DNA of 64,000 nt from Bacteroidales bacterium (lineage in GTDB: Bacteria > Bacteroidota > Bacteroidia > Bacteroidales > UBA7960): assembly GCA_003559855.1 (NCBI GenBank), contig PWJZ01000067.1, forward strand, positions 36-64,035, written 5' to 3'. The notes under the pieces are model-generated. The model was given only the letters and a program-made list of their open reading frames with translations, searched no databases and was not told the DNA's origin. Position numbers and translations under genes: made by a program. Below, piece by piece: positions 1 through 64,000 of the stretch; the first letter of the stretch is position 1; each line of letters opens with the position of its first letter.

Positions 1-92
1 TGGCTTTGTTATTAAAATTATAACTTTCTTATTATCATATACTTTAAACAAATCATTATTAATAGCAACTTGAGTTAATTAAACAATCATTC

Positions 93-830
93 ATGAAAGC
101 AATGATCCTCGCTGCCGGATACGGAGAAAGGTTAAAGCCTTTGACTGACACAAAGCCCAAGCCATTGGTTGAGGTTGCCGGGAAACCCATGCTGCATTGG
201 GTAGCAGAAAAGCTTGTAAATAATGGTTTTGACCCTATAGTAATAAATGTACACCATCATGCCGCTATGATGAAGCAGGCTGTGAAAAAGCTGCCTTTCA
301 ATGCCGAATTTATTATTTCGGATGAGGAAGATCGTTTGCTCGGTACCGGTGGCGGATTGCTCAAGGCAAAAAAATACCTCTGCGGCAGCGAACCCTTCCT
401 TGTTTATAATGCAGACATAATAAGCAATATCAACCTGCAGGGAATGTATTCATATCATCTGAAACAAGGTTGTATTGCCACACTGGCAACATCCGGCAGG
501 GATGCATCAAACTACCTGCTCTGGCACGATAACAAGCTGGCTGGATGGGAACACATTGAATCGGGAAAAAAAATTATTGCGAAAAAAACAAAAAAAATGT
601 TGTTAAGAAAAGCTTTCAGCGGCGTTCACGTTATCAGCCCTCAGATATTCAGCCTTGTTAAAGAGAGCGGGAGCTTTTCCATAATCAAGGTCTATCTTGA
701 ACTTGCAAAAGAAAAAGAAATTTTTTCCTTTGACCATGACCATAAATATTGGTTTGACCTTGGCACAACTGAAAAAATAAGAAATGCTGAAAAAGTAATA
801 ACAAAAAATCATGATATTTTTGTCCGATGA
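93..830 (+). CDS. Sugar-1-phosphate nucleotidylyltransferase family protein (MurU-like)
   Basis: 245-aa ORF. N-terminus MKAMILAAGYGERLKPLTDTKPKPLVEVAGKP matches the GxGxRL...KP(L/M)V signature of the NTP_transferase family. Size and layout resemble N-acetylmuramate-1-P uridylyltransferase-type enzymes. Confidence 0.75.
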   Translation: MKAMILAAGYGERLKPLTDTKPKPLVEVAGKPMLHWVAEKLVNNGFDPIVINVHHHAAMMKQAVKKLPFNAEFIISDEEDRLLGTGGGLLKAKKYLCGSEPFLVYNADIISNINLQGMYSYHLKQGCIATLATSGRDASNYLLWHDNKLAGWEHIESGKKIIAKKTKKMLLRKAFSGVHVISPQIFSLVKESGSFSIIKVYLELAKEKEIFSFDHDHKYWFDLGTTEKIRNAEKVITKNHDIFVR

Positions 831-940
831 AAAATACCTGATGAAGGGAAACGAGGGGAACAGGCATATAGTACGGGGTTCAAATAAGGGTTAAACCCCT
901 GTTAAATCATAAACCTATCGCTTATAAACCTAAAAAACAT

Positions 941-3847
941 ATGGTTCCGTTTTTGGAAAAAATTGCCGATTATTATTTATCACTGAAGGAAGCCCTCACG
1001 GGCAATATTTGCATTGTCACTCCCAACCGGCGTGCGGCTTTGTATATACGGTCGCATACAGGCAAAAAAATATCGGATACCATCTGGGCGCCCGATATTC
1101 TGAGCATAGAAGAGTTCATCAACATGTTGTCGGGTTTGAGAATCACCGACAACATTACCTTGCTGATGGAGTTTTACAGGGTTTTAAAGAACAAAGACAG
1201 TGGAGGCATATCATGGGAGAAAGGCAATGGCACTGACGGTATTGATTTTGAGGAGATCCTGAAATGGGTGCCGGTGTTATTGAATGATTTTGATGATATT
1301 GACCGTAATCTTGAGGATCCCTCTGCGCTTTTTGAAAATCTTACGGAAATAAAAAAGATCCGTACCTGGTCGCCCGACGGTAAGCTGACTTCATTTCAGG
1401 AGCGGTATATCAGGTTTTTCAGCATAATACCACAATATCACAAACTTTTTAAGGAAAGTCTTTTATCGCAGGGCATTGCTTACCAGGGGCTTTCGAATTG
1501 TGTTGCCGCTTCGGAAATTGAAAAGATCGTCAACGACATTCCATACCGGCGGGTTATATTCGCAGGTTTGAATGCCTTGAGCCAGTCGGAGGAGAAGATC
1601 ATCTCAACATTGCTGTACAACGACAAGGCTGTGGTGATATGGGATGCCGATGAGTATTATCTTTACGGGGAAAGCGGTAATGTAAAGCACGAAGCGGGCA
1701 TGTTTATAAGGAAATACAGTGATAAATGGCGAAAAAATAGTATGATTATGGCCGAAACAGGTTTCAGGGACCGGCCTAAGAACATAAACATTTTGGGTAT
1801 AGCAAAAAAAATCAATCAGGTACAACTGGCAGGCAACATAATATTGTCGCGCATACCGGAAGAAGAGCATGAAGATACGGCAATAGTGCTTGCAGATGAG
1901 GGGCTGATGTTGCCTGTGCTGGGTAGTTTGCCGGAAAACGTGAAAAAAGCAAATGTCACGATGGGATATCCCCTTTCCTACACCGCTTTTTATTCGTTTG
2001 CCGAAAGCATACTGGCAACACATATAGGTGCGGTTCAAAGAAGAGGCGATGATGAGCAAAAACAACCGGCATTTTATTATAAGGATATTTTGACAATCCT
2101 GAAACATCCTCACGGAAACATATTGTTTGACGAGGAGGAAGATAATGTTGCGTCAGATGTTTCAAATGCAATAAACAGATCAAACCGCAGCTTTTATACT
2201 TTACAGCAATTGAAAGACATCTGCGGGGGGCGTGAAAACGGGTTGTTTGAAAAGCTTTTCAGCATGTGGTATGATTCGCCTGCCGTGGCGCTCGATTTTT
2301 TCAGGGAAACACTCGTCAGCCTTGAAGAGCATTATTATAATTCGGTTCAGGCTGAAGATGGCAGCGGGTTTTCAGTTGATCAGGCTGCCTTTAACCGGTT
2401 CAGCCTGCTGATAAACCGGTTTGAGATTTATCAGGGCAAATATGGTCAGCCGGCAACCCTGCAAAGCTTTCAGCGTATTTTCCGAAACCTGGTAGCCCTG
2501 GAATGCATACCCTTCTCGGGCGAACCCCTTGAAGGCCTGCAGATAATGGGATTGCTGGAAACCCGAAACCTCGATTTCAAAAACCTGGTGATCTTATCTG
2601 TCAATGAATCAATATTGCCAAAAGGAAAAACCCAAAATTCTTTTATTCCTTTCGATATGAAAGTTGAATTCGGGCTTAACACACACAGGGAACGTGATGC
2701 CATTTATGCCTACCATTTCTACAGGTTGTTGCAAAGAGCCGAAAATGTTTTTCTGATCTATAATACGGAGGCGGATAATACAGGAGCAGGAGAAAAAAGC
2801 CGCTTCATAACGCAGATAGAATATGAGCTGAAGGAATATAATTCCGATATTGAAATCAATCATGAGGTGATACCGGTAATGGTTGATTTTGAGAGCCCGC
2901 CATCTGCATTGAAGATTGAAAAGACCGCCGACATAATCGAAAAGATAGAGAGGATGGGCGAAAAAGGGTATTCACCTTCGGCGTTGACCATTTTTTTAAG
3001 ATGCAGCCTGCGGTTTTATTTACAAAAAATAATGAATATAGAAGAAAGGGAGGAAGTGGAAGAGACCATTGAACTTAAAACCCTTGGGCTGGCAATACAC
3101 GACGTGCTCGAAAATATTTTTAAACCTTATGTTGGCACCCTGCTTAAGGAAGAGCATCTGGATATTGATCAGGGCAGGATAGAAGATCTTCTCAGGGAAA
3201 GGTTCGGTCATTATTATCGTGGCGGCGATATTGATACGGGTAAAAATTATTTGCTTTACAGGGTGGCTTTAAGGATGATATTAAACTACCTTCGTGCCGA
3301 ACGCAATGACATTCGTTTAAGGGCTTTGAAAAACAGCCATATTGCGATTGTTTCACTGGAAAAACTTTACCTGCATGATTTTCCTGTAAAAATTGGTAAT
3401 GGTGTTACTGTGAGGATAACAGGCAAGGTTGACAGGGTAGATAAGGCCGGAGATCTTTACCGGGTCATTGATTACAAGACCGGGAAGGTCAATAGTGGTG
3501 ATCTGCGCATAAAACGGTGGGATGAATTGCTTGAGAAGGCTGATACGGAAAAAAGCTTTCAGCTTTTGTGTTACAGCTGGTTGTTTTTCAAAGAAAAAAA
3601 AGATGCGGGAGCGCTGTTACCTTCCATAAGATCTTTCCGTAATCCGGGATACGGATTGTTTGAGATCCGTCATCCTGCCGGTAACGGCGGTATTATTACC
3701 CGCAACGATATTGAGGAGTTTGAACAGAACGTGCTGAAGCCTGTTTTTCTTGAGTTGTATGACCCCGGCAAGCCTTTCAGGCAAACCGACAATGAGGAAA
3801 ACTGCCGCTATTGTCCTTTTACTATTCTTTGCGGGCGTAACCGGTAA
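941..3847 (+). CDS. AddB-like PD-(D/E)XK nuclease / degenerate helicase subunit with Fe-S cysteines
   Basis: 968-aa ORF. C-terminal RecB-type nuclease motifs (GKVDRVD, VIDYKTGK). Cys pattern RCSLRF ... CRYCPFTILC (C-x2-C-x5-C) like the AddB iron-staple. Confidence 0.7.
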   Translation: MVPFLEKIADYYLSLKEALTGNICIVTPNRRAALYIRSHTGKKISDTIWAPDILSIEEFINMLSGLRITDNITLLMEFYRVLKNKDSGGISWEKGNGTDGIDFEEILKWVPVLLNDFDDIDRNLEDPSALFENLTEIKKIRTWSPDGKLTSFQERYIRFFSIIPQYHKLFKESLLSQGIAYQGLSNCVAASEIEKIVNDIPYRRVIFAGLNALSQSEEKIISTLLYNDKAVVIWDADEYYLYGESGNVKHEAGMFIRKYSDKWRKNSMIMAETGFRDRPKNINILGIAKKINQVQLAGNIILSRIPEEEHEDTAIVLADEGLMLPVLGSLPENVKKANVTMGYPLSYTAFYSFAESILATHIGAVQRRGDDEQKQPAFYYKDILTILKHPHGNILFDEEEDNVASDVSNAINRSNRSFYTLQQLKDICGGRENGLFEKLFSMWYDSPAVALDFFRETLVSLEEHYYNSVQAEDGSGFSVDQAAFNRFSLLINRFEIYQGKYGQPATLQSFQRIFRNLVALECIPFSGEPLEGLQIMGLLETRNLDFKNLVILSVNESILPKGKTQNSFIPFDMKVEFGLNTHRERDAIYAYHFYRLLQRAENVFLIYNTEADNTGAGEKSRFITQIEYELKEYNSDIEINHEVIPVMVDFESPPSALKIEKTADIIEKIERMGEKGYSPSALTIFLRCSLRFYLQKIMNIEEREEVEETIELKTLGLAIHDVLENIFKPYVGTLLKEEHLDIDQGRIEDLLRERFGHYYRGGDIDTGKNYLLYRVALRMILNYLRAERNDIRLRALKNSHIAIVSLEKLYLHDFPVKIGNGVTVRITGKVDRVDKAGDLYRVIDYKTGKVNSGDLRIKRWDELLEKADTEKSFQLLCYSWLFFKEKKDAGALLPSIRSFRNPGYGLFEIRHPAGNGGIITRNDIEEFEQNVLKPVFLELYDPGKPFRQTDNEENCRYCPFTILCGRNR

Positions 3848-3935
3848 ATAACCGGCAGCGGTTAACTTCAAAACCCGGGTATGGGCCATAATTTTGAGTT
3901 ATCAGGTTTGACGATAGCTGTTTTAACGTTCAAAA

Positions 3936-6560
3936 TCATCTTCCGGCAATTTCCCTTGCCTTGTTTATAACATTGTCGAGACCTTGCGGGTTTTTGCCGC
4001 CGGCAGTGGCAAAGAAAGGCTGACCGCCGCCGCTGCCGTTGATCTCTTTTGCAAGCTCCTTTACTATCTCGCCGGCATGAAAGTTTTTGGATCTGACAAT
4101 AGTGTCGGACAGCATTACAGCAATACCGGGCTTATTATTGTGTTGATAAGCCAGTACAAGAAACAGATCATCAACTTTTTGTTTGAGCTCAAAAGCAAGG
4201 TCTTTGGCAGTTTTGGCATCAACAGTTAACCTGGCTCCTATAAAACCTATATCATTTATCTTTTGCAGTTTGCCCAGCAGCTCCTGTTTTATCTGTGATG
4301 TTTTGGCTTTTTGCAAAGATTCTGCTTTCTTCCTGAGGCTTTCATTCTGCTCAACCAGTTGCTTTAAAGCTTTCTTGAGATCTTTGGGATGTTTTAAAAT
4401 ATTATTGACCCGATCAAGTGTTTCAAGCTTTTTGTTAATATACTTTTCAGCTTCGTAGCCCGTAACGGCTTCAATTCTTCTGATACCGGCAGCAATTGCC
4501 GTTTCGGAAACGATCTTGAAAAAGCCTATTTGACCTGTACGCTCAACATGTGTGCCACCACAAAGTTCTGAAGAAAATTTTCCGTCAAAAGAGACAACCC
4601 TTGCAGACAATTCATCATATTTTTCGCCAAACAGTGCAATGGCGCCCATTTTTCGGGCTTTATCAAGCGAAATATCACGGTGCTCTTCAAGTGAAATATT
4701 TTGACGTATCTTTTCGTTGACGATCGTTTCTATTTGTCTGACCTGTTCGGGTGTTGTTTTTTCGAAATGGGCAAAGTCAAATCGTAACCGCTTTTCGTCA
4801 ACCAGTGAACCTTTCTGTTGCGCGTGATCTCCAATGACTTTTCTCAGGGCTGAATGCATAAGGTGTGTGGCTGAGTGGTTGTTGGCGGTTAACAAACGTT
4901 TGCTTTTATCGATACTTGCGATTACCTTTTCAGGAACGGGCTCGGGCAGTCGTTCGGCAACGTGTATCGTCAGCTCATTTTCTTTTTGGGTGTCAATAAT
5001 ATTTATGTTGCCTCTTTCCGACTGCAAAACACCACGGTCGCCGACCTGTCCGCCCGATTCGGCATAAAAGGGCGTTTTGTCCAATACTATGTGATATAGC
5101 GATCTTTGCTTAATATTAACCTTCCTGTATTTTATTATTTCGGCTTTAGATTCAAGGGTGTCGTAGCCCGTAAACTTTGTTTCTTCAATGCCCGGCTTCA
5201 GTTCGATCCAGTCGGCCGATGGTTTTACACTTGCTGCACGGCTTCTCTCTTTCTGTTTTCTCATATTTTCGTTGAAGCCTTCCATATCTACCTTCAAGCC
5301 TTTTTCTTTTGCCATCAGGTTGGTAAGATCAACGGGGAAACCATACGTATCAAACAGCTCAAAGGCAAAATTCCCGTCGATGAGGTTGTCTTCCAGTTCT
5401 TTATCAAGGTAGTTTTCAAACTTGTTTATTCCGGTTGCCAAGGTTTTCAGAAACATCTGCTCTTCCTGTTTTATCACTTTGCTGATAAGGTCTTTTTGTG
5501 CTGATAGTTCGGGGAAATGTCGTCCCATTTTATCAACGAGTAAAGGCACGAGCTCATATATGAACGGTTCAGACATTTCAAGGAATGTATATCCGTACCG
5601 GCTGGCTCTTCGCAGTATTCGCCTGATTATGTATCCGGCTCCGGTATTTGAAGGCAACTCTCCGTCGGCAATTGCAAAAGCAATTGCTCTCAGATGATCT
5701 GCCACCACACGCATTGCAACATCGGTTTCGTTGCCTTTTCCATAAGGCTTGGATGTCATTTCAGATAACCTGTCAGTATAAGGTTTGAACAGATCAGTGT
5801 CATAATTCGATCTTTTGCCTTGCAGCACCATACATAATCTTTCGAAACCCATTCCCGTGTCAACATGTTTTTCAGGTAAGGGCAGAAGCATACCGTCGGT
5901 TTTTCGGTTAAATTCAATGAAAACCAGGTTCCATATTTCTATAACCCCCGGATATTCTTTATTTACAAGCTCACTACCCTTTTTTTCCTTTCTTGAATCA
6001 TCATCACGAATATCGATATGAATTTCCGAACAAGGCCCGCATGGACCCGTATCGCCCATTTCCCAGAAATTATCTTTTTTTGAACCATGCAAAATCCGCG
6101 ATTCGGCAACTATAGTCTTCCAAATATCGTAAGCTTCGTTGTCGGGATCAAGTCCGGCAGATTTATCTCCTTCAAAAACGGTTACATAAAGTCTTTCACT
6201 CTCTATATTGTACTCTTTTGTAAGCAGTTCCCAGGCCCAATGTATCGCTTCCTTCTTAAAATAATCGCCGAAACTCCAGTTGCCCATCATCTCAAACATT
6301 GTATGATGGTATGTGTCGTGGCCTACCTGTTCAAGGTCATTATGCTTGCCTGAAACCCTGAGGCATTTTTGTGTGTTAACGACCCTTTTATGTTTTTTGG
6401 GAATATTGCCTAAAAAGATATCTTTGAACTGGTTCATTCCGGCATTGGTGAACATCAGGGTAGGGTCATTTTTTACGACCATCGGGGCTGATCTTACGAC
6501 ATGATGCCCTCTTTTTTCGAAATATTTTATAAAACGTTGCCTGATGTCTGCAGATTTCAT
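3936..6560 (-). CDS. alaS: Alanine--tRNA ligase
   Basis: Class II AlaRS motifs (FTNAGMNQFK, HHTMFEMMGNWSFGDYFK), editing-domain HxxxH (HSATHLMH) and a C-terminal DHHA1-like GGGG region. Start is placed at the ATG at 6560 (MKSADIRQRFIKYFEKRGH). The 64 upstream codons in the track are AT-rich leader. Confidence 0.95.
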   Translation of the reverse strand: MKSADIRQRFIKYFEKRGHHVVRSAPMVVKNDPTLMFTNAGMNQFKDIFLGNIPKKHKRVVNTQKCLRVSGKHNDLEQVGHDTYHHTMFEMMGNWSFGDYFKKEAIHWAWELLTKEYNIESERLYVTVFEGDKSAGLDPDNEAYDIWKTIVAESRILHGSKKDNFWEMGDTGPCGPCSEIHIDIRDDDSRKEKKGSELVNKEYPGVIEIWNLVFIEFNRKTDGMLLPLPEKHVDTGMGFERLCMVLQGKRSNYDTDLFKPYTDRLSEMTSKPYGKGNETDVAMRVVADHLRAIAFAIADGELPSNTGAGYIIRRILRRASRYGYTFLEMSEPFIYELVPLLVDKMGRHFPELSAQKDLISKVIKQEEQMFLKTLATGINKFENYLDKELEDNLIDGNFAFELFDTYGFPVDLTNLMAKEKGLKVDMEGFNENMRKQKERSRAASVKPSADWIELKPGIEETKFTGYDTLESKAEIIKYRKVNIKQRSLYHIVLDKTPFYAESGGQVGDRGVLQSERGNINIIDTQKENELTIHVAERLPEPVPEKVIASIDKSKRLLTANNHSATHLMHSALRKVIGDHAQQKGSLVDEKRLRFDFAHFEKTTPEQVRQIETIVNEKIRQNISLEEHRDISLDKARKMGAIALFGEKYDELSARVVSFDGKFSSELCGGTHVERTGQIGFFKIVSETAIAAGIRRIEAVTGYEAEKYINKKLETLDRVNNILKHPKDLKKALKQLVEQNESLRKKAESLQKAKTSQIKQELLGKLQKINDIGFIGARLTVDAKTAKDLAFELKQKVDDLFLVLAYQHNNKPGIAVMLSDTIVRSKNFHAGEIVKELAKEINGSGGGQPFFATAGGKNPQGLDNVINKAREIAGR

Positions 6561-6602
6561 TGATATATAGAGATTTTGTGAAATTTTTTTTATAATTATT
6601 GG

Positions 6603-6610
6603 CAAAATTA
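6603..6610 (-). promoter_or_regulatory. Candidate Bacteroidota sigma-A -7 box (TAATTTTG) for alaS
   Basis: The plus strand reads caaaatta, which is TAATTTTG on the minus strand and matches TAnnTTTG. It lies 43-50 nt upstream of the alaS ATG. Confidence 0.4.
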
Positions 6611-6766
6611 AATTAATTTTCATTAGTTTTGTAACGAAATGGGTATAAACATACGTATACAATAGGTAAATAAATATATTAGCAGAAATACCCGTATTTG
6701 TGTATTTTTTTTGGCTTTTAATACTATTTATAAAACCAAAGGGTGTTAACAAAAGTTTCAGGGTTT

Positions 6767-7735
6767 ATGTTAAAAGATAACTACAGGTTCAATACCAAAA
6801 CCTTATCGGTTGAAAAGGTACAAGAAACTATATGGGATAAAATAAAGAAGATATTACGAATTGCACTGGCGGGCGTAGTCTTTTCCATAATAGTGCTCAT
6901 TATAGGGTACACTTTTTTTGAATCTCCGAGGGAGCAGATGTTACTCAGGGAGATTGAGCAATATGAGTTTCAGCATGAGATCATTCATGACCGTTTGAAT
7001 AAATTGGCAGCGGTTCTTGATGATATACAATATCGTGACGACAACATATACCGTGTGATATTCGAGGCAGATCCCATACCGTTCTCTGTGAGGGAAGCCG
7101 GTTATGGTGGTGCTGATCGTTATCTGGAGCTTGAAGGATTTGATAATACAGAGTTAATAAGAGATTTGCATCAACGTATTGACAAGCTTGCCCGTCAGCT
7201 ATATGTTCAGTCTAAGTCGTATGACGAGGTTTTTGAAATGGCGAAGAACAAGGCTGATATGCTGGCTTCAATACCGGCAATAATACCTATTGAAAGAGGT
7301 ATTGAGCGTGTTATTTCAGGTTTTGGTTACAGGATACATCCTATTTATAAAACAATGCGTATGCATCCCGGTGTTGATTTTTCCGCACCTACAGGAACTC
7401 CCATATATGCCACGGGCAATGGGATAATTACCAAAGCAGGCAGAAACAGGCACGGGTATGGAATAATGGTAAGAATTGACCATGGGTATGGTTATAAAAC
7501 ATTATATGCTCATATGAGCAAGATTAATGTAAGGCAAGGCCAACAGGTACAGCGTGGTGAAATTATAGGTTATGTCGGTAATACCGGTATCTCAACGGCA
7601 CCGCATCTGCACTATGAAGTGATAAGAAACGGTAAAAAAGTAGACCCGGTTAGCTATTTCTATAACGACCTGACACCCGAAGAGTTTGAATATATAATCG
7701 AAAAAGCTTCAAGGGTGAATCAATCCCTCTCATGA
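6767..7735 (+). CDS. M23 family metallopeptidase (peptidoglycan endopeptidase-like)
   Basis: HPGVDFSAPTGTPIYA ... GNTGISTAPHLHYEV are the HxxxD and HxH zinc motifs of peptidase M23. It has an N-terminal TM anchor. The ATG at 6767 is preferred over the GTG at 6743. Confidence 0.85.
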   Translation: MLKDNYRFNTKTLSVEKVQETIWDKIKKILRIALAGVVFSIIVLIIGYTFFESPREQMLLREIEQYEFQHEIIHDRLNKLAAVLDDIQYRDDNIYRVIFEADPIPFSVREAGYGGADRYLELEGFDNTELIRDLHQRIDKLARQLYVQSKSYDEVFEMAKNKADMLASIPAIIPIERGIERVISGFGYRIHPIYKTMRMHPGVDFSAPTGTPIYATGNGIITKAGRNRHGYGIMVRIDHGYGYKTLYAHMSKINVRQGQQVQRGEIIGYVGNTGISTAPHLHYEVIRNGKKVDPVSYFYNDLTPEEFEYIIEKASRVNQSLS

Positions 7736-7753
7736 TGCTCAATAAAAGCCGGC

Positions 7754-10516
7754 CTACTGCAATTTAAGATATTCGAACAGTCTGACGAAATCTTCTTCTT
7801 TAACGGGTTTGGTAAGAAATTCATCCATGCTCATCTGAATATATTTTTCCCTGATACCTTCAAAATCGGTAGCGCTGAGTGCTACTATCGGAGGCAAATC
7901 TGAGAACTTGCTTCTCAGTTCTTTGGTTGCCATAACGCCATCCATAACCGGCATTTGTATATCCATAAGGATCAGATCAAAACTTTTATCGGCGGAATAT
8001 ATTTCAATGGCTTCTTTGCCATTATTTGCAGTTACAACCTCATGACCCATTGATTGCAGAATGAGTGAAATCACTTTTTGATGCACAACTTTGTCTTCAA
8101 CATATAAGATATTGAGGGTTGATGTTTTGGCAGGCTTTTTTGTTTCGCCTTCAAGTATTATAGCTTCGGGTTTTTCGGCCGCCCTTGCCATAAAGGTAAA
8201 CCAGAAAATACTTCCTTCTCCGTATTTGCTTTCAACGTCAATCTCTCCGCCTAGAATTTCACTGAGCTGCTGGCAAACAATTAAACCCAAACCCCTGGCA
8301 TTTATAACGGGATTGAAGCCCGTGTTTGATAGTGTAACAGGTTTGAAAAGCTGTTCTTTTGATTCAGGACTTATTCCAATACCCGTATCCTCAACTTCCG
8401 TTCTTATCAGAAAGGGTTTGTTCGGTTCAACAGGGGTTGACGGTTTCATCTTCAGAACAATTCTTCCTTTTTCGGTATGTTGTATGGCGTTCAGAAGCAA
8501 ATTATATATTACCTGAAAAATAAGCTGTTCATCGGCTTTGATGTATTCAGGCAGATCAGGGCTGACCTCTCTCTCGAAAGTTATTTCTTTATGACATATC
8601 GATTCAAATATTTTTTCCGAATTATCAATAAGCGAATTTATTGAAAAAACCTTTGAGTTTATCAAAGCTTCTTTTTCTTCTATTATGGGATATGCCGGGA
8701 TCCTGCTGATAATTTCCCTGATATTTTCTATTGATGCCGTTAACAGGTCTAAATATTCTCTTTGATTTTCCGAAAGTTCGGTTTTAGCCAGTAGTTCTGC
8801 TAATCCCACTATGCCTGTAAGTGGTGATAGGATCTCATGGTTCAGATTTTCAATGAACCTTTTTCTGAATTGAGCTGATTCATTGGCAATTAATGCCTTT
8901 TGTTGAAGCCTTTCAGCGTGTTTATGCCCGGTGACATCTTCAACAATACCGTCGTAGTAAACAATTTTACCATAATTATCTTTAATGGCTTTGATAGTTT
9001 CACGGGTGTCTATATTTGAACCGTCTTTATGTATCCATTTGGTCGGATAACCGGCAATTTCACCTTTTTCATTTACTTTCTTTATCAGATTGTAATGGTC
9101 GGTGTTTTTTGAAGCTGTTTCTTTTTTTGTTAAGCTTTTTATTGTCAGTTCTATGTAAGAATTGTATCCGAGCATTCTTACCAGGGCGGGATTTGCCATG
9201 AGTATTTGCCCGTTTGCATCAATTCTGTAAAAGCCGACCGATGAGTTTTGATAAAAGCTTTTGTACTTTTCTTTACTTTCCCTTAAAGTTTTTTCGGCAG
9301 TCTTTAGTTGAGTGATGTCTTTGTAAATGACCATTGATCGTTTTTTTCCGTCCCAGGCTATATCCTTTCTGTGTGCGAGAAGGTTTCTTATTTTACCGTC
9401 TTTTCGTATTATGTTTATTTCATATTCCGGCGGTATTTTCGAGCCTTGTTTTATTTGTTGTTTTCTGGCGAGGAATTCGGCGTAACTTTCGGGTGTATAA
9501 CGTTTCAGTGCCGGGGCTTTAATAAGATCAGCGATGCTGTCGTAACCATATATATCAAGCATTGCCCGATTAACGTATATGGTTTGATCTTCATTGGAAA
9601 TAATTTCTATTCCCAAGGGCGATTCAACAATTGCATGCCTGAAATTTTCTTCCGACCGGTGCATCGAATCCTCATATTGCTGGCGTAATGTAATGTCACG
9701 AACCATTGTAAGCATGAGATCATTGTCAAGAGGTGATATCCTTGCTTCGAAGAACATCTTTTGATCATCAATTTTTAACTGATATTCATAAGTTTGAATT
9801 TTTCCGGTATTCAGGCATTTTTCGAACAATTGCAAAAAACGTTGTGCTTCTTCTTCAGGATATACATCTTTCAGGTTCATACCAACCAATTCGCCGGGCA
9901 GAAAATCCGGTTTTGATATTTCGGTGGCGATCACGTCTTTAAAGTTTCCGTTTTTGTCGAAAACAAAAAGCGAATCGGGTATTGACCGGAGGATAGAATT
10001 AATTTTTACTGCTTGTTTGTCGGCTGTTTCCTGATCGTTCGAGTATTTTGTAATATCACGCGAAACCGCGATCACGGCTTTCTGCCCGGAATAGCTGCCC
10101 GGTGTCAGATTGATCTCGGTAGGAAAGATCTTACCGCTTCTGTCGATCCTCCAAAACTCAAACTTCTGAGGTTCCCCCTCGTATGCTCTTTTTATATGTT
10201 TTTTTATGACGTTGAGGTCATTCCTGAAAGGAGCGGAGAGAAAATCAAGCGCTTTGCCGAGAAACGATTCCCTTGGATAACCGTACAGAATCTCTGCCGA
10301 AATGTTTAAATCCAAAAAGAAACCCTCTTTATGATGGAAAGAAATAGCCTCGCTGATACCGTCAATTACATCTTTGAATGTTGATTTTAACCGCTGATTA
10401 TCTTCCTGGCTAAAACACTGTTTCTTTAATAAAATATTTTCTTCCTTCAGAGTTCTGTTTTCTTCCTCAAGCCGGCTGATCCTTTCTCGTGCATTATTTT
10501 TTGAAGTATCTTCCAT
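7754..10516 (-). CDS. Multi-PAS hybrid sensor histidine kinase / response regulator (no TM segments)
   Basis: 920 aa. N-terminal coiled coil and several PAS-like blocks. H-box NLNHEILSPLTG, HATPase N/G boxes (LLLNAIQHT, DTGIGI, GLGLIVC) and a C-terminal receiver (LILMDIQMPVMDG). Confidence 0.9.
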   Translation of the reverse strand: MEDTSKNNARERISRLEEENRTLKEENILLKKQCFSQEDNQRLKSTFKDVIDGISEAISFHHKEGFFLDLNISAEILYGYPRESFLGKALDFLSAPFRNDLNVIKKHIKRAYEGEPQKFEFWRIDRSGKIFPTEINLTPGSYSGQKAVIAVSRDITKYSNDQETADKQAVKINSILRSIPDSLFVFDKNGNFKDVIATEISKPDFLPGELVGMNLKDVYPEEEAQRFLQLFEKCLNTGKIQTYEYQLKIDDQKMFFEARISPLDNDLMLTMVRDITLRQQYEDSMHRSEENFRHAIVESPLGIEIISNEDQTIYVNRAMLDIYGYDSIADLIKAPALKRYTPESYAEFLARKQQIKQGSKIPPEYEINIIRKDGKIRNLLAHRKDIAWDGKKRSMVIYKDITQLKTAEKTLRESKEKYKSFYQNSSVGFYRIDANGQILMANPALVRMLGYNSYIELTIKSLTKKETASKNTDHYNLIKKVNEKGEIAGYPTKWIHKDGSNIDTRETIKAIKDNYGKIVYYDGIVEDVTGHKHAERLQQKALIANESAQFRKRFIENLNHEILSPLTGIVGLAELLAKTELSENQREYLDLLTASIENIREIISRIPAYPIIEEKEALINSKVFSINSLIDNSEKIFESICHKEITFEREVSPDLPEYIKADEQLIFQVIYNLLLNAIQHTEKGRIVLKMKPSTPVEPNKPFLIRTEVEDTGIGISPESKEQLFKPVTLSNTGFNPVINARGLGLIVCQQLSEILGGEIDVESKYGEGSIFWFTFMARAAEKPEAIILEGETKKPAKTSTLNILYVEDKVVHQKVISLILQSMGHEVVTANNGKEAIEIYSADKSFDLILMDIQMPVMDGVMATKELRSKFSDLPPIVALSATDFEGIREKYIQMSMDEFLTKPVKEEDFVRLFEYLKLQ

Positions 10517-10696
10517 TTAAGGTTAATATGGTTAAATATAGGATTTCCGGGCAAGTTTGTTAAAACATAATTTGTGTTGAACAAGATTATTTATTACTTA
10601 ATAAAAATAGCTTTCTGTCTATGTAAAGAATTGCCTTGCAAGCTTTTATAAATAAAGCTTTTTAGAATTGGCCGATCATTGTATCTTAAGAATTCA

Positions 10697-10704
10697 CAAA
10701 TTTA
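10697..10704 (-). promoter_or_regulatory. Candidate -7 box TAAATTTG upstream of the 920-aa kinase
   Basis: The plus strand reads caaattta, which is TAAATTTG on the minus strand. It lies about 180 nt upstream of the ATG at 10516. The same octamer sits upstream of the paralog. Confidence 0.3.
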
Positions 10705-10919
10705 AACAATATTTTATTTAGGCATAAACTTGAGTTGATAAAATTTAATTATTGACAATTTTTATATTTTCTCGATGCTTTTTTATTGATCAGGATGTTT
10801 TTGTTCTTAGTTTGGTTTTCAGCATTTTCGAACAAAACGGTGTTTTTCCGGTCAGGTATCGTTGAATGATTTATTTTCGGATTTATCTATCAACGGCGGG
10901 ACGCATGTGGATCAGATAT

Positions 10920-13900
10920 TTATTTCGGGTAGAAATTTTGGATCAATTCATTAAGATCTTTTTCATTGACAGGTTTCGTAAGATATTCGTCCATACCCAG
11001 TTTTATGTATTTCTCGCGGTCACCTTCGAAGGCATTGGCGCTGAGACCTATTATAGGCGGGAGTTCGGCAAATTTTTTCCTTAATTTTTTTGTAGCTGTA
11101 ATGCCGTCCATAACGGGCATTTGAATATCCATAAGTATGAGGTCAAATTTATTTTTAGCGCATATTTCCAGGGCTTTTTTTCCGTTATTAGCCGTTATCA
11201 CGTTGTGCCCCATTGATTCGAGGATAAGAGCAAGGACTTTTTGATTTACGGGCTTATCTTCAACGTGCAATATGTTGAGTGATTGCGGATATCGGCTTGC
11301 TTTTTTGCCATTACTGCCTGGTACGTGTTCGGCAGTTTCTTCAGCCCTTTTGGCTTTGTATGTGAACCAAAACAGGCTGCCTTTATTAGTTCGGCTTTTA
11401 ACGCCGATTTTGCCTCCCAGTATTTCGCAAAGCCCCTTGCAAATCGATAAGCCTAATCCTGTTCCGTCTATGTCGCGTGTATCGCCCTGATCTATTTGCG
11501 AAAAGGGCTTGAAAAGATGTTTCTGAACCTCAGGTTTGATACCAATGCCGGTATCTTCGACTTCCATCTTAACCAAAAAGTTCCCTTTCGTATCAATTGG
11601 AGTTTCGGATCTTATTCTAAGGCTTATTTTGCCTTTATCCGTGAATTTGACCGCGTTTGAGAGCAAATTGTAAATTATTTGCAAAACACGCTGTTCGTCG
11701 GTTTTGATATATTCGGGTAAGTCAGGACAGATTTTTGTTTCAAGCTCTATGTCTTTATTGCAAATGGATTCGAAAAGTTTTTCCACATTCTCAAACAGCG
11801 ATTTGATTGAAAATATCCTTGGTTTCAATAATACTTCACCGGCTTCTATTTTTGAATAATCTAATATCTGGTCAATTATTTCCCTGAGATTTTCGGTTGA
11901 GTATCTCAATGAATTAAGATATTCCCGTTGGTAAGGTGTAAGATTTGTTTTGCCGAGTATTTCGGCCATGCCCATGATACCCGTAAGCGGGGTTCGTATC
12001 TCATGGCTCATGTTGGCAAGGAAATTTTTCTTGAATTCAAGCGAACGTTTTGCTATAGTCACTTCTTCTTTAAGCTTCTGGCTTTGCTGGCGTTCGGTAA
12101 TATCGCGGGTTACACCCAAAACTTTTGATTCTCCTGACATTTCTACCCCAATGGTCATCAGCTCCAGAGCTTTTAATTCCCCGGTTTTGGTTATGATTTG
12201 GGTTTCATAAACAGCCGGTTTTTTTACACCTTTTCGGCGTTCTTTATACCATTTTTCAACGATATCCTTTCCTTTTTCGGTTGTCATAACACCAAAGTCG
12301 AAATCTTTTGAAGTAAGTTCTTCCCTGCTATATCCGGTGATTTCGCAAAACTTGTCATTTACATATTCATAATGTCTGTCATGTAACAGGTATATACCGC
12401 TAAATGCATTTTCAACAAGCATGCGGAATTTTTCTTCGCTTTCATGCATTGCTTTCAGGGCAAGCTTTGCCCTGGTAATGTTTTCAACAACTCCGTCATA
12501 ATATAGTATATCGCCGTTTTTACCCTTCACTGCTTTTACACTTTCACGGACAAATACAATCGATCCGTTTTTATGTTTCCATTCGGTTTCATGACCGATT
12601 ATCTCTTTCTTTTCAGCAATGAGTTTAATAAACTCGTTGCGTGCTGTATTTTTTGAAAAGTATTGTTTTTGTAAAAGATTACGTTCAGCCAGTTCATTAA
12701 AAGATTTATAACCGAGCATTTTTACCAGTGCCTGATTTGCCAGTATTATTTTTCCCTGTGGTGTTGCCCTGTATAGCCCGAGTGAAGAGTTCTGATAAAT
12801 GCTTCGGAATCGTTCTTCGCTTTCTTTCAGGGCTTTTTCTGTAAGCTTTTGCTGGGTTATGTCGCGGTTTATTACCAGTGATTGTTTTTCACCATTCCAT
12901 AATATTTCCTTTCTATATATGATAAGATGGCGTGTTTCTTCGTTTTTCCTCACAATGCTTACTTCATATTCCTCAGGTCCGAAATGTCCTTGCTTTCTTA
13001 ATTTGTTTCTGGCAAGAAATGCTTCATAGCTGTCTTTTGTGTAACGTTTTTTTACAGGTGTTTTTTTCAGCTCTTCAATAGAGTCGTAACCATATATATC
13101 AAGCATGGCACGGTTGACATAGACAGTCTTATAGTTTTTTGATACAATCCTCATTCCGAGTGGAGATTCATTGAGTGAGTGATGGAAATTTTCTTTAGCC
13201 TGCCTGAGCTCTTCCTCATTTTTTTTGCGTTCTGTCACATCACGAACAATTGCCAGCACATGGTCCTTATCGATGGGAGATACTCTTGCTTCAAAAGACA
13301 TTGGCATGCCGTTTATGGTCAGTTTATACTCCAAAGTCTGCAATTCACCTGTATCCAGGCATTTCCCGAAGGACTCCCTGAACCGGTCGGCTTCAGCGGC
13401 AGGAAATATATTATTTAAATTTGAACCGATCAGTTTGTCGGGTGGTAAAACAAGCTTTGAATGGTTGTTGGCCAGTACATCAATATAATTACCGTCTCTG
13501 TCAAAAACGAAAAACAAGTCGGGCATTGTTTTCAGAATAGCATTAATTTTTGCCGATTGTTCTTCTATTTTTGTTTTCTGCTTTTTTTGTTCGGTAATAT
13601 CAGTAATGAAGCCTTCCAGTAAAACCGGTATGTTATTACTGTCGTACAATCCCTGGCCCTGCTCCCAAACCCATTTATAATTGCCTCCGGTGTCTTTTAT
13701 CCTGTAAATGATGGTAAATTTCGTCTGATTTTGCAAGGCTTTTTTTACTGCTTCCTTGACTTTTTGGCGATCATCTTCATGAATTATTTCATTATAGGAT
13801 ATGTTCTTATTTTTTATCAGGTCGCCGGGTTCATATCCTGTGATATTTTTTACGCCCGGGCTGACATATTCCATGGTCCATGATTCATCATTTATACAAC

Positions 13901-14453
13901 GATAGACCATTCCGGGCAGGTTGCTGATAAGCGTGTTGTACATGCGCTCGCGTTCCTGAAGCTCGCTTTTTGCAAGGTAATTGTCAGAAATATCACGACT
14001 AACAGCAATCACTGCTCTTTGTCCATGATATTTGCCGGGTGTTAAACTTACTTCCTTCGGAAAAACATTACCGTTTTTGTCAATACCCCAAAATTCAAAT
14101 CTTTGAGGTTTACCATAATAAGCTTTTTTTACGTATTTTTTTATTGATTCGATATCGTTCATGCCTGGCGCCGAAAGAAATGCCGGGGTTTTTCCCATAA
14201 AGTATTCTCTTGAATGCCCATAAAGCAACCCTGCCGAACGATTCACATCCAGAAAGTAACCGTCCTTGTCCTGAATATAGATAGCTTCACTGATGCTGTC
14301 AATTATTTCCTTGAATTCTGATCTTGTCAATAACTCTTCCTCTGCTTCAATGAATTTCTTCTGAAGCAAAAACAACTCTCCCTTTAATGCTTTATTCTCT
14401 ATTTCAAGTTTTTCAATCCTGCTGCGAATATTTTCTTTTAAAGTATTTTCCAT
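10920..14453 (-). CDS. Multi-PAS hybrid sensor histidine kinase / response regulator (paralog of 7754-10516)
   Basis: 1177 aa. The N-terminal about 150 aa are collinear with the neighbouring kinase (both have ...AVIAVSRDI...). Extra PAS units. H-box NMSHEIRTPLTG, HATPase motifs and a receiver (LILMDIQMPVMDG). Confidence 0.9.
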   Translation of the reverse strand: MENTLKENIRSRIEKLEIENKALKGELFLLQKKFIEAEEELLTRSEFKEIIDSISEAIYIQDKDGYFLDVNRSAGLLYGHSREYFMGKTPAFLSAPGMNDIESIKKYVKKAYYGKPQRFEFWGIDKNGNVFPKEVSLTPGKYHGQRAVIAVSRDISDNYLAKSELQERERMYNTLISNLPGMVYRCINDESWTMEYVSPGVKNITGYEPGDLIKNKNISYNEIIHEDDRQKVKEAVKKALQNQTKFTIIYRIKDTGGNYKWVWEQGQGLYDSNNIPVLLEGFITDITEQKKQKTKIEEQSAKINAILKTMPDLFFVFDRDGNYIDVLANNHSKLVLPPDKLIGSNLNNIFPAAEADRFRESFGKCLDTGELQTLEYKLTINGMPMSFEARVSPIDKDHVLAIVRDVTERKKNEEELRQAKENFHHSLNESPLGMRIVSKNYKTVYVNRAMLDIYGYDSIEELKKTPVKKRYTKDSYEAFLARNKLRKQGHFGPEEYEVSIVRKNEETRHLIIYRKEILWNGEKQSLVINRDITQQKLTEKALKESEERFRSIYQNSSLGLYRATPQGKIILANQALVKMLGYKSFNELAERNLLQKQYFSKNTARNEFIKLIAEKKEIIGHETEWKHKNGSIVFVRESVKAVKGKNGDILYYDGVVENITRAKLALKAMHESEEKFRMLVENAFSGIYLLHDRHYEYVNDKFCEITGYSREELTSKDFDFGVMTTEKGKDIVEKWYKERRKGVKKPAVYETQIITKTGELKALELMTIGVEMSGESKVLGVTRDITERQQSQKLKEEVTIAKRSLEFKKNFLANMSHEIRTPLTGIMGMAEILGKTNLTPYQREYLNSLRYSTENLREIIDQILDYSKIEAGEVLLKPRIFSIKSLFENVEKLFESICNKDIELETKICPDLPEYIKTDEQRVLQIIYNLLSNAVKFTDKGKISLRIRSETPIDTKGNFLVKMEVEDTGIGIKPEVQKHLFKPFSQIDQGDTRDIDGTGLGLSICKGLCEILGGKIGVKSRTNKGSLFWFTYKAKRAEETAEHVPGSNGKKASRYPQSLNILHVEDKPVNQKVLALILESMGHNVITANNGKKALEICAKNKFDLILMDIQMPVMDGITATKKLRKKFAELPPIIGLSANAFEGDREKYIKLGMDEYLTKPVNEKDLNELIQNFYPK

Positions 14454-14654
14454 TCGCTGAAAACAATTAACAATTAAATTTTATAATATTAAGCCCTATG
14501 GTACTATATTAATGAACGCATTGGTTTTTCAGCGGCTGACTGACCGGCTTTGTGATCGCCGAAAAGCCAATGATGATCGTAAACGGCCTGTATTTATTAC
14601 ACTCTGTAATAAATATTTGGCTTATTATATTATCTACCTATTTAATTTTGTTTA

Positions 14655-14662
14655 CAAATTTA
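14655..14662 (-). promoter_or_regulatory. Candidate -7 box TAAATTTG upstream of the 1177-aa kinase
   Basis: The plus strand reads caaattta, which is TAAATTTG on the minus strand. It lies about 200 nt upstream of the ATG at 14453. Confidence 0.3.
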
Positions 14663-15020
14663 TAAAAATATTTTTTCACACAAATTAGTAAGATTACTTA
14701 ATAAATACTATAAATTATCCTATAAGAATTCTTAACATAGAGATCATTTAGTTTTTTATTTACCACAATTTTTCGGAAACCCGATTTTGTTGTCCGATCC
14801 GTTTTTTATTAACCCAAAATAGTTTATAACTTTTTTTACAAAATATAAATAACACTTATCAAAACCGAAATTATATCTTGTCCGGGAAATATCAGCCTCA
14901 GATATTAATTGTTAATTGGCAGGTGCAGAACAACCCGGCTGATAAAAGAAATCTTTAAAACATTGTTTTTACCATCTGACAAATAACGGGGAGAGATTTA
15001 CGTTTTACCGAATATTTTCA

Positions 15021-15028
15021 TACATTTG
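15021..15028 (+). promoter_or_regulatory. Candidate -7 box TACATTTG
   Basis: Matches TAnnTTTG, 120 nt upstream of the GLUG-protein ATG. Confidence 0.3.
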
Positions 15029-15147
15029 CAGCATATTTTCGTTTATAACGAATTGAATTATTCGTTCCGTTAAGCTTATTTTACATTTTTAAACAGCCTT
15101 TTCAGGCGATAAACGCTCGGTTTTTATAATAATCAAAAACTTTAATT

Positions 15148-16602
15148 ATGAGGAAAATTTTATCATTGACAACTGTTTTATTTTTAAGTGCGGGTATTTT
15201 TGCACAGACTTCAACGCCACCGGCATCGGGCGAAGGTACGGAAACCGATCCCTATGAGATTTCCAGCCTCGAAAACCTTTATTGGATAGCTGAGAATGTT
15301 GACCGTTGGAATTATCATTATGTACAGACTTCTGATATTGATGCATCGGAAACATCAGGCTGGAATGACGGTGAGGGATGGCAGCCGATAGGATATTATT
15401 TTTATGATGATGAAATAATTGAATATTTTGAAGGTTCTTACAACGGCCAAGGATATTCTATTGACGGTTTGTATATCAACAGGCCTGAAGAAGAAAACCA
15501 GGGATTATTTGGCATAACATATATGGCAAAGATCGTCAATTTGGATATGACCAATGTTGATATAACGGGTTGCGAATTAGTTGGCGCTATAGTTGGCTGG
15601 AATTACTGTTATTCGGAAATAAAGAATTGCAGTGTAACGGGTAATATAAGCGGCAGTGATATTGTCGGGGGTATTGCCGGAACCAGTATGTCGGGCAGTG
15701 TAATTGACAACTGCAATTTTACAGGCAATGTAGAGGGAAACATATCAGGCGGCATCACAGGACTAAATACTGCTTCTACTGTTATAAACTGTTTCAGCCA
15801 GGGCGACATATCGGGTGACGGAGCGGGTGGCCTGGTAGGTCAGAACATATCTAATTCGATAGTAAGCAAAAGTTACAGTACAGGTAATATTTTTGGTGAA
15901 AATATTGCCGGCGGGCTGGTAGGGAATAATTATGAATCGGAAGTGCACAACAGCTACAGTACGGGCAACGTATCAGGCGAGATACAGGTTGGCGGTCTGA
16001 TAGGCTTTAATCATATGTCTGAAGTAACCGACAGTTATAGTACCGGAAAAGTTACAGCCAACAGCGAGTTTGGCGGTTTGATAGGTTTTGCTTTTGGTTC
16101 GGATGTTTCCAACAGCTACTGGGATACCGAAACATCAGGTCAAACCGATTCAGACGGTGGTGAAGGCCGAACAACAGATGAAATGACATATCCTTATTCG
16201 GAAAATACCTATGCAGGCTGGGATTTTGAAAATATATGGATTGCCGACACGGATCACTCCGTTAACAATGGCTATCCCTATTTGCGTGATGACCCTACAT
16301 CAGTTCCGGATATTACAAAGCATGATATGACGGAAATGATGATTTACCCGAATCCGTTCAATACCGCTACTACAATAAGATTTGAATATTCCGGCAATGA
16401 TCCCGTTCAGCTTGTGATATATAACTTTTCAGGGCAAGTGGTAAAAACCGCTGATCGTTTTTCACATGACGGCAACGGGTACTATTTTGTTTGGCAGGTT
16501 GATGACGGAACCGGCACCGGCATCACTCCGGGTGTATATTTTGCAGTAATTAAGTCGGCAGGAAAGCTGATAGGATCAGGTAAAATGATATTGTCGGAAT
16601 AA
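15148..16602 (+). CDS. Secreted GLUG-motif repeat protein with T9SS type A C-terminal sorting domain
   Basis: Signal peptide (LSAGIFAQ). At least six roughly 27-aa repeats containing GG(L/I)(V/I/A)G (GLUG motif). C-terminal YPNPFNTATTIRF...KMILSE is typical of Por_Secre_tail. Confidence 0.8.
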   Translation: MRKILSLTTVLFLSAGIFAQTSTPPASGEGTETDPYEISSLENLYWIAENVDRWNYHYVQTSDIDASETSGWNDGEGWQPIGYYFYDDEIIEYFEGSYNGQGYSIDGLYINRPEEENQGLFGITYMAKIVNLDMTNVDITGCELVGAIVGWNYCYSEIKNCSVTGNISGSDIVGGIAGTSMSGSVIDNCNFTGNVEGNISGGITGLNTASTVINCFSQGDISGDGAGGLVGQNISNSIVSKSYSTGNIFGENIAGGLVGNNYESEVHNSYSTGNVSGEIQVGGLIGFNHMSEVTDSYSTGKVTANSEFGGLIGFAFGSDVSNSYWDTETSGQTDSDGGEGRTTDEMTYPYSENTYAGWDFENIWIADTDHSVNNGYPYLRDDPTSVPDITKHDMTEMMIYPNPFNTATTIRFEYSGNDPVQLVIYNFSGQVVKTADRFSHDGNGYYFVWQVDDGTGTGITPGVYFAVIKSAGKLIGSGKMILSE

Positions 16603-16615
16603 ATGCTGGTCTTAA

Positions 16616-17683
16616 CTAATTTTTTTCAATCACATTCCTGTAAAGTGATATGATCTTGTTTGACATTAAATCTGATGACAGGTCTTTTTGAATTTTCCCG
16701 GCCAGGGTTATTGCCTCTTGTTGCAATCTGGCCTGGTCATTAAAAAACGTTTCTATTGCTGTCAGGATTGAATGTTTGCAAGGTGGTGATGCTCCGGTAT
16801 CGACAAAATTGGTATGTTTTATATCCTTAAAATTTTCTTTTGTCAACATACCACCCATTCGTTTCGAATTGATCATAAGTACAGGCACGCCTGCGGCGGA
16901 AGCTTCAAGCGCTACCCTTCCTACTCCCATTACAAGCGATGTACTTTCATAATAAGGCAATAATGATGATTTGTATCCTAACACCTTGCAGAAATTTGAG
17001 TATGTTCTTATATTCAATTTTTCAGACAGGTTTTTCAGTTCAGTTATTTTTTTTCCGTCGCCGATGATCCAAAACTCAAGCTGAGGGTATTTCCCTTTCA
17101 ACACCGGCAAAACTTTATTAATCAAAATTTTAAGAAAAGAAAAATGTGACTTGTTAATTTTGCTAACGTAACAGATCCTGTATGGCCTCGGATTGTTATT
17201 GAGTAGCTCTACGGATCTTATGCCATTGGGTATGAAAACAGATTTGCCGTCAAAATTGTACTTTCTATTTGATATTTGAAGAATCCTTTTGCTGACGAAT
17301 ATAATTTTGTTTGATAAACGTCGCGAAAGAGCATGCCTCAAGTCATACCTGGTTCTGCCGTGAACCGTTGATATTACCTTACGACGTGTAATAAAGCCGG
17401 CTAAACAAGCATTCAAAATGGCAAGACGTTGATGGGCATGTATAATATCCACATTATGCCTTATGATCAGAAAGGTTAATCGTAATATGTGGCAAGGGAT
17501 CAAAAAATCAGTCAGTTTTATAGGTATGTATTTTATTTTGGGGTTTAATTTTTCTACCTGTCGACCCTTTCCTGTTGCCAGGATCACATTGTGCCCTTTT
17601 TCACAAAGATCGTTTGCCAAATCACAAACATGATTTTCTGCTCCTCCAAAATCAAATCGTTTAATAACCAGTAAAATTGTCAT
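16616..17683 (-). CDS. Glycosyltransferase family 4 (GT-B fold)
   Basis: 355 aa. N-terminal KRFDFGGAENHV (the GGxE motif of GT4 N-domains) and C-terminal GVGRVALEASAAGVPV (E-x7-E region). Confidence 0.75.
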   Translation of the reverse strand: MTILLVIKRFDFGGAENHVCDLANDLCEKGHNVILATGKGRQVEKLNPKIKYIPIKLTDFLIPCHILRLTFLIIRHNVDIIHAHQRLAILNACLAGFITRRKVISTVHGRTRYDLRHALSRRLSNKIIFVSKRILQISNRKYNFDGKSVFIPNGIRSVELLNNNPRPYRICYVSKINKSHFSFLKILINKVLPVLKGKYPQLEFWIIGDGKKITELKNLSEKLNIRTYSNFCKVLGYKSSLLPYYESTSLVMGVGRVALEASAAGVPVLMINSKRMGGMLTKENFKDIKHTNFVDTGASPPCKHSILTAIETFFNDQARLQQEAITLAGKIQKDLSSDLMSNKIISLYRNVIEKN

Positions 17684-17876
17684 AAGTCAAAATTGTGAAA
17701 CAAAGATAATTATTTTATAAAAGGATAAAAAATAGTTCGAAACCCAGGAATCATTATCAAATGATCATTTGTTTATGGCATATTTGATTGTATTAACCGC
17801 TTTAAGATCTGTTAGCCTTTTATTCATTTTTGTGCTTAATAAATTTATTTTATATGCGGAATAATAATTAAGATTG

Positions 17877-17884
17877 TATTTTTG
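17877..17884 (+). promoter_or_regulatory. Candidate -7 box TATTTTTG
   Basis: Matches TAnnTTTG, 34 nt upstream of the ATG at 17918. It overlaps the palindrome ttttgcggcgcaaaa. Confidence 0.4.
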
Positions 17885-17917
17885 CGGCGCAAAAAATAAT
17901 CACAAAATTATATTATT

Positions 17918-19456
17918 ATGGAATTTATTACGGATCACTTTGCTATAATACACATTCTTAATCAATACTGGCTTACGCTTTTGCTTGTTATATCGATGGT
18001 GCTTGTGTCGCGCACTTTTGTGGCGGGTTCCCGTTATTCGCCGATATTGATCATTGTGGTTTTCGGTCTTGTAATGGGTTTTGTACTTGTTAATACGGGG
18101 CTGGCAACCCCGGGATTGCCTGAGTTTCCGATTGTCGGTATGAGCAGCCGTGTTACCATAACTGCACTTATGGCATCTTTTTTTGTGGGTGGTCAGGAGA
18201 TAAGAAAATTGCTTACAAATAAAAAGATAGATCCTGACGATATAGTTGTGCCTTCTTCTCAGGAATTATTCCTCGGTACTAAAGCCACCCAGTTCATGTT
18301 TCTGGTCAGGGCATTTTTTATTCTGACCGGCATTGAAGCATTGAAAAGAGTTATAATAGGTCATTCATCAGGCGACACGCTTGATGAGTTTTATCCTTTG
18401 CTCGGATATATCGGATTGGTAGCTTCAATAATATTGATAGACCATCGTGCAAAAATTGTGAATAAAGCAATATATATACGTAAAGGTATCTTTGAGACCG
18501 TGATGATATTGTTTTTGCTTGTTTTGTCTTATCATATTTCACAATGGATAAAACCTGTTATTGCTCTTCCCGAGATATTCTTTGCCATGGTGTTGTCTGT
18601 TAGCTTAGGCATGTTTATGGTCAAATGGAAGTTTGGTCCTACTATACGGTCATTGCTTTTTGCCGGTATTCCTGTGGTTTTGGCGGCAAATTTTATGGTT
18701 GGCGGGTCACGCATTTTGGATGCGTTTCAACTGACAGGCATGACTTCGGTATTATCGTTTGGTTTTTTCGGGCAGTTACTATGGATGTTTGGCGGTTTAT
18801 CAGTTTTAATACTTTTTGGTTTAGCAAACAACATACGCAATCTTGCACCCGGCATGGCAGGCTCACTGTCACATTCGGGTTTAACGGGTGCCTGTACAGC
18901 CGGCGATCTTGGCCGTGAAGCAGCGGTAAGGGCTCCGATAATGATTAATGTACCTTTTATCGGGCATATCTTCGTATTTTCAATACTGGCAGCCAGCGCT
19001 ACTGTCGGCAAACTGCTTATACCTTATGCTTTGGCAGTGTTTTTTATCGGCGTAATATTAACTTATATGGCAATGAAAAATTTACGCAAAGCTAATGGAC
19101 GTGATGCCATGGAAATACGGGGGTTAATGCTTTTCTCCCTGGGCTGGCAACTGGTAGCCGTATTCGGAGGTTTGCTCATGCTTGATTTATCGGGAATGAG
19201 CCTCGCAGATGCCGTAATGGCAAACTCATCGGCAATATCTCACTTTGGATTGTTTGCAGCATTGCAGGGTGGCATGTTTGGCAGTGAAGCCGCAGCATTG
19301 ATAGCTTTCGTGTTTGCAATGCCATTCCTTGTTCATCCCCTCGTGTTTGGCATATTCGGTAAAACAGCCGAAAACAAAGGTGTAATGCCGGCAAAAATTG
19401 TCTACATCCTCGCTTTTATCGGTATTGCAGGCGTGGTTTATTCCATGATATTTTAG
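17918..19456 (+). CDS. Polytopic integral membrane protein, transporter-like, family not recognised
   Basis: 512 aa, almost entirely hydrophobic helices (at least 12 predicted by eye). I recognise no soluble domain or diagnostic motif. Confidence 0.5.
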   Translation: MEFITDHFAIIHILNQYWLTLLLVISMVLVSRTFVAGSRYSPILIIVVFGLVMGFVLVNTGLATPGLPEFPIVGMSSRVTITALMASFFVGGQEIRKLLTNKKIDPDDIVVPSSQELFLGTKATQFMFLVRAFFILTGIEALKRVIIGHSSGDTLDEFYPLLGYIGLVASIILIDHRAKIVNKAIYIRKGIFETVMILFLLVLSYHISQWIKPVIALPEIFFAMVLSVSLGMFMVKWKFGPTIRSLLFAGIPVVLAANFMVGGSRILDAFQLTGMTSVLSFGFFGQLLWMFGGLSVLILFGLANNIRNLAPGMAGSLSHSGLTGACTAGDLGREAAVRAPIMINVPFIGHIFVFSILAASATVGKLLIPYALAVFFIGVILTYMAMKNLRKANGRDAMEIRGLMLFSLGWQLVAVFGGLLMLDLSGMSLADAVMANSSAISHFGLFAALQGGMFGSEAAALIAFVFAMPFLVHPLVFGIFGKTAENKGVMPAKIVYILAFIGIAGVVYSMIF

Positions 19457-19593
19457 TTCTTGATATATGAGCCGCAGGGTACTTAAAGGTGGATAAAAAA
19501 AATTTATTTTCGGCTTATTGTTGTTTTTAAATATAAAAATTATACTTTTATTTCTTAAATGACGGTTTATTAAAAATCTTAATTCAACTAATT

Positions 19594-19878
19594 ATGGAAA
19601 GACAGGAGTTTAAAGAAAAAGCAAAACATCGTATTGATGAGTTGTTTGCAAAAATTGATGAGCTGGAGGCAAAAAAAGAAAAAGCGACTGGCGAAACAAA
19701 AGCCCGGTACAATGAAATGATTGCCGACATTAAAAAGTTAAAAAATGATTTGAATGAAGCCTACAGATCCGTTGAAAGTGCTACTGAAAAAGACTGGAAA
19801 GAAAAGAAGAAAATATTCAATGCGAGCTTAGAGTCTTTTCAGGAAGGTTTTTCAAAGCTGGCAGATATATTCAAATAA
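19594..19878 (+). CDS. Small charged coiled-coil protein (hypothetical)
   Basis: 94 aa, rich in K/E heptad-like sequence. Its 3' end overlaps the convergent racemase-like gene by 8 nt. Confidence 0.4.
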   Translation: MERQEFKEKAKHRIDELFAKIDELEAKKEKATGETKARYNEMIADIKKLKNDLNEAYRSVESATEKDWKEKKKIFNASLESFQEGFSKLADIFK

Positions 19879-21313
19879 AAGCCCCGAGCATTTCATAAAC
19901 GGTGGGTACCTGCCTGGACAGCCTTTCCTGTATTTCGGCGGATATAACATTTGGGCTGAACGGTATACGTTTTACATATTCCCGGATTTCGCCTGCAGTG
20001 CGGCCATACTTATATTCATAAGTAAATGAGCCGTCTGCCCTGAGTTCAACGTGCTCATTCAGCACATTGGGCACGGCAATGTAAAAACTGCTCTCTTTAT
20101 AATGGTTGTCAGCCAACAGGCTTTGCCCTCTCAACAGCTCATACAACTGCCGGGCTACCTTTACCGAAGGGTTTATCAACCTGATTTCATCAGCCATATA
20201 CGGACGGTAAATATACTCCCCGTATTCACTATAATTCCACAAGCTCTTAAAAACCTCAACAATGGCATCTTTAACATACGGATAATGAGTGCACCCCAAA
20301 ACAACATGTTTCAGAGGTTGTGAACTGTCGGTGTTTCTGATCTTCTCCATCAATGATACCAGATGAAACGCCACATAATTTTCAACCGAATTGATCTGAA
20401 TATTGTATGGCTTTTCAGGAGTGCCTTCATAAAGCAATGCAGCATTTTCAATGTCAAAACCGTAGCGTTGCCAGATGGATATATCAATATGCGGAGCGTT
20501 CTCATTATTATCCGACGGGCCCATGTATACCTCTCTTGGTGCGGTAATTGTTCTGTCAATAAAATCCTTGTTTTCATCAATAGCTTCTGCTATACCTATG
20601 CCAGCCTGCTGAAAAATGTATATATCGTTGTGGTGTCCTTGCTTCCTGAACTTTTCACCGATAGCGGCAACATAAGCGCCGGATCTGACGGTGCCGTCGG
20701 TGGCAAGTACGGCAATGCTGCCACCCTCTTCAGCAGAATAAATGCCGGCTAAACCCGTTGCAGCAGCATCAATAACACCAATGACCGGAATATCAATATC
20801 CGCTCTGCCAAGAAAGCTCTCTATACGCCCAAGACCAAAAGCGGTAGCCGTATTACATGCAATAACAATAGCCTTTACCGGACTTTTGTCTTTATTGTAT
20901 GCAACAGCATTAGCGCCCGTATAATATTTCCTGCCAAGCAAAAACTGCACATTTTTGATAATATGCTCACGGAGCAATTCAATATTTCCCTCCAATGCAT
21001 AACTTCCGTAAGGCATGTTTGCCATATCTGCCAGATATATGAACTTTTCGGTTTTAAAAACCTCTAAACTCTCATTGTCAGAACACTTGTATTCAACAAT
21101 ATCATTCAGTACGGCTAACCCGCCCGTGCCGGAATCAAAAATACCAACCGGCAATGAAGCACGATCCGCCGGATAATCAGCAAAGTCTATGTAAAAATAA
21201 CTGGTGGGATCATTTAACATGGAATCCTCTATCGTTTCAACCCTCCGGCATGAAGTTACCATTAAAACGGGAATAATCAGGCCGGCAATAATTTTTTTAT
21301 TTATGAATCTCAT
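19871..21313 (-). CDS. Glutamate racemase-like (Asp/Glu racemase superfamily) protein with lipoprotein signal peptide
   Basis: MurI motifs are all present: GIFDSGTGGLAV, MPYG, VIACNTATA (first catalytic Cys) and LGCTHYPY (second catalytic Cys). The N-terminus MRFINKKIIAGLIIPVLMVTSC is an n-region, h-region and lipobox. Start is set at the ATG at 21313; the track start is 21352. Confidence 0.7.
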   Translation of the reverse strand: MRFINKKIIAGLIIPVLMVTSCRRVETIEDSMLNDPTSYFYIDFADYPADRASLPVGIFDSGTGGLAVLNDIVEYKCSDNESLEVFKTEKFIYLADMANMPYGSYALEGNIELLREHIIKNVQFLLGRKYYTGANAVAYNKDKSPVKAIVIACNTATAFGLGRIESFLGRADIDIPVIGVIDAAATGLAGIYSAEEGGSIAVLATDGTVRSGAYVAAIGEKFRKQGHHNDIYIFQQAGIGIAEAIDENKDFIDRTITAPREVYMGPSDNNENAPHIDISIWQRYGFDIENAALLYEGTPEKPYNIQINSVENYVAFHLVSLMEKIRNTDSSQPLKHVVLGCTHYPYVKDAIVEVFKSLWNYSEYGEYIYRPYMADEIRLINPSVKVARQLYELLRGQSLLADNHYKESSFYIAVPNVLNEHVELRADGSFTYEYKYGRTAGEIREYVKRIPFSPNVISAEIQERLSRQVPTVYEMLGAFI

Positions 21314-21850
21314 TATGAAAATTTTAATAATATTAATTGAATATATTTTCATCTTAAAAAAATGTATTTAAAGTTCTGATATCTGACAATATATATTTGT
21401 TAAAATCAGCATTATCACTTTTTATGTTATTATAGCGGGTGGCGAGTAACGGGATAATAAAAAGTCGTTAATTCACTACCCTCTGCCCGTATCTGTTATA
21501 TCATGTAAAAATAAATATTTCACCTTTATTATTGATTTTTTTATCATTTTTTTTAACCCAAATTTGTCATTAGCCGTTTGTTTCTAATGACCGCCAGTAG
21601 ATAAAATTATTGCCTATGCATTGTTTGCAAGGACATTAGAATGACAAATCGATTAAGAAAAACTAAAAATTTGCAATTAAAAATGCTTACAAATTAAGTT
21701 TTTCTAAATCGGGGTTAAACCCGGCTAAGTCATTAGTTAGCTGCACTCCTAATGACCAATCTGGGTTTAAGAATATTCATCATATACTGTTTATCGGTAT
21801 TAATTTATTTTTTCTTAAATTTGTTTTTACAATTTTTAAAATTTCCTTTT

Positions 21851-23734
21851 ATGAAAAGACCAGTCCTGTTTTTCTGTTTCTTCTTATTTCTGATTCCTAT
21901 CCTTAAAGCTGAGCGATTTCAGCCTGATGACTTTGTTGAGATGGAAGCTTTTCTGGATGGTATTGTCAGAACTTTAATTGACGAAAAGCACATTGCCGGC
22001 GCAACGATGTCGGTAGTATATGATGGTGATATAGTTATCAGCAAGGGATATGGTTATGCCGATCTTGACGGCAAAATTGAAGTGGATCCTGAGAAAACCC
22101 TGTTTCGCATTGCATCCATATCCAAGATGTTTACGTGGTTTTCGGTTTTGCAACTTGTTGAGCAGGGCAAGCTTGATCTTGACGCCGACATTAACGAATA
22201 CCTGACGGAATTCAAGATTCCCGGCACTTTTGATGAGCCTGTTACTTTGCGTAGTTTGATGGCTCATGCGGCGGGATTTGAGGAGAGGCTGCTTCACCTG
22301 TTTGTAAAGGATAAAGATGATATGATTCCTTTGGGTGAGCTTTTACCTTTGCAGCTTCCCGAAAGAGTACGCCCGCCGATGAGGCACTCATCGTACAGCA
22401 ACCACAGCACCGGTTTGGCTCAACATATTGTGGAGCTGACAAGCGGTATGGCTTTTGAAGATTATGCCGAAAAACATATTCTGTACCCGCTGGAGATGAA
22501 AAACACCACTTTCCGTCAACCTATACCTGTCGGGTTGAGTGAAAATATGTCGGGAGGTTATCTGTTTAACGGCAGTGAGTTTAAAAGAATGTATTTTGAA
22601 TATGTTCCTATGAGTGGTGTGGGCGGAGCATCGTCATCGGCCGTCGACATAGCCCGTTTTATGAAAATGCTCATGAATAAGGCGTGCCATAAGGATGTGT
22701 GCCTGTTAGACTCAGCTACCTACGAGCTGATGAAGCAACCCGCATTGATACATGCAGAAGGTGTCAATCCTGCCAGGCACGGTATTATGGATATGAGCTT
22801 TAATAACATTGAAATTTTAGGCCATGGCGGTGCAACGTTCTGGTTTCACTCGGTTATGGCAATATTGCCCGAACATGATCTTGGCTTCTTTTTGTCATTC
22901 AACAGTGCCGGTGGTTCGGGCACAACCAGAAATGTGATGAACAAGCTGGTTGAACGGTACTATACAGACCCGAAGCCTTTGCATAACACCATAAGCCTCG
23001 ATGACGAATATCTTGAACGCTTTGAAGGTAAGTATATGACCAACCGCCGGTCACATTCCTCATTCTTCAAATTGCGCGCCATAGAAAACCCTACCCTGAT
23101 CACTAAAGAAAAACAAAAGCTGCGTATGGATGAACCCCGAAAAGCAGCAGCATGGTACCTGCCCGTCGATTCAACAACATTTAGGGAAAAGAACAGCAAC
23201 AAGATGATAGCTTTTGAATTGAATGACGGCAAAGCAGAATACCTGTTTAAAGACCATTTCTGCTTCCGGGCTTTCGAAAGAATTAAAGGTGCATACAACC
23301 CGGATATGCACAAGGTTATATTCAGAGCATCATTAACCGCAGTAGTATATGTTCTGTTAATTTTACCATTATGGTATCTTGTAAGAAGATATTATTTGCC
23401 GGCAAGGAAAATTTCAAAACCTATACCGCTTAATGCAAAATTGATGGCATGGTTGTGCTCAGCATGCCTTGCAGTAGCATATATCCTGATCAGCTCGGCA
23501 CTTGATACCGGAAGAGAACTGATACTTGATGTTCCGGCAGGTTTGAAAGCAGGTCTGTTGATCCCGTTTGCAGTAATGTTTTTCCTGATCTTGATGATAT
23601 GGAGAAGCATAGAAATGTGGAAAAACAAAGAAACCGCATTGCGAAACAACCTTTTCTATTCATTGGTAGTCATTATATATATTGCTGCATTGTGGCAATT
23701 GCACTTCTGGAATTTTATGGGATGGAGGTTTTGA
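21851..23734 (+). CDS. Serine hydrolase (beta-lactamase / PBP4-like family) with C-terminal membrane domain
   Basis: SxxK motif in RIASISKMFT, then YSN, then HGG. Signal peptide after the ATG at 21851 (MKRPVLFFCFFLFLIPILKA). Four hydrophobic helices in the last about 130 aa. Confidence 0.8.
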   Translation: MKRPVLFFCFFLFLIPILKAERFQPDDFVEMEAFLDGIVRTLIDEKHIAGATMSVVYDGDIVISKGYGYADLDGKIEVDPEKTLFRIASISKMFTWFSVLQLVEQGKLDLDADINEYLTEFKIPGTFDEPVTLRSLMAHAAGFEERLLHLFVKDKDDMIPLGELLPLQLPERVRPPMRHSSYSNHSTGLAQHIVELTSGMAFEDYAEKHILYPLEMKNTTFRQPIPVGLSENMSGGYLFNGSEFKRMYFEYVPMSGVGGASSSAVDIARFMKMLMNKACHKDVCLLDSATYELMKQPALIHAEGVNPARHGIMDMSFNNIEILGHGGATFWFHSVMAILPEHDLGFFLSFNSAGGSGTTRNVMNKLVERYYTDPKPLHNTISLDDEYLERFEGKYMTNRRSHSSFFKLRAIENPTLITKEKQKLRMDEPRKAAAWYLPVDSTTFREKNSNKMIAFELNDGKAEYLFKDHFCFRAFERIKGAYNPDMHKVIFRASLTAVVYVLLILPLWYLVRRYYLPARKISKPIPLNAKLMAWLCSACLAVAYILISSALDTGRELILDVPAGLKAGLLIPFAVMFFLILMIWRSIEMWKNKETALRNNLFYSLVVIIYIAALWQLHFWNFMGWRF

Positions 23735-23760
23735 GGATCGCTTTATGATTAAATAAAGAC

Positions 23761-23850
23761 AGGGGTGTGGGAAGATGACAGCGAGAGAAAAGAAGAGTGT
23801 GAGAAGATGAGAAAAGGAGATGGGGAGAGGGTGAGAGGTTGAGGAGAAAC
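23761..23850 (+). repeat. Purine-rich (GA) low-complexity tract
   Basis: About 90 nt composed almost entirely of G and A (aggggtgtgggaagatgacagcgagagaaaagaagagtgtgagaagatgagaaaaggagatggggagagggtgagaggttgaggagaaac). It holds one copy of gagaagatgagaa; the other is at 24017-24029. Confidence 0.7.
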
Positions 23851-24239
23851 GTACTGTGTGGCCTTTGTCGTTTTTGCGTGAGATTCATTTACTGAAAAGC
23901 TCTTATATGGCCAGGCTGCTAAAATACGGTGTGTTGCAATTAGTTATATAGGAGATCACAAAGGGTTCTGATAAAATAGCAAGGTTTCTCTTGTCAGCTA
24001 TTGAAAGCATAAAGATGAGAAGATGAGAAGTGGGAGACCAGCAGACTACATTTTCCCTGGATTAAAAAACGCTTGAGGGATAAGTTGATAAGTAAAGCTG
24101 GCAATCAGCCTTTGCAGATTGCAGATTGAGAATCGAGCCACGTGGTAAATCATTCGGTTTTTTACTTGATATTTTCGTATACTGCTAACCGGAATGAAAA
24201 ACATTATTATGTTTATTAATTTATTTATATACTTTTTTA

Positions 24240-24247
24240 TATATTTG
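24240..24247 (+). promoter_or_regulatory. Candidate -7 box TATATTTG for the DsrC-type operon
   Basis: Matches TAnnTTTG, 22 nt upstream of the ATG at 24269, at the end of a 530-nt intergenic region. Confidence 0.45.
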
Positions 24248-24268
24248 CCGGGTTAAATAATTTTAAAT

Positions 24269-24505
24269 ATGCCCTCAGATTGTACAAATTACAGTACATG
24301 TCCACTCACCAATAACCCCGGCTTTATTTCCGAACCCGGGGAAAAAGATCATTATACAGGAAAATATTGCCGGGCAGGCTATAAAAACTGGAGCAGGTGT
24401 AAAAGATATATGATCAAATTAAAGTACCATTTCTGCCCTGATTTTGTTATGCCTGATACGCCTGAGTCTGCCGATGAAATTCTGGATAAATTTGAAGAAA
24501 CATAA
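24269..24505 (+). CDS. Small cysteine-rich protein (78 aa), family not recognised
   Basis: Five Cys (C5, C11, C34, C44, C56) and an acidic C-terminus. It is the first gene of a closely spaced same-strand gene set and sits directly behind a candidate promoter. Confidence 0.45.
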   Translation: MPSDCTNYSTCPLTNNPGFISEPGEKDHYTGKYCRAGYKNWSRCKRYMIKLKYHFCPDFVMPDTPESADEILDKFEET

Positions 24506-24548
24506 TAAAATAAGAGGAATAAATTGTTAATGGTTTAACTTTATTAAT

Positions 24549-24866
24549 ATGCCGACAATAGAGATTGAAGAAAAAGTATTTGAAGTAGATGGTAATGGTT
24601 TTTTGACCCATCCTGAGATATGGGATGAGGAAGTTGCCAGGCTGATTGCAAAATATGACGGAATAAATGAATTAACGGATCAGCATTGGGCGGTTATAAA
24701 TATTATCAGGAAGAATTATGAAGAAAAGGGTATGGCACCTATGATAAGGCAGATATGCAAATCTGCGGGGCTTAAACTTCGTCAGATATATGAACTTTTT
24801 CCTCTTGGTCCAGCCCGGGGAGCTTGCCGGGTTGCAGGATTACCGAAACCTGACGGTTGCGTTTAA
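24549..24866 (+). CDS. TusE/DsrC/DsvC family sulfur-relay protein, two-cysteine (DsrC-type) C-terminal arm
   Basis: 105 aa. The C-terminus ...LFPLGPARGACRVAGLPKPDGCV carries a penultimate Cys plus a second Cys 11 residues upstream (C-x10-C). This is the DsrC hallmark, in contrast to single-Cys TusE. Confidence 0.85.
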   Translation: MPTIEIEEKVFEVDGNGFLTHPEIWDEEVARLIAKYDGINELTDQHWAVINIIRKNYEEKGMAPMIRQICKSAGLKLRQIYELFPLGPARGACRVAGLPKPDGCV

Positions 24867-24882
24867 TTAAAAACTTTAAGTT

Positions 24883-25509
24883 ATGGCATGGTATTATTGG
24901 CTTGCATCAGCCTCACTGGTAATATGTATATCCGGCTGTATATATCATTTTGCAAGGCTTATCATGCTGGGTAAGCCCAGGGATCATTCTACAAGGTCCG
25001 GCAGCCCTGCCGGAGGAATAGTCTATTCCTTCACCCGGGCAATGAACCCTGCCGGCAAAGAATCAGCTTATCTTAACCTTCCAACCTATGCCATGGGAGT
25101 TATATATCACATAGGCACATTTATCGCAATAATCCTGTTTTTCGTTTTCTTTTTGTCTGAAAACATAAATGAGATGATGACAGTGCCGTTTGCAATATTT
25201 TTGTTTTTGTCATCACTATGCGGAATCATAATTTTAATGAAACGTATTTTTGATAAAAAGTTAAGAAAACTCTCAAACCCCGACGATTATATTTCAAATA
25301 TGCTTGTTACCGGTTTTCAGGCAGCTAGCGGGATAGTGTTGTTGACACCTTCCACATATCCGGTATATATGGTGATTACGAGTTTGTTACTGCTTTATTT
25401 GCCCCTTGGTAAATTGAAACATGTGATCTATTTTTTTGCTGCCCGGTATCATATCGGTTATTTTTATGGGTGGCGCAATGTATGGTATGTAACAAAACAG
25501 AAACAATAG
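24883..25509 (+). CDS. Five-helix membrane protein, NarI/DsrM/HdrE-like candidate quinol-interacting subunit
   Basis: 208 aa with about 5 TM helices. His residues lie in or next to helices (YHFARL, YHIGTF, KHVIYF, RYHIGYF). The gene sits 16 nt after the dsrC-type gene and 3 nt before the CCG Fe-S gene. Assignment rests on topology and context, not strong motifs. Confidence 0.5.
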   Translation: MAWYYWLASASLVICISGCIYHFARLIMLGKPRDHSTRSGSPAGGIVYSFTRAMNPAGKESAYLNLPTYAMGVIYHIGTFIAIILFFVFFLSENINEMMTVPFAIFLFLSSLCGIIILMKRIFDKKLRKLSNPDDYISNMLVTGFQAASGIVLLTPSTYPVYMVITSLLLLYLPLGKLKHVIYFFAARYHIGYFYGWRNVWYVTKQKQ

Positions 25510-25512
25510 CAG

Positions 25513-26814
25513 ATGGAAAAAATCAATGACATCAAAATAAAAACAGCTTTGGAGGTTTTAAACTCGCATGATGACAGCAAGCTGATATCTCATCTTAACA
25601 GCTGCGTTCATTGCGGGTTATGTGCCAAAACCTGTTTGTACTATCTTACTATCGGAGATGAGCGATTTATACCCGCGAGAAAAGTCGAACTTGTTTCATC
25701 AATATACCGCAGGTATTTTACTGTTATGGGGAAAGTTTTGCCTGCGCTGGTCAGTGCACGAAAGCTTGATGACAAGATGATTGAAGAGATGGTTGATCTG
25801 CTATATGGAGGTTGTGTCATGTGCGGGCGTTGTGTCAGGCACTGCTCAATTGGGGTTGACATTGAGTATGTGGTAAGGAAAGGTCGTGAAATGCTGGCTA
25901 AGATGGGTTATGTACCCGAATCTCTCCAGTCAACGGTAAAAGCTGCTCTAGAAACAGGTAATAACATGGGTATTTCATATGAAGATTTTGTTGATACAAT
26001 AGAATGGATGGAAGAAGAGTTGCAGGAAGAATGTAATGATCCTGAAGCCCGTATTCCTCTTAACGAGCCGGGGAAGAATGTGTTGTATACTTTGAATCCG
26101 CGTGAGCCGAAGTTCTTTCCGCTTTCCATATCAGCTATGGCGAAAGTGTTTTACCTTGCCAAAGAAAGCTGGACGTTGTCAACAAACATGTATGATGTTA
26201 CCAATTATGCTTATTTTTCGAGCCATCCAGGCGAAGCCAAAGCCATAGCACAACGTATGTATGATGAAATGCAAAATATGAAATCCGGCAGGCTTGTGCT
26301 GGCAGAATGTGGTCACGGAGTAAGATCCAACAGGTGGGAAGCGCCAAATTATATCGAAAAGGGTTTTTTTTTCGAAGCATTAACATCCGTAGAGCTGATA
26401 GCTGAATATATAAGGAAAGGACGTATCAGACCCGACAGGGAAAGGATGAAAGATGCCGTAACACTGCATGATCCATGCAATCTTGCAAGGGGTTCGGGTA
26501 TTGTGGAAGAGCAGAGGTACATTCTTAAGAATTGTGTAAGTAATTTTGTTGAGATGACACCGCACGGTACCGACAACTTTTGCTGTGGCGGTGGCGGCGG
26601 TCAGCTGGCCATGAGCGAATATAACGACAGGAGGCTGAAAATTGCCGAACTGAAAGTGAGGCAAATACGCAAAACGGGAGCGGCTATCGTAGTTACACCA
26701 TGCCACAACTGTATTGACCAGTTGACTCAGATAAATGTTACTTATAACCTTAACATACAGATAAAGACCCTTGCAGAGATTGTTGCCGACTCTTTGCCGG
26801 TTTTAAAAGAATAA
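25513..26814 (+). CDS. DsrK/HdrD-like (Fe-S)-binding protein with CCG domain
   Basis: Two ferredoxin-type motifs, CVHCGLCAKTC and CVMCGRCVRHC. C-terminal CCG pattern HDPC ... FCCGGGGG ... TPCHNC (C-Xn-CC-Xn-C-x2-C), as in heterodisulfide reductase catalytic subunits. Confidence 0.8.
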   Translation: MEKINDIKIKTALEVLNSHDDSKLISHLNSCVHCGLCAKTCLYYLTIGDERFIPARKVELVSSIYRRYFTVMGKVLPALVSARKLDDKMIEEMVDLLYGGCVMCGRCVRHCSIGVDIEYVVRKGREMLAKMGYVPESLQSTVKAALETGNNMGISYEDFVDTIEWMEEELQEECNDPEARIPLNEPGKNVLYTLNPREPKFFPLSISAMAKVFYLAKESWTLSTNMYDVTNYAYFSSHPGEAKAIAQRMYDEMQNMKSGRLVLAECGHGVRSNRWEAPNYIEKGFFFEALTSVELIAEYIRKGRIRPDRERMKDAVTLHDPCNLARGSGIVEEQRYILKNCVSNFVEMTPHGTDNFCCGGGGGQLAMSEYNDRRLKIAELKVRQIRKTGAAIVVTPCHNCIDQLTQINVTYNLNIQIKTLAEIVADSLPVLKE

Positions 26815-26837
26815 TTTTTCAATAAACTCTTTCAGTT

Positions 26838-28001
26838 ATGCAAAATATGATATACCTTGACAATGCGGCTACCGCCTTTCCGAAGCCCGACGAAGTTTAT
26901 ACGTTTATCGATGAGTTTTACCGCAGCAATGGCGTGAGCCCCGGCAGGTCAGGCTTTGATGCGTCATTGGAGGCTGAAGAGCTGGTAGCTGAAACGCGCA
27001 GAATTCTCATGAACCTGTTTAACGGCGACGGCGACCCCGACAGGCTCACATTCAGCTATAATGCCAGTGACTCTCTGAATATGATAATACAAGGTATTGC
27101 CAAAGAAGGAGATCATGTCATTACAAGTATGATTGAACACAATTCCGTTTTGAGACCGCTGCACCATCTCGCACTGAATGGTATCATCGAAGTAACACAT
27201 GTGCCGTTTGACCAGCATGGCTATATTGACCCCGATGATATCAGAAAAGCATTAAGGCCCAACACCAAAATGGTTGTGTTAAATCATTGTTCAAACATCA
27301 TAGGTACAATACAGCCTGTAGGTGAGGTGGGTAAGATCTGCCGGGAGGCGGATGTGTTATTGGTGGTTGACGGGGCACAGGGCGCCGGAGCGGTAAAGGT
27401 TGACATGCAGGCTATGGGTATTGATGTTTATGTGTTTACCGGGCATAAGTCGCTGATGGGCCCTACCGGCATCGGCGGTTCCTACGTTATGAAAGATGTT
27501 CCCGTAAAATATACGCGATTCGGAGGTACAGGAGTGCGCTCGGCACAACTTACGCATCTTGAAGAATTTCCCTACAGGCTTGAATGCGGAACCCTCAATA
27601 TGATCGGTGTGGCCGGATTAAACGCAGGAGTAAAGTGGATAAACAAAACCGGAATGGAAAAATTGCATAATCAAGAACTGGCCTTATGGGACAGGCTGAG
27701 AAAAGGATTGCAAAAAATTGACAGGGTCATAACATACTGCGCCGAAAACACTGAAAACCAAAACCCCGTGCTGAGCTTCAATATAGATGGAATACCTGCA
27801 GGCGACGTCGGTATGATGCTTGATGTTGATTATAACATCGCTTGCCGGACAGGATTGCAATGTGCACCTAAAGTGCATGAAAAAATAGGAACAATAGATA
27901 TAAAAGGAACCGTAAGATTCGGTATCGGACCATTCAATACCAAAGAACATATTGATGCCGCTGTTAAAGCCGTTGAAGAAATTGCGGAAATGAAAATTTG
28001 A
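26838..28001 (+). CDS. Class V aminotransferase-fold PLP enzyme, SufS/CsdA-type cysteine desulfurase-like
   Basis: 387 aa. YLDNAATAFP start, PLP-lysine context FTGHKSLMGPTGIGG and active-site loop ACRTGLQCAP (R-x-G-x-x-C-A). Confidence 0.8.
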   Translation: MQNMIYLDNAATAFPKPDEVYTFIDEFYRSNGVSPGRSGFDASLEAEELVAETRRILMNLFNGDGDPDRLTFSYNASDSLNMIIQGIAKEGDHVITSMIEHNSVLRPLHHLALNGIIEVTHVPFDQHGYIDPDDIRKALRPNTKMVVLNHCSNIIGTIQPVGEVGKICREADVLLVVDGAQGAGAVKVDMQAMGIDVYVFTGHKSLMGPTGIGGSYVMKDVPVKYTRFGGTGVRSAQLTHLEEFPYRLECGTLNMIGVAGLNAGVKWINKTGMEKLHNQELALWDRLRKGLQKIDRVITYCAENTENQNPVLSFNIDGIPAGDVGMMLDVDYNIACRTGLQCAPKVHEKIGTIDIKGTVRFGIGPFNTKEHIDAAVKAVEEIAEMKI

Positions 28002-28163
28002 AAATGCTGTTCTTCGAAAATAAAATTAACCGGTTCCGATCAGAAAACAGACATTAAGATTGATCTGTCTTGTATCTGCTGTTAATTACGTCCGGTTTTT
28101 TGTTAGGATCAGACCCTGCCTGTTTAATAAAAATGTGTAAAATTTTAAACGTTATTTTTATTT

Positions 28164-28197
28164 CCTGCTGCTGCCAAGCAGATGGCAGGATTTTTTT
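28164..28197 (+). terminator. Intrinsic terminator candidate
   Basis: cctgctgctgccaagcagatggcagg forms an outer stem CCTGC/GCAGG and an inner stem CTGC/GCAG. It is followed by a run of 7 T, about 160 nt after the desulfurase stop. Confidence 0.5.
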
Positions 28198-28605
28198 ACA
28201 GTGGCAATATGCATGTAATTGAAATGGCAATGTTTTTTAAAGCGACGGTCATCGCTTTTACTCCACAGGGTTATTCGCAACTTTAAGCGATATATCATCT
28301 GAATGAAATATGTTAAACGTCTGGTTTGTAATAATATATGTCTTGTAAACCAACGTTAATAAATCCGGCCCTGCGGAAACCCTTTTACATATTTTTAAAA
28401 ACTTAAAAACATTTTATTGTATTGAAATTTTTTCAGTCGTTTTAAAAAAAGTCTTATATTCGTTTAACAAATTATATATATGGCAATAACCATAAAATAA
28501 CAAAAAAAAATGTGATGTTAAGGTATGTTTTATCATAAGTATAGCTAATGAAGCCGAGACAATTAATAAGAATTAAATCTATTTGTTAACAAAAATCAGA
28601 AAGTT

Positions 28606-31074
28606 ATGAGAACAATCCTATTATTTATTTTATCATTTATTATTGCAGCCTTCAGCATAAAAGCCGATGAATCGGTTACACTGGTTTTTTCGGCAAAGCA
28701 TCCCGGTGGCCATGTAAAACTTGACAGCATTTTGGTTGAAAACCTCACACAGGATGGTTCTTTGATGCTCTATGGTGGCGATACCGTCCTTGTACTGACT
28801 ATTACACATATTGATTTTATGGGTAGCGGTTATAACGGCTTTTATGTATCACAGAATTACCCCAATCCTTTTTCATCGGAAACGACAATAGATGTATATG
28901 TTGCGGAAGCGGATGTTTTCACTTTGGATGTTTATGATCTGACGGGACGTAAATTAACGAGTTATGGGTCTGTTCTGCAGCCGGGCATGCATCATTTCAC
29001 TTTTCATGCATGCAACCTGCAAAATTATATTTTAACTGTCGGTTCGAAAAAATATAAGCAGCAGCGTTTGATGATACAGATGGGCCAGGCAGGCACATCT
29101 TCGCCGGGGATAACTTACAATGGCATTTCAACGCAAATGAAAGCGGTACAGTATTACAAATCTGATACAGGCTTTCCTTTTGATCCCGGTGATGAGCTTA
29201 GGTTTATCGGTTATGTTACCGGCGAATATGGCAATGTAAGTTATGATATTATTACTGATGCTCCAACAACTGATATGGAATATGTTTTTGATATCACCTT
29301 TCCAACATACAACCTGGCGTTGAATGCAGATCCGGAGGAAGGCGGCATTGTTGACGGCGATGGTGAGTATCAGGAAGGTGAAGGAGCAACTATTATCGCA
29401 ACTGCAAACGAAGGATATGAATTTATTAACTGGACGGGAGATACAGAGCATGTTGATGATCCCGGATCAGATACGGCAACTGTAATTATGCCGGCTGAAG
29501 ATGCAGAACTCACTGCTAATTTTAAAATGCAGGATTATCACCTTACCCTTGGAGCAAACCCCGAAGAAGGAGGTAACCTTGCAGGTGAAGGCGAATACAA
29601 TATGGGAGAAGAAGTGGAAATCGTTGCCGAAGCAAATGAAGGTTGGGAATTTGTTGAATGGACAGGCGATACGGAACATGTTGATGATCCCGGATCAGCC
29701 ACAGCAATTGTAACTATGCCGGCTGAAAATGTTAACCTTACTGCCAATTTCAATATGCTGTATTACCAGCTTTCACTTGAAGCTGATCCCGAAGAAGGAG
29801 GCAACGTTGCAGGTGAAGGCGAATACAATATGGGAGAAGAAGTGGAAATCGTTGCCGAAGCTAACGAAGGATGGGTGTTTGTCGAATGGACAGGTGATAT
29901 AGAGCATGTAAATGATCTGGGATCTGCAACAACAATTGTGACCATGCCGGCTAAAGATGTGGAGCTCACAGCAAACTTTGCACCATTGCATACTCTCACC
30001 CTTAATACAAATCCCGAAGGAGCCGGAATTGTATACGGTGCAGGTGAATATATGGAAGGCGAAGAAGTAGAAATTACTGCCGAAGCCGTTGAAGGCTGTG
30101 ATTTTATTGAATGGACAGGCTACACAGAGTATGTTGATGATCCCGGATCTGCTACGGCAATAGTAACTATGCCGGCTGATGATATAGAACTAACCGCTAA
30201 TTTTGAGGTACAGGAAAATTATTATATCCTCACGCTTGTTGCTTGCCCGGGAGCAGGTGGTACTGTTGAAGGTGCGGGTGTGTATCAAGCAGGTGCATTA
30301 GTGAATGTTACTGCAACTTCAAATCCGGGAAGTATGTTCATAAACTGGACTGATGAATACGCTGTACAAGTCAGCGCAAATACAGAATATACTTTCAATA
30401 TGCCGGCAGAAGATATGACTCTTAAAGCCTATTTTAAGTACCCCGGCGATGGCGTCACCGACATTGACGGCAACACTTATCCTACTTATATCATTGGTTG
30501 CAATTACGAGTGGATGGCGACAAACCTCAAAACCACCACTTACAATGACGGTAATGAAATACCCAATGTAACCGATAATGAAGAATGGACTAATCTGAGT
30601 ACAGGAGCTTACTGTTGGTACAATAATGATTATGGACAATATGGTATTATATATGGAGCATTATATAATGCGTATGCTGTTGAAACAGGTAAGCTTTGCC
30701 CTGATGGCTGGCGTGTACCAACGGATGAAGAATGGAAATACCTTGAAGGCACTGTTGATACACAATATGGTATTGGTGACCCTGTATGGGACGGCACAGG
30801 ATATGGGAGAGGATATGATTGTGGCATTAGGTTGAAAGCATCGGGAATGTACGGCTCAAATGAGTATGGTTTTACAGGTACGGCAGGCGGTGTAAGATTC
30901 TTCTTTAATGGAAACTTCGGCAATGTGGGTGTTGCTGGCTTCTGGTGGGGCTCCACAATTGGGCCTGCAAATGGCTGGCGCCGCTCCCTGAGCATTGCGC
31001 AGGAAACCGTTGCACGTGGTTACTACGATAAAAGATCAGGATACTCTGTGCGCTGTGTCAGGGATGTTGATTAA
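28606..31074 (+). CDS. Secreted multi-domain protein: N-terminal module with a T9SS-sorting-domain-like segment, five Listeria-Bacteroides (InlB B-repeat-like) repeats and a C-terminal FISUMP domain
   Basis: Signal peptide. Residues about 79-158 read YVSQNYPNPFSSETTIDVYV...KQQRLMIQ (Por_Secre_tail-like). Five roughly 76-aa repeats (..PEEGG.V.G.GEY..GE...I.A.ANEG(Y/W)EF..WTGD...V.DPGS.TA.V.MPA.D..LTANF). C-terminus TDIDGNTY...WMATNL...YGALYNAYAV...CPDGWRVPTDEEW...SVRCVRD is the Fibrobacter succinogenes major paralogous domain. Confidence 0.8.
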   Translation: MRTILLFILSFIIAAFSIKADESVTLVFSAKHPGGHVKLDSILVENLTQDGSLMLYGGDTVLVLTITHIDFMGSGYNGFYVSQNYPNPFSSETTIDVYVAEADVFTLDVYDLTGRKLTSYGSVLQPGMHHFTFHACNLQNYILTVGSKKYKQQRLMIQMGQAGTSSPGITYNGISTQMKAVQYYKSDTGFPFDPGDELRFIGYVTGEYGNVSYDIITDAPTTDMEYVFDITFPTYNLALNADPEEGGIVDGDGEYQEGEGATIIATANEGYEFINWTGDTEHVDDPGSDTATVIMPAEDAELTANFKMQDYHLTLGANPEEGGNLAGEGEYNMGEEVEIVAEANEGWEFVEWTGDTEHVDDPGSATAIVTMPAENVNLTANFNMLYYQLSLEADPEEGGNVAGEGEYNMGEEVEIVAEANEGWVFVEWTGDIEHVNDLGSATTIVTMPAKDVELTANFAPLHTLTLNTNPEGAGIVYGAGEYMEGEEVEITAEAVEGCDFIEWTGYTEYVDDPGSATAIVTMPADDIELTANFEVQENYYILTLVACPGAGGTVEGAGVYQAGALVNVTATSNPGSMFINWTDEYAVQVSANTEYTFNMPAEDMTLKAYFKYPGDGVTDIDGNTYPTYIIGCNYEWMATNLKTTTYNDGNEIPNVTDNEEWTNLSTGAYCWYNNDYGQYGIIYGALYNAYAVETGKLCPDGWRVPTDEEWKYLEGTVDTQYGIGDPVWDGTGYGRGYDCGIRLKASGMYGSNEYGFTGTAGGVRFFFNGNFGNVGVAGFWWGSTIGPANGWRRSLSIAQETVARGYYDKRSGYSVRCVRDVD
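29306..30440 (+). repeat. Five in-frame tandem coding repeats (period about 228 nt)
   Basis: Repeat units begin near 29306, 29524, 29752, 29980 and 30220. Units 2 and 3 share a perfect 53-nt stretch (29581-29633 = 29809-29861). Confidence 0.85.
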
Positions 31075-31152
31075 CCCCATGAAATAACAGCAAAGCTGTA
31101 ACTGCGAAAGCAGGATTTCACGGGGTTAATCAATATCCCTCACGCAACGGAC
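31048..31152. repeat. 38-nt imperfect inverted repeat spanning the 3' ends of two convergent FISUMP genes, with two mini-hairpins in the 29-nt spacer; probable bidirectional terminator
   Basis: Arm 31048-31085 against the reverse complement of 31115-31152 gives 32/38 matches. The match includes both stop codons and 11 nt of 3' flank (ccccatgaaat / ccccgtgaaat). The spacer contains acagcAAAgctgt and ctgcGAAAgcag. Confidence 0.8.
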
Positions 31153-31836
31153 AGAAAACCTGACCTCCTTGTTGAAGTAGTAGTATCTGCCTACATTGCT
31201 GCGATAGTAGTACATGTACCGGCGCCAGGCATTATCGGTATCGTACTAGGTAGCACTCCACCAGGGACCGTAGAGACCAACGATGGCGAACGTCCCATTT
31301 TAGTAGCGGCCGCCACCCGGAAGGGCTGTAAAACCTGTTTCGTTGGTTGCTCCGGTGTTGGGATCATGCCATAAACCTGTTTCTGCTTCGATAGTTCCGG
31401 TTGCTTTTAATTTTCCTCCTGCTACACTTGCTCCGCCCAAATAATCAGTTAGCGTTGTCCACTCGGCATCAGTGGGTACGTGCCAGCCTGCGGCGCAAAG
31501 GTTGCCCGTTTCAACGGCGTACCAGTTGTACAGTGCGCCCTACGCATACTTGTAGGTTGCCTCATCGTTATCGTACCAAGCGTATGCCCCTGTTGTTAAG
31601 TTTCCCCATTCTGAGTTGCTTGTAATATTGGGTATTGGTGTGCCGTTATTGTACTTGGTAGTACGCAAATTTTCGGTAAACCACTCCTGGTTGCCAATAA
31701 TAACAGTTGTATAAACATTGCCACCAGCATCGACAACACCGGTTAATTCGTTGTCATCATCCTTTTTGCAACTACCTGCAAATACTAAGAATAATCCCAT
31801 TTATAGTAATGGGTAAATCAAGTTTTTTGTTTTCAT
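31126..31836 (-). pseudogene. FISUMP-domain lipoprotein gene interrupted by four in-frame stop codons (no frameshift)
   Basis: One continuous frame of 237 codons: MKTKNLIYPLL*MGLFLVFAGSCKK...NQEWFTENL...YKYA*GALYNWYAVETGNLCAAGWHVPTDAEW...GGGRY*NGTF...WWSAT*YDTDNAW...FSVRCVRDID*. Internal stops are at 31801-31803 (TAA), 31540-31542 (TAG), 31300-31302 (TAA) and 31246-31248 (TAG). Confidence 0.75.
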
Positions 31837-31936
31837 TTTTACCGTTGTAGGTTGTATAACACTGATTTTTAAAACATATCTTTAAAAAAATAATACCTTA
31901 AAAATAACCTGTATTTGTATACAAATTGTATGCAAA

Positions 31937-31974
31937 TAAAAAAGCCACTCACAAAATAATTTGTGCAAGTGGCT
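31937..31974 (-). terminator. Intrinsic terminator downstream of the tRNA-Ser/tRNA-Pro unit
   Basis: The minus strand reads agccacttgcacaaattattttgtgagtggct followed by TTTTTT. The stem is about 13 bp with one 2-nt bulge. It starts 11 nt after the tRNA-Pro 3' end. Confidence 0.65.
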
Positions 31975-31984
31975 GATTATCAAG

Positions 31985-32059
31985 TCGGGGTGGCAGGATT
32001 TGAACCTGCGGCCTCCTGCTCCCAAAGCAGGCGCGCTGACCGGACTACGCTACACCCCG
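31985..32059 (-). tRNA. tRNA-Pro (anticodon TGG)
   Basis: The minus strand CGGGGTGTAGCGTAGTCCGGTCAGCGCGCCTGCTTTGGGAGCAGGAGGCCGCAGGTTCAAATCCTGCCACCCCGA folds as a cloverleaf. Anticodon stem CCTGC/GCAGG, loop TTTGGGA, T-loop TTCAAAT. No encoded CCA. Confidence 0.9.
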
Positions 32060-32238
32060 GATTATTTTTTCAAAAGCTGCATTATGACGGAGTTTGACCC
32101 GCGTATTTATATTTTTTGTTTACCTGGTATCATCCTGCTATCGTAGCGGGGCTTCATGCTTTCCGTTAATTCTCTTATATATAAAGATATTATAGGGTTA
32201 TATCAGCAGGTTTTTACCCCGGGTTTAGCTGATACCTT

Positions 32239-32327
<89 letters not shown>

Positions 32328-32357
32328 TTGCTGATGCAGCTTTGTTTTTTAAGAGTG

Positions 32358-32365
32358 CAAAGATA
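32358..32365 (-). promoter_or_regulatory. Candidate -7 box TATCTTTG for the tRNA unit
   Basis: The plus strand reads caaagata, which is TATCTTTG on the minus strand. It lies about 31 nt upstream of the tRNA-Ser 5' end. Confidence 0.4.
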
Positions 32366-32743
32366 GTCAATTCATTTGACACGGCAAATTATTTCGTAAA
32401 ATATTTTCACTAAGCCATAAAGCCTTTCAGCCCGTCAATAGCTTTCAAAAAAGCTGCTGGCAGTAGCGTATATTTACTATGGGTCAAACCGGGCTGGCGG
32501 TGAAAAATAAACAGTGGAATGGGTAAGGTTAACGGTGAAAAGTTAAAAGTCAGCAGTTAGTAGCAGTAAAGGTACTGATTTCCGGATGGCTTAGTTGTCG
32601 AATCGTTTGTGTTTATGCTGACTTTGAGACTGCCGCCTGCCCGTTCCTTTATTCGTCAAATGTTACATGTTCACTTTTAGTTTTTGACTTTCAACTTATA
32701 AGATGTATCGGCCAATTATCTCATTACCACATTGCTGTCGGGG

Positions 32744-34066
32744 TTACGAAACCGGATGATGTTCATTAAATTTTTCGACTCTGTATTTAAGGTCCGGAAA
32801 CTGGTCGCGGCTTACCAGCGAAACGCATGCACGAAGCCCTTCCGTTCTTTCACTGCCGGTTATTGTTAAAGATATGGCGCTTATGCCGTAATAGATGAAT
32901 CTTTCTATCAGCTCTTCGCCCGTAAAGCCGGGATACGATATTGTAAAATAAAAACCATCGGCCAGGGGCTGGTCTTCATCCATATTGTAAACTATTTTGA
33001 ACCCGTTATCGGTAAATATCTTTTTCATTATTTTGGCTTTTTCACCATATTCTTTTACTACCTCTATAAAATTATATTTGCCGTCATTAGTTTCTTTGAG
33101 AATGGCAGCCAGGGCGTGTTGCGATGAATGTGTTGTGCCGGCGCTCAGTGCATAAATAGTTCCAAAAACCATTGCCCGTCCGAAAGTATCAAAACCGTAG
33201 TAATGTTTCAGGTTGGGAGCATGGGCGTCAAACAGTTTGTCGGAAATAGCCATCATGCCAATGCGTTGCCCGGCATAGCTGAACGCTTTTGAGCTGCTGA
33301 TGAGCAAAATGTAATGGTCAGTATATTTGGCTACGGTAGCCTGGAAGGGGGGCTTGCCCGGTTCGGAAATGTCTTTGCGAAAGTCCATGGCAAAATATGC
33401 AAGATCCTCCAGTACGACCACATTATATTTGTCTGCCAGTTCGCCGATTATCTTGAGTTCGGTTTCGGTAAAGCAAATCCATGCCGGGTTATTGGGATTT
33501 GAATACAGCATTGCAGAGATGTTGCCATTTGCAAGCATTGACTCCAGTTTGTCACGGAGTTTTTCTCCCCGGTAATTATAAACGTCAAAAGATTCAAAGG
33601 GTATTCCCAGTACGCGGCATTGTTGTTTATGAACCGGAAACCCCGGATCAATAAACAAAACAGTGTCTTTTTCTTTATACATACGGCTGCAGGTCATAAA
33701 TGCCGCAAAGCTGCCCTGCATGGAGCCAACCGTTGGAATACAACTCCGCGGGTCAATGTCGGTGTCGGCAAATTGCTTCACAAAACGCGATATCTCTTTT
33801 TTGAGTGGTTTAATACCGTCAATGTCTGGATACATGGAGGCAACACCTTTTTTTAACGCTTCAATCTCTGCTTTTACACCAATATCACTCGGTGGTAAAC
33901 CGGGGATACCCATTTCCATACGGATATATTTCTGACCGGTTTCCTGTTCAACATAGTCAACCAAACGCTTGATCTCTCGTATGGATGCTTTGCCTACATT
34001 GTCAAGTTTCATCAATCGGATATGTTTCTTAATCACATCGTAAGGAATAGGTGTATCTTTTATCAT
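32744..34066 (-). CDS. Class I/II PLP-dependent aminotransferase (aspartate/alanine aminotransferase-like)
   Basis: 440 aa. NPNNPAW (the N-P-x-N-P motif), DLAYF, and PLP-lysine context SSSKAFSYAGQRIG. Confidence 0.85.
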   Translation of the reverse strand: MIKDTPIPYDVIKKHIRLMKLDNVGKASIREIKRLVDYVEQETGQKYIRMEMGIPGLPPSDIGVKAEIEALKKGVASMYPDIDGIKPLKKEISRFVKQFADTDIDPRSCIPTVGSMQGSFAAFMTCSRMYKEKDTVLFIDPGFPVHKQQCRVLGIPFESFDVYNYRGEKLRDKLESMLANGNISAMLYSNPNNPAWICFTETELKIIGELADKYNVVVLEDLAYFAMDFRKDISEPGKPPFQATVAKYTDHYILLISSSKAFSYAGQRIGMMAISDKLFDAHAPNLKHYYGFDTFGRAMVFGTIYALSAGTTHSSQHALAAILKETNDGKYNFIEVVKEYGEKAKIMKKIFTDNGFKIVYNMDEDQPLADGFYFTISYPGFTGEELIERFIYYGISAISLTITGSERTEGLRACVSLVSRDQFPDLKYRVEKFNEHHPVS

Positions 34067-34620
34067 ATGTTATTTATTTTTAAAGTGTTTATATGTTTAC
34101 TTAATTTTTGGCTTTTTATAAGGTTTTTGGTGACATGTAACGGGTAATGTGCACTCATCATCCATTATTGCAAATGCTCAACAACATACCCTGTCAAACC
34201 ATTATAATTTGTAAACCTTCAACTTTTCTTCAGCGGCACAATTTAACAAATTCATTTGATTTTTTTTAAAAAATCGGGGTTATATTCAAAAATTTATAAA
34301 ATTTATGAATCACGGGATCTGTTTTTTTTTAATTTTCCATTTTTTAAGCAAAGAAAAGAAAAAAATTGGTTTCAATGTCATTCTGACGGGTAACGGGTAA
34401 CGGGTTAATAAAATAAAGTCAACCATTGTAATTTGTTACTTGTTCATACCGTTACTATAATTACTCTCTTTGGTTTTAGTGCATACGGGGTATCGTTTAC
34501 TTGCATTGCCCGTGAGGCCGGTTCGATAAGTTCATTATTTTTTGTGAATGTTGGTGGTTGAGGGTTTAATAAGCAGAATTTTTAATGGTTAAGTATTTAA
34601 TAATAACAAATTTTCTATCA

Positions 34621-37071
34621 ATGATGTTAAAATTTTCTTTTATAAGGTTTTCGTTAACAGTTTTATTACTGTTTTTTTTCAGTGTTGCTAATACACATCT
34701 TTCGGGTCAGGAGAGTTTGACTTACCGTGAGCCTCCTGCGGAGATTACGGATTTGGTTGATGCTCCGGCAACTCCGGCCATAATGACATGTCCGGCTGCC
34801 GAAAAGATCCTTTATATTGAGAATCCCGGTCTTCCTGCCATTGAGGATTTGGCGGTTAAGGAGCTTCGTCTTGGCGGGATACGTATTGATCCGGTCACTA
34901 ACGGGCCGAGCCGTGCGAGATATGGTATCGGGCTTGGCATTTCGGATATTGACGGTGAAAGTTACAGGGAGGTTGCCGGTTTGCCTGATGATCCGCGCAT
35001 AAGAAATGTCAGATGGTCGCCTGACGGCAGGTGGGTTGCTTTTACTCAAACTGTTGACGACGGCATTGAGCTTTGGTTGGTCGATGTTATGGAATATCGT
35101 GCCGAACGGCTTACATCCGCAATAATAAATGAGGCGTTGGGAAGTGCTTATACGTGGCTATCCGACAGTAAGACTATTATTATTTCTGCAACGGACATGG
35201 AAAGGGGTGAACCACCTGCCAGACCTGTGGTTGCAGAAGGCCCTGTTGTTCAGGAAAGCATTGGAAGAAAAGCGGCAGTCAGGACATACCAGGATTTGCT
35301 CACAGATATGTACGATGAAAAAATATTTGATTATTATGCAACTTCGCAGCTATACAGGGTTGATTTGAACGGAAATATCACCGAAACAGGTGAACCCGGT
35401 ATTATATGGTATTTTTTGGATTCGCCTGATGGTAATTATCTGCTGGTAAACCGTATTGAAAGGCCATATTCATATATAGTTCCTTTTTCACGCTTTCTCC
35501 AGTCAGTGGAAATTATAGACCTTAATAACGGAGAGTCGGTAAAAATTGCCGATATACCTTTAGCCGATGACATTCCGCAGGGGTTTGATGCAACACGCGA
35601 GGGGCCGAGAAATTTTACATGGCGATCGGACGTTCCTTCAACTTTGTTTTGGGTTGAAGCAATTGATGGAGGTGATCCGGCTGCCGAAGTAAAATTCCGT
35701 GACCGTATTTATTACATTGAACCACCCTTTACCGGCGAACCAATAGAAGGGTTCAAACTCGAATTACGTTACAGGGGTATTATATGGGGCAGTGAGGATT
35801 ATGCAATTGTAAATCAATTTTGGTGGAGAGATCGGCGTATGGTCACAGGGTTTTTTAATCCGTCGGATCTTAAAACACCGCCTGAGCCAATTTTTGACAG
35901 GTCTGTTGAAGACAGGTATAATGATCCGGGCAGTTTTCAGACCAAAACCAATCGTTATGGCAAAACGGTTCTACATTTTGATACCAGTAACCGGTTTTTG
36001 TACCTGGCAGGTCAGGGAGCAACACCTGAGGGCAACAAGCCTTTTGTTGACACATATGATGTTACAACAGGTTATATTGAAAGGCTGTGGCGATCCGAAC
36101 CGCCTTATTACGAATATCCTGTCAGAATTGTTGATGCTGACCGTAAAATTATAATGACAAGGCGTGAATCCAACGATAAACATCCTGTCTTTTATCTTAG
36201 ATACCTGAAGGATGATAAGCTTGTAAAGGTTACCGACCTGCCCGACCCTTTTCCACAGTTAAAGAACATTTATAATGAGATGATCCATTATGAAAGGGAA
36301 GATGGTGTTTCTCTGAATGGCAGGCTTTACTTGCCTGAAGGTTATAACATTGGTGAGGATGACCCTTTGCCAACCGTGTTGTGGGCTTATCCGAGGGAGT
36401 TTATCACGGCCGATGGTGCGGGGCAGGTAACCGATTCGCCTTACAGGTATATCCGTCTTGGTGCTACGTCGCCCGTGATGCTGGTTACCCAGGGCTATGC
36501 TGTTCTCAGCAATGCGAGCTTTCCGGTTGTGGGAGAGGAAGATAAGGAACCTAATGATACATTCATAGAACAGCTTATTGCCAATGCAGAGGCTGCTGTC
36601 AGTAAATTGGCCGGTATGGGTGTTACTGATCCTGAGAGGGTTGCGATATCAGGGCATTCATATGGGGCTTTCATGGCGGCCAATCTGTTATCTCATACCG
36701 ACATGTTTGCCGCCGGAATTGCACGAAGCGGTGCATACAACCGTTTGCTTACTCCGTTCGGCTTTCAGAGGGAAGAACGTACTTTTTGGCAGGATTCTGA
36801 TTTGTACATCAGAATGTCACCGTTTTCATATGCACACCAAATGAATACACCTATACTGCTTATACATGGAGCTGATGACAACAATGCGGGCACATATCCG
36901 ATGCAAAGCGAACGTTATTATGATGCGTTACGGGGAAATGGCGCTACTGTCCGGCTTGTAATGTTGCCTCACGAGAGCCACGGATACCGCGCACGCGAAT
37001 CCATATTGCATATGCACTGGGAATGGGTTGAATGGCTTGACAGGTATGTAAAGGATCGTGACGGAGAATAA
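34621..37071 (+). CDS. S9 family (prolyl oligopeptidase-type) serine peptidase with N-terminal beta-propeller
   Basis: WSPDG propeller signatures, nucleophile elbow ISGHSYGAFMAA (GxSxG), later HGADDNN and a C-terminal His (HESHGY). Signal peptide after the ATG at 34621. Confidence 0.85.
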   Translation: MMLKFSFIRFSLTVLLLFFFSVANTHLSGQESLTYREPPAEITDLVDAPATPAIMTCPAAEKILYIENPGLPAIEDLAVKELRLGGIRIDPVTNGPSRARYGIGLGISDIDGESYREVAGLPDDPRIRNVRWSPDGRWVAFTQTVDDGIELWLVDVMEYRAERLTSAIINEALGSAYTWLSDSKTIIISATDMERGEPPARPVVAEGPVVQESIGRKAAVRTYQDLLTDMYDEKIFDYYATSQLYRVDLNGNITETGEPGIIWYFLDSPDGNYLLVNRIERPYSYIVPFSRFLQSVEIIDLNNGESVKIADIPLADDIPQGFDATREGPRNFTWRSDVPSTLFWVEAIDGGDPAAEVKFRDRIYYIEPPFTGEPIEGFKLELRYRGIIWGSEDYAIVNQFWWRDRRMVTGFFNPSDLKTPPEPIFDRSVEDRYNDPGSFQTKTNRYGKTVLHFDTSNRFLYLAGQGATPEGNKPFVDTYDVTTGYIERLWRSEPPYYEYPVRIVDADRKIIMTRRESNDKHPVFYLRYLKDDKLVKVTDLPDPFPQLKNIYNEMIHYEREDGVSLNGRLYLPEGYNIGEDDPLPTVLWAYPREFITADGAGQVTDSPYRYIRLGATSPVMLVTQGYAVLSNASFPVVGEEDKEPNDTFIEQLIANAEAAVSKLAGMGVTDPERVAISGHSYGAFMAANLLSHTDMFAAGIARSGAYNRLLTPFGFQREERTFWQDSDLYIRMSPFSYAHQMNTPILLIHGADDNNAGTYPMQSERYYDALRGNGATVRLVMLPHESHGYRARESILHMHWEWVEWLDRYVKDRDGE

Positions 37072-37138
37072 TGATGTGTGTTATGATGATGTGATAATTT
37101 CTTTTGAAACGGCCATTAGCTTTTTCCCAAAAATACAA

Positions 37139-37146
37139 TATATTTG
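37139..37146 (+). promoter_or_regulatory. Candidate -7 box TATATTTG
   Basis: Matches TAnnTTTG, 50 nt upstream of the SSF transporter ATG. Confidence 0.4.
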
Positions 37147-37195
37147 CGTGTTTTATGAATTGCAGCATTCAATAATTTAATAAGTAAGACTTATT

Positions 37196-38635
37196 ATGGC
37201 ATCGAGGATCATTGTAGTTGCTTTGTATGTGTTGATGATTATAGTTGTTGGATTGATAGGACTGCGCCGCACAAAGTCTTTCAAAGATTTTTTTCTGGGC
37301 GGTGGAAAAGTCGGTGCATGGATGACAGCCTTTTCCTATGGTACGGCATATTTTTCAGCAGTTTTATTTATAGGCTTTGCAGGCAGTATTGGTTGGGAAT
37401 TCGGATTTTCGGGGTTATGGATAGCTCTTTTTAATGCGCTGGTGGGTGTATTCCTGGTTTGGTCTGTTTTTGGCTGGCGAATAAAAAGAGTTACCTCAGA
37501 AATGGGAGTAACTACCATGAGCGAATTTCTTGAAAAACGATATGGCAGCCCTCTGTTCAAGCTCCTGTCGGCCCTGGTTATTTTTATCTTTATGATTCCC
37601 TACTCGGCTGCAGTATTTATGGGTTTGTCATACCTTTTTACCACAACTTTCGGCATACCTTTTCTTTATGCCTTGATTTTTATGGGAGCTTTAACCTCAA
37701 TATATCTTGTTATGGGAGGTTATAAATCGATGGCCATGATTGATATGGTATTTGGTATGATAATGGTGGCCAGCGTTATTATTTTGTTTTTCAGCACTTT
37801 ACGGGAAGCAGGTGGTTTAATGAGCATAGCTGCTGATCTGTCGGCGATAAATCCCGAATTGACAAGTGCTGTGGGTCCTCCCGGGTTTTGGGCTTTGTTT
37901 TCTTTTGTATGTCTTACCAGTGTGGCTCCGATTGCTATGCCACAGCTTGTACAGAAGTTTTATGCCATAAGAGACCGCCGAGCTGTAAGGATCGGAATTA
38001 TTGGTTCTACTTTCTTTGCGATATTGGTATGCGGAGTGGCTTATTTTATAGGTTCTACCACCAGGATTTTCTTTTCGCCCGAGGCTACCCCCGGAGTTTT
38101 TGAAGAAGGCGGTACTCCCATTGTTGACAGGCTGATGCCCGAATTGCTCGTTAACGTTATACCTGAAGCATTGACAGTAGTAATATTGTTACTGATATTA
38201 TCGGCCTCAATGTCAACTCTGGCTGCACTTGTTTTGGTATCCAGCTCATCATTTGCGAAAGATTTTTTTGCAGGTTTTGTGCGAAAAGATGTTTCGGATA
38301 AAACGCTTACCCGGCTGATGCGATTTATGAGCGGATTTTTTGTTTTACTTTCCGTAATACTTGCATTAATGGATATTGATACTATTGTCATTATTCTGGG
38401 AATTTCGTGGGGGGCTATCGGGTCGTTTTTTCTCGGTCCTTTTGTGTGGGGGCTTTTCACCAAATGGTCAACGCGCTTTGGTGCTTTATCGTCAGGCATA
38501 CTGGGGCTTGCAACATGCCTGGTGTTGTATTTCTGTGGTGTTCCTTCACCGCAGGCAGGAACAATCGGTATGTTTGTTTCTTTGATCATAAATCCGGTCT
38601 TTAGCCTTATCAGCAGGAAAACCGGTTTAGCATAA
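37196..38635 (+). CDS. Sodium:solute symporter family (SSF) transporter
   Basis: 479 aa with about 13 TM helices. The N-terminal pattern (KSFKDFFLGGGKVGAWMTAFSYGTAYFSA) is typical of SSF/PutP/PanF-like carriers. Confidence 0.8.
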   Translation: MASRIIVVALYVLMIIVVGLIGLRRTKSFKDFFLGGGKVGAWMTAFSYGTAYFSAVLFIGFAGSIGWEFGFSGLWIALFNALVGVFLVWSVFGWRIKRVTSEMGVTTMSEFLEKRYGSPLFKLLSALVIFIFMIPYSAAVFMGLSYLFTTTFGIPFLYALIFMGALTSIYLVMGGYKSMAMIDMVFGMIMVASVIILFFSTLREAGGLMSIAADLSAINPELTSAVGPPGFWALFSFVCLTSVAPIAMPQLVQKFYAIRDRRAVRIGIIGSTFFAILVCGVAYFIGSTTRIFFSPEATPGVFEEGGTPIVDRLMPELLVNVIPEALTVVILLLILSASMSTLAALVLVSSSSFAKDFFAGFVRKDVSDKTLTRLMRFMSGFFVLLSVILALMDIDTIVIILGISWGAIGSFFLGPFVWGLFTKWSTRFGALSSGILGLATCLVLYFCGVPSPQAGTIGMFVSLIINPVFSLISRKTGLA

Positions 38636-38700
38636 GAGTGGCGGGAGAATACCTTTATAGCATCAAAAGATAATTTGACGATGTGTTAATGTAATAATTG

Positions 38701-38798
38701 CGGTTAACGAATAGCGGGTGCCAGGTTAATAAATCCTGTAAGCCGCAAATATATAAATTGACGGTTACCAGTGGGGGTACCCGCTATTCTTTAACCGT
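38701..38798. repeat. 22-nt inverted repeat (2 mismatches) with 54-nt spacer
   Basis: cggttaacgaatagcgggtgcc (38701-38722) pairs with ggtacccgctattctttaaccg (38777-38798). It is intergenic, between the SSF transporter and the porin-like gene. Confidence 0.7.
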
Positions 38799-38855
38799 TA
38801 CATAAAAGTATTATTAAAGTATCAATATCTGTTATCAAACTCAAAACATACGGAC

Positions 38856-40091
38856 ATGAAAAAAACATTCTTATCACTGGTTTTCATTGTTTTTTATGCA
38901 GTCTCTTTTTACGGGGAAGATAATAATGAAAATGAGGAAGAGAAGAACTGGGGCATTAGCTTCAGCGGTTTCATAAAAAGTGATTATTGGTATGATAGTC
39001 GTCAGGTAGTGGCATCACGCGAGGATTTGTTCTTGTTTTATCCTGCAGATAGATATTACGACAATCAGGGTATAGATATAAATGCTTCGCCGGCATTCAA
39101 TTACAGTGCAATTACGACTCGTTTATTGGGCAGGATAAAAGGTCCTGAGGCTTTTGGCGCCAGGACTTCGGGCCTGATAGAGGCTGATTTTTCGGGTGTT
39201 ACGGAAGCCGACATCAACGGTTTCAGGCTCAGGCATGCTTTCGGCAAATTGCGATGGGACAGGTCGGAGTTGATGTTCGGGCAATTCTGGCATCCCATGT
39301 TTGTGGTTGAGGTATTCCCTGAAGTCATATCACTCAACACGGGAGCGCCTTTTCAGCCTTTTATACGAAATCCGCAGATCAGCTATACTCATTTTTATGA
39401 TAATTACAGGATTAACTTAACCCTGCTTTCACAACGCGATAATTCAAGTGACGGGCCGCTTGGATTTGACAATACATACATGAGAACCACACTGGTGCCC
39501 AATGTTCACCTGCAGCTCCAGTATAATGGAAATAAACATGTGGTGGGCGTTGCAGGCGATTATAAAGTTTTACGACCACGACTGGTCAGCGACAGCCTTA
39601 TAAAAACCAATGAATCAATAGAAACTTATGCTTTTATGGGGTATTGGAGCTATGCTGATAATAATTTTAAATGGCAGTGTAAAAGCATATTTGGTCAGAA
39701 TCTTACCGAACACCTTTTGCTCGGCGGGTATGCCGTAAAAACCATAGACATGGGAAATGGTATTGAAACCTATACACCTACAAATCATCTTTTTGTATGG
39801 GGGAATATTGTTTATGGGAGTAATATCAGGTTTGGATTATTTGGAGGTTTTGCGAAAAATTTCGGAACATCACATCAAAATATGGGTATCTATTTCTCAA
39901 GAGGCGAAAACATAGATTATGTTTATCGTATTTCTCCTTCGGTGTCGTTCATTTCAAACTCGGTGCAGATCTCGACCGAATTGGAATATACGGCTGCAGC
40001 CTATGGAGAACCCGGTGATAAAGGCAGAATCAAAAAAAGCGAAGAACTGACAAACATAAGGGGACTTCTTACACTATTCTACTTTTTTTAA
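38856..40091 (+). CDS. Outer-membrane beta-barrel (porin-like) protein
   Basis: Signal peptide, alternating amphipathic beta-strand-like sequence throughout, and C-terminal ...LLTLFYFF (the aromatic terminal residue typical of OMPs). Confidence 0.55.
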   Translation: MKKTFLSLVFIVFYAVSFYGEDNNENEEEKNWGISFSGFIKSDYWYDSRQVVASREDLFLFYPADRYYDNQGIDINASPAFNYSAITTRLLGRIKGPEAFGARTSGLIEADFSGVTEADINGFRLRHAFGKLRWDRSELMFGQFWHPMFVVEVFPEVISLNTGAPFQPFIRNPQISYTHFYDNYRINLTLLSQRDNSSDGPLGFDNTYMRTTLVPNVHLQLQYNGNKHVVGVAGDYKVLRPRLVSDSLIKTNESIETYAFMGYWSYADNNFKWQCKSIFGQNLTEHLLLGGYAVKTIDMGNGIETYTPTNHLFVWGNIVYGSNIRFGLFGGFAKNFGTSHQNMGIYFSRGENIDYVYRISPSVSFISNSVQISTELEYTAAAYGEPGDKGRIKKSEELTNIRGLLTLFYFF

Positions 40092-40394
40092 AAATATGGA
40101 TAAGGTGTAATTGGTGTTAACTCTTATTTTGATAAAGAGCCAGTTTAAAGATAAAAAAATACGAATTGGCATAAACGTTTGTTAAATCTATAAATATTGT
40201 TCGCAGACGTACAAAACATGAACACAATCGGACACTTTGCGGTGTTGTTGTCGTTGTACTTTCTTAATATTCTTAAATGATTGATGTTTAATTGTCTGAC
40301 AAGCTTTAAGTTAATTAAAACGGTATATTTATTGGAGTTTTGTAATTTGAATTACCGTGTAATTTAAATATTTGTTGTTTTTGAATTAACAATA

Positions 40395-40402
40395 TACATT
40401 TG
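40395..40402 (+). promoter_or_regulatory. Candidate -7 box TACATTTG
   Basis: Matches TAnnTTTG. It lies 20 nt upstream of the 38-codon lipoprotein-like mini-ORF and 176 nt upstream of the TBDR ATG. Confidence 0.35.
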
Positions 40403-40421
40403 TTTTTTTCGTATTCTGGTT

Positions 40422-40538
40422 ATGATATTTAGTGTATTTTTGTTGTTTTTGATATTAGCATTTTCTGTTGGATGCGGAAAAGAAATTTTATCATTTATCC
40501 GGAATCGTAATCCGTATTTATTTGTTTGTCAAATTTAA
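40422..40538 (+). CDS. Possible 38-aa mini-lipoprotein ORF (not in the ORF track because it is under 60 aa)
   Basis: ATG...TAA encodes MIFSVFLLFLILAFSVGCGKEILSFIRNRNPYLFVCQI. Hydrophobic h-region plus lipobox SVGC. It lies between a candidate promoter and the TBDR gene. Confidence 0.25.
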   Translation: MIFSVFLLFLILAFSVGCGKEILSFIRNRNPYLFVCQI

Positions 40539-40577
40539 AGTGATTTCATAATTGCTTCATAAGAATTACATTGTTTT

Positions 40578-43280
40578 ATGGAAAGATTTACGTTATTTTC
40601 AGTTTCGGTTATTTTTATATTTTTTTCATTTTTTCAGAAAGGTTATTCTTCAGGGTCCTTTAAGAATATCAATGAAGATTTTACGATAGATCAACTTATA
40701 GAAATTGTTGAGGAGAAACATTCGGTAACTGTTTTTTACCAGCCTCAGTGGTTTGAGGAGGTGTTATTCAGTTCTGCGATAGCTGAATTATCGCTTCATT
40801 CAATAACAGAGGAAGTTACATCAAAAGTTGGGTTGGAGGTTATATTTATTGATGATGTAATTGTTTTTGTTCCTACGGAAAGGGTTTTGGAAGAGAGGCT
40901 TGCCTATGAGGATGATTATATTATCATAGGCGATCCTAATCAGTTTGGCAGATATTCTCGTGCCACAATAACGGGCAGTGTATTGGACGGTGCTACGGAT
41001 GAGCCGTTAATTGGTGCGGTGATTTATGATCCGGAGAGTCAGACGGGTGTTACTACTGATGTTGACGGCAATTTTTCATTAGAGCTTCCAGTCGGGCAAT
41101 ACAGTTTAAGAATATCCTATACCGGTTATGAGGAAATTTACCAGGATATACAGCTTATCAGCGACGGGAGAGTTACTTTCGATCTGTTCAGTGAAATAAC
41201 CGAGTTGGATGAGGTTACAATTGTTGCAATGCGTGCCGAGGACAATATTATGCGTACGCAGATGAGCCTGGTGTCTATGGATTCAAAGGTTTTGAGTGAA
41301 TTACCTTCGACTTTCGGCGAGCAGGATATTGTCAGAAGTATGACCCTTTTACCGGGGGTTCAGTCTGTCGGTGAATTTGGAACCGGCTTTAATGTCAGGG
41401 GTGGTGGTGCTGATCAGAACCTGATCCTGGTTGAAAACGTGCCGCTGTTCAACTCATCTCATTTGTTTGGATTTATATCTGTTATCAATCCTGAAATGGT
41501 TTCAAATGTTACGCTGATGAAAGCAGGTATTCCTGCAAAATACGGTGAAAGGGCTTCATCAGTTATGGATATCCGTCTTAACAGCAGGCTGGATAAAGAG
41601 AAACCTTCTATACGTGGGGGAATAGGCCTGATAAACAGCAGGTTGTTGTTTGAAACCCCAATTGTTCAGGACAGGGCATCCTTTTCTTTCGGTGCAAGAT
41701 CTACTTACTCTGATTGGTTGTTGAGAGAAATGCCCGATGAAGACCTTATGAACAGCACGGCAAGATTTCATGACTTTACGGCAATGTCGAATATTATGAT
41801 CAATCTGGACAATTATTTGACAATATTCGGCTATTATAGCTTTGATAAATTTGGTTTTCGTGAGGAAAATATCTTTGAGTACAGCAATGCACTGGCTTCA
41901 CTAAGATGGAACCGTATCATCGGTAAAACGCTCTCAAGCACAATGATTTTTGGCTGGAGTAACTATAATTACCAGGTTGCGGAAAAACCTGCCATTAATC
42001 CTCTTGTACATTCAAAGATGAAATCGGAAATAGATTATAAAAGTTTCAGGTATTTTTTCTCATATCAGCCTTTTCATAACCATTCGGTTGAATTTGGTGT
42101 AAATGCCATCAATTATAATATTTCGCCCGGCGACATGTTTCCGTTAGGTGATGAGTCGGCAATTGATCGTAAAACTATGGATGATGAGCAGGCTCTTGAA
42201 CTTTCGGCATTTGTCAGTGATGATATTTTAATAGGCGACAGGATGTCTCTGGAGCTTGGTTTGCGTTTTACTCAGTATCTTCAGCTAGGTCCGGCAACCG
42301 TTAATATATATGAACCGGACCTGCCAATGAGCGAGGAAAACTTAATAGAACAACGTTCTTACGACAGCAATCAGATAGTTTCAAAATACAACGGCCTGGA
42401 GCCTCGCTTTGGATTTCGCTATAAAACAGGTGAGTCAAGCTCGGTTAAATTAAGTTATAATCGCATCAATCAGTATATAAATCTTATTTCCAATACATCG
42501 GTTATGTCGCCTGCCGATCTGTGGAAACTAAGCGACCAGCATATCAAACCTTTAATAAGTGATCAGTATGCGATAGGATATTTTCAGAATTTCAGAAATA
42601 ATACTATAGAAACATCGCTTGAGGTATATTACCGCGATTTTAAAAACTCTATTGAGTATAAAAGCGGGGCTGAAATAGTGATGAATGATTTTCTCGAAGC
42701 CGATGTTATTAATGCAAAAGGATATGGCTATGGTCTGGAGCTTTTCATAAGGAAGAATGTAGGGCGTTTGACAGGCTGGACGAGTTATACTTATTCGAGT
42801 TCTATGCGAAGATCGCAGGAGCAGTTTGCTGAAAATAAGATAAACAGGAACAATTATTTCCCCTCGAATTATGATCGCCCGCACAACCTTGTTATAAACC
42901 TTAATTATGATATTTCACGAAGATGGAGGTTCGGCACCGTCTTTACATATAGTACCGGAAGACCGGTTACGCTGCCCGAATTGGTGTATTCGTACGGGAG
43001 CGATTATCTGATATACTATTCCGACAGAAATAAATACCGCTTGCCTGCCTACCACAGGCTTGATATTTCTCTGACACTCGGTGAAAATCTTAGGGTGGAT
43101 CAAACAGGCAAAGGTAGCTGGACATTCTCGCTGATGAATGTTTACGGACGGAAAAATCCCTACTCCGTCTTTTATAAACGCGATCCGCATACAATTGACT
43201 CGCATCGTTCTTTCAACCTTTATCAGTTGTATATAATCGGCAGACCGTTGCCAACTATTACATATAATTATTCATTTTGA
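40578..43280 (+). CDS. TonB-dependent receptor with N-terminal STN-like and carboxypeptidase-regulatory-like (CarboxypepD_reg) domains
   Basis: 900 aa. ITGSVLDGATDEPLIGAVIYD...TDVDGNFSLELPVGQYSLRISYTGYE is the CarboxypepD_reg domain. A plug region follows (LPGVQS...GFNVRGGGADQNLILVENVPL), then a long beta-barrel ending ...ITYNYSF. Confidence 0.85.
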   Translation: MERFTLFSVSVIFIFFSFFQKGYSSGSFKNINEDFTIDQLIEIVEEKHSVTVFYQPQWFEEVLFSSAIAELSLHSITEEVTSKVGLEVIFIDDVIVFVPTERVLEERLAYEDDYIIIGDPNQFGRYSRATITGSVLDGATDEPLIGAVIYDPESQTGVTTDVDGNFSLELPVGQYSLRISYTGYEEIYQDIQLISDGRVTFDLFSEITELDEVTIVAMRAEDNIMRTQMSLVSMDSKVLSELPSTFGEQDIVRSMTLLPGVQSVGEFGTGFNVRGGGADQNLILVENVPLFNSSHLFGFISVINPEMVSNVTLMKAGIPAKYGERASSVMDIRLNSRLDKEKPSIRGGIGLINSRLLFETPIVQDRASFSFGARSTYSDWLLREMPDEDLMNSTARFHDFTAMSNIMINLDNYLTIFGYYSFDKFGFREENIFEYSNALASLRWNRIIGKTLSSTMIFGWSNYNYQVAEKPAINPLVHSKMKSEIDYKSFRYFFSYQPFHNHSVEFGVNAINYNISPGDMFPLGDESAIDRKTMDDEQALELSAFVSDDILIGDRMSLELGLRFTQYLQLGPATVNIYEPDLPMSEENLIEQRSYDSNQIVSKYNGLEPRFGFRYKTGESSSVKLSYNRINQYINLISNTSVMSPADLWKLSDQHIKPLISDQYAIGYFQNFRNNTIETSLEVYYRDFKNSIEYKSGAEIVMNDFLEADVINAKGYGYGLELFIRKNVGRLTGWTSYTYSSSMRRSQEQFAENKINRNNYFPSNYDRPHNLVINLNYDISRRWRFGTVFTYSTGRPVTLPELVYSYGSDYLIYYSDRNKYRLPAYHRLDISLTLGENLRVDQTGKGSWTFSLMNVYGRKNPYSVFYKRDPHTIDSHRSFNLYQLYIIGRPLPTITYNYSF

Positions 43281-43470
43281 TTATTATGGGTTATTGAAAT
43301 AATGAAATGACTTATTTTTTGAGGATATGGTTTAGATATAAAACACCCATTCACTGAGGGTTCAAAAAGAAGATGAATAAAGAATGAGCGTGCATGGGCC
43401 TGGAAATAAAAACCTGAAAATTAATAATATATATTATCAGAGATTATAAGTATAAATACATTTTTTACCG

Positions 43471-44616
43471 ATGAAAAAAAATATAAATATTTTCCTTATT
43501 TGCTCTTCTTTGATGTTTATCTCATCTGGTTGTACCGATATTTATGATCCCGAATTATTAGTAGATAAAAGCTTTTTGGTCGTGGAGGGCTTGATAACCG
43601 ACGAACCCGGTTTTCATAAAATAAAACTTTCAATGACAAATGTCTTTGGTGAAGAATTTAAGCAAAATCATGTCAAAAATGCAGATCTGAGAATTGTTGA
43701 TTCGAATAATAATAACATTAATCTTAAAGAAAAGAGTGATGGTAATTATTATACTCCTGATGATTTTACCGGTAATATAGAAGAAACCTATACACTGCAC
43801 ATTGAAACAGCCGACGGGTTGTTATACAGGTCAACACCCCAGAAAATGCAGCCACCGGTTAAGATAGATGAGGTATATGCCGAATTTGGCACACATTTAT
43901 TTTTCTTCGAATCAAAGGTTACCAATACCTTATATCAAAAAGAAATTGAAGGCGTGAATTTATTTATGGATGTTTCAAGGGATGATGATCAATACCCTAA
44001 ATTCAGGTTTACTTCAATTTTATTGTTGCAATATTTTTTCGAGGATGATGAGCATACATCCATAGGAGAAATTGGTGAAGTAGATCCTGATGAGGAGTAT
44101 TGCTGGATCAAAAGGCCGGTAACTGATTTTTTAGAGACGGATGTAACAAAGGATTCCGGTATTCATGAATCAAAACGCAACCGTATTGCTTTCATACCAA
44201 TAGAAAGCAGAAGTATGAGATATCTTGGATTTCCGTTAGTGGAAAGGACAACACTGGAAGGCGAGACAACTTTTGCCCTGTACACAAAACCAAGAATTCT
44301 TAAATCTGTTTATACACTAGGTGATGAGGCATACAATTTTTATGTTGAACGTAATAAACAGCTGGGAGGTGAAGGAATATTTTTCGACCCCATCTCTCCG
44401 CAGCTGACCGGCAATATTTATAATATCAACGATCCGGATGAAGTTGTGTTGGGGTTTTTTGAAGTATCATCAGTGTCAAAAGCCACCATGCTTGTAGAAA
44501 TATTGGAATTGCCGCATTACCAGTTTAAGCAAATAGTAGTCAAATTTATTGATTGCCTGGAACATGTTTCAAATTTCGATTGTATGGTGGGTGAAGTTCC
44601 GGATTGGTGGTTATAA
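43471..44616 (+). CDS. DUF4249-like lipoprotein (TBDR partner), copy 1
   Basis: Lipoprotein signal (MFISSGC). The architecture and its position directly after a CarboxypepD_reg TBDR are typical of DUF4249. C-terminus C..(H/Y)V....C....VP(D/E)WWL. Confidence 0.7.
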   Translation: MKKNINIFLICSSLMFISSGCTDIYDPELLVDKSFLVVEGLITDEPGFHKIKLSMTNVFGEEFKQNHVKNADLRIVDSNNNNINLKEKSDGNYYTPDDFTGNIEETYTLHIETADGLLYRSTPQKMQPPVKIDEVYAEFGTHLFFFESKVTNTLYQKEIEGVNLFMDVSRDDDQYPKFRFTSILLLQYFFEDDEHTSIGEIGEVDPDEEYCWIKRPVTDFLETDVTKDSGIHESKRNRIAFIPIESRSMRYLGFPLVERTTLEGETTFALYTKPRILKSVYTLGDEAYNFYVERNKQLGGEGIFFDPISPQLTGNIYNINDPDEVVLGFFEVSSVSKATMLVEILELPHYQFKQIVVKFIDCLEHVSNFDCMVGEVPDWWL

Positions 44617-44717
44617 AAAAATGACCGGTGAATATATTTGAATGTTAGTATTGTAAGTATATATATTATTAATCAGTGTTTTTTGATCAAGTCACTAACT
44701 TTAAAAAGATTATTAAA

Positions 44718-45815
44718 ATGAGATACAATGTGTTTGTGGTTTTAGCGATTTCTTTTATATTTTTGAAAGGATGCACGGAGATATATGAACCTGAGATCTC
44801 TGTTGAAAAGGAATATTTGGTTGTGGAAGGCAGATTAACGGATGGGCAAGGCCCTCATTTGGTAAAGCTTTCAAGAACCAATGTGTTTGGCAAAGATAAC
44901 GGTATGAAATATGAAACTAATGCTGTGATACGGATAAAAGACTCGAACAATAATATCGTTCATCTGGAAGAAAAAATAGCAGGTCATTATCATACTCCTG
45001 CCGATTTTTCGGGTAAGATTGGAGAGACTTATACGCTGCACATTGAAAGGGCTGACGGAACGCTATATGAGTCTGAACAGCAAAAAATGGTTGCTCCGGT
45101 TAATGTCGATTCGGTATATGCTGATTTCGGAACGCAGTTGTTTTTTTTTGAATCGCAGGTTGGTGGTGATATATATCAGCGTGAGGTCAAGGGCGTTAAT
45201 CTGTTTTTGGATGTTTCGAGAGATGATGGTAAAGATATTAAGATCAGGTTTACCTCAATATTAATGTTGCAATATTTGATAGATCGTAGTTATGCTACGC
45301 CTGTTTTTGATTATTGCTGGCTCAAGAAACCTGTTACCGATTTTCTTGAAGCTGATATTGCAAAAACTCCCAATATTCCCGGGCCGACACATACCCGTAT
45401 TGCTTTTATTCCTTTGGACAGCTGGAATATGAGATTTATCGGATTTCCGCTGATAGAGGTAGAAATTGATGGACAGACCAGGATAATTTCCTATGCGCAT
45501 CCGAGAATCATAAAATCTATTTATACGCTGAATGACGATGCGTATACTTTTCATTATGAGCGAAACAAACAACTTAGCGATGAGGGAAGCTTTTTTGATC
45601 CCATATCACCTCAACTGGCCAGCAATATAAACAATGTTAACGACCCTGATGATCTTGTGCTGGGATTTTTTGAAGTGTCATCGGTTACTAAAGCTTCATT
45701 ACATATCAGACCAAAAGTTGATAAGAATATAATAAAAATCGACACTCTTGACTGTCTGGAGTACGTACCCACATCGGGTTGTATGTTGAATGAAGTACCG
45801 GAATGGTGGTTGTAA
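44718..45815 (+). CDS. DUF4249-like lipoprotein, copy 2 (tandem paralog)
   Basis: Collinear with copy 1 (e.g. YTLHIE(T/R)ADG.LY.S..QKM, FRFTSIL(L/M)LQY, FFDPISPQL, LGFFEVSSV(S/T)KA). Lipobox FLKGC. Start is at the ATG at 44718 rather than the GTG at 44676. Confidence 0.7.
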   Translation: MRYNVFVVLAISFIFLKGCTEIYEPEISVEKEYLVVEGRLTDGQGPHLVKLSRTNVFGKDNGMKYETNAVIRIKDSNNNIVHLEEKIAGHYHTPADFSGKIGETYTLHIERADGTLYESEQQKMVAPVNVDSVYADFGTQLFFFESQVGGDIYQREVKGVNLFLDVSRDDGKDIKIRFTSILMLQYLIDRSYATPVFDYCWLKKPVTDFLEADIAKTPNIPGPTHTRIAFIPLDSWNMRFIGFPLIEVEIDGQTRIISYAHPRIIKSIYTLNDDAYTFHYERNKQLSDEGSFFDPISPQLASNINNVNDPDDLVLGFFEVSSVTKASLHIRPKVDKNIIKIDTLDCLEYVPTSGCMLNEVPEWWL

Positions 45816-45836
45816 TAACAATAACTTGATTGAATT

Positions 45837-48194
45837 ATGAAATTATATTGGAATATTTTAATTGCGTTTGTTTGCTTAAGTTTAGGTTTATCGGATGACC
45901 TGTTTTCCGAAAAATTTTCTTCCCGACAGGTTCACAATGAGAATGTATATGTTCATACTGACCGCGATTTATACATTGCCGGCGAACATTTACAGTTTAA
46001 GGCTTACCTTTTAAACGATAATAATGAAGAGAATCTGAAAAGCAAATTTATTTATCTGGCTTTGAGAAATGATGATAATGTTGTAGAACGTGTAATAATG
46101 CAGCTTGACAGATCTTGTTCGAGGGGTAGTATTTACCTTCATGACACATTGTCAACCGGCTATTACGAGTTGGTTGCACATACCAACCGGATGAGAAACC
46201 GGGGTGAAGACGTTTTTTTCAGGAAACCGGTATTGATTGTCAACAGGTTTGATGAGAATCCGGAAATGCTTTTAGAGGATAGTGTCGACCCGGATGCCCC
46301 GGAGCTTATTTTTGCACCGGAAAGCGGAAGCTTTGTGGAAGGGATTGACAATACGCTGCTAATAAAAACAAGCGGTGATTTTGATGCGGCTTTGCGTGAT
46401 GTATGGGTATTGAGTAAAAGTAATGACACTATTGAAAGAATTGATACGGTCGCACATACCATATTAAATGTTCACGGATTTGCAACGGTATCAATGGTTC
46501 CTGATTCAGGTTATGCATACTATGCTGCCGTTGACGGCACGGATAAACTATATGAGCTCCCTGAAGCCCGGAAAAGCGGTTTGGCTTTGAAAGTCAATGA
46601 AGAAAACAACAAATTGAAAGTTGAAATCATACCCGCCGCTGAAAGCCCGGTTATTGACAGATTGAAAATAATGCATAAAGATAATCTGGTGTTTGATGAG
46701 ATAGTATATGAAAAACCGTTTAGCACAATAATAGACCTTAAAGAGCTCAATATTCCAAAAGGTCTTTTATTCATTGAAGCAGAAGGCAGAGGATGGGGAA
46801 CGGTGGCGAAAAGACCCTGGTATAATGATTATAATGGTAATTCAAAGATAACCCTTGAAACTGATAAAAACCAATATGGTAAAAGAGAGAAGGTCAGGCT
46901 TACCCTTGACGGAACCCTTCTGGAAGATGATAATGCTATCCTTTCCGTATCTGTTGTAAAACCCGGTATGATCAACAAACAGAATGTGAGTTTTGAAGGA
47001 TATAACAGAGCTTTGGAGTTAACCAAAGTTTCAGGCTTTAACCATAAAGAAGCTGTTTCTTTATTTGGTAAAATGGATGTGGAAGAGCTGAATGAATATC
47101 TTATTATAAATAATGCTGATCAAGATAATGTTAATCATGACAAACAAAACTTCAGCCAGAATTATTTAATAGAAAACGAAAGACTGATAATATCGGGAAG
47201 GGTTGTTGACGGCAAGACAAATGTTCCATTGCAGGAAACAAGGATCATACTTAACAAACCCGACACAATCATCAATGTTTTATATACACAAACAGATGAT
47301 ATGGGCAGGTTTCATTTTGCCCTTTCCGATTATTTTTATTTTGACAGACTCTATTTTTTTGTTGATGCTCAAAACGATGAAAAAGAGCCTGTAATTGAAA
47401 TTTCAGATAAATTTTCTTATGAAACACCATTTGAAAACGGGAGATTTGCTTTATTGAGGGATAAAATGGATTTCATAAAAAGAAGCCAGGACATTGTAAG
47501 GGTCAATAAAGCTTATGGTATTAATCATGTTGAAGAATTAATCAAAGAAGCAAAACCGGTTTCATATCCGCCTGTAATATTTTCGGAAGCCAATCGGACT
47601 ATTTATACCGACAATTATGCACCATTAGACAGTTTGCATGAAATTTCGAGGGAGATTGTTTACGGATGGCAATTAAGAGGTCGGGCGGGCAGTTATGTTT
47701 CAAGGCTGATCTGCGGCACTGAGCGAAAATGGCTGCCCGGGTCACCCGTTTACTTCCTTGATGGTATAATTACATACGATATCGACAAACTGACACATCT
47801 TGATTCAAAAAAGATATACAAATTACAGATTCATAATTATCAATGGTATCACGGGGAAATGTTTTTTCCGGGAATAATCGGGATTTTTACAAGGAACTAT
47901 GAATATCTGACGGCCCTTGCACACCGGACAAGGACATCTATGATAAAAGAAACTCTTAAAAAACCCACAGAATATGTTACTCCGGAATATGGTCAGCGCA
48001 ACGGCGATGGTTTTCAGCGTCCGGATCTGAGGCAGGTTTTATACTGGGGTGCTGACATTGATATTGAAAAAGGCCGGTCAAAGACTCTGTCATTTTACTC
48101 CGGCGACCTGACAGGTGAATATTTAATAAAAATACAGGGAATTACATCAGGTGGCACCCCCGTTAGTATTTCTGAAATAATAAATATAAAATAG
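45837..48194 (+). CDS. Large secreted protein with MG2-like, CarboxypepD_reg-like and plug-like segments, no beta-barrel
   Basis: 785 aa with a signal peptide. VYVHTDRDLYIAGEHLQFKAYLL is a macroglobulin-type start. ISGRVVDGKTNVPLQETRIIL...DDMGRFHF is CarboxypepD_reg-like. PVYFLDGIITYDIDKLTHLDSKKIYKLQI is plug-like. No thioester motif. Confidence 0.45.
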   Translation: MKLYWNILIAFVCLSLGLSDDLFSEKFSSRQVHNENVYVHTDRDLYIAGEHLQFKAYLLNDNNEENLKSKFIYLALRNDDNVVERVIMQLDRSCSRGSIYLHDTLSTGYYELVAHTNRMRNRGEDVFFRKPVLIVNRFDENPEMLLEDSVDPDAPELIFAPESGSFVEGIDNTLLIKTSGDFDAALRDVWVLSKSNDTIERIDTVAHTILNVHGFATVSMVPDSGYAYYAAVDGTDKLYELPEARKSGLALKVNEENNKLKVEIIPAAESPVIDRLKIMHKDNLVFDEIVYEKPFSTIIDLKELNIPKGLLFIEAEGRGWGTVAKRPWYNDYNGNSKITLETDKNQYGKREKVRLTLDGTLLEDDNAILSVSVVKPGMINKQNVSFEGYNRALELTKVSGFNHKEAVSLFGKMDVEELNEYLIINNADQDNVNHDKQNFSQNYLIENERLIISGRVVDGKTNVPLQETRIILNKPDTIINVLYTQTDDMGRFHFALSDYFYFDRLYFFVDAQNDEKEPVIEISDKFSYETPFENGRFALLRDKMDFIKRSQDIVRVNKAYGINHVEELIKEAKPVSYPPVIFSEANRTIYTDNYAPLDSLHEISREIVYGWQLRGRAGSYVSRLICGTERKWLPGSPVYFLDGIITYDIDKLTHLDSKKIYKLQIHNYQWYHGEMFFPGIIGIFTRNYEYLTALAHRTRTSMIKETLKKPTEYVTPEYGQRNGDGFQRPDLRQVLYWGADIDIEKGRSKTLSFYSGDLTGEYLIKIQGITSGGTPVSISEIINIK

Positions 48195-48201
48195 CAGTGT
48201 T

Positions 48202-48942
48202 ATGATAAAACCTATAAATATTGTTCTTTTGATGTATATTGTTTTTTCGACAATAATTTTTTCCGTTAATATATATGCAAAGGATGGTTATTACGAAAAA
48301 ATGTTTTTATCGGTTTTTGAGCCGAGATTATCGGGCGAGATTTATACTTTTACAATGCGGGCCGATGGAAGTTATTATATGAATGAAAATTGGCTTAAAG
48401 GTGATGTTGTTTTGATTACGGGCGAAGCAGTTCATGACAAGCTTTTAAAATACAATACCTATCTGGATGAATTGATCTGGATGTCATCTAAAACTTTCCA
48501 GCCTGTTAAGGTAGATAAAAAATTGGTAAAGGAGTTTTCCATTAACCTTCCTGAAATGAGGGAACCTGTGGTATTCAGAAATGTTTCAATTGATGTGGCT
48601 TTCAGAGACGACTCATTAAATATTTTCGCACAGAAGTTGTATGAGGGTAATATTTCGCTGATGGCGCAAAGGCGTGTTGTTAAAACCGGTGAAAGACTTA
48701 CAAGTGTGAGGGGTACGCATATTTCAGTTCCCAGACTGGAGGCTGATCCGGTTTTTTATATTGTGATGCCTGATAATGAAGCTTTTGAAGTTGGCAGGTT
48801 AAACAGAAGGGCTTTATACCGGATATTTCCGGAGTATCGCAGTGAAATCAGAACAGCTTTGCGCCGTGAAAATATATGGATACGTTCAGAAAGCGATCTG
48901 GTAAGAGCAGTTGCTTTAATTGATGAAATAGTTTCACAATAA
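48202..48942 (+). CDS. Hypothetical exported protein (246 aa)
   Basis: N-terminal hydrophobic signal or anchor. It starts 7 nt after the preceding gene. No recognised motif. Confidence 0.4.
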   Translation: MIKPINIVLLMYIVFSTIIFSVNIYAKDGYYEKMFLSVFEPRLSGEIYTFTMRADGSYYMNENWLKGDVVLITGEAVHDKLLKYNTYLDELIWMSSKTFQPVKVDKKLVKEFSINLPEMREPVVFRNVSIDVAFRDDSLNIFAQKLYEGNISLMAQRRVVKTGERLTSVRGTHISVPRLEADPVFYIVMPDNEAFEVGRLNRRALYRIFPEYRSEIRTALRRENIWIRSESDLVRAVALIDEIVSQ

Positions 48943-49109
48943 ATAAAACAGGGTAATCATAACACGTTGAGCAATAACGAAATCCCGGTTTTCAGGATTA
49001 CCCGTCAACCGTTGTGTGTTCACGAAACCCCGATTTTCTACGACTACTTGTAACCCTATACCCGATATGATACATTGCTGTTAATTAAACTTATAAAATA
49101 ATTTTACGT

Positions 49110-50258
49110 ATGAAAAAAATAATAATTACAACATTTTTTTTAGTTGTTGTATTGATAAGTGTTAATACACAGGTAAATAACCAATCGATGCGCGCAAGAA
49201 ACCATGGAATTGAAATTGGTATTTTGCAAACCGGGCGTAATAATGCCATTACCGATGTAGAAGGTGTAAAGGTTGGTAATACCACTATATATGAAGGAGA
49301 GAATATTCGTACCGGAGTAACTGCCATATTACCTCACGCAGACAATCTTTTTCAATTGAAGGTTCCCGCTGCCATATACCTGGCCAATGGTTTTGGCAAA
49401 CTGACAGGGTACAGCCAGGTGGAAGAATTGGGGAATATTGAAACACCCATAATTTTGACTAACACACTAAGTGTTCCTGTTGCGGCCGGTGCTTTAATAA
49501 GTTATACTTTGTCTTTGCCGGGTAATGATGAAGTCAGGTCTGTCAACCCTGTTGTAGGGGAGACCAATGACGGATGGCTTAATGATATCAGGGGAAGGCA
49601 CATAAAAGAGCATCATGTTCTTGATGCAATAAAAAATGCTTCGGGAGGCTTAGTTGAAGAAGGCAATGCCGGAGCCGGCACGGGCACAATAAGCTTTGGG
49701 TTCAAAGCAGGCATAGGAACTTCCTCACGTCTCATACCCGAATCACTGGGCGGATATACGGTTGGTGTACTCGTTCAATCCAATTTCGGAGGTGTGCTTG
49801 AAATTAACGGGGCTCCGGTCGGAAAAGAATTAAACAGATATATGTACAGGGATAAAATTTTAGATGATGCCGACGGATCATGTATGATAATTGTTGCTAC
49901 CGATGCACCTCTTTGTTCCAGAAATCTGAAAAGGCTGGCTAAAAGAGCCATGCTGGGTCTGGCAAAAACAGGTGGTATTTCATCTAATGGAAGCGGTGAT
50001 TATGTCATTGCTTTTTCCGTTGCCCCAGATAACCTTATCAGACATAACGACGAATCATCGTATCACAAAACGGCTGTGTTACGCAACGAAAGCACATCAC
50101 CGCTTTTCTTAGCCGTAATTGAAGCCACTGAAGAAGCAATACTGAATTCGCTGTTTGCCGCCAAAACAATGGCAGGACGAAATAATCATAAAATTGAAGC
50201 ACTACCCGTTGAACAGATACTGGAAATACTACGTAAGTATAATAAAATTGAAAAATAA
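49110..50258 (+). CDS. P1 (S58, DmpA/BapA-type) family aminopeptidase
   Basis: Signal peptide, NAITDVEGVKVGNTT near the N-terminus, and a GAGTGT region consistent with the self-processing Ntn-hydrolase DmpA family. Confidence 0.75.
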   Translation: MKKIIITTFFLVVVLISVNTQVNNQSMRARNHGIEIGILQTGRNNAITDVEGVKVGNTTIYEGENIRTGVTAILPHADNLFQLKVPAAIYLANGFGKLTGYSQVEELGNIETPIILTNTLSVPVAAGALISYTLSLPGNDEVRSVNPVVGETNDGWLNDIRGRHIKEHHVLDAIKNASGGLVEEGNAGAGTGTISFGFKAGIGTSSRLIPESLGGYTVGVLVQSNFGGVLEINGAPVGKELNRYMYRDKILDDADGSCMIIVATDAPLCSRNLKRLAKRAMLGLAKTGGISSNGSGDYVIAFSVAPDNLIRHNDESSYHKTAVLRNESTSPLFLAVIEATEEAILNSLFAAKTMAGRNNHKIEALPVEQILEILRKYNKIEK

Positions 50259-50333
50259 TGTGTTGGCTGCTTATCTTATATTACAATAATTCAGCTTATT
50301 TTTACATTTTATTTCAACATATAATTCACTTCT

Positions 50334-51917
50334 ATGATCACAAAAGATAAAGTAAAAAACAAGAGCAGTGACCATAAGGTTATACTTCGCAACTTAACAC
50401 AGCAGGACTATGATACGTTGGTAAGTTCTATGCATGAAGCATATAGTGGAATTGATGAAGATGTTTGGCAAAAAAGGGAGATACGGAGGCTTCTGAAGTT
50501 GTTTCCCGAGGGTCAGATATGTATTGAGATCGACGGTGAAGTTGTGGCGGTAGCCTTGTCATTGATAGTCAACTACAGTAAGTTTGGCGATAATCATACA
50601 TATTATCAGATAACAGGCAATGAAACTTTTAACACTCATGATTCAAACGGTGATGTGCTTTACGGGATCGATATTTTTGTTCATCCTGATTACCAAGGCA
50701 TGCGGCTTGGCCGAAGGTTATATGATGCCCGTAAAGAATTGTGCGAAAAGCTTAATCTTAAAAGCATTATCGCAGGCGGACGTATTCCGGGTTATAAAGA
50801 ATATAAAGATACTCTAACTCCAAAGCAATATATTGAAAAGGTAAAGATGAAGGAAATTTATGATCCTATTCTTACTTTTCAATTGTCAAACGACTTTCAT
50901 GTAAAAAAGATATTGCGAAATTATCTGCCTTACGATAAGGAATCCAGGACTTATGCCACTTTGCTTGAGTGGAACAATATATATTATGAGGAGAAGGAAA
51001 AGCTGATAGGAGGCAGGCAGTCGGTAGTGAGGGTAGGTTTGGCTCAGTGGCAGATGCGCAGTGTTTTTTCTTTCGAGGCATTGCTGGAGCAGGTAGAATT
51101 TTTTGTTGATTCGGTAAGCTCTTATCAGTCAGATTTTTTGTTGTTGCCTGAATATTTTAATGCTCCACTTATGGCTGAATTCAACCATTTATCGGAAGCT
51201 GAGGCTTTGCGGGGGTTGGCTGAATATACTGAGCCTTTGAGAGAGAAGTTTTCTGAGTTTGCAATTTCGTACAACATCAATATTATTTTGGGCAGTTTGC
51301 CGATCTGCGAAGAAGACAAGCTATATAACATTTCTTACCTTTGCCGGCGTGATGGCACATGGGAAGGTCAGTACAAGATACATCCCACACCCGACGAAGT
51401 TGCCAGTTTTGGTATGAGAGGAGGAAACTCTTTGAAAACTTTTGAAACAGATGCAGGAAGAATAGGAATACTTATTTGCTATGATGTTGAATTTCCTGAG
51501 CTGTCAAGGATATTGGCTGACCAGGGAATGGATATTCTTTTTGTTCCTTTCCTTACCGATACCCAAAACGGTTTCAACAGGGTTAGAATATGTTCACAGT
51601 CGAGAGCAATAGAAAATGAGTGTTATGTTGTAATTGCCGGGTCGGTGGGCAACCTGCCAAGAGTTAAAAACATGCGTATCCAGTTTGCCCAGTCAGCCGT
51701 ATTTTCTCCATCCGATTTTGCATTTCCCAATAATGCCATTGTTGCCGAAACTACAGCTAACACTGAAATGACTTTGGTGGCTGATGTAGACCTTGATCTG
51801 CTTAAAGAGCTGCATAATATGGGAAGCGTCAGAAATCTTAAAGATCGTCGCAAAGACCTTTATTCGCTTAAATGGAGGAAAAGCAATACAACGGCTATTG
51901 CTAAAAAGAAGAGATAA
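50334..51917 (+). CDS. Bifunctional GNAT N-acetyltransferase / carbon-nitrogen hydrolase (nitrilase superfamily) fusion
   Basis: The N-terminal half has a GNAT core (HPDYQGMRLGRRLY). The C-terminal half has CN-hydrolase E-K-C elements (LLLPEYF, YKIHPTP, GILICYDVEFPE). Confidence 0.85.
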   Translation: MITKDKVKNKSSDHKVILRNLTQQDYDTLVSSMHEAYSGIDEDVWQKREIRRLLKLFPEGQICIEIDGEVVAVALSLIVNYSKFGDNHTYYQITGNETFNTHDSNGDVLYGIDIFVHPDYQGMRLGRRLYDARKELCEKLNLKSIIAGGRIPGYKEYKDTLTPKQYIEKVKMKEIYDPILTFQLSNDFHVKKILRNYLPYDKESRTYATLLEWNNIYYEEKEKLIGGRQSVVRVGLAQWQMRSVFSFEALLEQVEFFVDSVSSYQSDFLLLPEYFNAPLMAEFNHLSEAEALRGLAEYTEPLREKFSEFAISYNINIILGSLPICEEDKLYNISYLCRRDGTWEGQYKIHPTPDEVASFGMRGGNSLKTFETDAGRIGILICYDVEFPELSRILADQGMDILFVPFLTDTQNGFNRVRICSQSRAIENECYVVIAGSVGNLPRVKNMRIQFAQSAVFSPSDFAFPNNAIVAETTANTEMTLVADVDLDLLKELHNMGSVRNLKDRRKDLYSLKWRKSNTTAIAKKKR

Positions 51918-51974
51918 TCACATTAAAATTTTGTAATTTAAATATATGATAATAATAAATAATATTATAGTCAG

Positions 51975-52832
51975 ATGCAAATAAAAAGATTGCTGATAAT
52001 ATTCAACCTGTTTATTTTTACCGCTTTAAATGTATTAAATGCAATGGCTGATGATGATCAAGACCGGAGGGACTCAGATAACGTTAAACTACATAATGTC
52101 AATTACAAACATGTTTATTATAAAGTTGACCAGGGCATTTCAACCGGTATCATATTGGATCAAAAAATGTCCAACCTTCATTATACCGGGCCGGGAGCTC
52201 TGATCAATTTTGGCCGGCGGGTTTATACTCCTGATTATATTGCCGAATGGAATTTTTTACGGATCAACTTCGGCTATCTGGAGCCGGAACATAAAGGAAC
52301 ACAGGTTTACAAGCCTTCATTGGGAGTAAGGTATTTGCATCTCAGAAACCTGAATTCCCGCGGTATTATCCGGGTTCATGCGGGCTTACAGGCTAATTTA
52401 TTTGCCGATGTGCGTATTGCTCCGCGACTGGGAAACTCGTACCTGTTTGCCGATATAATTGGTGAAGTCAGACCGCAATGCAAGCTTTCAACAAGCTTTT
52501 ACTTTTTACGGCAATGGAATGTTGATTTTTCATTATCAGCAACACTGACAGGCATCGGAATAAGATACCCGGAATATGGTACAACCTTCATGTTGTCGGG
52601 TGACGGAGGTATTGCATTTCAACCGGGTGAAAGACATATTCTGAAACTATCCAATTTCGGTCATGTCACAACCGGAATATTTTTAGATGAATCATTCGGT
52701 AATCCTTCAAACCCTAATCGCTACAGAATAGGTTATATATGGGATTATTACTCAATGAAGGGCAATCACAACTTAAATGTCAACAACGCTGTACATCAAC
52801 TGGTGCTTGAATTTTATTTTAAAGTTAACTGA
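51975..52832 (+). CDS. Hypothetical secreted protein, possibly a small beta-barrel
   Basis: Signal peptide (LNVLNAMA) and alternating hydrophobic pattern. No diagnostic motif. Confidence 0.35.
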   Translation: MQIKRLLIIFNLFIFTALNVLNAMADDDQDRRDSDNVKLHNVNYKHVYYKVDQGISTGIILDQKMSNLHYTGPGALINFGRRVYTPDYIAEWNFLRINFGYLEPEHKGTQVYKPSLGVRYLHLRNLNSRGIIRVHAGLQANLFADVRIAPRLGNSYLFADIIGEVRPQCKLSTSFYFLRQWNVDFSLSATLTGIGIRYPEYGTTFMLSGDGGIAFQPGERHILKLSNFGHVTTGIFLDESFGNPSNPNRYRIGYIWDYYSMKGNHNLNVNNAVHQLVLEFYFKVN

Positions 52833-52891
52833 CAAATAATTGAGTTTTTATCAATATTTATCTATTTAAGGACAAACAAAAGATAATAATT

Positions 52892-53923
52892 ATGCATAAT
52901 AATAAGAAATTACAGATCATGTTGAATAACATGATCGTTATACTCTTGCTGTTTTTAACCTGTTCATGTGAAAAGCTTTTTATTGAGCCTGATGCTTCGG
53001 TGGATCCTGAGTCAATATTTGAGGAAATATGGGAATTTGCAGATACTCATTATTCTTTTTTTGAATATAAAGATGTTGACTGGGATGAGGTATACGGGCG
53101 TTATCGTCCTAAAGTACACAGCAGAATGGGGGCTGTAGGGTTGTTTGATGTTTGTGCCGATATGTTGTATGAGTTGAAAGACGGGCATGTTAACCTGGTA
53201 AGCTCTTTCGACCGTTCGAGAAACTGGCGGTGGTATTTAAACAGCCCGGAAAACTTTTATTATTCAATAATTGAGAGGAATTATTATAAAGGCAGGCAAA
53301 GGTATATAGGACCGTTTGAGTTTTTTGACATGGGGAATATAGTTTATATCTATTACAGTAGTTTTGGTAACCCTATTGGCGAAGGGCATATGGATATTGT
53401 GATCAACAATCTGAGAGGCAAAAGGGGTGTTATTTTCGATGTACGTAACAATGGCGGTGGCAATCCTGATAACGCCCGCCGGATTGCAGGTCGTTTTACC
53501 GATCACAAACGTTTTGCAGGGTATAATTGGGTCAAATATGGTCCGGGGCATGAAGACTTCAGGGTTGAAGAAGTTCATATCGAACCCTATGATGGCGACA
53601 GGTTTACCGGCAAGGTAGTGGTTCTTACCAATCGGAAAAGTTATAGTGCAACAACATACTTTACCCAGTATATGAGGGTTTTGGATGATGTTACGCTTGT
53701 GGGTGATACTACAGGTGGCGGCGGGGGAATGCCCGCTTTCCGTGATCTGCCTAACGGATGGCTGCTAAGAGTTTCCAGCTCAAGGTTTTATAGCCCGGAT
53801 GGTTTTAATATCGAAAGCGGAATACCTCCCGATATACAGATAGACATTGATGAAGAAGAAGCATTTGAACTGGGTATAGATCCCATTATTGAAAAAGCAG
53901 TTAAGTTTATCCTGGGATATTAA
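52892..53923 (+). CDS. S41 family peptidase (C-terminal processing peptidase-like)
   Basis: GVIFDVRNNGGGN followed by VVVLTNRKSYSATTYF (Ser nucleophile context) and GDTTGGGGG. Lipoprotein-like N-terminus (LFLTCSC). Confidence 0.75.
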   Translation: MHNNKKLQIMLNNMIVILLLFLTCSCEKLFIEPDASVDPESIFEEIWEFADTHYSFFEYKDVDWDEVYGRYRPKVHSRMGAVGLFDVCADMLYELKDGHVNLVSSFDRSRNWRWYLNSPENFYYSIIERNYYKGRQRYIGPFEFFDMGNIVYIYYSSFGNPIGEGHMDIVINNLRGKRGVIFDVRNNGGGNPDNARRIAGRFTDHKRFAGYNWVKYGPGHEDFRVEEVHIEPYDGDRFTGKVVVLTNRKSYSATTYFTQYMRVLDDVTLVGDTTGGGGGMPAFRDLPNGWLLRVSSSRFYSPDGFNIESGIPPDIQIDIDEEEAFELGIDPIIEKAVKFILGY

Positions 53924-54304
53924 TATTACCCCGGTTTTGTGCATGAAGTTATTGCTGTTTTATTAAAAGGCTGATTTTCTATTGTTTATTTTGTAAAATA
54001 GTAGGCTTTTGGGTGTTGCAATATGCAAAAAAAAAGGAAATTTTGTTGTACTGACATGTTTATAACGAAAAACAATTGCAAGACAACTCCGCAGGAGTGA
54101 CCTGTTTGTAGCAGTAGTATTGACAACCCAAAAGCCACGTAGTGGCGACCTGTTATAACTACAGCGCGAATACCGCTAAGAATAAATAAACAAATTAAAT
54201 GTTATTAAATAAGGGTTCTGATTTTAGTAAACCCGGGGTATGTATTATACAAAACATATTAATATAGCCTTGAGTGTTCGAAGAGATGTGTTGGTTTTTT
54301 ATTA

Positions 54305-54346
54305 CAAAGAGGACAGTATATAATTACACTGTCCTCTTTGTATTTT
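54305..54346. terminator. Strong hairpin between convergent genes (13-bp perfect stem)
   Basis: caaagaggacagt (54305-54317), 10-nt loop, actgtcctctttg (54328-54340), then tatttt. It lies 30 nt beyond the AbgT stop, with a T-tail on the plus-strand side. Confidence 0.6.
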
Positions 54347-54376
54347 AGAAAAGCTGCTTATAAGAACCGGCTGATT

Positions 54377-56080
54377 TTATTCGGTTTCTGTTTCGCCGTT
54401 CTTTTCTTCTTTTTTCCCTTCAATACTATCCATCACATAAGTATCATCATTAAAGTTGTCATTTTCAATTTCCGCATGTTCTTCAATAATTTGATGCGCA
54501 GCGGGGTCATCTTTATCTTCCTCATAGTAGAGCGGGCCTTCAATACCCAGTGGTAATCCGAGCCATACCCATATTATGAATTTGGGTATTCTTGCTATCA
54601 TAAATGCTATGGCGTATGGTATCATCATGGATATCAGTGTACCTATACCGGCTGTTTTGTCATATTTTTGAATAAAGACTATTACAAGGGGGAAGTAAGG
54701 CAGCAAAGGCGTAAGGATATTGGAGTAGGAGTCGCCGATACGATAGGCGGCCTGTGTTAATTCGGGAGCAAACCCCATAAGCATCAGCATTGGCACGAAA
54801 ATAGGCGCGAGCAGTGCCCACTTGGCTGATGCGCTTCCCATGATCAGGTTTACCAATGATGAAACAAGAATGAAAGCAACCAACAGGGGTATTCCTGTAA
54901 ACCCTATCGCAGTGAGACCTTCCGAGCCTTTTACTGCAAGGATGCTCCCAAGGTTGGACCAGTTAAAGTAGGCTACAAACTGTGCTGCGACAAATGCTAT
55001 TACAATATATAAGCCCATGGTTGACATTGATTTTGTTGTCATGGTTGCAACATCTTTATCGTTTTTGATGGTTTTTGAAATAATTCCGTAAACCAGCCCT
55101 GCGACAAAGAATAGTATGAACATTATCGGCACAATGGAATCGTAGAATGGTCTGAAGCTGTGTTTGCCGATGCTTTCGTCAAATTCGCCGCGCAGAATAC
55201 CATCAGAAGGTATTATTGCAATTGCAACCAGTATCAGAACGGCAACTATTGAAACCAATGACCATTTCAATGCTTTACGTTCGAGTGGTGTAATGTCATT
55301 GTTTTTTTCATCGCTCAGTTTTTCACCTTCGGGTCGGTATTCACCCAGGCGTGGCACTATGATTTTTTCTGTCACCCATGTACCTGCTATTCCTACCAGG
55401 GGTACAGCAGCAGCCATAATGTAGTAATTGGAGAGGGGGTTGACGGTATATAACGGGTTTATGATATTGGATGCGGGTTCGGTAAAAGCGGCCAGCATGG
55501 GGTCGAGTCCGGTGGGCAATACATTAGCTCCAAAACCACCCGATACACCTGCAAAGGCGGCAGCTATTCCTGCAAGGGGGTGCCGGCCCATGCCAAGGAA
55601 AAGCGTGGCACCTATTGGTATCAGTATCACGTAACCGGCATCTACAGCCACTGAACTAAGCATACCACCTATAACAATAGAAAAAGTTACCAATTGCTTG
55701 GGAACTTTGGAAATAAACATCTTCAAAGCAACATTTATCATACCCGTGTGTTCGGCAACACCAATACCAAGCATTACCACAAGTACCAAACCAAGAGGAG
55801 GGAATGTCGCAAAAACCTCAACCATTTCGGTAAATACCCTTTGAAGCCCTTCCTTGGTAAGCAGGCTTTCAACTATAATGTGCTCTGCAGGAACACCCGT
55901 GTCAGGCCCGGTGCCAGGTCTTAAAACACTTACACCGCTAAATATCCATGACAACAGAAGTACTACACCCATTAGTATGGCAAACAAAGTTACAGGATGA
56001 GGCAACTTGTTTCCTACAACCTCAATTACGTCCAGTATTTTCTTAAAAACACCATTACTTTTTGTTTTATCTTTTGTCAT
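54377..56080 (-). CDS. AbgT family (aminobenzoyl-glutamate / dipeptide-type) transporter
   Basis: 567 aa. The N-terminus ...FKKILDVIEVVGNKLPHPVTLFAILMGVVLLLSWIF and the overall polytopic layout are typical of AbgT. It has an acidic roughly 50-aa C-terminal tail. Confidence 0.8.
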   Translation of the reverse strand: MTKDKTKSNGVFKKILDVIEVVGNKLPHPVTLFAILMGVVLLLSWIFSGVSVLRPGTGPDTGVPAEHIIVESLLTKEGLQRVFTEMVEVFATFPPLGLVLVVMLGIGVAEHTGMINVALKMFISKVPKQLVTFSIVIGGMLSSVAVDAGYVILIPIGATLFLGMGRHPLAGIAAAFAGVSGGFGANVLPTGLDPMLAAFTEPASNIINPLYTVNPLSNYYIMAAAVPLVGIAGTWVTEKIIVPRLGEYRPEGEKLSDEKNNDITPLERKALKWSLVSIVAVLILVAIAIIPSDGILRGEFDESIGKHSFRPFYDSIVPIMFILFFVAGLVYGIISKTIKNDKDVATMTTKSMSTMGLYIVIAFVAAQFVAYFNWSNLGSILAVKGSEGLTAIGFTGIPLLVAFILVSSLVNLIMGSASAKWALLAPIFVPMLMLMGFAPELTQAAYRIGDSYSNILTPLLPYFPLVIVFIQKYDKTAGIGTLISMMIPYAIAFMIARIPKFIIWVWLGLPLGIEGPLYYEEDKDDPAAHQIIEEHAEIENDNFNDDTYVMDSIEGKKEEKNGETETE

Positions 56081-56293
56081 ATGATGATTATTGTTTTAAT
56101 GTTATATTTTACATTGATTTTTTGAAATAATTGCCAAAAATAAGCTTAATAACCTTTATTACAAAAAAAAACACCCTGATTACTGATTTTAATATGCATC
56201 CAACTGTTATAGACCGGTCGTTTATTAGTATAATCGGGCAATACAGGTAAGGGTGAAAATTTGTTATTTTTTCAGGAAAATATAACCCGCTTA

Positions 56294-58378
56294 TCACCTG
56301 ACAATATGCACTACTCCGTGTGCACGTCGTTTAACGCCAAGACGTTCATAAGTCAGAACATAATAATAGACTCCATCAGGTGCTCCTTCACCGGCCCACC
56401 AGTTACCGTAATAGTTGGAATGTTCAAACACTTTATCTCCCCATCTGTTGTATATGATTATCCGGGCTTTTTCGTAATGTTCAAGATTTATGATCTCAAA
56501 ATAGTCATTAATGCCATCATAGTTTGGTGTGAACACATTCGGAATTTGCAGTTCACAGTTTTCGTCTGTAATTTCTATTTCTACAGAGGCTAAACATCCG
56601 CTGATGGTGTCTGTAATATCCACACGGTAAGTACCTGTTTCTTTTGCCATCAGGGTATCATAGGTTCTTCCGGGAAGTTGGGTATTTTCCAGGTACCATT
56701 GGTATATCCAGTTGTATCCGTCATTGTTGACAGGGTTTACGGTAAGCAATGTTGAGTCGCCTTCACAAAAGGTTAAATCATGCACTTGATGGTATGATAT
56801 TATTTCGGCTTCAGGAAGGGGTAATATGTTCACATAAACAGTGGTATCGTAGGTACAGTTGAAATTATCGGTTATTTCGAATCTGAACTCATAATCGCCT
56901 TTTTCATCTTTAATGGCCGTAGCGGGATTTCCTTCCAGCGGATTTCCGTTGTCATACCATATTTCGCTGACCACTTCTGGTGTGAAGATCAGTGAGTCGG
57001 GGTAGAAGTCATCATGAAAGAATAGATTCCAGCCCGACATGTAGCCGTTGCTGGTGGGCGTATTGTCGGTTACGGTCAATGTCCATGTGCCGTTTAACGG
57101 GCAACCTGTAAGGTTTTCCAATGATTCGTATGACGTATAAGTTCCTTCGGGCAGATATGCAGCATTGGCGTAATAGTTGCCTGCCTGGTCGGTATAGCCG
57201 TGATAGTTGGGTGTGGTATGGTTCATAAGGCCATATTCGGGTGTTGGCGTGAAACAATATTCATATCCTATGCCGGGCGTAACATTATCATATACAACGG
57301 GTTCACCAAGGTTGGCATTAACGCCCCCGTAATCTTTAAGCATTACTTGCGAACCGTCGGGGCATAGCAGCTCAAAACGGAGATGGCTCTGATCAACGTG
57401 ATCTATAATAAGGCATATACGCCCGAAGTCATCTTCCGATTCGAGTATATCATCCTCTTCAAAAACATCAAAAGTAAGAGTTGACACGTAAGATTCGGTT
57501 GTACCGTCGGGTATTGGCACCGTATCATGAACACTTGTCGGAAAGCCTGTCCATGTGACCATATTAGCCACGCCTGTCAAAATTATGGGGTCTTCAGCAC
57601 AAATGGTGTCTCTGTTGGGTTGAGTGCCTGCAAAATAAGGAATTGTGCCTACCTGCACGGTTTCGTAAAAATCGAGTTCGCAATTATTTACAGGGTCGTA
57701 AATATTAATGTGGAAAGGATATGCCCCGGGATCATAAAATTCATGATCGAGGGTTGCACCGGTATGTGCCTGACCATTGTAATACCATTGGTATTCTATT
57801 TGATCAGGGTCATATACAACAGCCTCCGACTTGTAGTATGCTTCTGCTATAAGTGTTACGGGTCCTGTATCGGGGCATAACTTCAAGGTTTGAAGGTTGG
57901 TGGTAATATCGGCAGCAAACAGTTCGCAAATTTCGTAACATCTTATATCTGCCCACCAGCCTCTCCCGTGCTCTGAAGGCGAAGACTCAAAATGAAAATG
58001 CAGGGAATCGGATGTTGGAAATATTTTTACCCCTGTCAGCTCATCGTTGGTTGCTTGGAATAAAAGCGGGGCATCGCTGCTTCCGCCATCATAAACATAA
58101 AGATAATCGCCAGGGCCAAGGTCGAAAAAGATAAATTCGACCGATAAAAACGGCTTCTCTTCGTCCGAGCTGGTAAATGTCACAGAATAATTTTCATTTG
58201 ATCCGTAATTGGTCAGAGTATCCTTTCCGCTGTCAACAAAAAAACCGATGCAGGTTTCAATGACCTGTCCGTCATGCGTATCAATGGGATAGGTTATTTG
58301 TGATATGTCCGTGAAAGATTTCACGGGAAATAACAGGATCAATAAAAACAGGATAATCGACCGTATCATATGAAACAT
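56294..58378 (-). CDS. T9SS type B sorting-domain (gliding-motility CTD) protein with proprotein-convertase P-domain-like module
   Basis: Signal peptide. RICLIIDHVDQSHLRFELLCPDGSQVML is P-domain-like. C-terminus IPNVFTPNYDGINDYFEI...IYNRWGDKVFE...GVYYYVL is the type B CTD signature. Confidence 0.8.
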   Translation of the reverse strand: MFHMIRSIILFLLILLFPVKSFTDISQITYPIDTHDGQVIETCIGFFVDSGKDTLTNYGSNENYSVTFTSSDEEKPFLSVEFIFFDLGPGDYLYVYDGGSSDAPLLFQATNDELTGVKIFPTSDSLHFHFESSPSEHGRGWWADIRCYEICELFAADITTNLQTLKLCPDTGPVTLIAEAYYKSEAVVYDPDQIEYQWYYNGQAHTGATLDHEFYDPGAYPFHINIYDPVNNCELDFYETVQVGTIPYFAGTQPNRDTICAEDPIILTGVANMVTWTGFPTSVHDTVPIPDGTTESYVSTLTFDVFEEDDILESEDDFGRICLIIDHVDQSHLRFELLCPDGSQVMLKDYGGVNANLGEPVVYDNVTPGIGYEYCFTPTPEYGLMNHTTPNYHGYTDQAGNYYANAAYLPEGTYTSYESLENLTGCPLNGTWTLTVTDNTPTSNGYMSGWNLFFHDDFYPDSLIFTPEVVSEIWYDNGNPLEGNPATAIKDEKGDYEFRFEITDNFNCTYDTTVYVNILPLPEAEIISYHQVHDLTFCEGDSTLLTVNPVNNDGYNWIYQWYLENTQLPGRTYDTLMAKETGTYRVDITDTISGCLASVEIEITDENCELQIPNVFTPNYDGINDYFEIINLEHYEKARIIIYNRWGDKVFEHSNYYGNWWAGEGAPDGVYYYVLTYERLGVKRRAHGVVHIVR

Positions 58379-58625
58379 TTAAAAAATCAAAGGCAAATCA
58401 TTCAAAAAACATTACGCTAAAAACCATGTTTTATTTTACATTGTTCAAAACAAACCACATAAAAATCTGCCGTAAAACCACTAATTTGAGTGAAAAAAGT
58501 TGTGCAATTTACGAAAAACCTGAAAGCCGTTGTTTGAAAAAACCTAGCAAAGTTATTTTTTTTTGCAATTAGGTTGGTTGTGTCGTGGCTTTAGGTCGAA
58601 CCCCGGCTTCTTTCACAGTATGATG

Positions 58626-59201
58626 TTATTTGAGAGTTTTTCCTATTTGATAGGCGTCGCCGATTTTTTCGCCTATTTTCCGGTATTCCCTGGCGCCACC
58701 TATGTATATTAACGGGTTCATGGCTTCAACATCAAATGATCCGGGGTTGTTTACGTCACCCAACTTGTCTGTGTCCATATACAATTCAAGTATTTCGCCG
58801 GCAAAATGATTAGTGGTTCCGACTATTGATGATCGTACCAGCTTACATTCAAAGTTCAGCGGGCATTCCTTGATTATGGGAGAGGGAATGTGTTTTGACC
58901 GCATCATGGTCAGGCCTGTTTTGCCGAATTTGTCAATATCTTTTCCCGATGTTATTCCGCAAAAATCTGCTTCTACCATAATATCGGCATTTGCAATATT
59001 GACGGTAAAGTGCTTGTTTTTGAGGATTTTCTTTCCCGAATAGCCCTTTGTGCCGATGGATACCCCGAGAGTAGGCGGTGCACTGGTCAGCAATGTTACC
59101 CAGGCTATGGTAACAATGTTGGCTTTTTCAATCGTGCCCGTTACCACAAGGCTCGTGGGCATAGGAAATAAGATTTTCTGTGGTCCGAATGTAGTCTTCA
59201 T
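58626..59201 (-). CDS. Flavin reductase family protein (flavoredoxin-like FMN-binding split barrel)
   Basis: 191 aa. The pattern LFPMPTSLVVTG....NIVTIAW and the size are typical of Flavin_Reduct-domain proteins. Confidence 0.75.
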   Translation of the reverse strand: MKTTFGPQKILFPMPTSLVVTGTIEKANIVTIAWVTLLTSAPPTLGVSIGTKGYSGKKILKNKHFTVNIANADIMVEADFCGITSGKDIDKFGKTGLTMMRSKHIPSPIIKECPLNFECKLVRSSIVGTTNHFAGEILELYMDTDKLGDVNNPGSFDVEAMNPLIYIGGAREYRKIGEKIGDAYQIGKTLK

Positions 59202-59668
59202 AATTATTAAACTTTTTGATTTAAATCCGAAATTTACAAAACAAATCTTTCAGCACCAACAAACTTAAAGATTTTTTTGACCTGCTGTTGCAATACGGCT
59301 TCATGATATGAAGTTTTAACATGCCGTAGCAATCAACATAATAGATTCCGTAATTAAAACTATTTTTGCAATTGTGGCAGTATTTTTGCCATTTGATTTT
59401 TTGTCGGACGGGGGGTCAACCCTGAAACGGATTGATTCATTCTAATAAAACGCATTTAACGTTCTGAATTTTAATAATATATATTAATCAATGTTTGCCT
59501 TATTAGTATTTAATCCGGGGTACCCTCATGTCTTATTATCACTTGGTTGCCGTATGAACGGAAGATCGTTTAACCGGGTTGCTCTTAAGATTGCTAAGCT
59601 AAGTTCATCAGGTTCATTATCTTTTGTAAACGTTGGTGAATGATGGTTTCATAAGGTTATGCATAATT

Positions 59669-62131
59669 ATGAAAAGATTTTTGCTTTGCATATTATATAT
59701 TTCTCTGGCACTGTATTTCCATTCGGATCTGTACGGACAGGTTACGAGAATCAGGGGTACGGTTATTGATTCGCATACAAAAGAGCCTCTTCCTTTTGTT
59801 AATATATCCTTAATGGGTACCACCGTGGGTACCATTACCGATCTCAATGGTGAGTACTTTATTGAAACGCGTGTTGATGCCGATACTTTGGTGGTATCTT
59901 TTATGGGCTATAAACCCCAGAAAAAGGTTATAAAAAAATTCCGTTTTCAGGAGGTGAATTTTGAGCTTGAACCTGATATTTATTATCTTGAGGAAGTTGT
60001 AATTGTTCCCGGAGAGAATCCGGCTCACCCTATATTGAGAAATATCATTGCAAACAAGCATTTGCATAATCCCGAAAGATTTGATTCCTATTTTTATGAA
60101 ACGTATAATAAGATCGAAGTTGGTGTGGATAACGTTGATGAGCGTTTGAAGAGGCATCGTTTGTTGCGGGATTTCCAGTTCGTATTTGATTATGTTGATA
60201 CTTCGGCTATTACGGGAAAGGTGTTTTTGCCCGTATTTATTTCCGAGAGTACGTCGGACTATTATTACCGTCGTTTGCCGCGTTTTGAGCTGGAGATCAT
60301 AAAAGCTACCAGCACTTCGGGTGTAGAGAATGTCAGCCTGTCGGAACTTTCGGGTCATATTTATCAGCAGATCAACATTTACGAAAACTTCCTTTATGTT
60401 TTTGAACCCGGCTTTGTAAGCCCTATCTCTGACTACGGCCTTTTCTATTACAATTATCATCTTCTCGACAGCGCTTTTGTCGACGATAAATGGTGCTATC
60501 ATATTTCTTTTGTTCCGAGAAGGCGGCAGGACAGAACCTTCAGCGGTGATTTCTGGGTGAATGATACAACATATGCAATAAAAAATATCCGTATGCGCCT
60601 TTCAGTAGAGGTGAATTTTAACTTCATAAATGATTTTGTAGCCGAATTTGAATATCAGCAACTCGGCGACTCGTCATGGTTTTTGAAACAGGAAAGGATG
60701 TTTTTTGACTTTAACCTGGAGCAACGCTTTACGGGCTTTTTTGTCAACAAAACAACGTTATACTATAATATTGTTGTCAATCAGGAAACGCCGGATGATA
60801 TTTTAAGGATGAGGAACAAAATTGTTGTTGATGATGAGGCATTAAAAAGGGATCGTGAGTTTTGGGATAATAACCGTCCGGTACCCTTGACCAACCAGGA
60901 GGCTGATATTTACAAAATGGTTGATTCCATACAGGAAGTACCAATATACAGGATTTATGAAAAGCTTGTCAGCATGTTTGTTATGGACCATTATGAGCTG
61001 GGGCCCATCGAGTTAGGTCCTTATTTTCGTACTTTCAGCTTCAATGAGATTGAGGGCAACCGTATAAGGCTTAGCGGCAGGACTAGCAACAATTTCAGCA
61101 CAAATCTTATGATAAGTGCTTATTGTGCTTATGGTGAGAAAGACAGGCGGTTCAAATACGGCGGTGGTGTTTTGTACTTGTTTGACAACAACCCGCGATT
61201 TGGGATTTTTGCCAACGGTAAGTACGATATCGAACAGCTAGGACAAAGCCCGGTGGCACTGACCGATGACAACATTTTCAAATCGTTGCTTCGCCGCAGT
61301 CCTAATTACCAGCTTACAATGGTCAAAGACTTTACCGTTGGTGCAGAGAAAGAGTGGTTCAAGGGGTTTTCGAATGTGTTGACATTTACGCACCGCCGTA
61401 TAGAGCCCAACGAATATGTACCTTTTATAAAAGATGAGAACAGTCAGGAATTCGACATGGCTGAGCTTAAAACCACGGAAATAAATTTAAGGCTGCGTTT
61501 TACCAAAGATGAAAAGATACTCAGGGGTGAGTTTGAAAGGTTTAGCCTCGGAACTACCAAACCCGTTCTGAATGTAAATATAACAGCGGGGCTCAGGGAT
61601 ATTTTCGACAGCCAGTATGATTATGCCAAATTCAGGTTCAACGTTGAGCAAAGGGTGCCGGTCAGCCCGCTGGGTTTTTTCAGGTATGTTGTTGACGGCG
61701 GCTGGATCATTGGTTCAGTACCCTATCCACTGCTGCATCTGCACCCCGGAAATGAAACATATATATTTGACCGGCACGCCTTTAATATGATGAATTACTA
61801 TGAATTTGCAAGCGACAAATACATCAGTGTGTACCTGGCACATCACTTTCAGGGATTGTTTTTCAACAGGATACCCCTCATACGTAGGCTTCAGCTGCGC
61901 GAGGTTGTATCGGTGAAAGGCTTGATCGGAAGCCTTGATGATTCTCACAGGCAGGTAATGAATTACCCTGAAGGGCTGCATGGACTGTCGAAACCATATT
62001 TTGAAGTCAGCGCAGGTATAGAAAATATCTTTAAACTCTTCAGGGTAGATGCAGTATGGAGATTAAGTTATCTCGACCATGAAAATGTTGATAACTTTGG
62101 GGTGAGAATGACTATGCAGTTTACTTTTTAA
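59669..62131 (+). CDS. DUF5686-like / CarboxypepD_reg domain-containing outer-membrane-associated protein
   Basis: Signal peptide, then IRGTVIDSHTKEPLPFVNISLMGTTVGTITDLNGEYFIE (CarboxypepD_reg), then a roughly 700-aa region ending ...MTMQFTF. Start is at the ATG at 59669. Confidence 0.7.
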   Translation: MKRFLLCILYISLALYFHSDLYGQVTRIRGTVIDSHTKEPLPFVNISLMGTTVGTITDLNGEYFIETRVDADTLVVSFMGYKPQKKVIKKFRFQEVNFELEPDIYYLEEVVIVPGENPAHPILRNIIANKHLHNPERFDSYFYETYNKIEVGVDNVDERLKRHRLLRDFQFVFDYVDTSAITGKVFLPVFISESTSDYYYRRLPRFELEIIKATSTSGVENVSLSELSGHIYQQINIYENFLYVFEPGFVSPISDYGLFYYNYHLLDSAFVDDKWCYHISFVPRRRQDRTFSGDFWVNDTTYAIKNIRMRLSVEVNFNFINDFVAEFEYQQLGDSSWFLKQERMFFDFNLEQRFTGFFVNKTTLYYNIVVNQETPDDILRMRNKIVVDDEALKRDREFWDNNRPVPLTNQEADIYKMVDSIQEVPIYRIYEKLVSMFVMDHYELGPIELGPYFRTFSFNEIEGNRIRLSGRTSNNFSTNLMISAYCAYGEKDRRFKYGGGVLYLFDNNPRFGIFANGKYDIEQLGQSPVALTDDNIFKSLLRRSPNYQLTMVKDFTVGAEKEWFKGFSNVLTFTHRRIEPNEYVPFIKDENSQEFDMAELKTTEINLRLRFTKDEKILRGEFERFSLGTTKPVLNVNITAGLRDIFDSQYDYAKFRFNVEQRVPVSPLGFFRYVVDGGWIIGSVPYPLLHLHPGNETYIFDRHAFNMMNYYEFASDKYISVYLAHHFQGLFFNRIPLIRRLQLREVVSVKGLIGSLDDSHRQVMNYPEGLHGLSKPYFEVSAGIENIFKLFRVDAVWRLSYLDHENVDNFGVRMTMQFTF

Positions 62132-62147
62132 TAGAACACGGATTTAC

Positions 62148-62164
62148 CCTGTGGAACAGGTTTT
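62148..62164 (+). terminator. Weak intrinsic terminator candidate
   Basis: cctgtGGAacagg followed by tttt, 17 nt after the stop at 62131. The stem is only 5 bp. Confidence 0.35.
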
Positions 62165-62393
62165 AAAAAAATATTCCGGTAAAGTAACGTTTTATTAATT
62201 TGATACAGCATTTTTAGTTGAAATTATGGTTTATTACACAGGGTAAACGCGTATTATCACGGATAATTATATGCAGTGACGGGCAGCGGGTGATCAGTGA
62301 AGGGTTTCCTTGCTATTTACACATCATCCTTACCCGTTATCCGTTACTTAACAGACTGTTTTCAAAACATCCCGGTGTCAAAATATTTTACAC

Positions 62394-63302
62394 ATGAAAA
62401 GGGTACTTATCATATATTACACTCAGTCGGGTCAGCTGAAGCAGATTGCTGATTCGCTTGCTGAACCTATGATCAGGGATAAAAATATTGCGGTTGATTA
62501 TTATCGAATCAAGCCGGTTGAGGAATATCCGTTTCCCTGGACTTCGGACGAGTTTTTTGATTGCATGCCCGAGTCGGTTGAAAAGTTGTCGGTTGAGTTG
62601 AATCTTGATGATTTTCCTGTTGACAATGATTATGATCTTGTGATACTGTCTTACCAGGTCTGGTACCTGTCGCCGGCTCTACCTGTCACATCGTTTTTGC
62701 GGAGTGATGTTGCAGGAGCTTTTTTTAAAGGCAGGAAGGTTATCACACTGCTCGGCGTAAGGAATATGTGGGTGATGGCGCAGGAATATGTTAAGGAATG
62801 TCTCAGGGAGCATAAGGCTGAACCGGTCGGCAATATCGTGTTGAAGGATAAGGCTCATAACCTGGTGTCGGTTCTGACAATAATAAGATGGCTGATGGGA
62901 GGCAATAAAGGGCCATACAATATCCTGCCAGAAGCAGGTGTGTCGGAAAATGATATTAAGGATACATCACGTTTTGCCGGTCCAATAATAAAGGCCTTAA
63001 ATGAAAATCATTATGATAAATTGCAGGAAGAGCTGCTTGCAAGAGGAGCTGTTGATTTGAAATATCATCTGATGCAAATGGAGAAGAATGCTTTAAGGAT
63101 CTTCAGGATATGGGCAAAGCTTATCCGCAAAAAAGGTGAAGCCGGAAACATAAAGCGACGGCTGCGTGTAAGGTTATTCAAGTATTACCTGCTGTTTGTG
63201 ATATTTGTCGTGTCGCCTGTAGCTTCGGTGGTGTTTGTTGTTAAAAGATGTTTGTTGTATCCGTCGGCGAAAAGGGAGTTATTGTATTATCAGGGGGTTT
63301 AG
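62394..63302 (+). CDS. darA: DarA-like dialkylresorcinol condensing enzyme family protein (flavodoxin-like N-terminus)
   Basis: 302 aa. It starts MKRVLIIYYTQSGQLKQIADSL and has a C-terminal hydrophobic helix. It sits immediately upstream of a DarB-like KAS III gene, as in flexirubin-type clusters. The call is from memory of the family, not from a search. Confidence 0.55.
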   Translation: MKRVLIIYYTQSGQLKQIADSLAEPMIRDKNIAVDYYRIKPVEEYPFPWTSDEFFDCMPESVEKLSVELNLDDFPVDNDYDLVILSYQVWYLSPALPVTSFLRSDVAGAFFKGRKVITLLGVRNMWVMAQEYVKECLREHKAEPVGNIVLKDKAHNLVSVLTIIRWLMGGNKGPYNILPEAGVSENDIKDTSRFAGPIIKALNENHYDKLQEELLARGAVDLKYHLMQMEKNALRIFRIWAKLIRKKGEAGNIKRRLRVRLFKYYLLFVIFVVSPVASVVFVVKRCLLYPSAKRELLYYQGV

Positions 63303-63488
63303 AAGTGGTGTTTTGAAATTTTATTGAATTAAGTTTTTTAATTATAAAGAAGTGTCTCTTTTCAGCCGGAAAAGGTGTCTGTTTTCACCTGAATATCCAC
63401 ACCAAAAAAAATTGTTGATTGCAGAATTAAAAATATTTCTTTTTCTTTGCATTTTTTAAAAATCACTTATTATTCTACTAACCTTCAC

Positions 63489-64000
63489 ATGTCAGATACA
63501 AATAATAATTCGGTTTATATTACCCGTTTATCAAAGTTTTTGCCCAATAACCCTGTTATGAATGAGGATATGGAGATTTATCTTGGTCATTTTGACGGCC
63601 AGAAATCGCGGTCGAAGAACATTATTTTGAGGAATAACGGTATAAAGAGCCGTTATTATGCTTTGGACGAGAGCGGCAGGTCGACACACACCAACTGTAA
63701 GCTTGCTTCCGAAGCCATAAAGGGTTTGACGGGTGACGGGTTTTCATTGGAAGACATTGATCTGCTGGCGTGCGGCACTACTTCGCCTGATCAGTTGCTT
63801 CCGTCGCATGCTTCCATGGTGCAGGGCAACCTGCAATGCAAGCCTGTTGAAGCGATATCTCCTGCCGGCTCTTGCAACTCGGGTATGCTGGCTCTCAAAT
63901 ACGGATACCTGTCGGTATTGTCGGGATTTTCGAAAAACGCCGTATGTTCGGGTTCAGAGAAGATATCCACATGGATACAGACCAAAAATTTCAGAGAAGA
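63489..64000 (+). CDS. darB: DarB-like beta-ketoacyl-ACP synthase III family protein (5' partial, runs off the window)
   Basis: Open frame from the ATG at 63489 to the window end: MSDTNNNSVYITRLSKFLPNNPVMNEDMEIYLG...ILRNNGIKSRYYAL...LLACGTTSPDQLLPSHASMV...SPAGSCNSGMLAL. This is a KAS III-type thiolase N-domain with an active-site Cys context. It is absent from the ORF track because it has no stop. Confidence 0.7.
   Translation, partial: MSDTNNNSVYITRLSKFLPNNPVMNEDMEIYLGHFDGQKSRSKNIILRNNGIKSRYYALDESGRSTHTNCKLASEAIKGLTGDGFSLEDIDLLACGTTSPDQLLPSHASMVQGNLQCKPVEAISPAGSCNSGMLALKYGYLSVLSGFSKNAVCSGSEKISTWIQTKNFRE

Follow-up and report, generated by a model that had tools for sequence, protein, structure and literature searches.

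What is a DsrC protein doing in an operon that lacks DsrAB and whose invariant partner gene instead encodes a cysteine desulfurase? The question is raised by five genes in a 64,000-nucleotide stretch of a Bacteroidales genome (contig PWJZ01000067.1), here called the window. A preliminary description of this DNA had proposed that the genes couple cysteine-derived sulfane sulfur on DsrC to the quinone pool, in one direction or the other. Our analysis suggests that the operon represents an undescribed route from cysteine sulfur to sulfide through the respiratory chain, and in the literature we found no paper describing a cluster of DsrC, DsrMK-like and desulfurase genes.

The five genes (g1-g5; Table 1) lie on one strand, and the ORF coordinates reproduce the intergenic gaps first reported, 43, 16, 3 and 23 nt. 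For g3 we adopted the 208-aa version over the 181-aa NCBI call because homologues support the longer form. The -7 box said to precede the operon is present as TATATTTG, 22 nt ahead of the first ATG, and motifs of this type occur at -28 to -39 in six relatives (L004, L005, L041, L077, L007 and L023). Since such a motif was found upstream of only 19 of 68 loci, we regard it as a plausible rather than a proven promoter. A terminator-like hairpin starts 170 nt past the g5 stop codon.

Table 1. Features of the operon and its borders, with positions in the window
Feature	Position	Strand	Basis
Plausible -7 promoter box TATATTTG, Bacteroidota-type	24240..24247	+	Read directly; consensus TAnnTTTG
g1, 78 aa	24269..24505	+	ORF
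g2, 105 aa, DsrC	24549..24866	+	ORF
g3, 208 aa, membrane protein	24883..25509	+	ORF
g4, 433 aa, Fe-S/CCG protein	25513..26814	+	ORF
g5, 387 aa, desulfurase family	26838..28001	+	ORF
Terminator-like hairpin CTGCCA-AGCAGA-TGGCAG, then T-run	28171..28198	+	Consensus scan; pattern match only

Matches were found in 437 GTDB species, and we compared the best 80 loci, which come from metagenome-assembled genomes of Bacteroidales or Ignavibacteria. The preliminary description treated the genes as a unit, and they do co-occur in related genomes: the order DsrC-M-K-desulfurase is kept in about 78 of the 80 loci, across two classes, and the desulfurase position is fixed in every complete locus. The flanks are not conserved, with any one flanking gene common to at most 11 loci. 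Because the order recurs in nearly all loci amid unrelated flanks, linkage of the four genes lies far beyond chance. Species that carry this tightly conserved operon number in the hundreds and are sediment Bacteroidales and Ignavibacteria.

Judged by its sequence, g2 is a bona fide-type, two-cysteine DsrC, nearest to the DsrC of sulfate reducers. Its C-terminus (GACRVAGLPKPDGCV; tail GLPKPDGCV) places CysB (C93) and the penultimate CysA (C104) in a C-x10-C arrangement, the feature by which the protein had been told apart from single-cysteine TusE. Profile scores (DsrC PF04358, 121.9 bits; TIGR03342, 102.4 bits) and the best PDB matches, sulfate-reducer DsrC subunits (2xsj_C, 4e-31, versus only 9e-9 for TusE-like 7syb), favor the same assignment. 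TusE itself was rejected, as its equivalog model gave only 65.8 bits against a cut-off of 191. An alignment of 70 homologues retains both cysteines, D102 and a third cysteine, C70, in at least 95% of sequences, and the C-x10-C arm is conserved across orthologous clusters, in all 78 operon-encoded copies. The three other DsrC-family matches, at separate positions in loci L018, L031 and L068, are single-cysteine TusE-like paralogues. The two-cysteine arm is common to the DsrC-DsrMK(JOP) system of sulfate and sulfite reducers (Archaeoglobus fulgidus; PMC10861901); g2 differs in reading PKPDGCV where their DsrC reads PKPTGCV, and in adding the conserved C70.

The motifs of g4 make it a cytoplasmic DsrK/TmcB/HmcF-type protein, with two [4Fe-4S] motifs and a noncubane-cluster CCG site. 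Both cysteine clusters described earlier (C31xxC34xxC37xxxC41 and C101xxC104xxC107xxxC111) are there, as is one complete CCG motif (DPC322...C357C358GGGGG...C397HNC400). The protein also carries the ECGH cysteine (C266) that is a hallmark of DsrK (PMC10861901), and none of the 79 sequences compared lacks any of the 14 motif cysteines, this one included. Pfam detects the CCG domain (PF02754, 50.8 bits) and Fer4_8/17. Among NCBIfam models, TmcB, HmcF and DsrK score 282, 278 and 240 bits, all below their equivalog cut-offs of 735, 750 and 400; a GlcF/LutA-type Fe-S subunit was rejected, with GlcF reaching only 45 bits. The DsrK-like assignment made at the outset therefore stands on both the scores and the ECGH cysteine.

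The product of g3, which had been placed in the position of DsrM/HdrE/NarI, is a putative di-haem cytochrome b of DsrM/TmcC/HmcE/NarI type that would react with quinol. NCBIfam gives weak full-length matches to TmcC (5.9e-8) and HmcE (1.8e-7). Its AF2 model has five long helices (pLDDT 86), and every top Foldseek match in the PDB is a NarI chain (among them 1q16_C; TM about 0.5, probability 1.0). Four histidines are conserved, H76 (78/78), H180 (77/78), H22 (74/78) and H190 (69/78); the absence of H190 from nine homologues counts against the cysteine-reduction reading set out below.

Several characterized systems resemble this membrane module. DsrMK(JOP) likewise combines a NarI-type di-haem b subunit in the membrane with a cytoplasmic partner that carries two [4Fe-4S] motifs, the ECGH cysteine and one CCG motif. 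The operon encodes M and K alone, as many organisms do. The best HMM matches for both g3 and g4 are TmcBC (of TmcABCD) and HmcEF (of HmcABCDEF) of Desulfovibrio, in which a CCG protein is likewise coupled to a cytochrome b, but all the scores fall far below the equivalog cut-offs. Moreover, the operon lacks both a periplasmic multihaem cytochrome c (TmcA/HmcA) and TmcD, and therefore the electron donor is probably the quinone pool rather than periplasmic hydrogen. HdrDE of Methanosarcina follows the same principle, a membrane cytochrome b oxidizing a lipid carrier so that a CCG protein can reduce a disulfide; HdrD, however, has two CCG motifs to the one in g4, and it draws on methanophenazine to reduce CoM-S-S-CoB, whereas the substrate here would be a protein arm. 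The only PDB sequence match to g4 is the CCG region of Mycobacterium smegmatis EtfD (9ojn, 1.1e-10), whose membrane domain is also a weak Foldseek match for g3. EtfD is one fused chain of 1042 aa that serves fatty-acid oxidation, taking electrons from ETF and delivering them to menaquinone, and neither sulfur nor DsrC takes part.

The last gene, g5, encodes a group II PLP-dependent cysteine desulfurase family protein, an assignment made from sequence. It has the PLP lysine (K204, in H203K204) and a catalytic cysteine (C342) in RTGLQCAP; all 70 homologues compared keep these two residues as well as H101 and R337. Aminotran_5 (PF00266) scores 284.8 bits, and in the PDB the cysteine desulfurase 5b7s matches best (6e-55). 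The enzyme had been called SufS-type: group membership and the RTGLQCAP motif hold, but the family is TIGR01977 (419 bits; cut-off 377), and SufS proper was rejected at 251.8 bits against 475. Two observations count against cysteine reduction. Glutamine replaces histidine before the catalytic cysteine (group II consensus RxGxHCA), and the only characterized TIGR01977 member, the Enterococcus faecalis selenocysteine lyase SclA (EF2568), is selenocysteine-selective and inhibited by cysteine.

SclA, the founding member of the family, resembles g5 in its group II assignment, its short N-terminus and its catalytic cysteine and lysine. The operon might thus handle selenium, with g5 as an SclA-like lyase, DsrC as selenium carrier and the DsrMK-like module making selenide for SelD. 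Besides the specificity of SclA, a g5 score of 320 bits on the SclA model and a selenoprotein-subtype SQR encoded in one related locus favor this idea. We consider it very improbable: the score is far under the cut-off of 525. Where SclA has H100, g5 has asparagine, and glutamine rather than histidine precedes its catalytic cysteine. The gene context of g5 is not one of selD or molybdenum hydroxylase: selD, selA/B and yedE/F are linked in none of the 80 loci, and the linked accessory genes are all sulfur carriers. A respiratory-type membrane module also seems outsized for a trace element.

The remark that no dsrAB is in view applies to the whole window and to the conserved neighbors of related loci, where none was found. 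DsrD, DsrN and DsrJOP are likewise missing from the operon, and its hosts, Bacteroidales and Ignavibacteria, also set it apart from the DsrMK(JOP) systems of sulfate and sulfite reducers. Sulfate reducers often carry additional dsrMK and dsrC copies (A. fulgidus paralogues; PMC10861901), and the locus could be such an ordinary accessory copy, with canonical dsrAB elsewhere in the genome. This is extremely improbable given the breadth of the family, with 437 GTDB species carrying it and the best 80 coming from Bacteroidales or Ignavibacteria. In a survey of 950 dsrAB genomes, the only Bacteroidota represented were Chlorobia and five Kapabacteria (PMC10591310). Furthermore, g4 and g3 score below the DsrK and TmcC cut-offs, and canonical dsr loci are without the desulfurase.

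Gene assignments, motifs, fold and strict gene order are documented above; from them we infer the transfer steps, direction and energy coupling of a cycle to which we tentatively assign a probability of about 45%: DsrC is predicted to receive sulfane sulfur derived from cysteine, which menaquinol, acting through the DsrMK-like module, would then reduce to H2S. The desulfurase would convert L-cysteine to alanine, holding the sulfur as a persulfide on C342, and the flexible C-terminal arm of DsrC would accept it on CysA; TusA and DsrE2-like carriers may act as relays in some lineages. DsrC CysA is persulfurated in vitro by IscS and cysteine (PMC3397948). CysB would resolve the sulfur, and the oxidized DsrC would take one of three forms: a trisulfide, the persulfide as such or, once H2S has left, a disulfide. 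Its reduction would take place at the noncubane [4Fe-4S] cluster and C266 of g4, with electrons supplied by menaquinol oxidized at the di-haem g3. [quoted passage not shown]

The operon would thereby encode a self-contained, DsrAB-independent DsrC cycle, with cysteine sulfur as a respiratory electron sink and a net reaction of cysteine + MKH2 -> alanine + H2S + MK. If g3 behaves like NarI, HdrE and DsrM, oxidizing quinol on the outer side while protons are taken up inside, this step would be electrogenic. The potential of the cysteine/(alanine + H2S) couple lies near -0.1 V by a rough estimate from standard free energies, about equal to that of menaquinone, so the net energy gain at the menaquinol step is uncertain. 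If true, this cycle would give peptide-fermenting anaerobes a respiratory, Stickland-like electron sink.

Genes added to some loci set the operon in a context of sulfur relay, which favors cysteine reduction. DsrE2-like, TusA, MvhD-like and HdrA-like genes are added in 6-7 of the 80 loci, and a second desulfurase-like enzyme in 18; a DsrE2-like gene is added in three, and L018, where sequenced, also has a type III SQR. The reductase might act through DsrC on other sulfane sulfur (environmental polysulfide or S0, or SQR products via TusA/DsrE2), the desulfurase, perhaps with g1, serving only to mature the Fe-S clusters of the DsrK-like protein, in the way that NifS serves nitrogenase. The sources of carrier genomes (sulfidic sediments, soda lakes) and the SQR, TusA, DsrE2-like and NifX-like genes of some loci are compatible with this arrangement, as is g1, whose four or five conserved cysteines could suit a cluster carrier. 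It nevertheless appears unlikely, in that TusA, DsrE2 and SQR occur in less than 10% of loci while the desulfurase is fixed, and no NifU/IscU/SufBCD-type scaffold is linked in the 80 loci.

Nor is g1 a constant companion. This accessory first gene of an orphan family adjoins DsrC in 37 of 80 loci and is missing from most Ignavibacteria loci. It encodes a cytoplasmic protein with cysteines at positions 5, 11, 34, 44 and 56, among which C5, C34 and C44 never vary and C11 rarely does. No Pfam or NCBIfam match was found, and the all-helical AF2 model (pLDDT 91.5) had no fold match in the PDB. A profile search of a 1.84-billion-protein library returned 109 matches, mostly of 60-130 aa; distant relatives (25-36% identity) sit in unrelated gene contexts, unlinked to operon genes.

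The chemistry of cysteine reduction could also serve assimilation or homeostasis, with sulfide or DsrC-persulfide from imported cysteine feeding Fe-S clusters, thiolated tRNA or cofactors, or methionine, and the quinol-linked reductase only recycling DsrC. In E. coli IscS-TusA-TusBCD-TusE, as in SufS-SufE and CsdA-CsdE, a PLP desulfurase likewise transfers its persulfide to a carrier of its own; TusE belongs to the DsrC family, TusA and DsrE-family proteins also occur in some related loci, and a CysK-like gene follows the operon in one locus, L018. Such a purpose is rather unlikely. Biosynthetic TusE proteins have one cysteine, and the DsrC here, unlike the Tus, Suf and Csd acceptors, has a second, resolving one; three loci hold a separate single-cysteine TusE-like gene beside it. 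Those relays lead to a thiouridylase or Fe-S scaffold rather than a quinol-dependent reductase, a membrane di-haem quinol oxidase would be atypical in one, and MnmA or another thiolation enzyme is linked in none of the 80 loci.

DsrMK(JOP) is thought to work oxidatively in sulfur oxidizers, whose sulfur trafficking the TusA, DsrE2-like and SQR genes resemble. Run in that direction, the DsrMK-like module would oxidize persulfidated DsrC to the trisulfide and reduce menaquinone, leaving the trisulfide to another enzyme. We find this improbable, as no rDsrAB, sHdr-LbpA or other trisulfide consumer is linked in the 80 loci, DsrEFH is absent, the carriers appear to be fermentative anaerobes, and reductive-type DsrC structures match g2 with slightly higher scores. 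The HdrA- and MvhD-like genes hint at other electron routes in some loci, a point against cysteine reduction. Finally, 11 loci encode a Crp/Fnr regulator with an N-terminal cysteine cluster, consistent with anaerobic control.

The five plus-strand genes of the window operon, g1 to g5, encode in order a Cys-rich orphan protein, a DsrC, a NarI/DsrM-like membrane protein, a CCG protein resembling DsrK, TmcB, and HmcF, and a desulfurase of the TIGR01977 family (see table). They are separated by gaps of 43, 16, 3, and 23 nt; our ORF reading agreed exactly with the positions and gaps reported in the preliminary description, and all of the motifs quoted there were seen in the translated ORFs.

Coordinates of the operon genes and of associated features in the window and in related loci (L-numbers, from the 80 fetched)
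Feature	Locus	Position	Strand	Details
g1	window	24269-24505	+	ORF, 78 aa
g2	window	24549-24866	+	ORF, 105 aa
g3	window	24883-25509	+	ORF, 208 aa
g4	window	25513-26814	+	ORF, 433 aa
g5	window	26838-28001	+	ORF, 387 aa
-7 box TATATTTG	window	24240-24247	+	22 nt 5' of the first ATG
Hairpin and T-run	window	28171-28188		Downstream of g5; sequence pattern
Second class V enzyme	L018	5513-7003
Second class V enzyme	L024	5481-7001		Also in 16 further loci
Downstream DsrE2/TusA/MvhD/HdrA set	L024	10628-16770		Also in L027, L036, L058, L066, and L068; partly in L040
Type III SQR, then DUF1641, single-Cys TusE-like, and DsrE2-like genes	L018	1278-4104		All 5' of the core operon

We scanned a single genome for each GTDB species and found a g4 relative encoded in 437 species. 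The best 80 loci all derive from MAGs; approximately 62 are labeled Bacteroidales or Bacteroidota and 14 Ignavibacteria, and the 4 with other labels are probably mis-binned or unclassified. The preliminary description had made its proposal depend on co-occurrence of the genes in related genomes. Using tblastn and ORF clustering, we found that g2-g3-g4-g5, the core operon, retains its order and orientation in essentially every one of these 80 loci long enough to assess, with identities of 64-94% for g2, g4, and g5 and of 45-72% for g3, and that each flanking gene family occurs in at most 11 loci. This recurrent gene order, together with the non-shared flanks, rules out chance clustering of ORFs. 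Record titles for the 80 loci name source habitats that include soda-lake and lake sediments, groundwater, and a digester, and cluster look-ups for cultured carriers returned only unnamed or MAG entries. The window itself originates from a soda-lake sediment Bacteroidales population; JGI sample 3300000365 contains an identical protein, and T3Sed10_157R1 is the closest MAG. Three contigs have MAG labels that conflict with their content and are probably mis-binned: L057 (SACF01000007.1, Alphaproteobacteria), L017 (Phycisphaerae), and L029 (Chlorobiaceae). Over 17 kb, the first of these shares synteny with two Bacteroidales/Prolixibacteraceae loci, L045 and L075.

The g2 product belongs to the DsrC/TusE/DsvC family (PF04358, 121.9 bits versus a cut-off of 24.9; TIGR03342, 102.4 versus 53.5). 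Its C-terminal arm contains both cysteines that define a bona fide DsrC, the penultimate C104 (CysA) and, 11 positions upstream, C93 (CysB). The two-Cys arm that had been proposed for this protein can thus be read directly in the translation, and it is kept in all 78 operon-encoded copies, each of which ends in RGAC[RK][VIL]AGLPKPDGCV. The nearest PDB structures are DsrC subunits from sulfate reducers (2xsj_C, 4e-31; 2v4j_C, 2e-27), with the TusE-like sulfurtransferase 7syb much more distant (9e-9). We rejected a role as the TusE of tRNA thiolation on this ranking, on the two-Cys arm, and on the score against the TusE equivalog (NF008562, 65.8 versus 191). Three further DsrC-family matches in the same loci are single-Cys TusE-like genes that lie outside the operon. 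The operon-type proteins also carry a third cysteine, C70, kept in at least 95% of 70 homologs, and their tail reads PKPDGCV, with Asp, where that of sulfate-reducer DsrC reads PKPTGCV, with Thr. C70 and the tail Asp could serve as sequence signatures of an operon-type DsrC subfamily.

The g4 product combines a CCG domain with two ferredoxin-type cluster motifs, and its best full-length NCBIfam matches are TmcB (282 bits), HmcF (278), and DsrK (240.3), each below the corresponding equivalog cut-off (NF045724, 735; NF045711, 750; NF045796, 400). Neither of the cytochrome c genes tmcA and hmcA lies beside the operon in the window. We took the definition of the DsrK motif set from a study in which the Cys of the ECGH motif, strictly conserved in DsrK and accompanied by a single CCG motif, is described as probably catalytic (PMC10861901). 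All elements are present in g4: two CxxCxxCxxxC clusters (C31/34/37/41 and C101/104/107/111), one CCG motif of the form Cx(n)CCGx(m)CxxC (C322, C357, C358, C397, and C400), and the (G)ECGH cysteine (E265-C266-G267-H268). The 14 motif cysteines are intact in 79 of 79 aligned homologs, and with the profile matches they uphold the earlier comparison with DsrK. Placement among GlcF/LutA-type oxidase subunits, which had been named as grounds for abandoning the proposal, did not occur: GlcF scored 45.4 bits versus 333, there was no LutA match, and TIGR00273 (LutB/LldF) gave 20 bits. LdhH matched with 76 bits, over the CCG region alone.

Its putative membrane partner, g3, had been assigned to the DsrM/HdrE/NarI position. 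The protein has no Pfam match, including to Nitrate_red_gam, and its weak but full-length NCBIfam matches fall below cut-off (TmcC, 32.5 versus 240; HmcE, 31 versus 275). Structure modeling bore the assignment out. An AF2 model built with 34 homologs (pLDDT 86) has five long transmembrane helices, and the top eight Foldseek matches in the PDB are NarI chains, the best seven with TM scores of 0.48-0.52 at probability 1.0; M. smegmatis EtfD is likewise a fold match through its membrane part. Four histidines are 88-100% conserved (H76, 78/78; H180, 77/78; H22, 74/78; H190, 69/78), the number needed for two b hemes, and we regard heme binding by this modeled fold as putative. The public gene call for g3 is 181 aa, starting at M28; comparison with homologs indicates that the 208-aa form is correct, which includes TM1 with the conserved H22.

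The last gene, g5, encodes a class V PLP enzyme of the TIGR01977 (am_tr_V_EF2568) family (419 bits versus a cut-off of 377), with PLP lysine K204 and catalytic C342 invariant in 70 homologs. Its earlier description as a SufS-type desulfurase therefore holds for the desulfurase family and not for SufS (TIGR01979, 251.8 versus 475.1); the SclA model is likewise below cut-off (NF040779, 320.6 versus 525). From its sequence, g5 is a putative cysteine desulfurase that would convert L-cysteine to alanine and an enzyme persulfide. Only one TIGR01977 member has been characterized, SclA/EF2568, an enzyme selective for selenocysteine that cysteine inhibits. For this reason the operon might instead handle selenium, a reading we judge very unlikely.

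Genes surrounding the core indicate a link with cysteine metabolism and the trafficking of sulfane sulfur rather than with some unrelated redox function. A second class V PLP enzyme (451-506 aa) adjoins the core in 18 loci, in most directly 5' of g1 or DsrC and in two 3' of the core; those inspected bear SPHK and RGGCxCAG motifs, and the enzyme is remote from both SufS (125 bits) and g5 (~25% identity). Eleven loci carry a divergent Crp/Fnr regulator whose N terminus bears a Cys cluster, and six a NifX-like protein with a CCCP terminus. Downstream of the core, six to seven loci encode DsrE2-like (PF13686), TusA, and MvhD/FlpD-like proteins, a 930-aa fusion of GltD/NAD(P)H-binding and HdrA domains, and a 667-aa HdrA-like protein, a set that may provide a soluble, possibly electron-bifurcating, route tied to the same DsrC. 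Further DsrE2-like and single-Cys TusE-like genes occur in three loci. One locus, L018, has a CysK-like gene 3' of the operon and an SQR that fits a "selenoprotein subtype" model (628 bits versus a cut-off of 525). In an alternative that we consider unlikely, SQR products or polysulfide would supply the sulfur, and the desulfurase would serve only to mature the Fe-S protein.

DsrC and DsrMK are held to be hallmarks of DsrAB-based dissimilatory sulfur metabolism. As initially noted, no dsrAB-like gene is present in the 64-kb window, and dsrAB is not a conserved neighbor in the 80 loci; that the operon is an accessory copy in a dsrAB-encoding organism is scarcely probable. In a survey of 950 dsrAB-encoding genomes, Bacteroidota were represented only by Chlorobia, with the oxidative type, and five Kapabacteria (PMC10591310). 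CysB is found, with few exceptions, only where DsrAB is present, making a two-Cys DsrC outside DsrAB genomes a rare exception (PMC3397948). The operon family would therefore constitute a large additional exception. Each component of g2-g5 belongs to a known family, and their fixed combination in lineages without known DsrAB appears to be new; we found no published description of the cluster in full-text searches, the main Dsr comparative-genomics papers, or the soda-lake and Zodletone studies from which many of the MAGs originate.

We propose, with a probability of roughly 0.3, that fermentative Bacteroidales and Ignavibacteria of anoxic sediments, numbering hundreds of species, respire cysteine through a DsrAB-independent DsrC cycle. 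A dedicated desulfurase would release sulfane sulfur from cysteine, and menaquinol would pass its electrons to this sulfur as terminal acceptor via a minimal DsrMK-like complex, in an electrogenic step that yields alanine and H2S. All four steps are inferred. The desulfurase g5 would turn cysteine into alanine and an enzyme persulfide, and CysA of DsrC would accept the sulfur, as A. vinosum DsrC CysA does in vitro from IscS and cysteine (PMC3397948). CysB would then resolve this species to H2S and a DsrC disulfide; alternatively, a trisulfide or persulfide might be presented directly. Finally, the DsrK-like g4 would reduce the oxidized arm with electrons from menaquinol oxidized by the DsrM-like cytochrome b (g3), paralleling the menadiol:DsrC-trisulfide oxidoreductase activity of DsrMKJOP (PMC10861901). 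The net reaction would be cysteine + MKH2 -> alanine + H2S + MK. A rough estimate from standard free energies puts the overall cysteine/(alanine + H2S) couple at about -0.1 V. By this estimate it is a good sink for electrons from NADH or H2 and roughly isopotential with menaquinone, and energy conservation at the terminal step is therefore uncertain; by analogy, a NarI-type topology would make that step electrogenic. The same chemistry might be put to assimilatory use, which we think unlikely, and operation in the oxidative direction seems quite improbable. The main uncertainty concerns function, not bioinformatics.

Across at least several hundred species of abundant heterotrophs from sediments, a cysteine desulfurase is the fixed partner of a two-Cys DsrC and of a DsrMK-like pair that is catalytically complete. 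Should the chemistry that we propose be correct, these organisms would have an organic-sulfur-driven, quinone-coupled path to sulfide that is invisible to dsrAB-based surveys, the surplus of dsrC and dsrMK genes in metagenomic counts would be explained, and caution would be warranted in using either as a marker of sulfate or sulfite reduction. It would also offer a four-protein system for DsrC loading and reduction without a sulfite reductase, aiding work on the mechanism by which one noncubane cluster alone reduces DsrC and on whether energy is conserved in that step. Cysteine respiration, if true, would count as a new form of anaerobic respiration and a cryptic organic-sulfur source of sulfide, as well as the simplest natural system for DsrC/DsrK chemistry.

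The first gene, g1, stands apart from this core. Its family, recovered by an index-free profile search (a word-indexed search gave one match only), comprises proteins of ~60-130 aa in which C5, C34, and C44 are invariant and C11 nearly so; no family assignment was found. AF2 models it with confidence (pLDDT 91.5) as an all-helical protein. We assign g1 no role because its fold has no match in the PDB and the contexts of distant relatives (25-36% identity) are unrelated to the operon. Since it neighbors the core in only 37 of 80 loci, with most Ignavibacteria-labeled loci lacking it, and since distant relatives occur elsewhere, we treat it as a lineage-specific accessory.

A motif scan placed a -7 box upstream of the operon in only 19 of 68 loci, and FNR-box-like palindromes gave a single upstream match among the 68 scanned. 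No Rfam family matched 23600-28700 at E <= 1, so we find no riboswitch or leader in this interval. The 530-nt gap 5' of the operon contains three to four copies of degenerate, low-complexity, purine-rich direct repeats of the TGAGAAGATGA type (23768-24029), which have no Rfam match.

Elsewhere in the window, adjacent minus-strand ORFs at 7754-10516 (920 aa) and 10920-14453 (1177 aa) share similar coiled-coil-like N termini (MEDTSKNNARERISRLEEENRTLKEEN and MENTLKENIRSRIEKLEIENKALKGEL) and look, by sequence, like tandem paralogs. The secreted protein of 822 aa encoded at 28606-31074 has a Fibrobacter succinogenes major paralogous domain at its C terminus, along with five InlB B-repeat-like domains; L001 and a few other related loci encode a similar protein just 3' of the operon.
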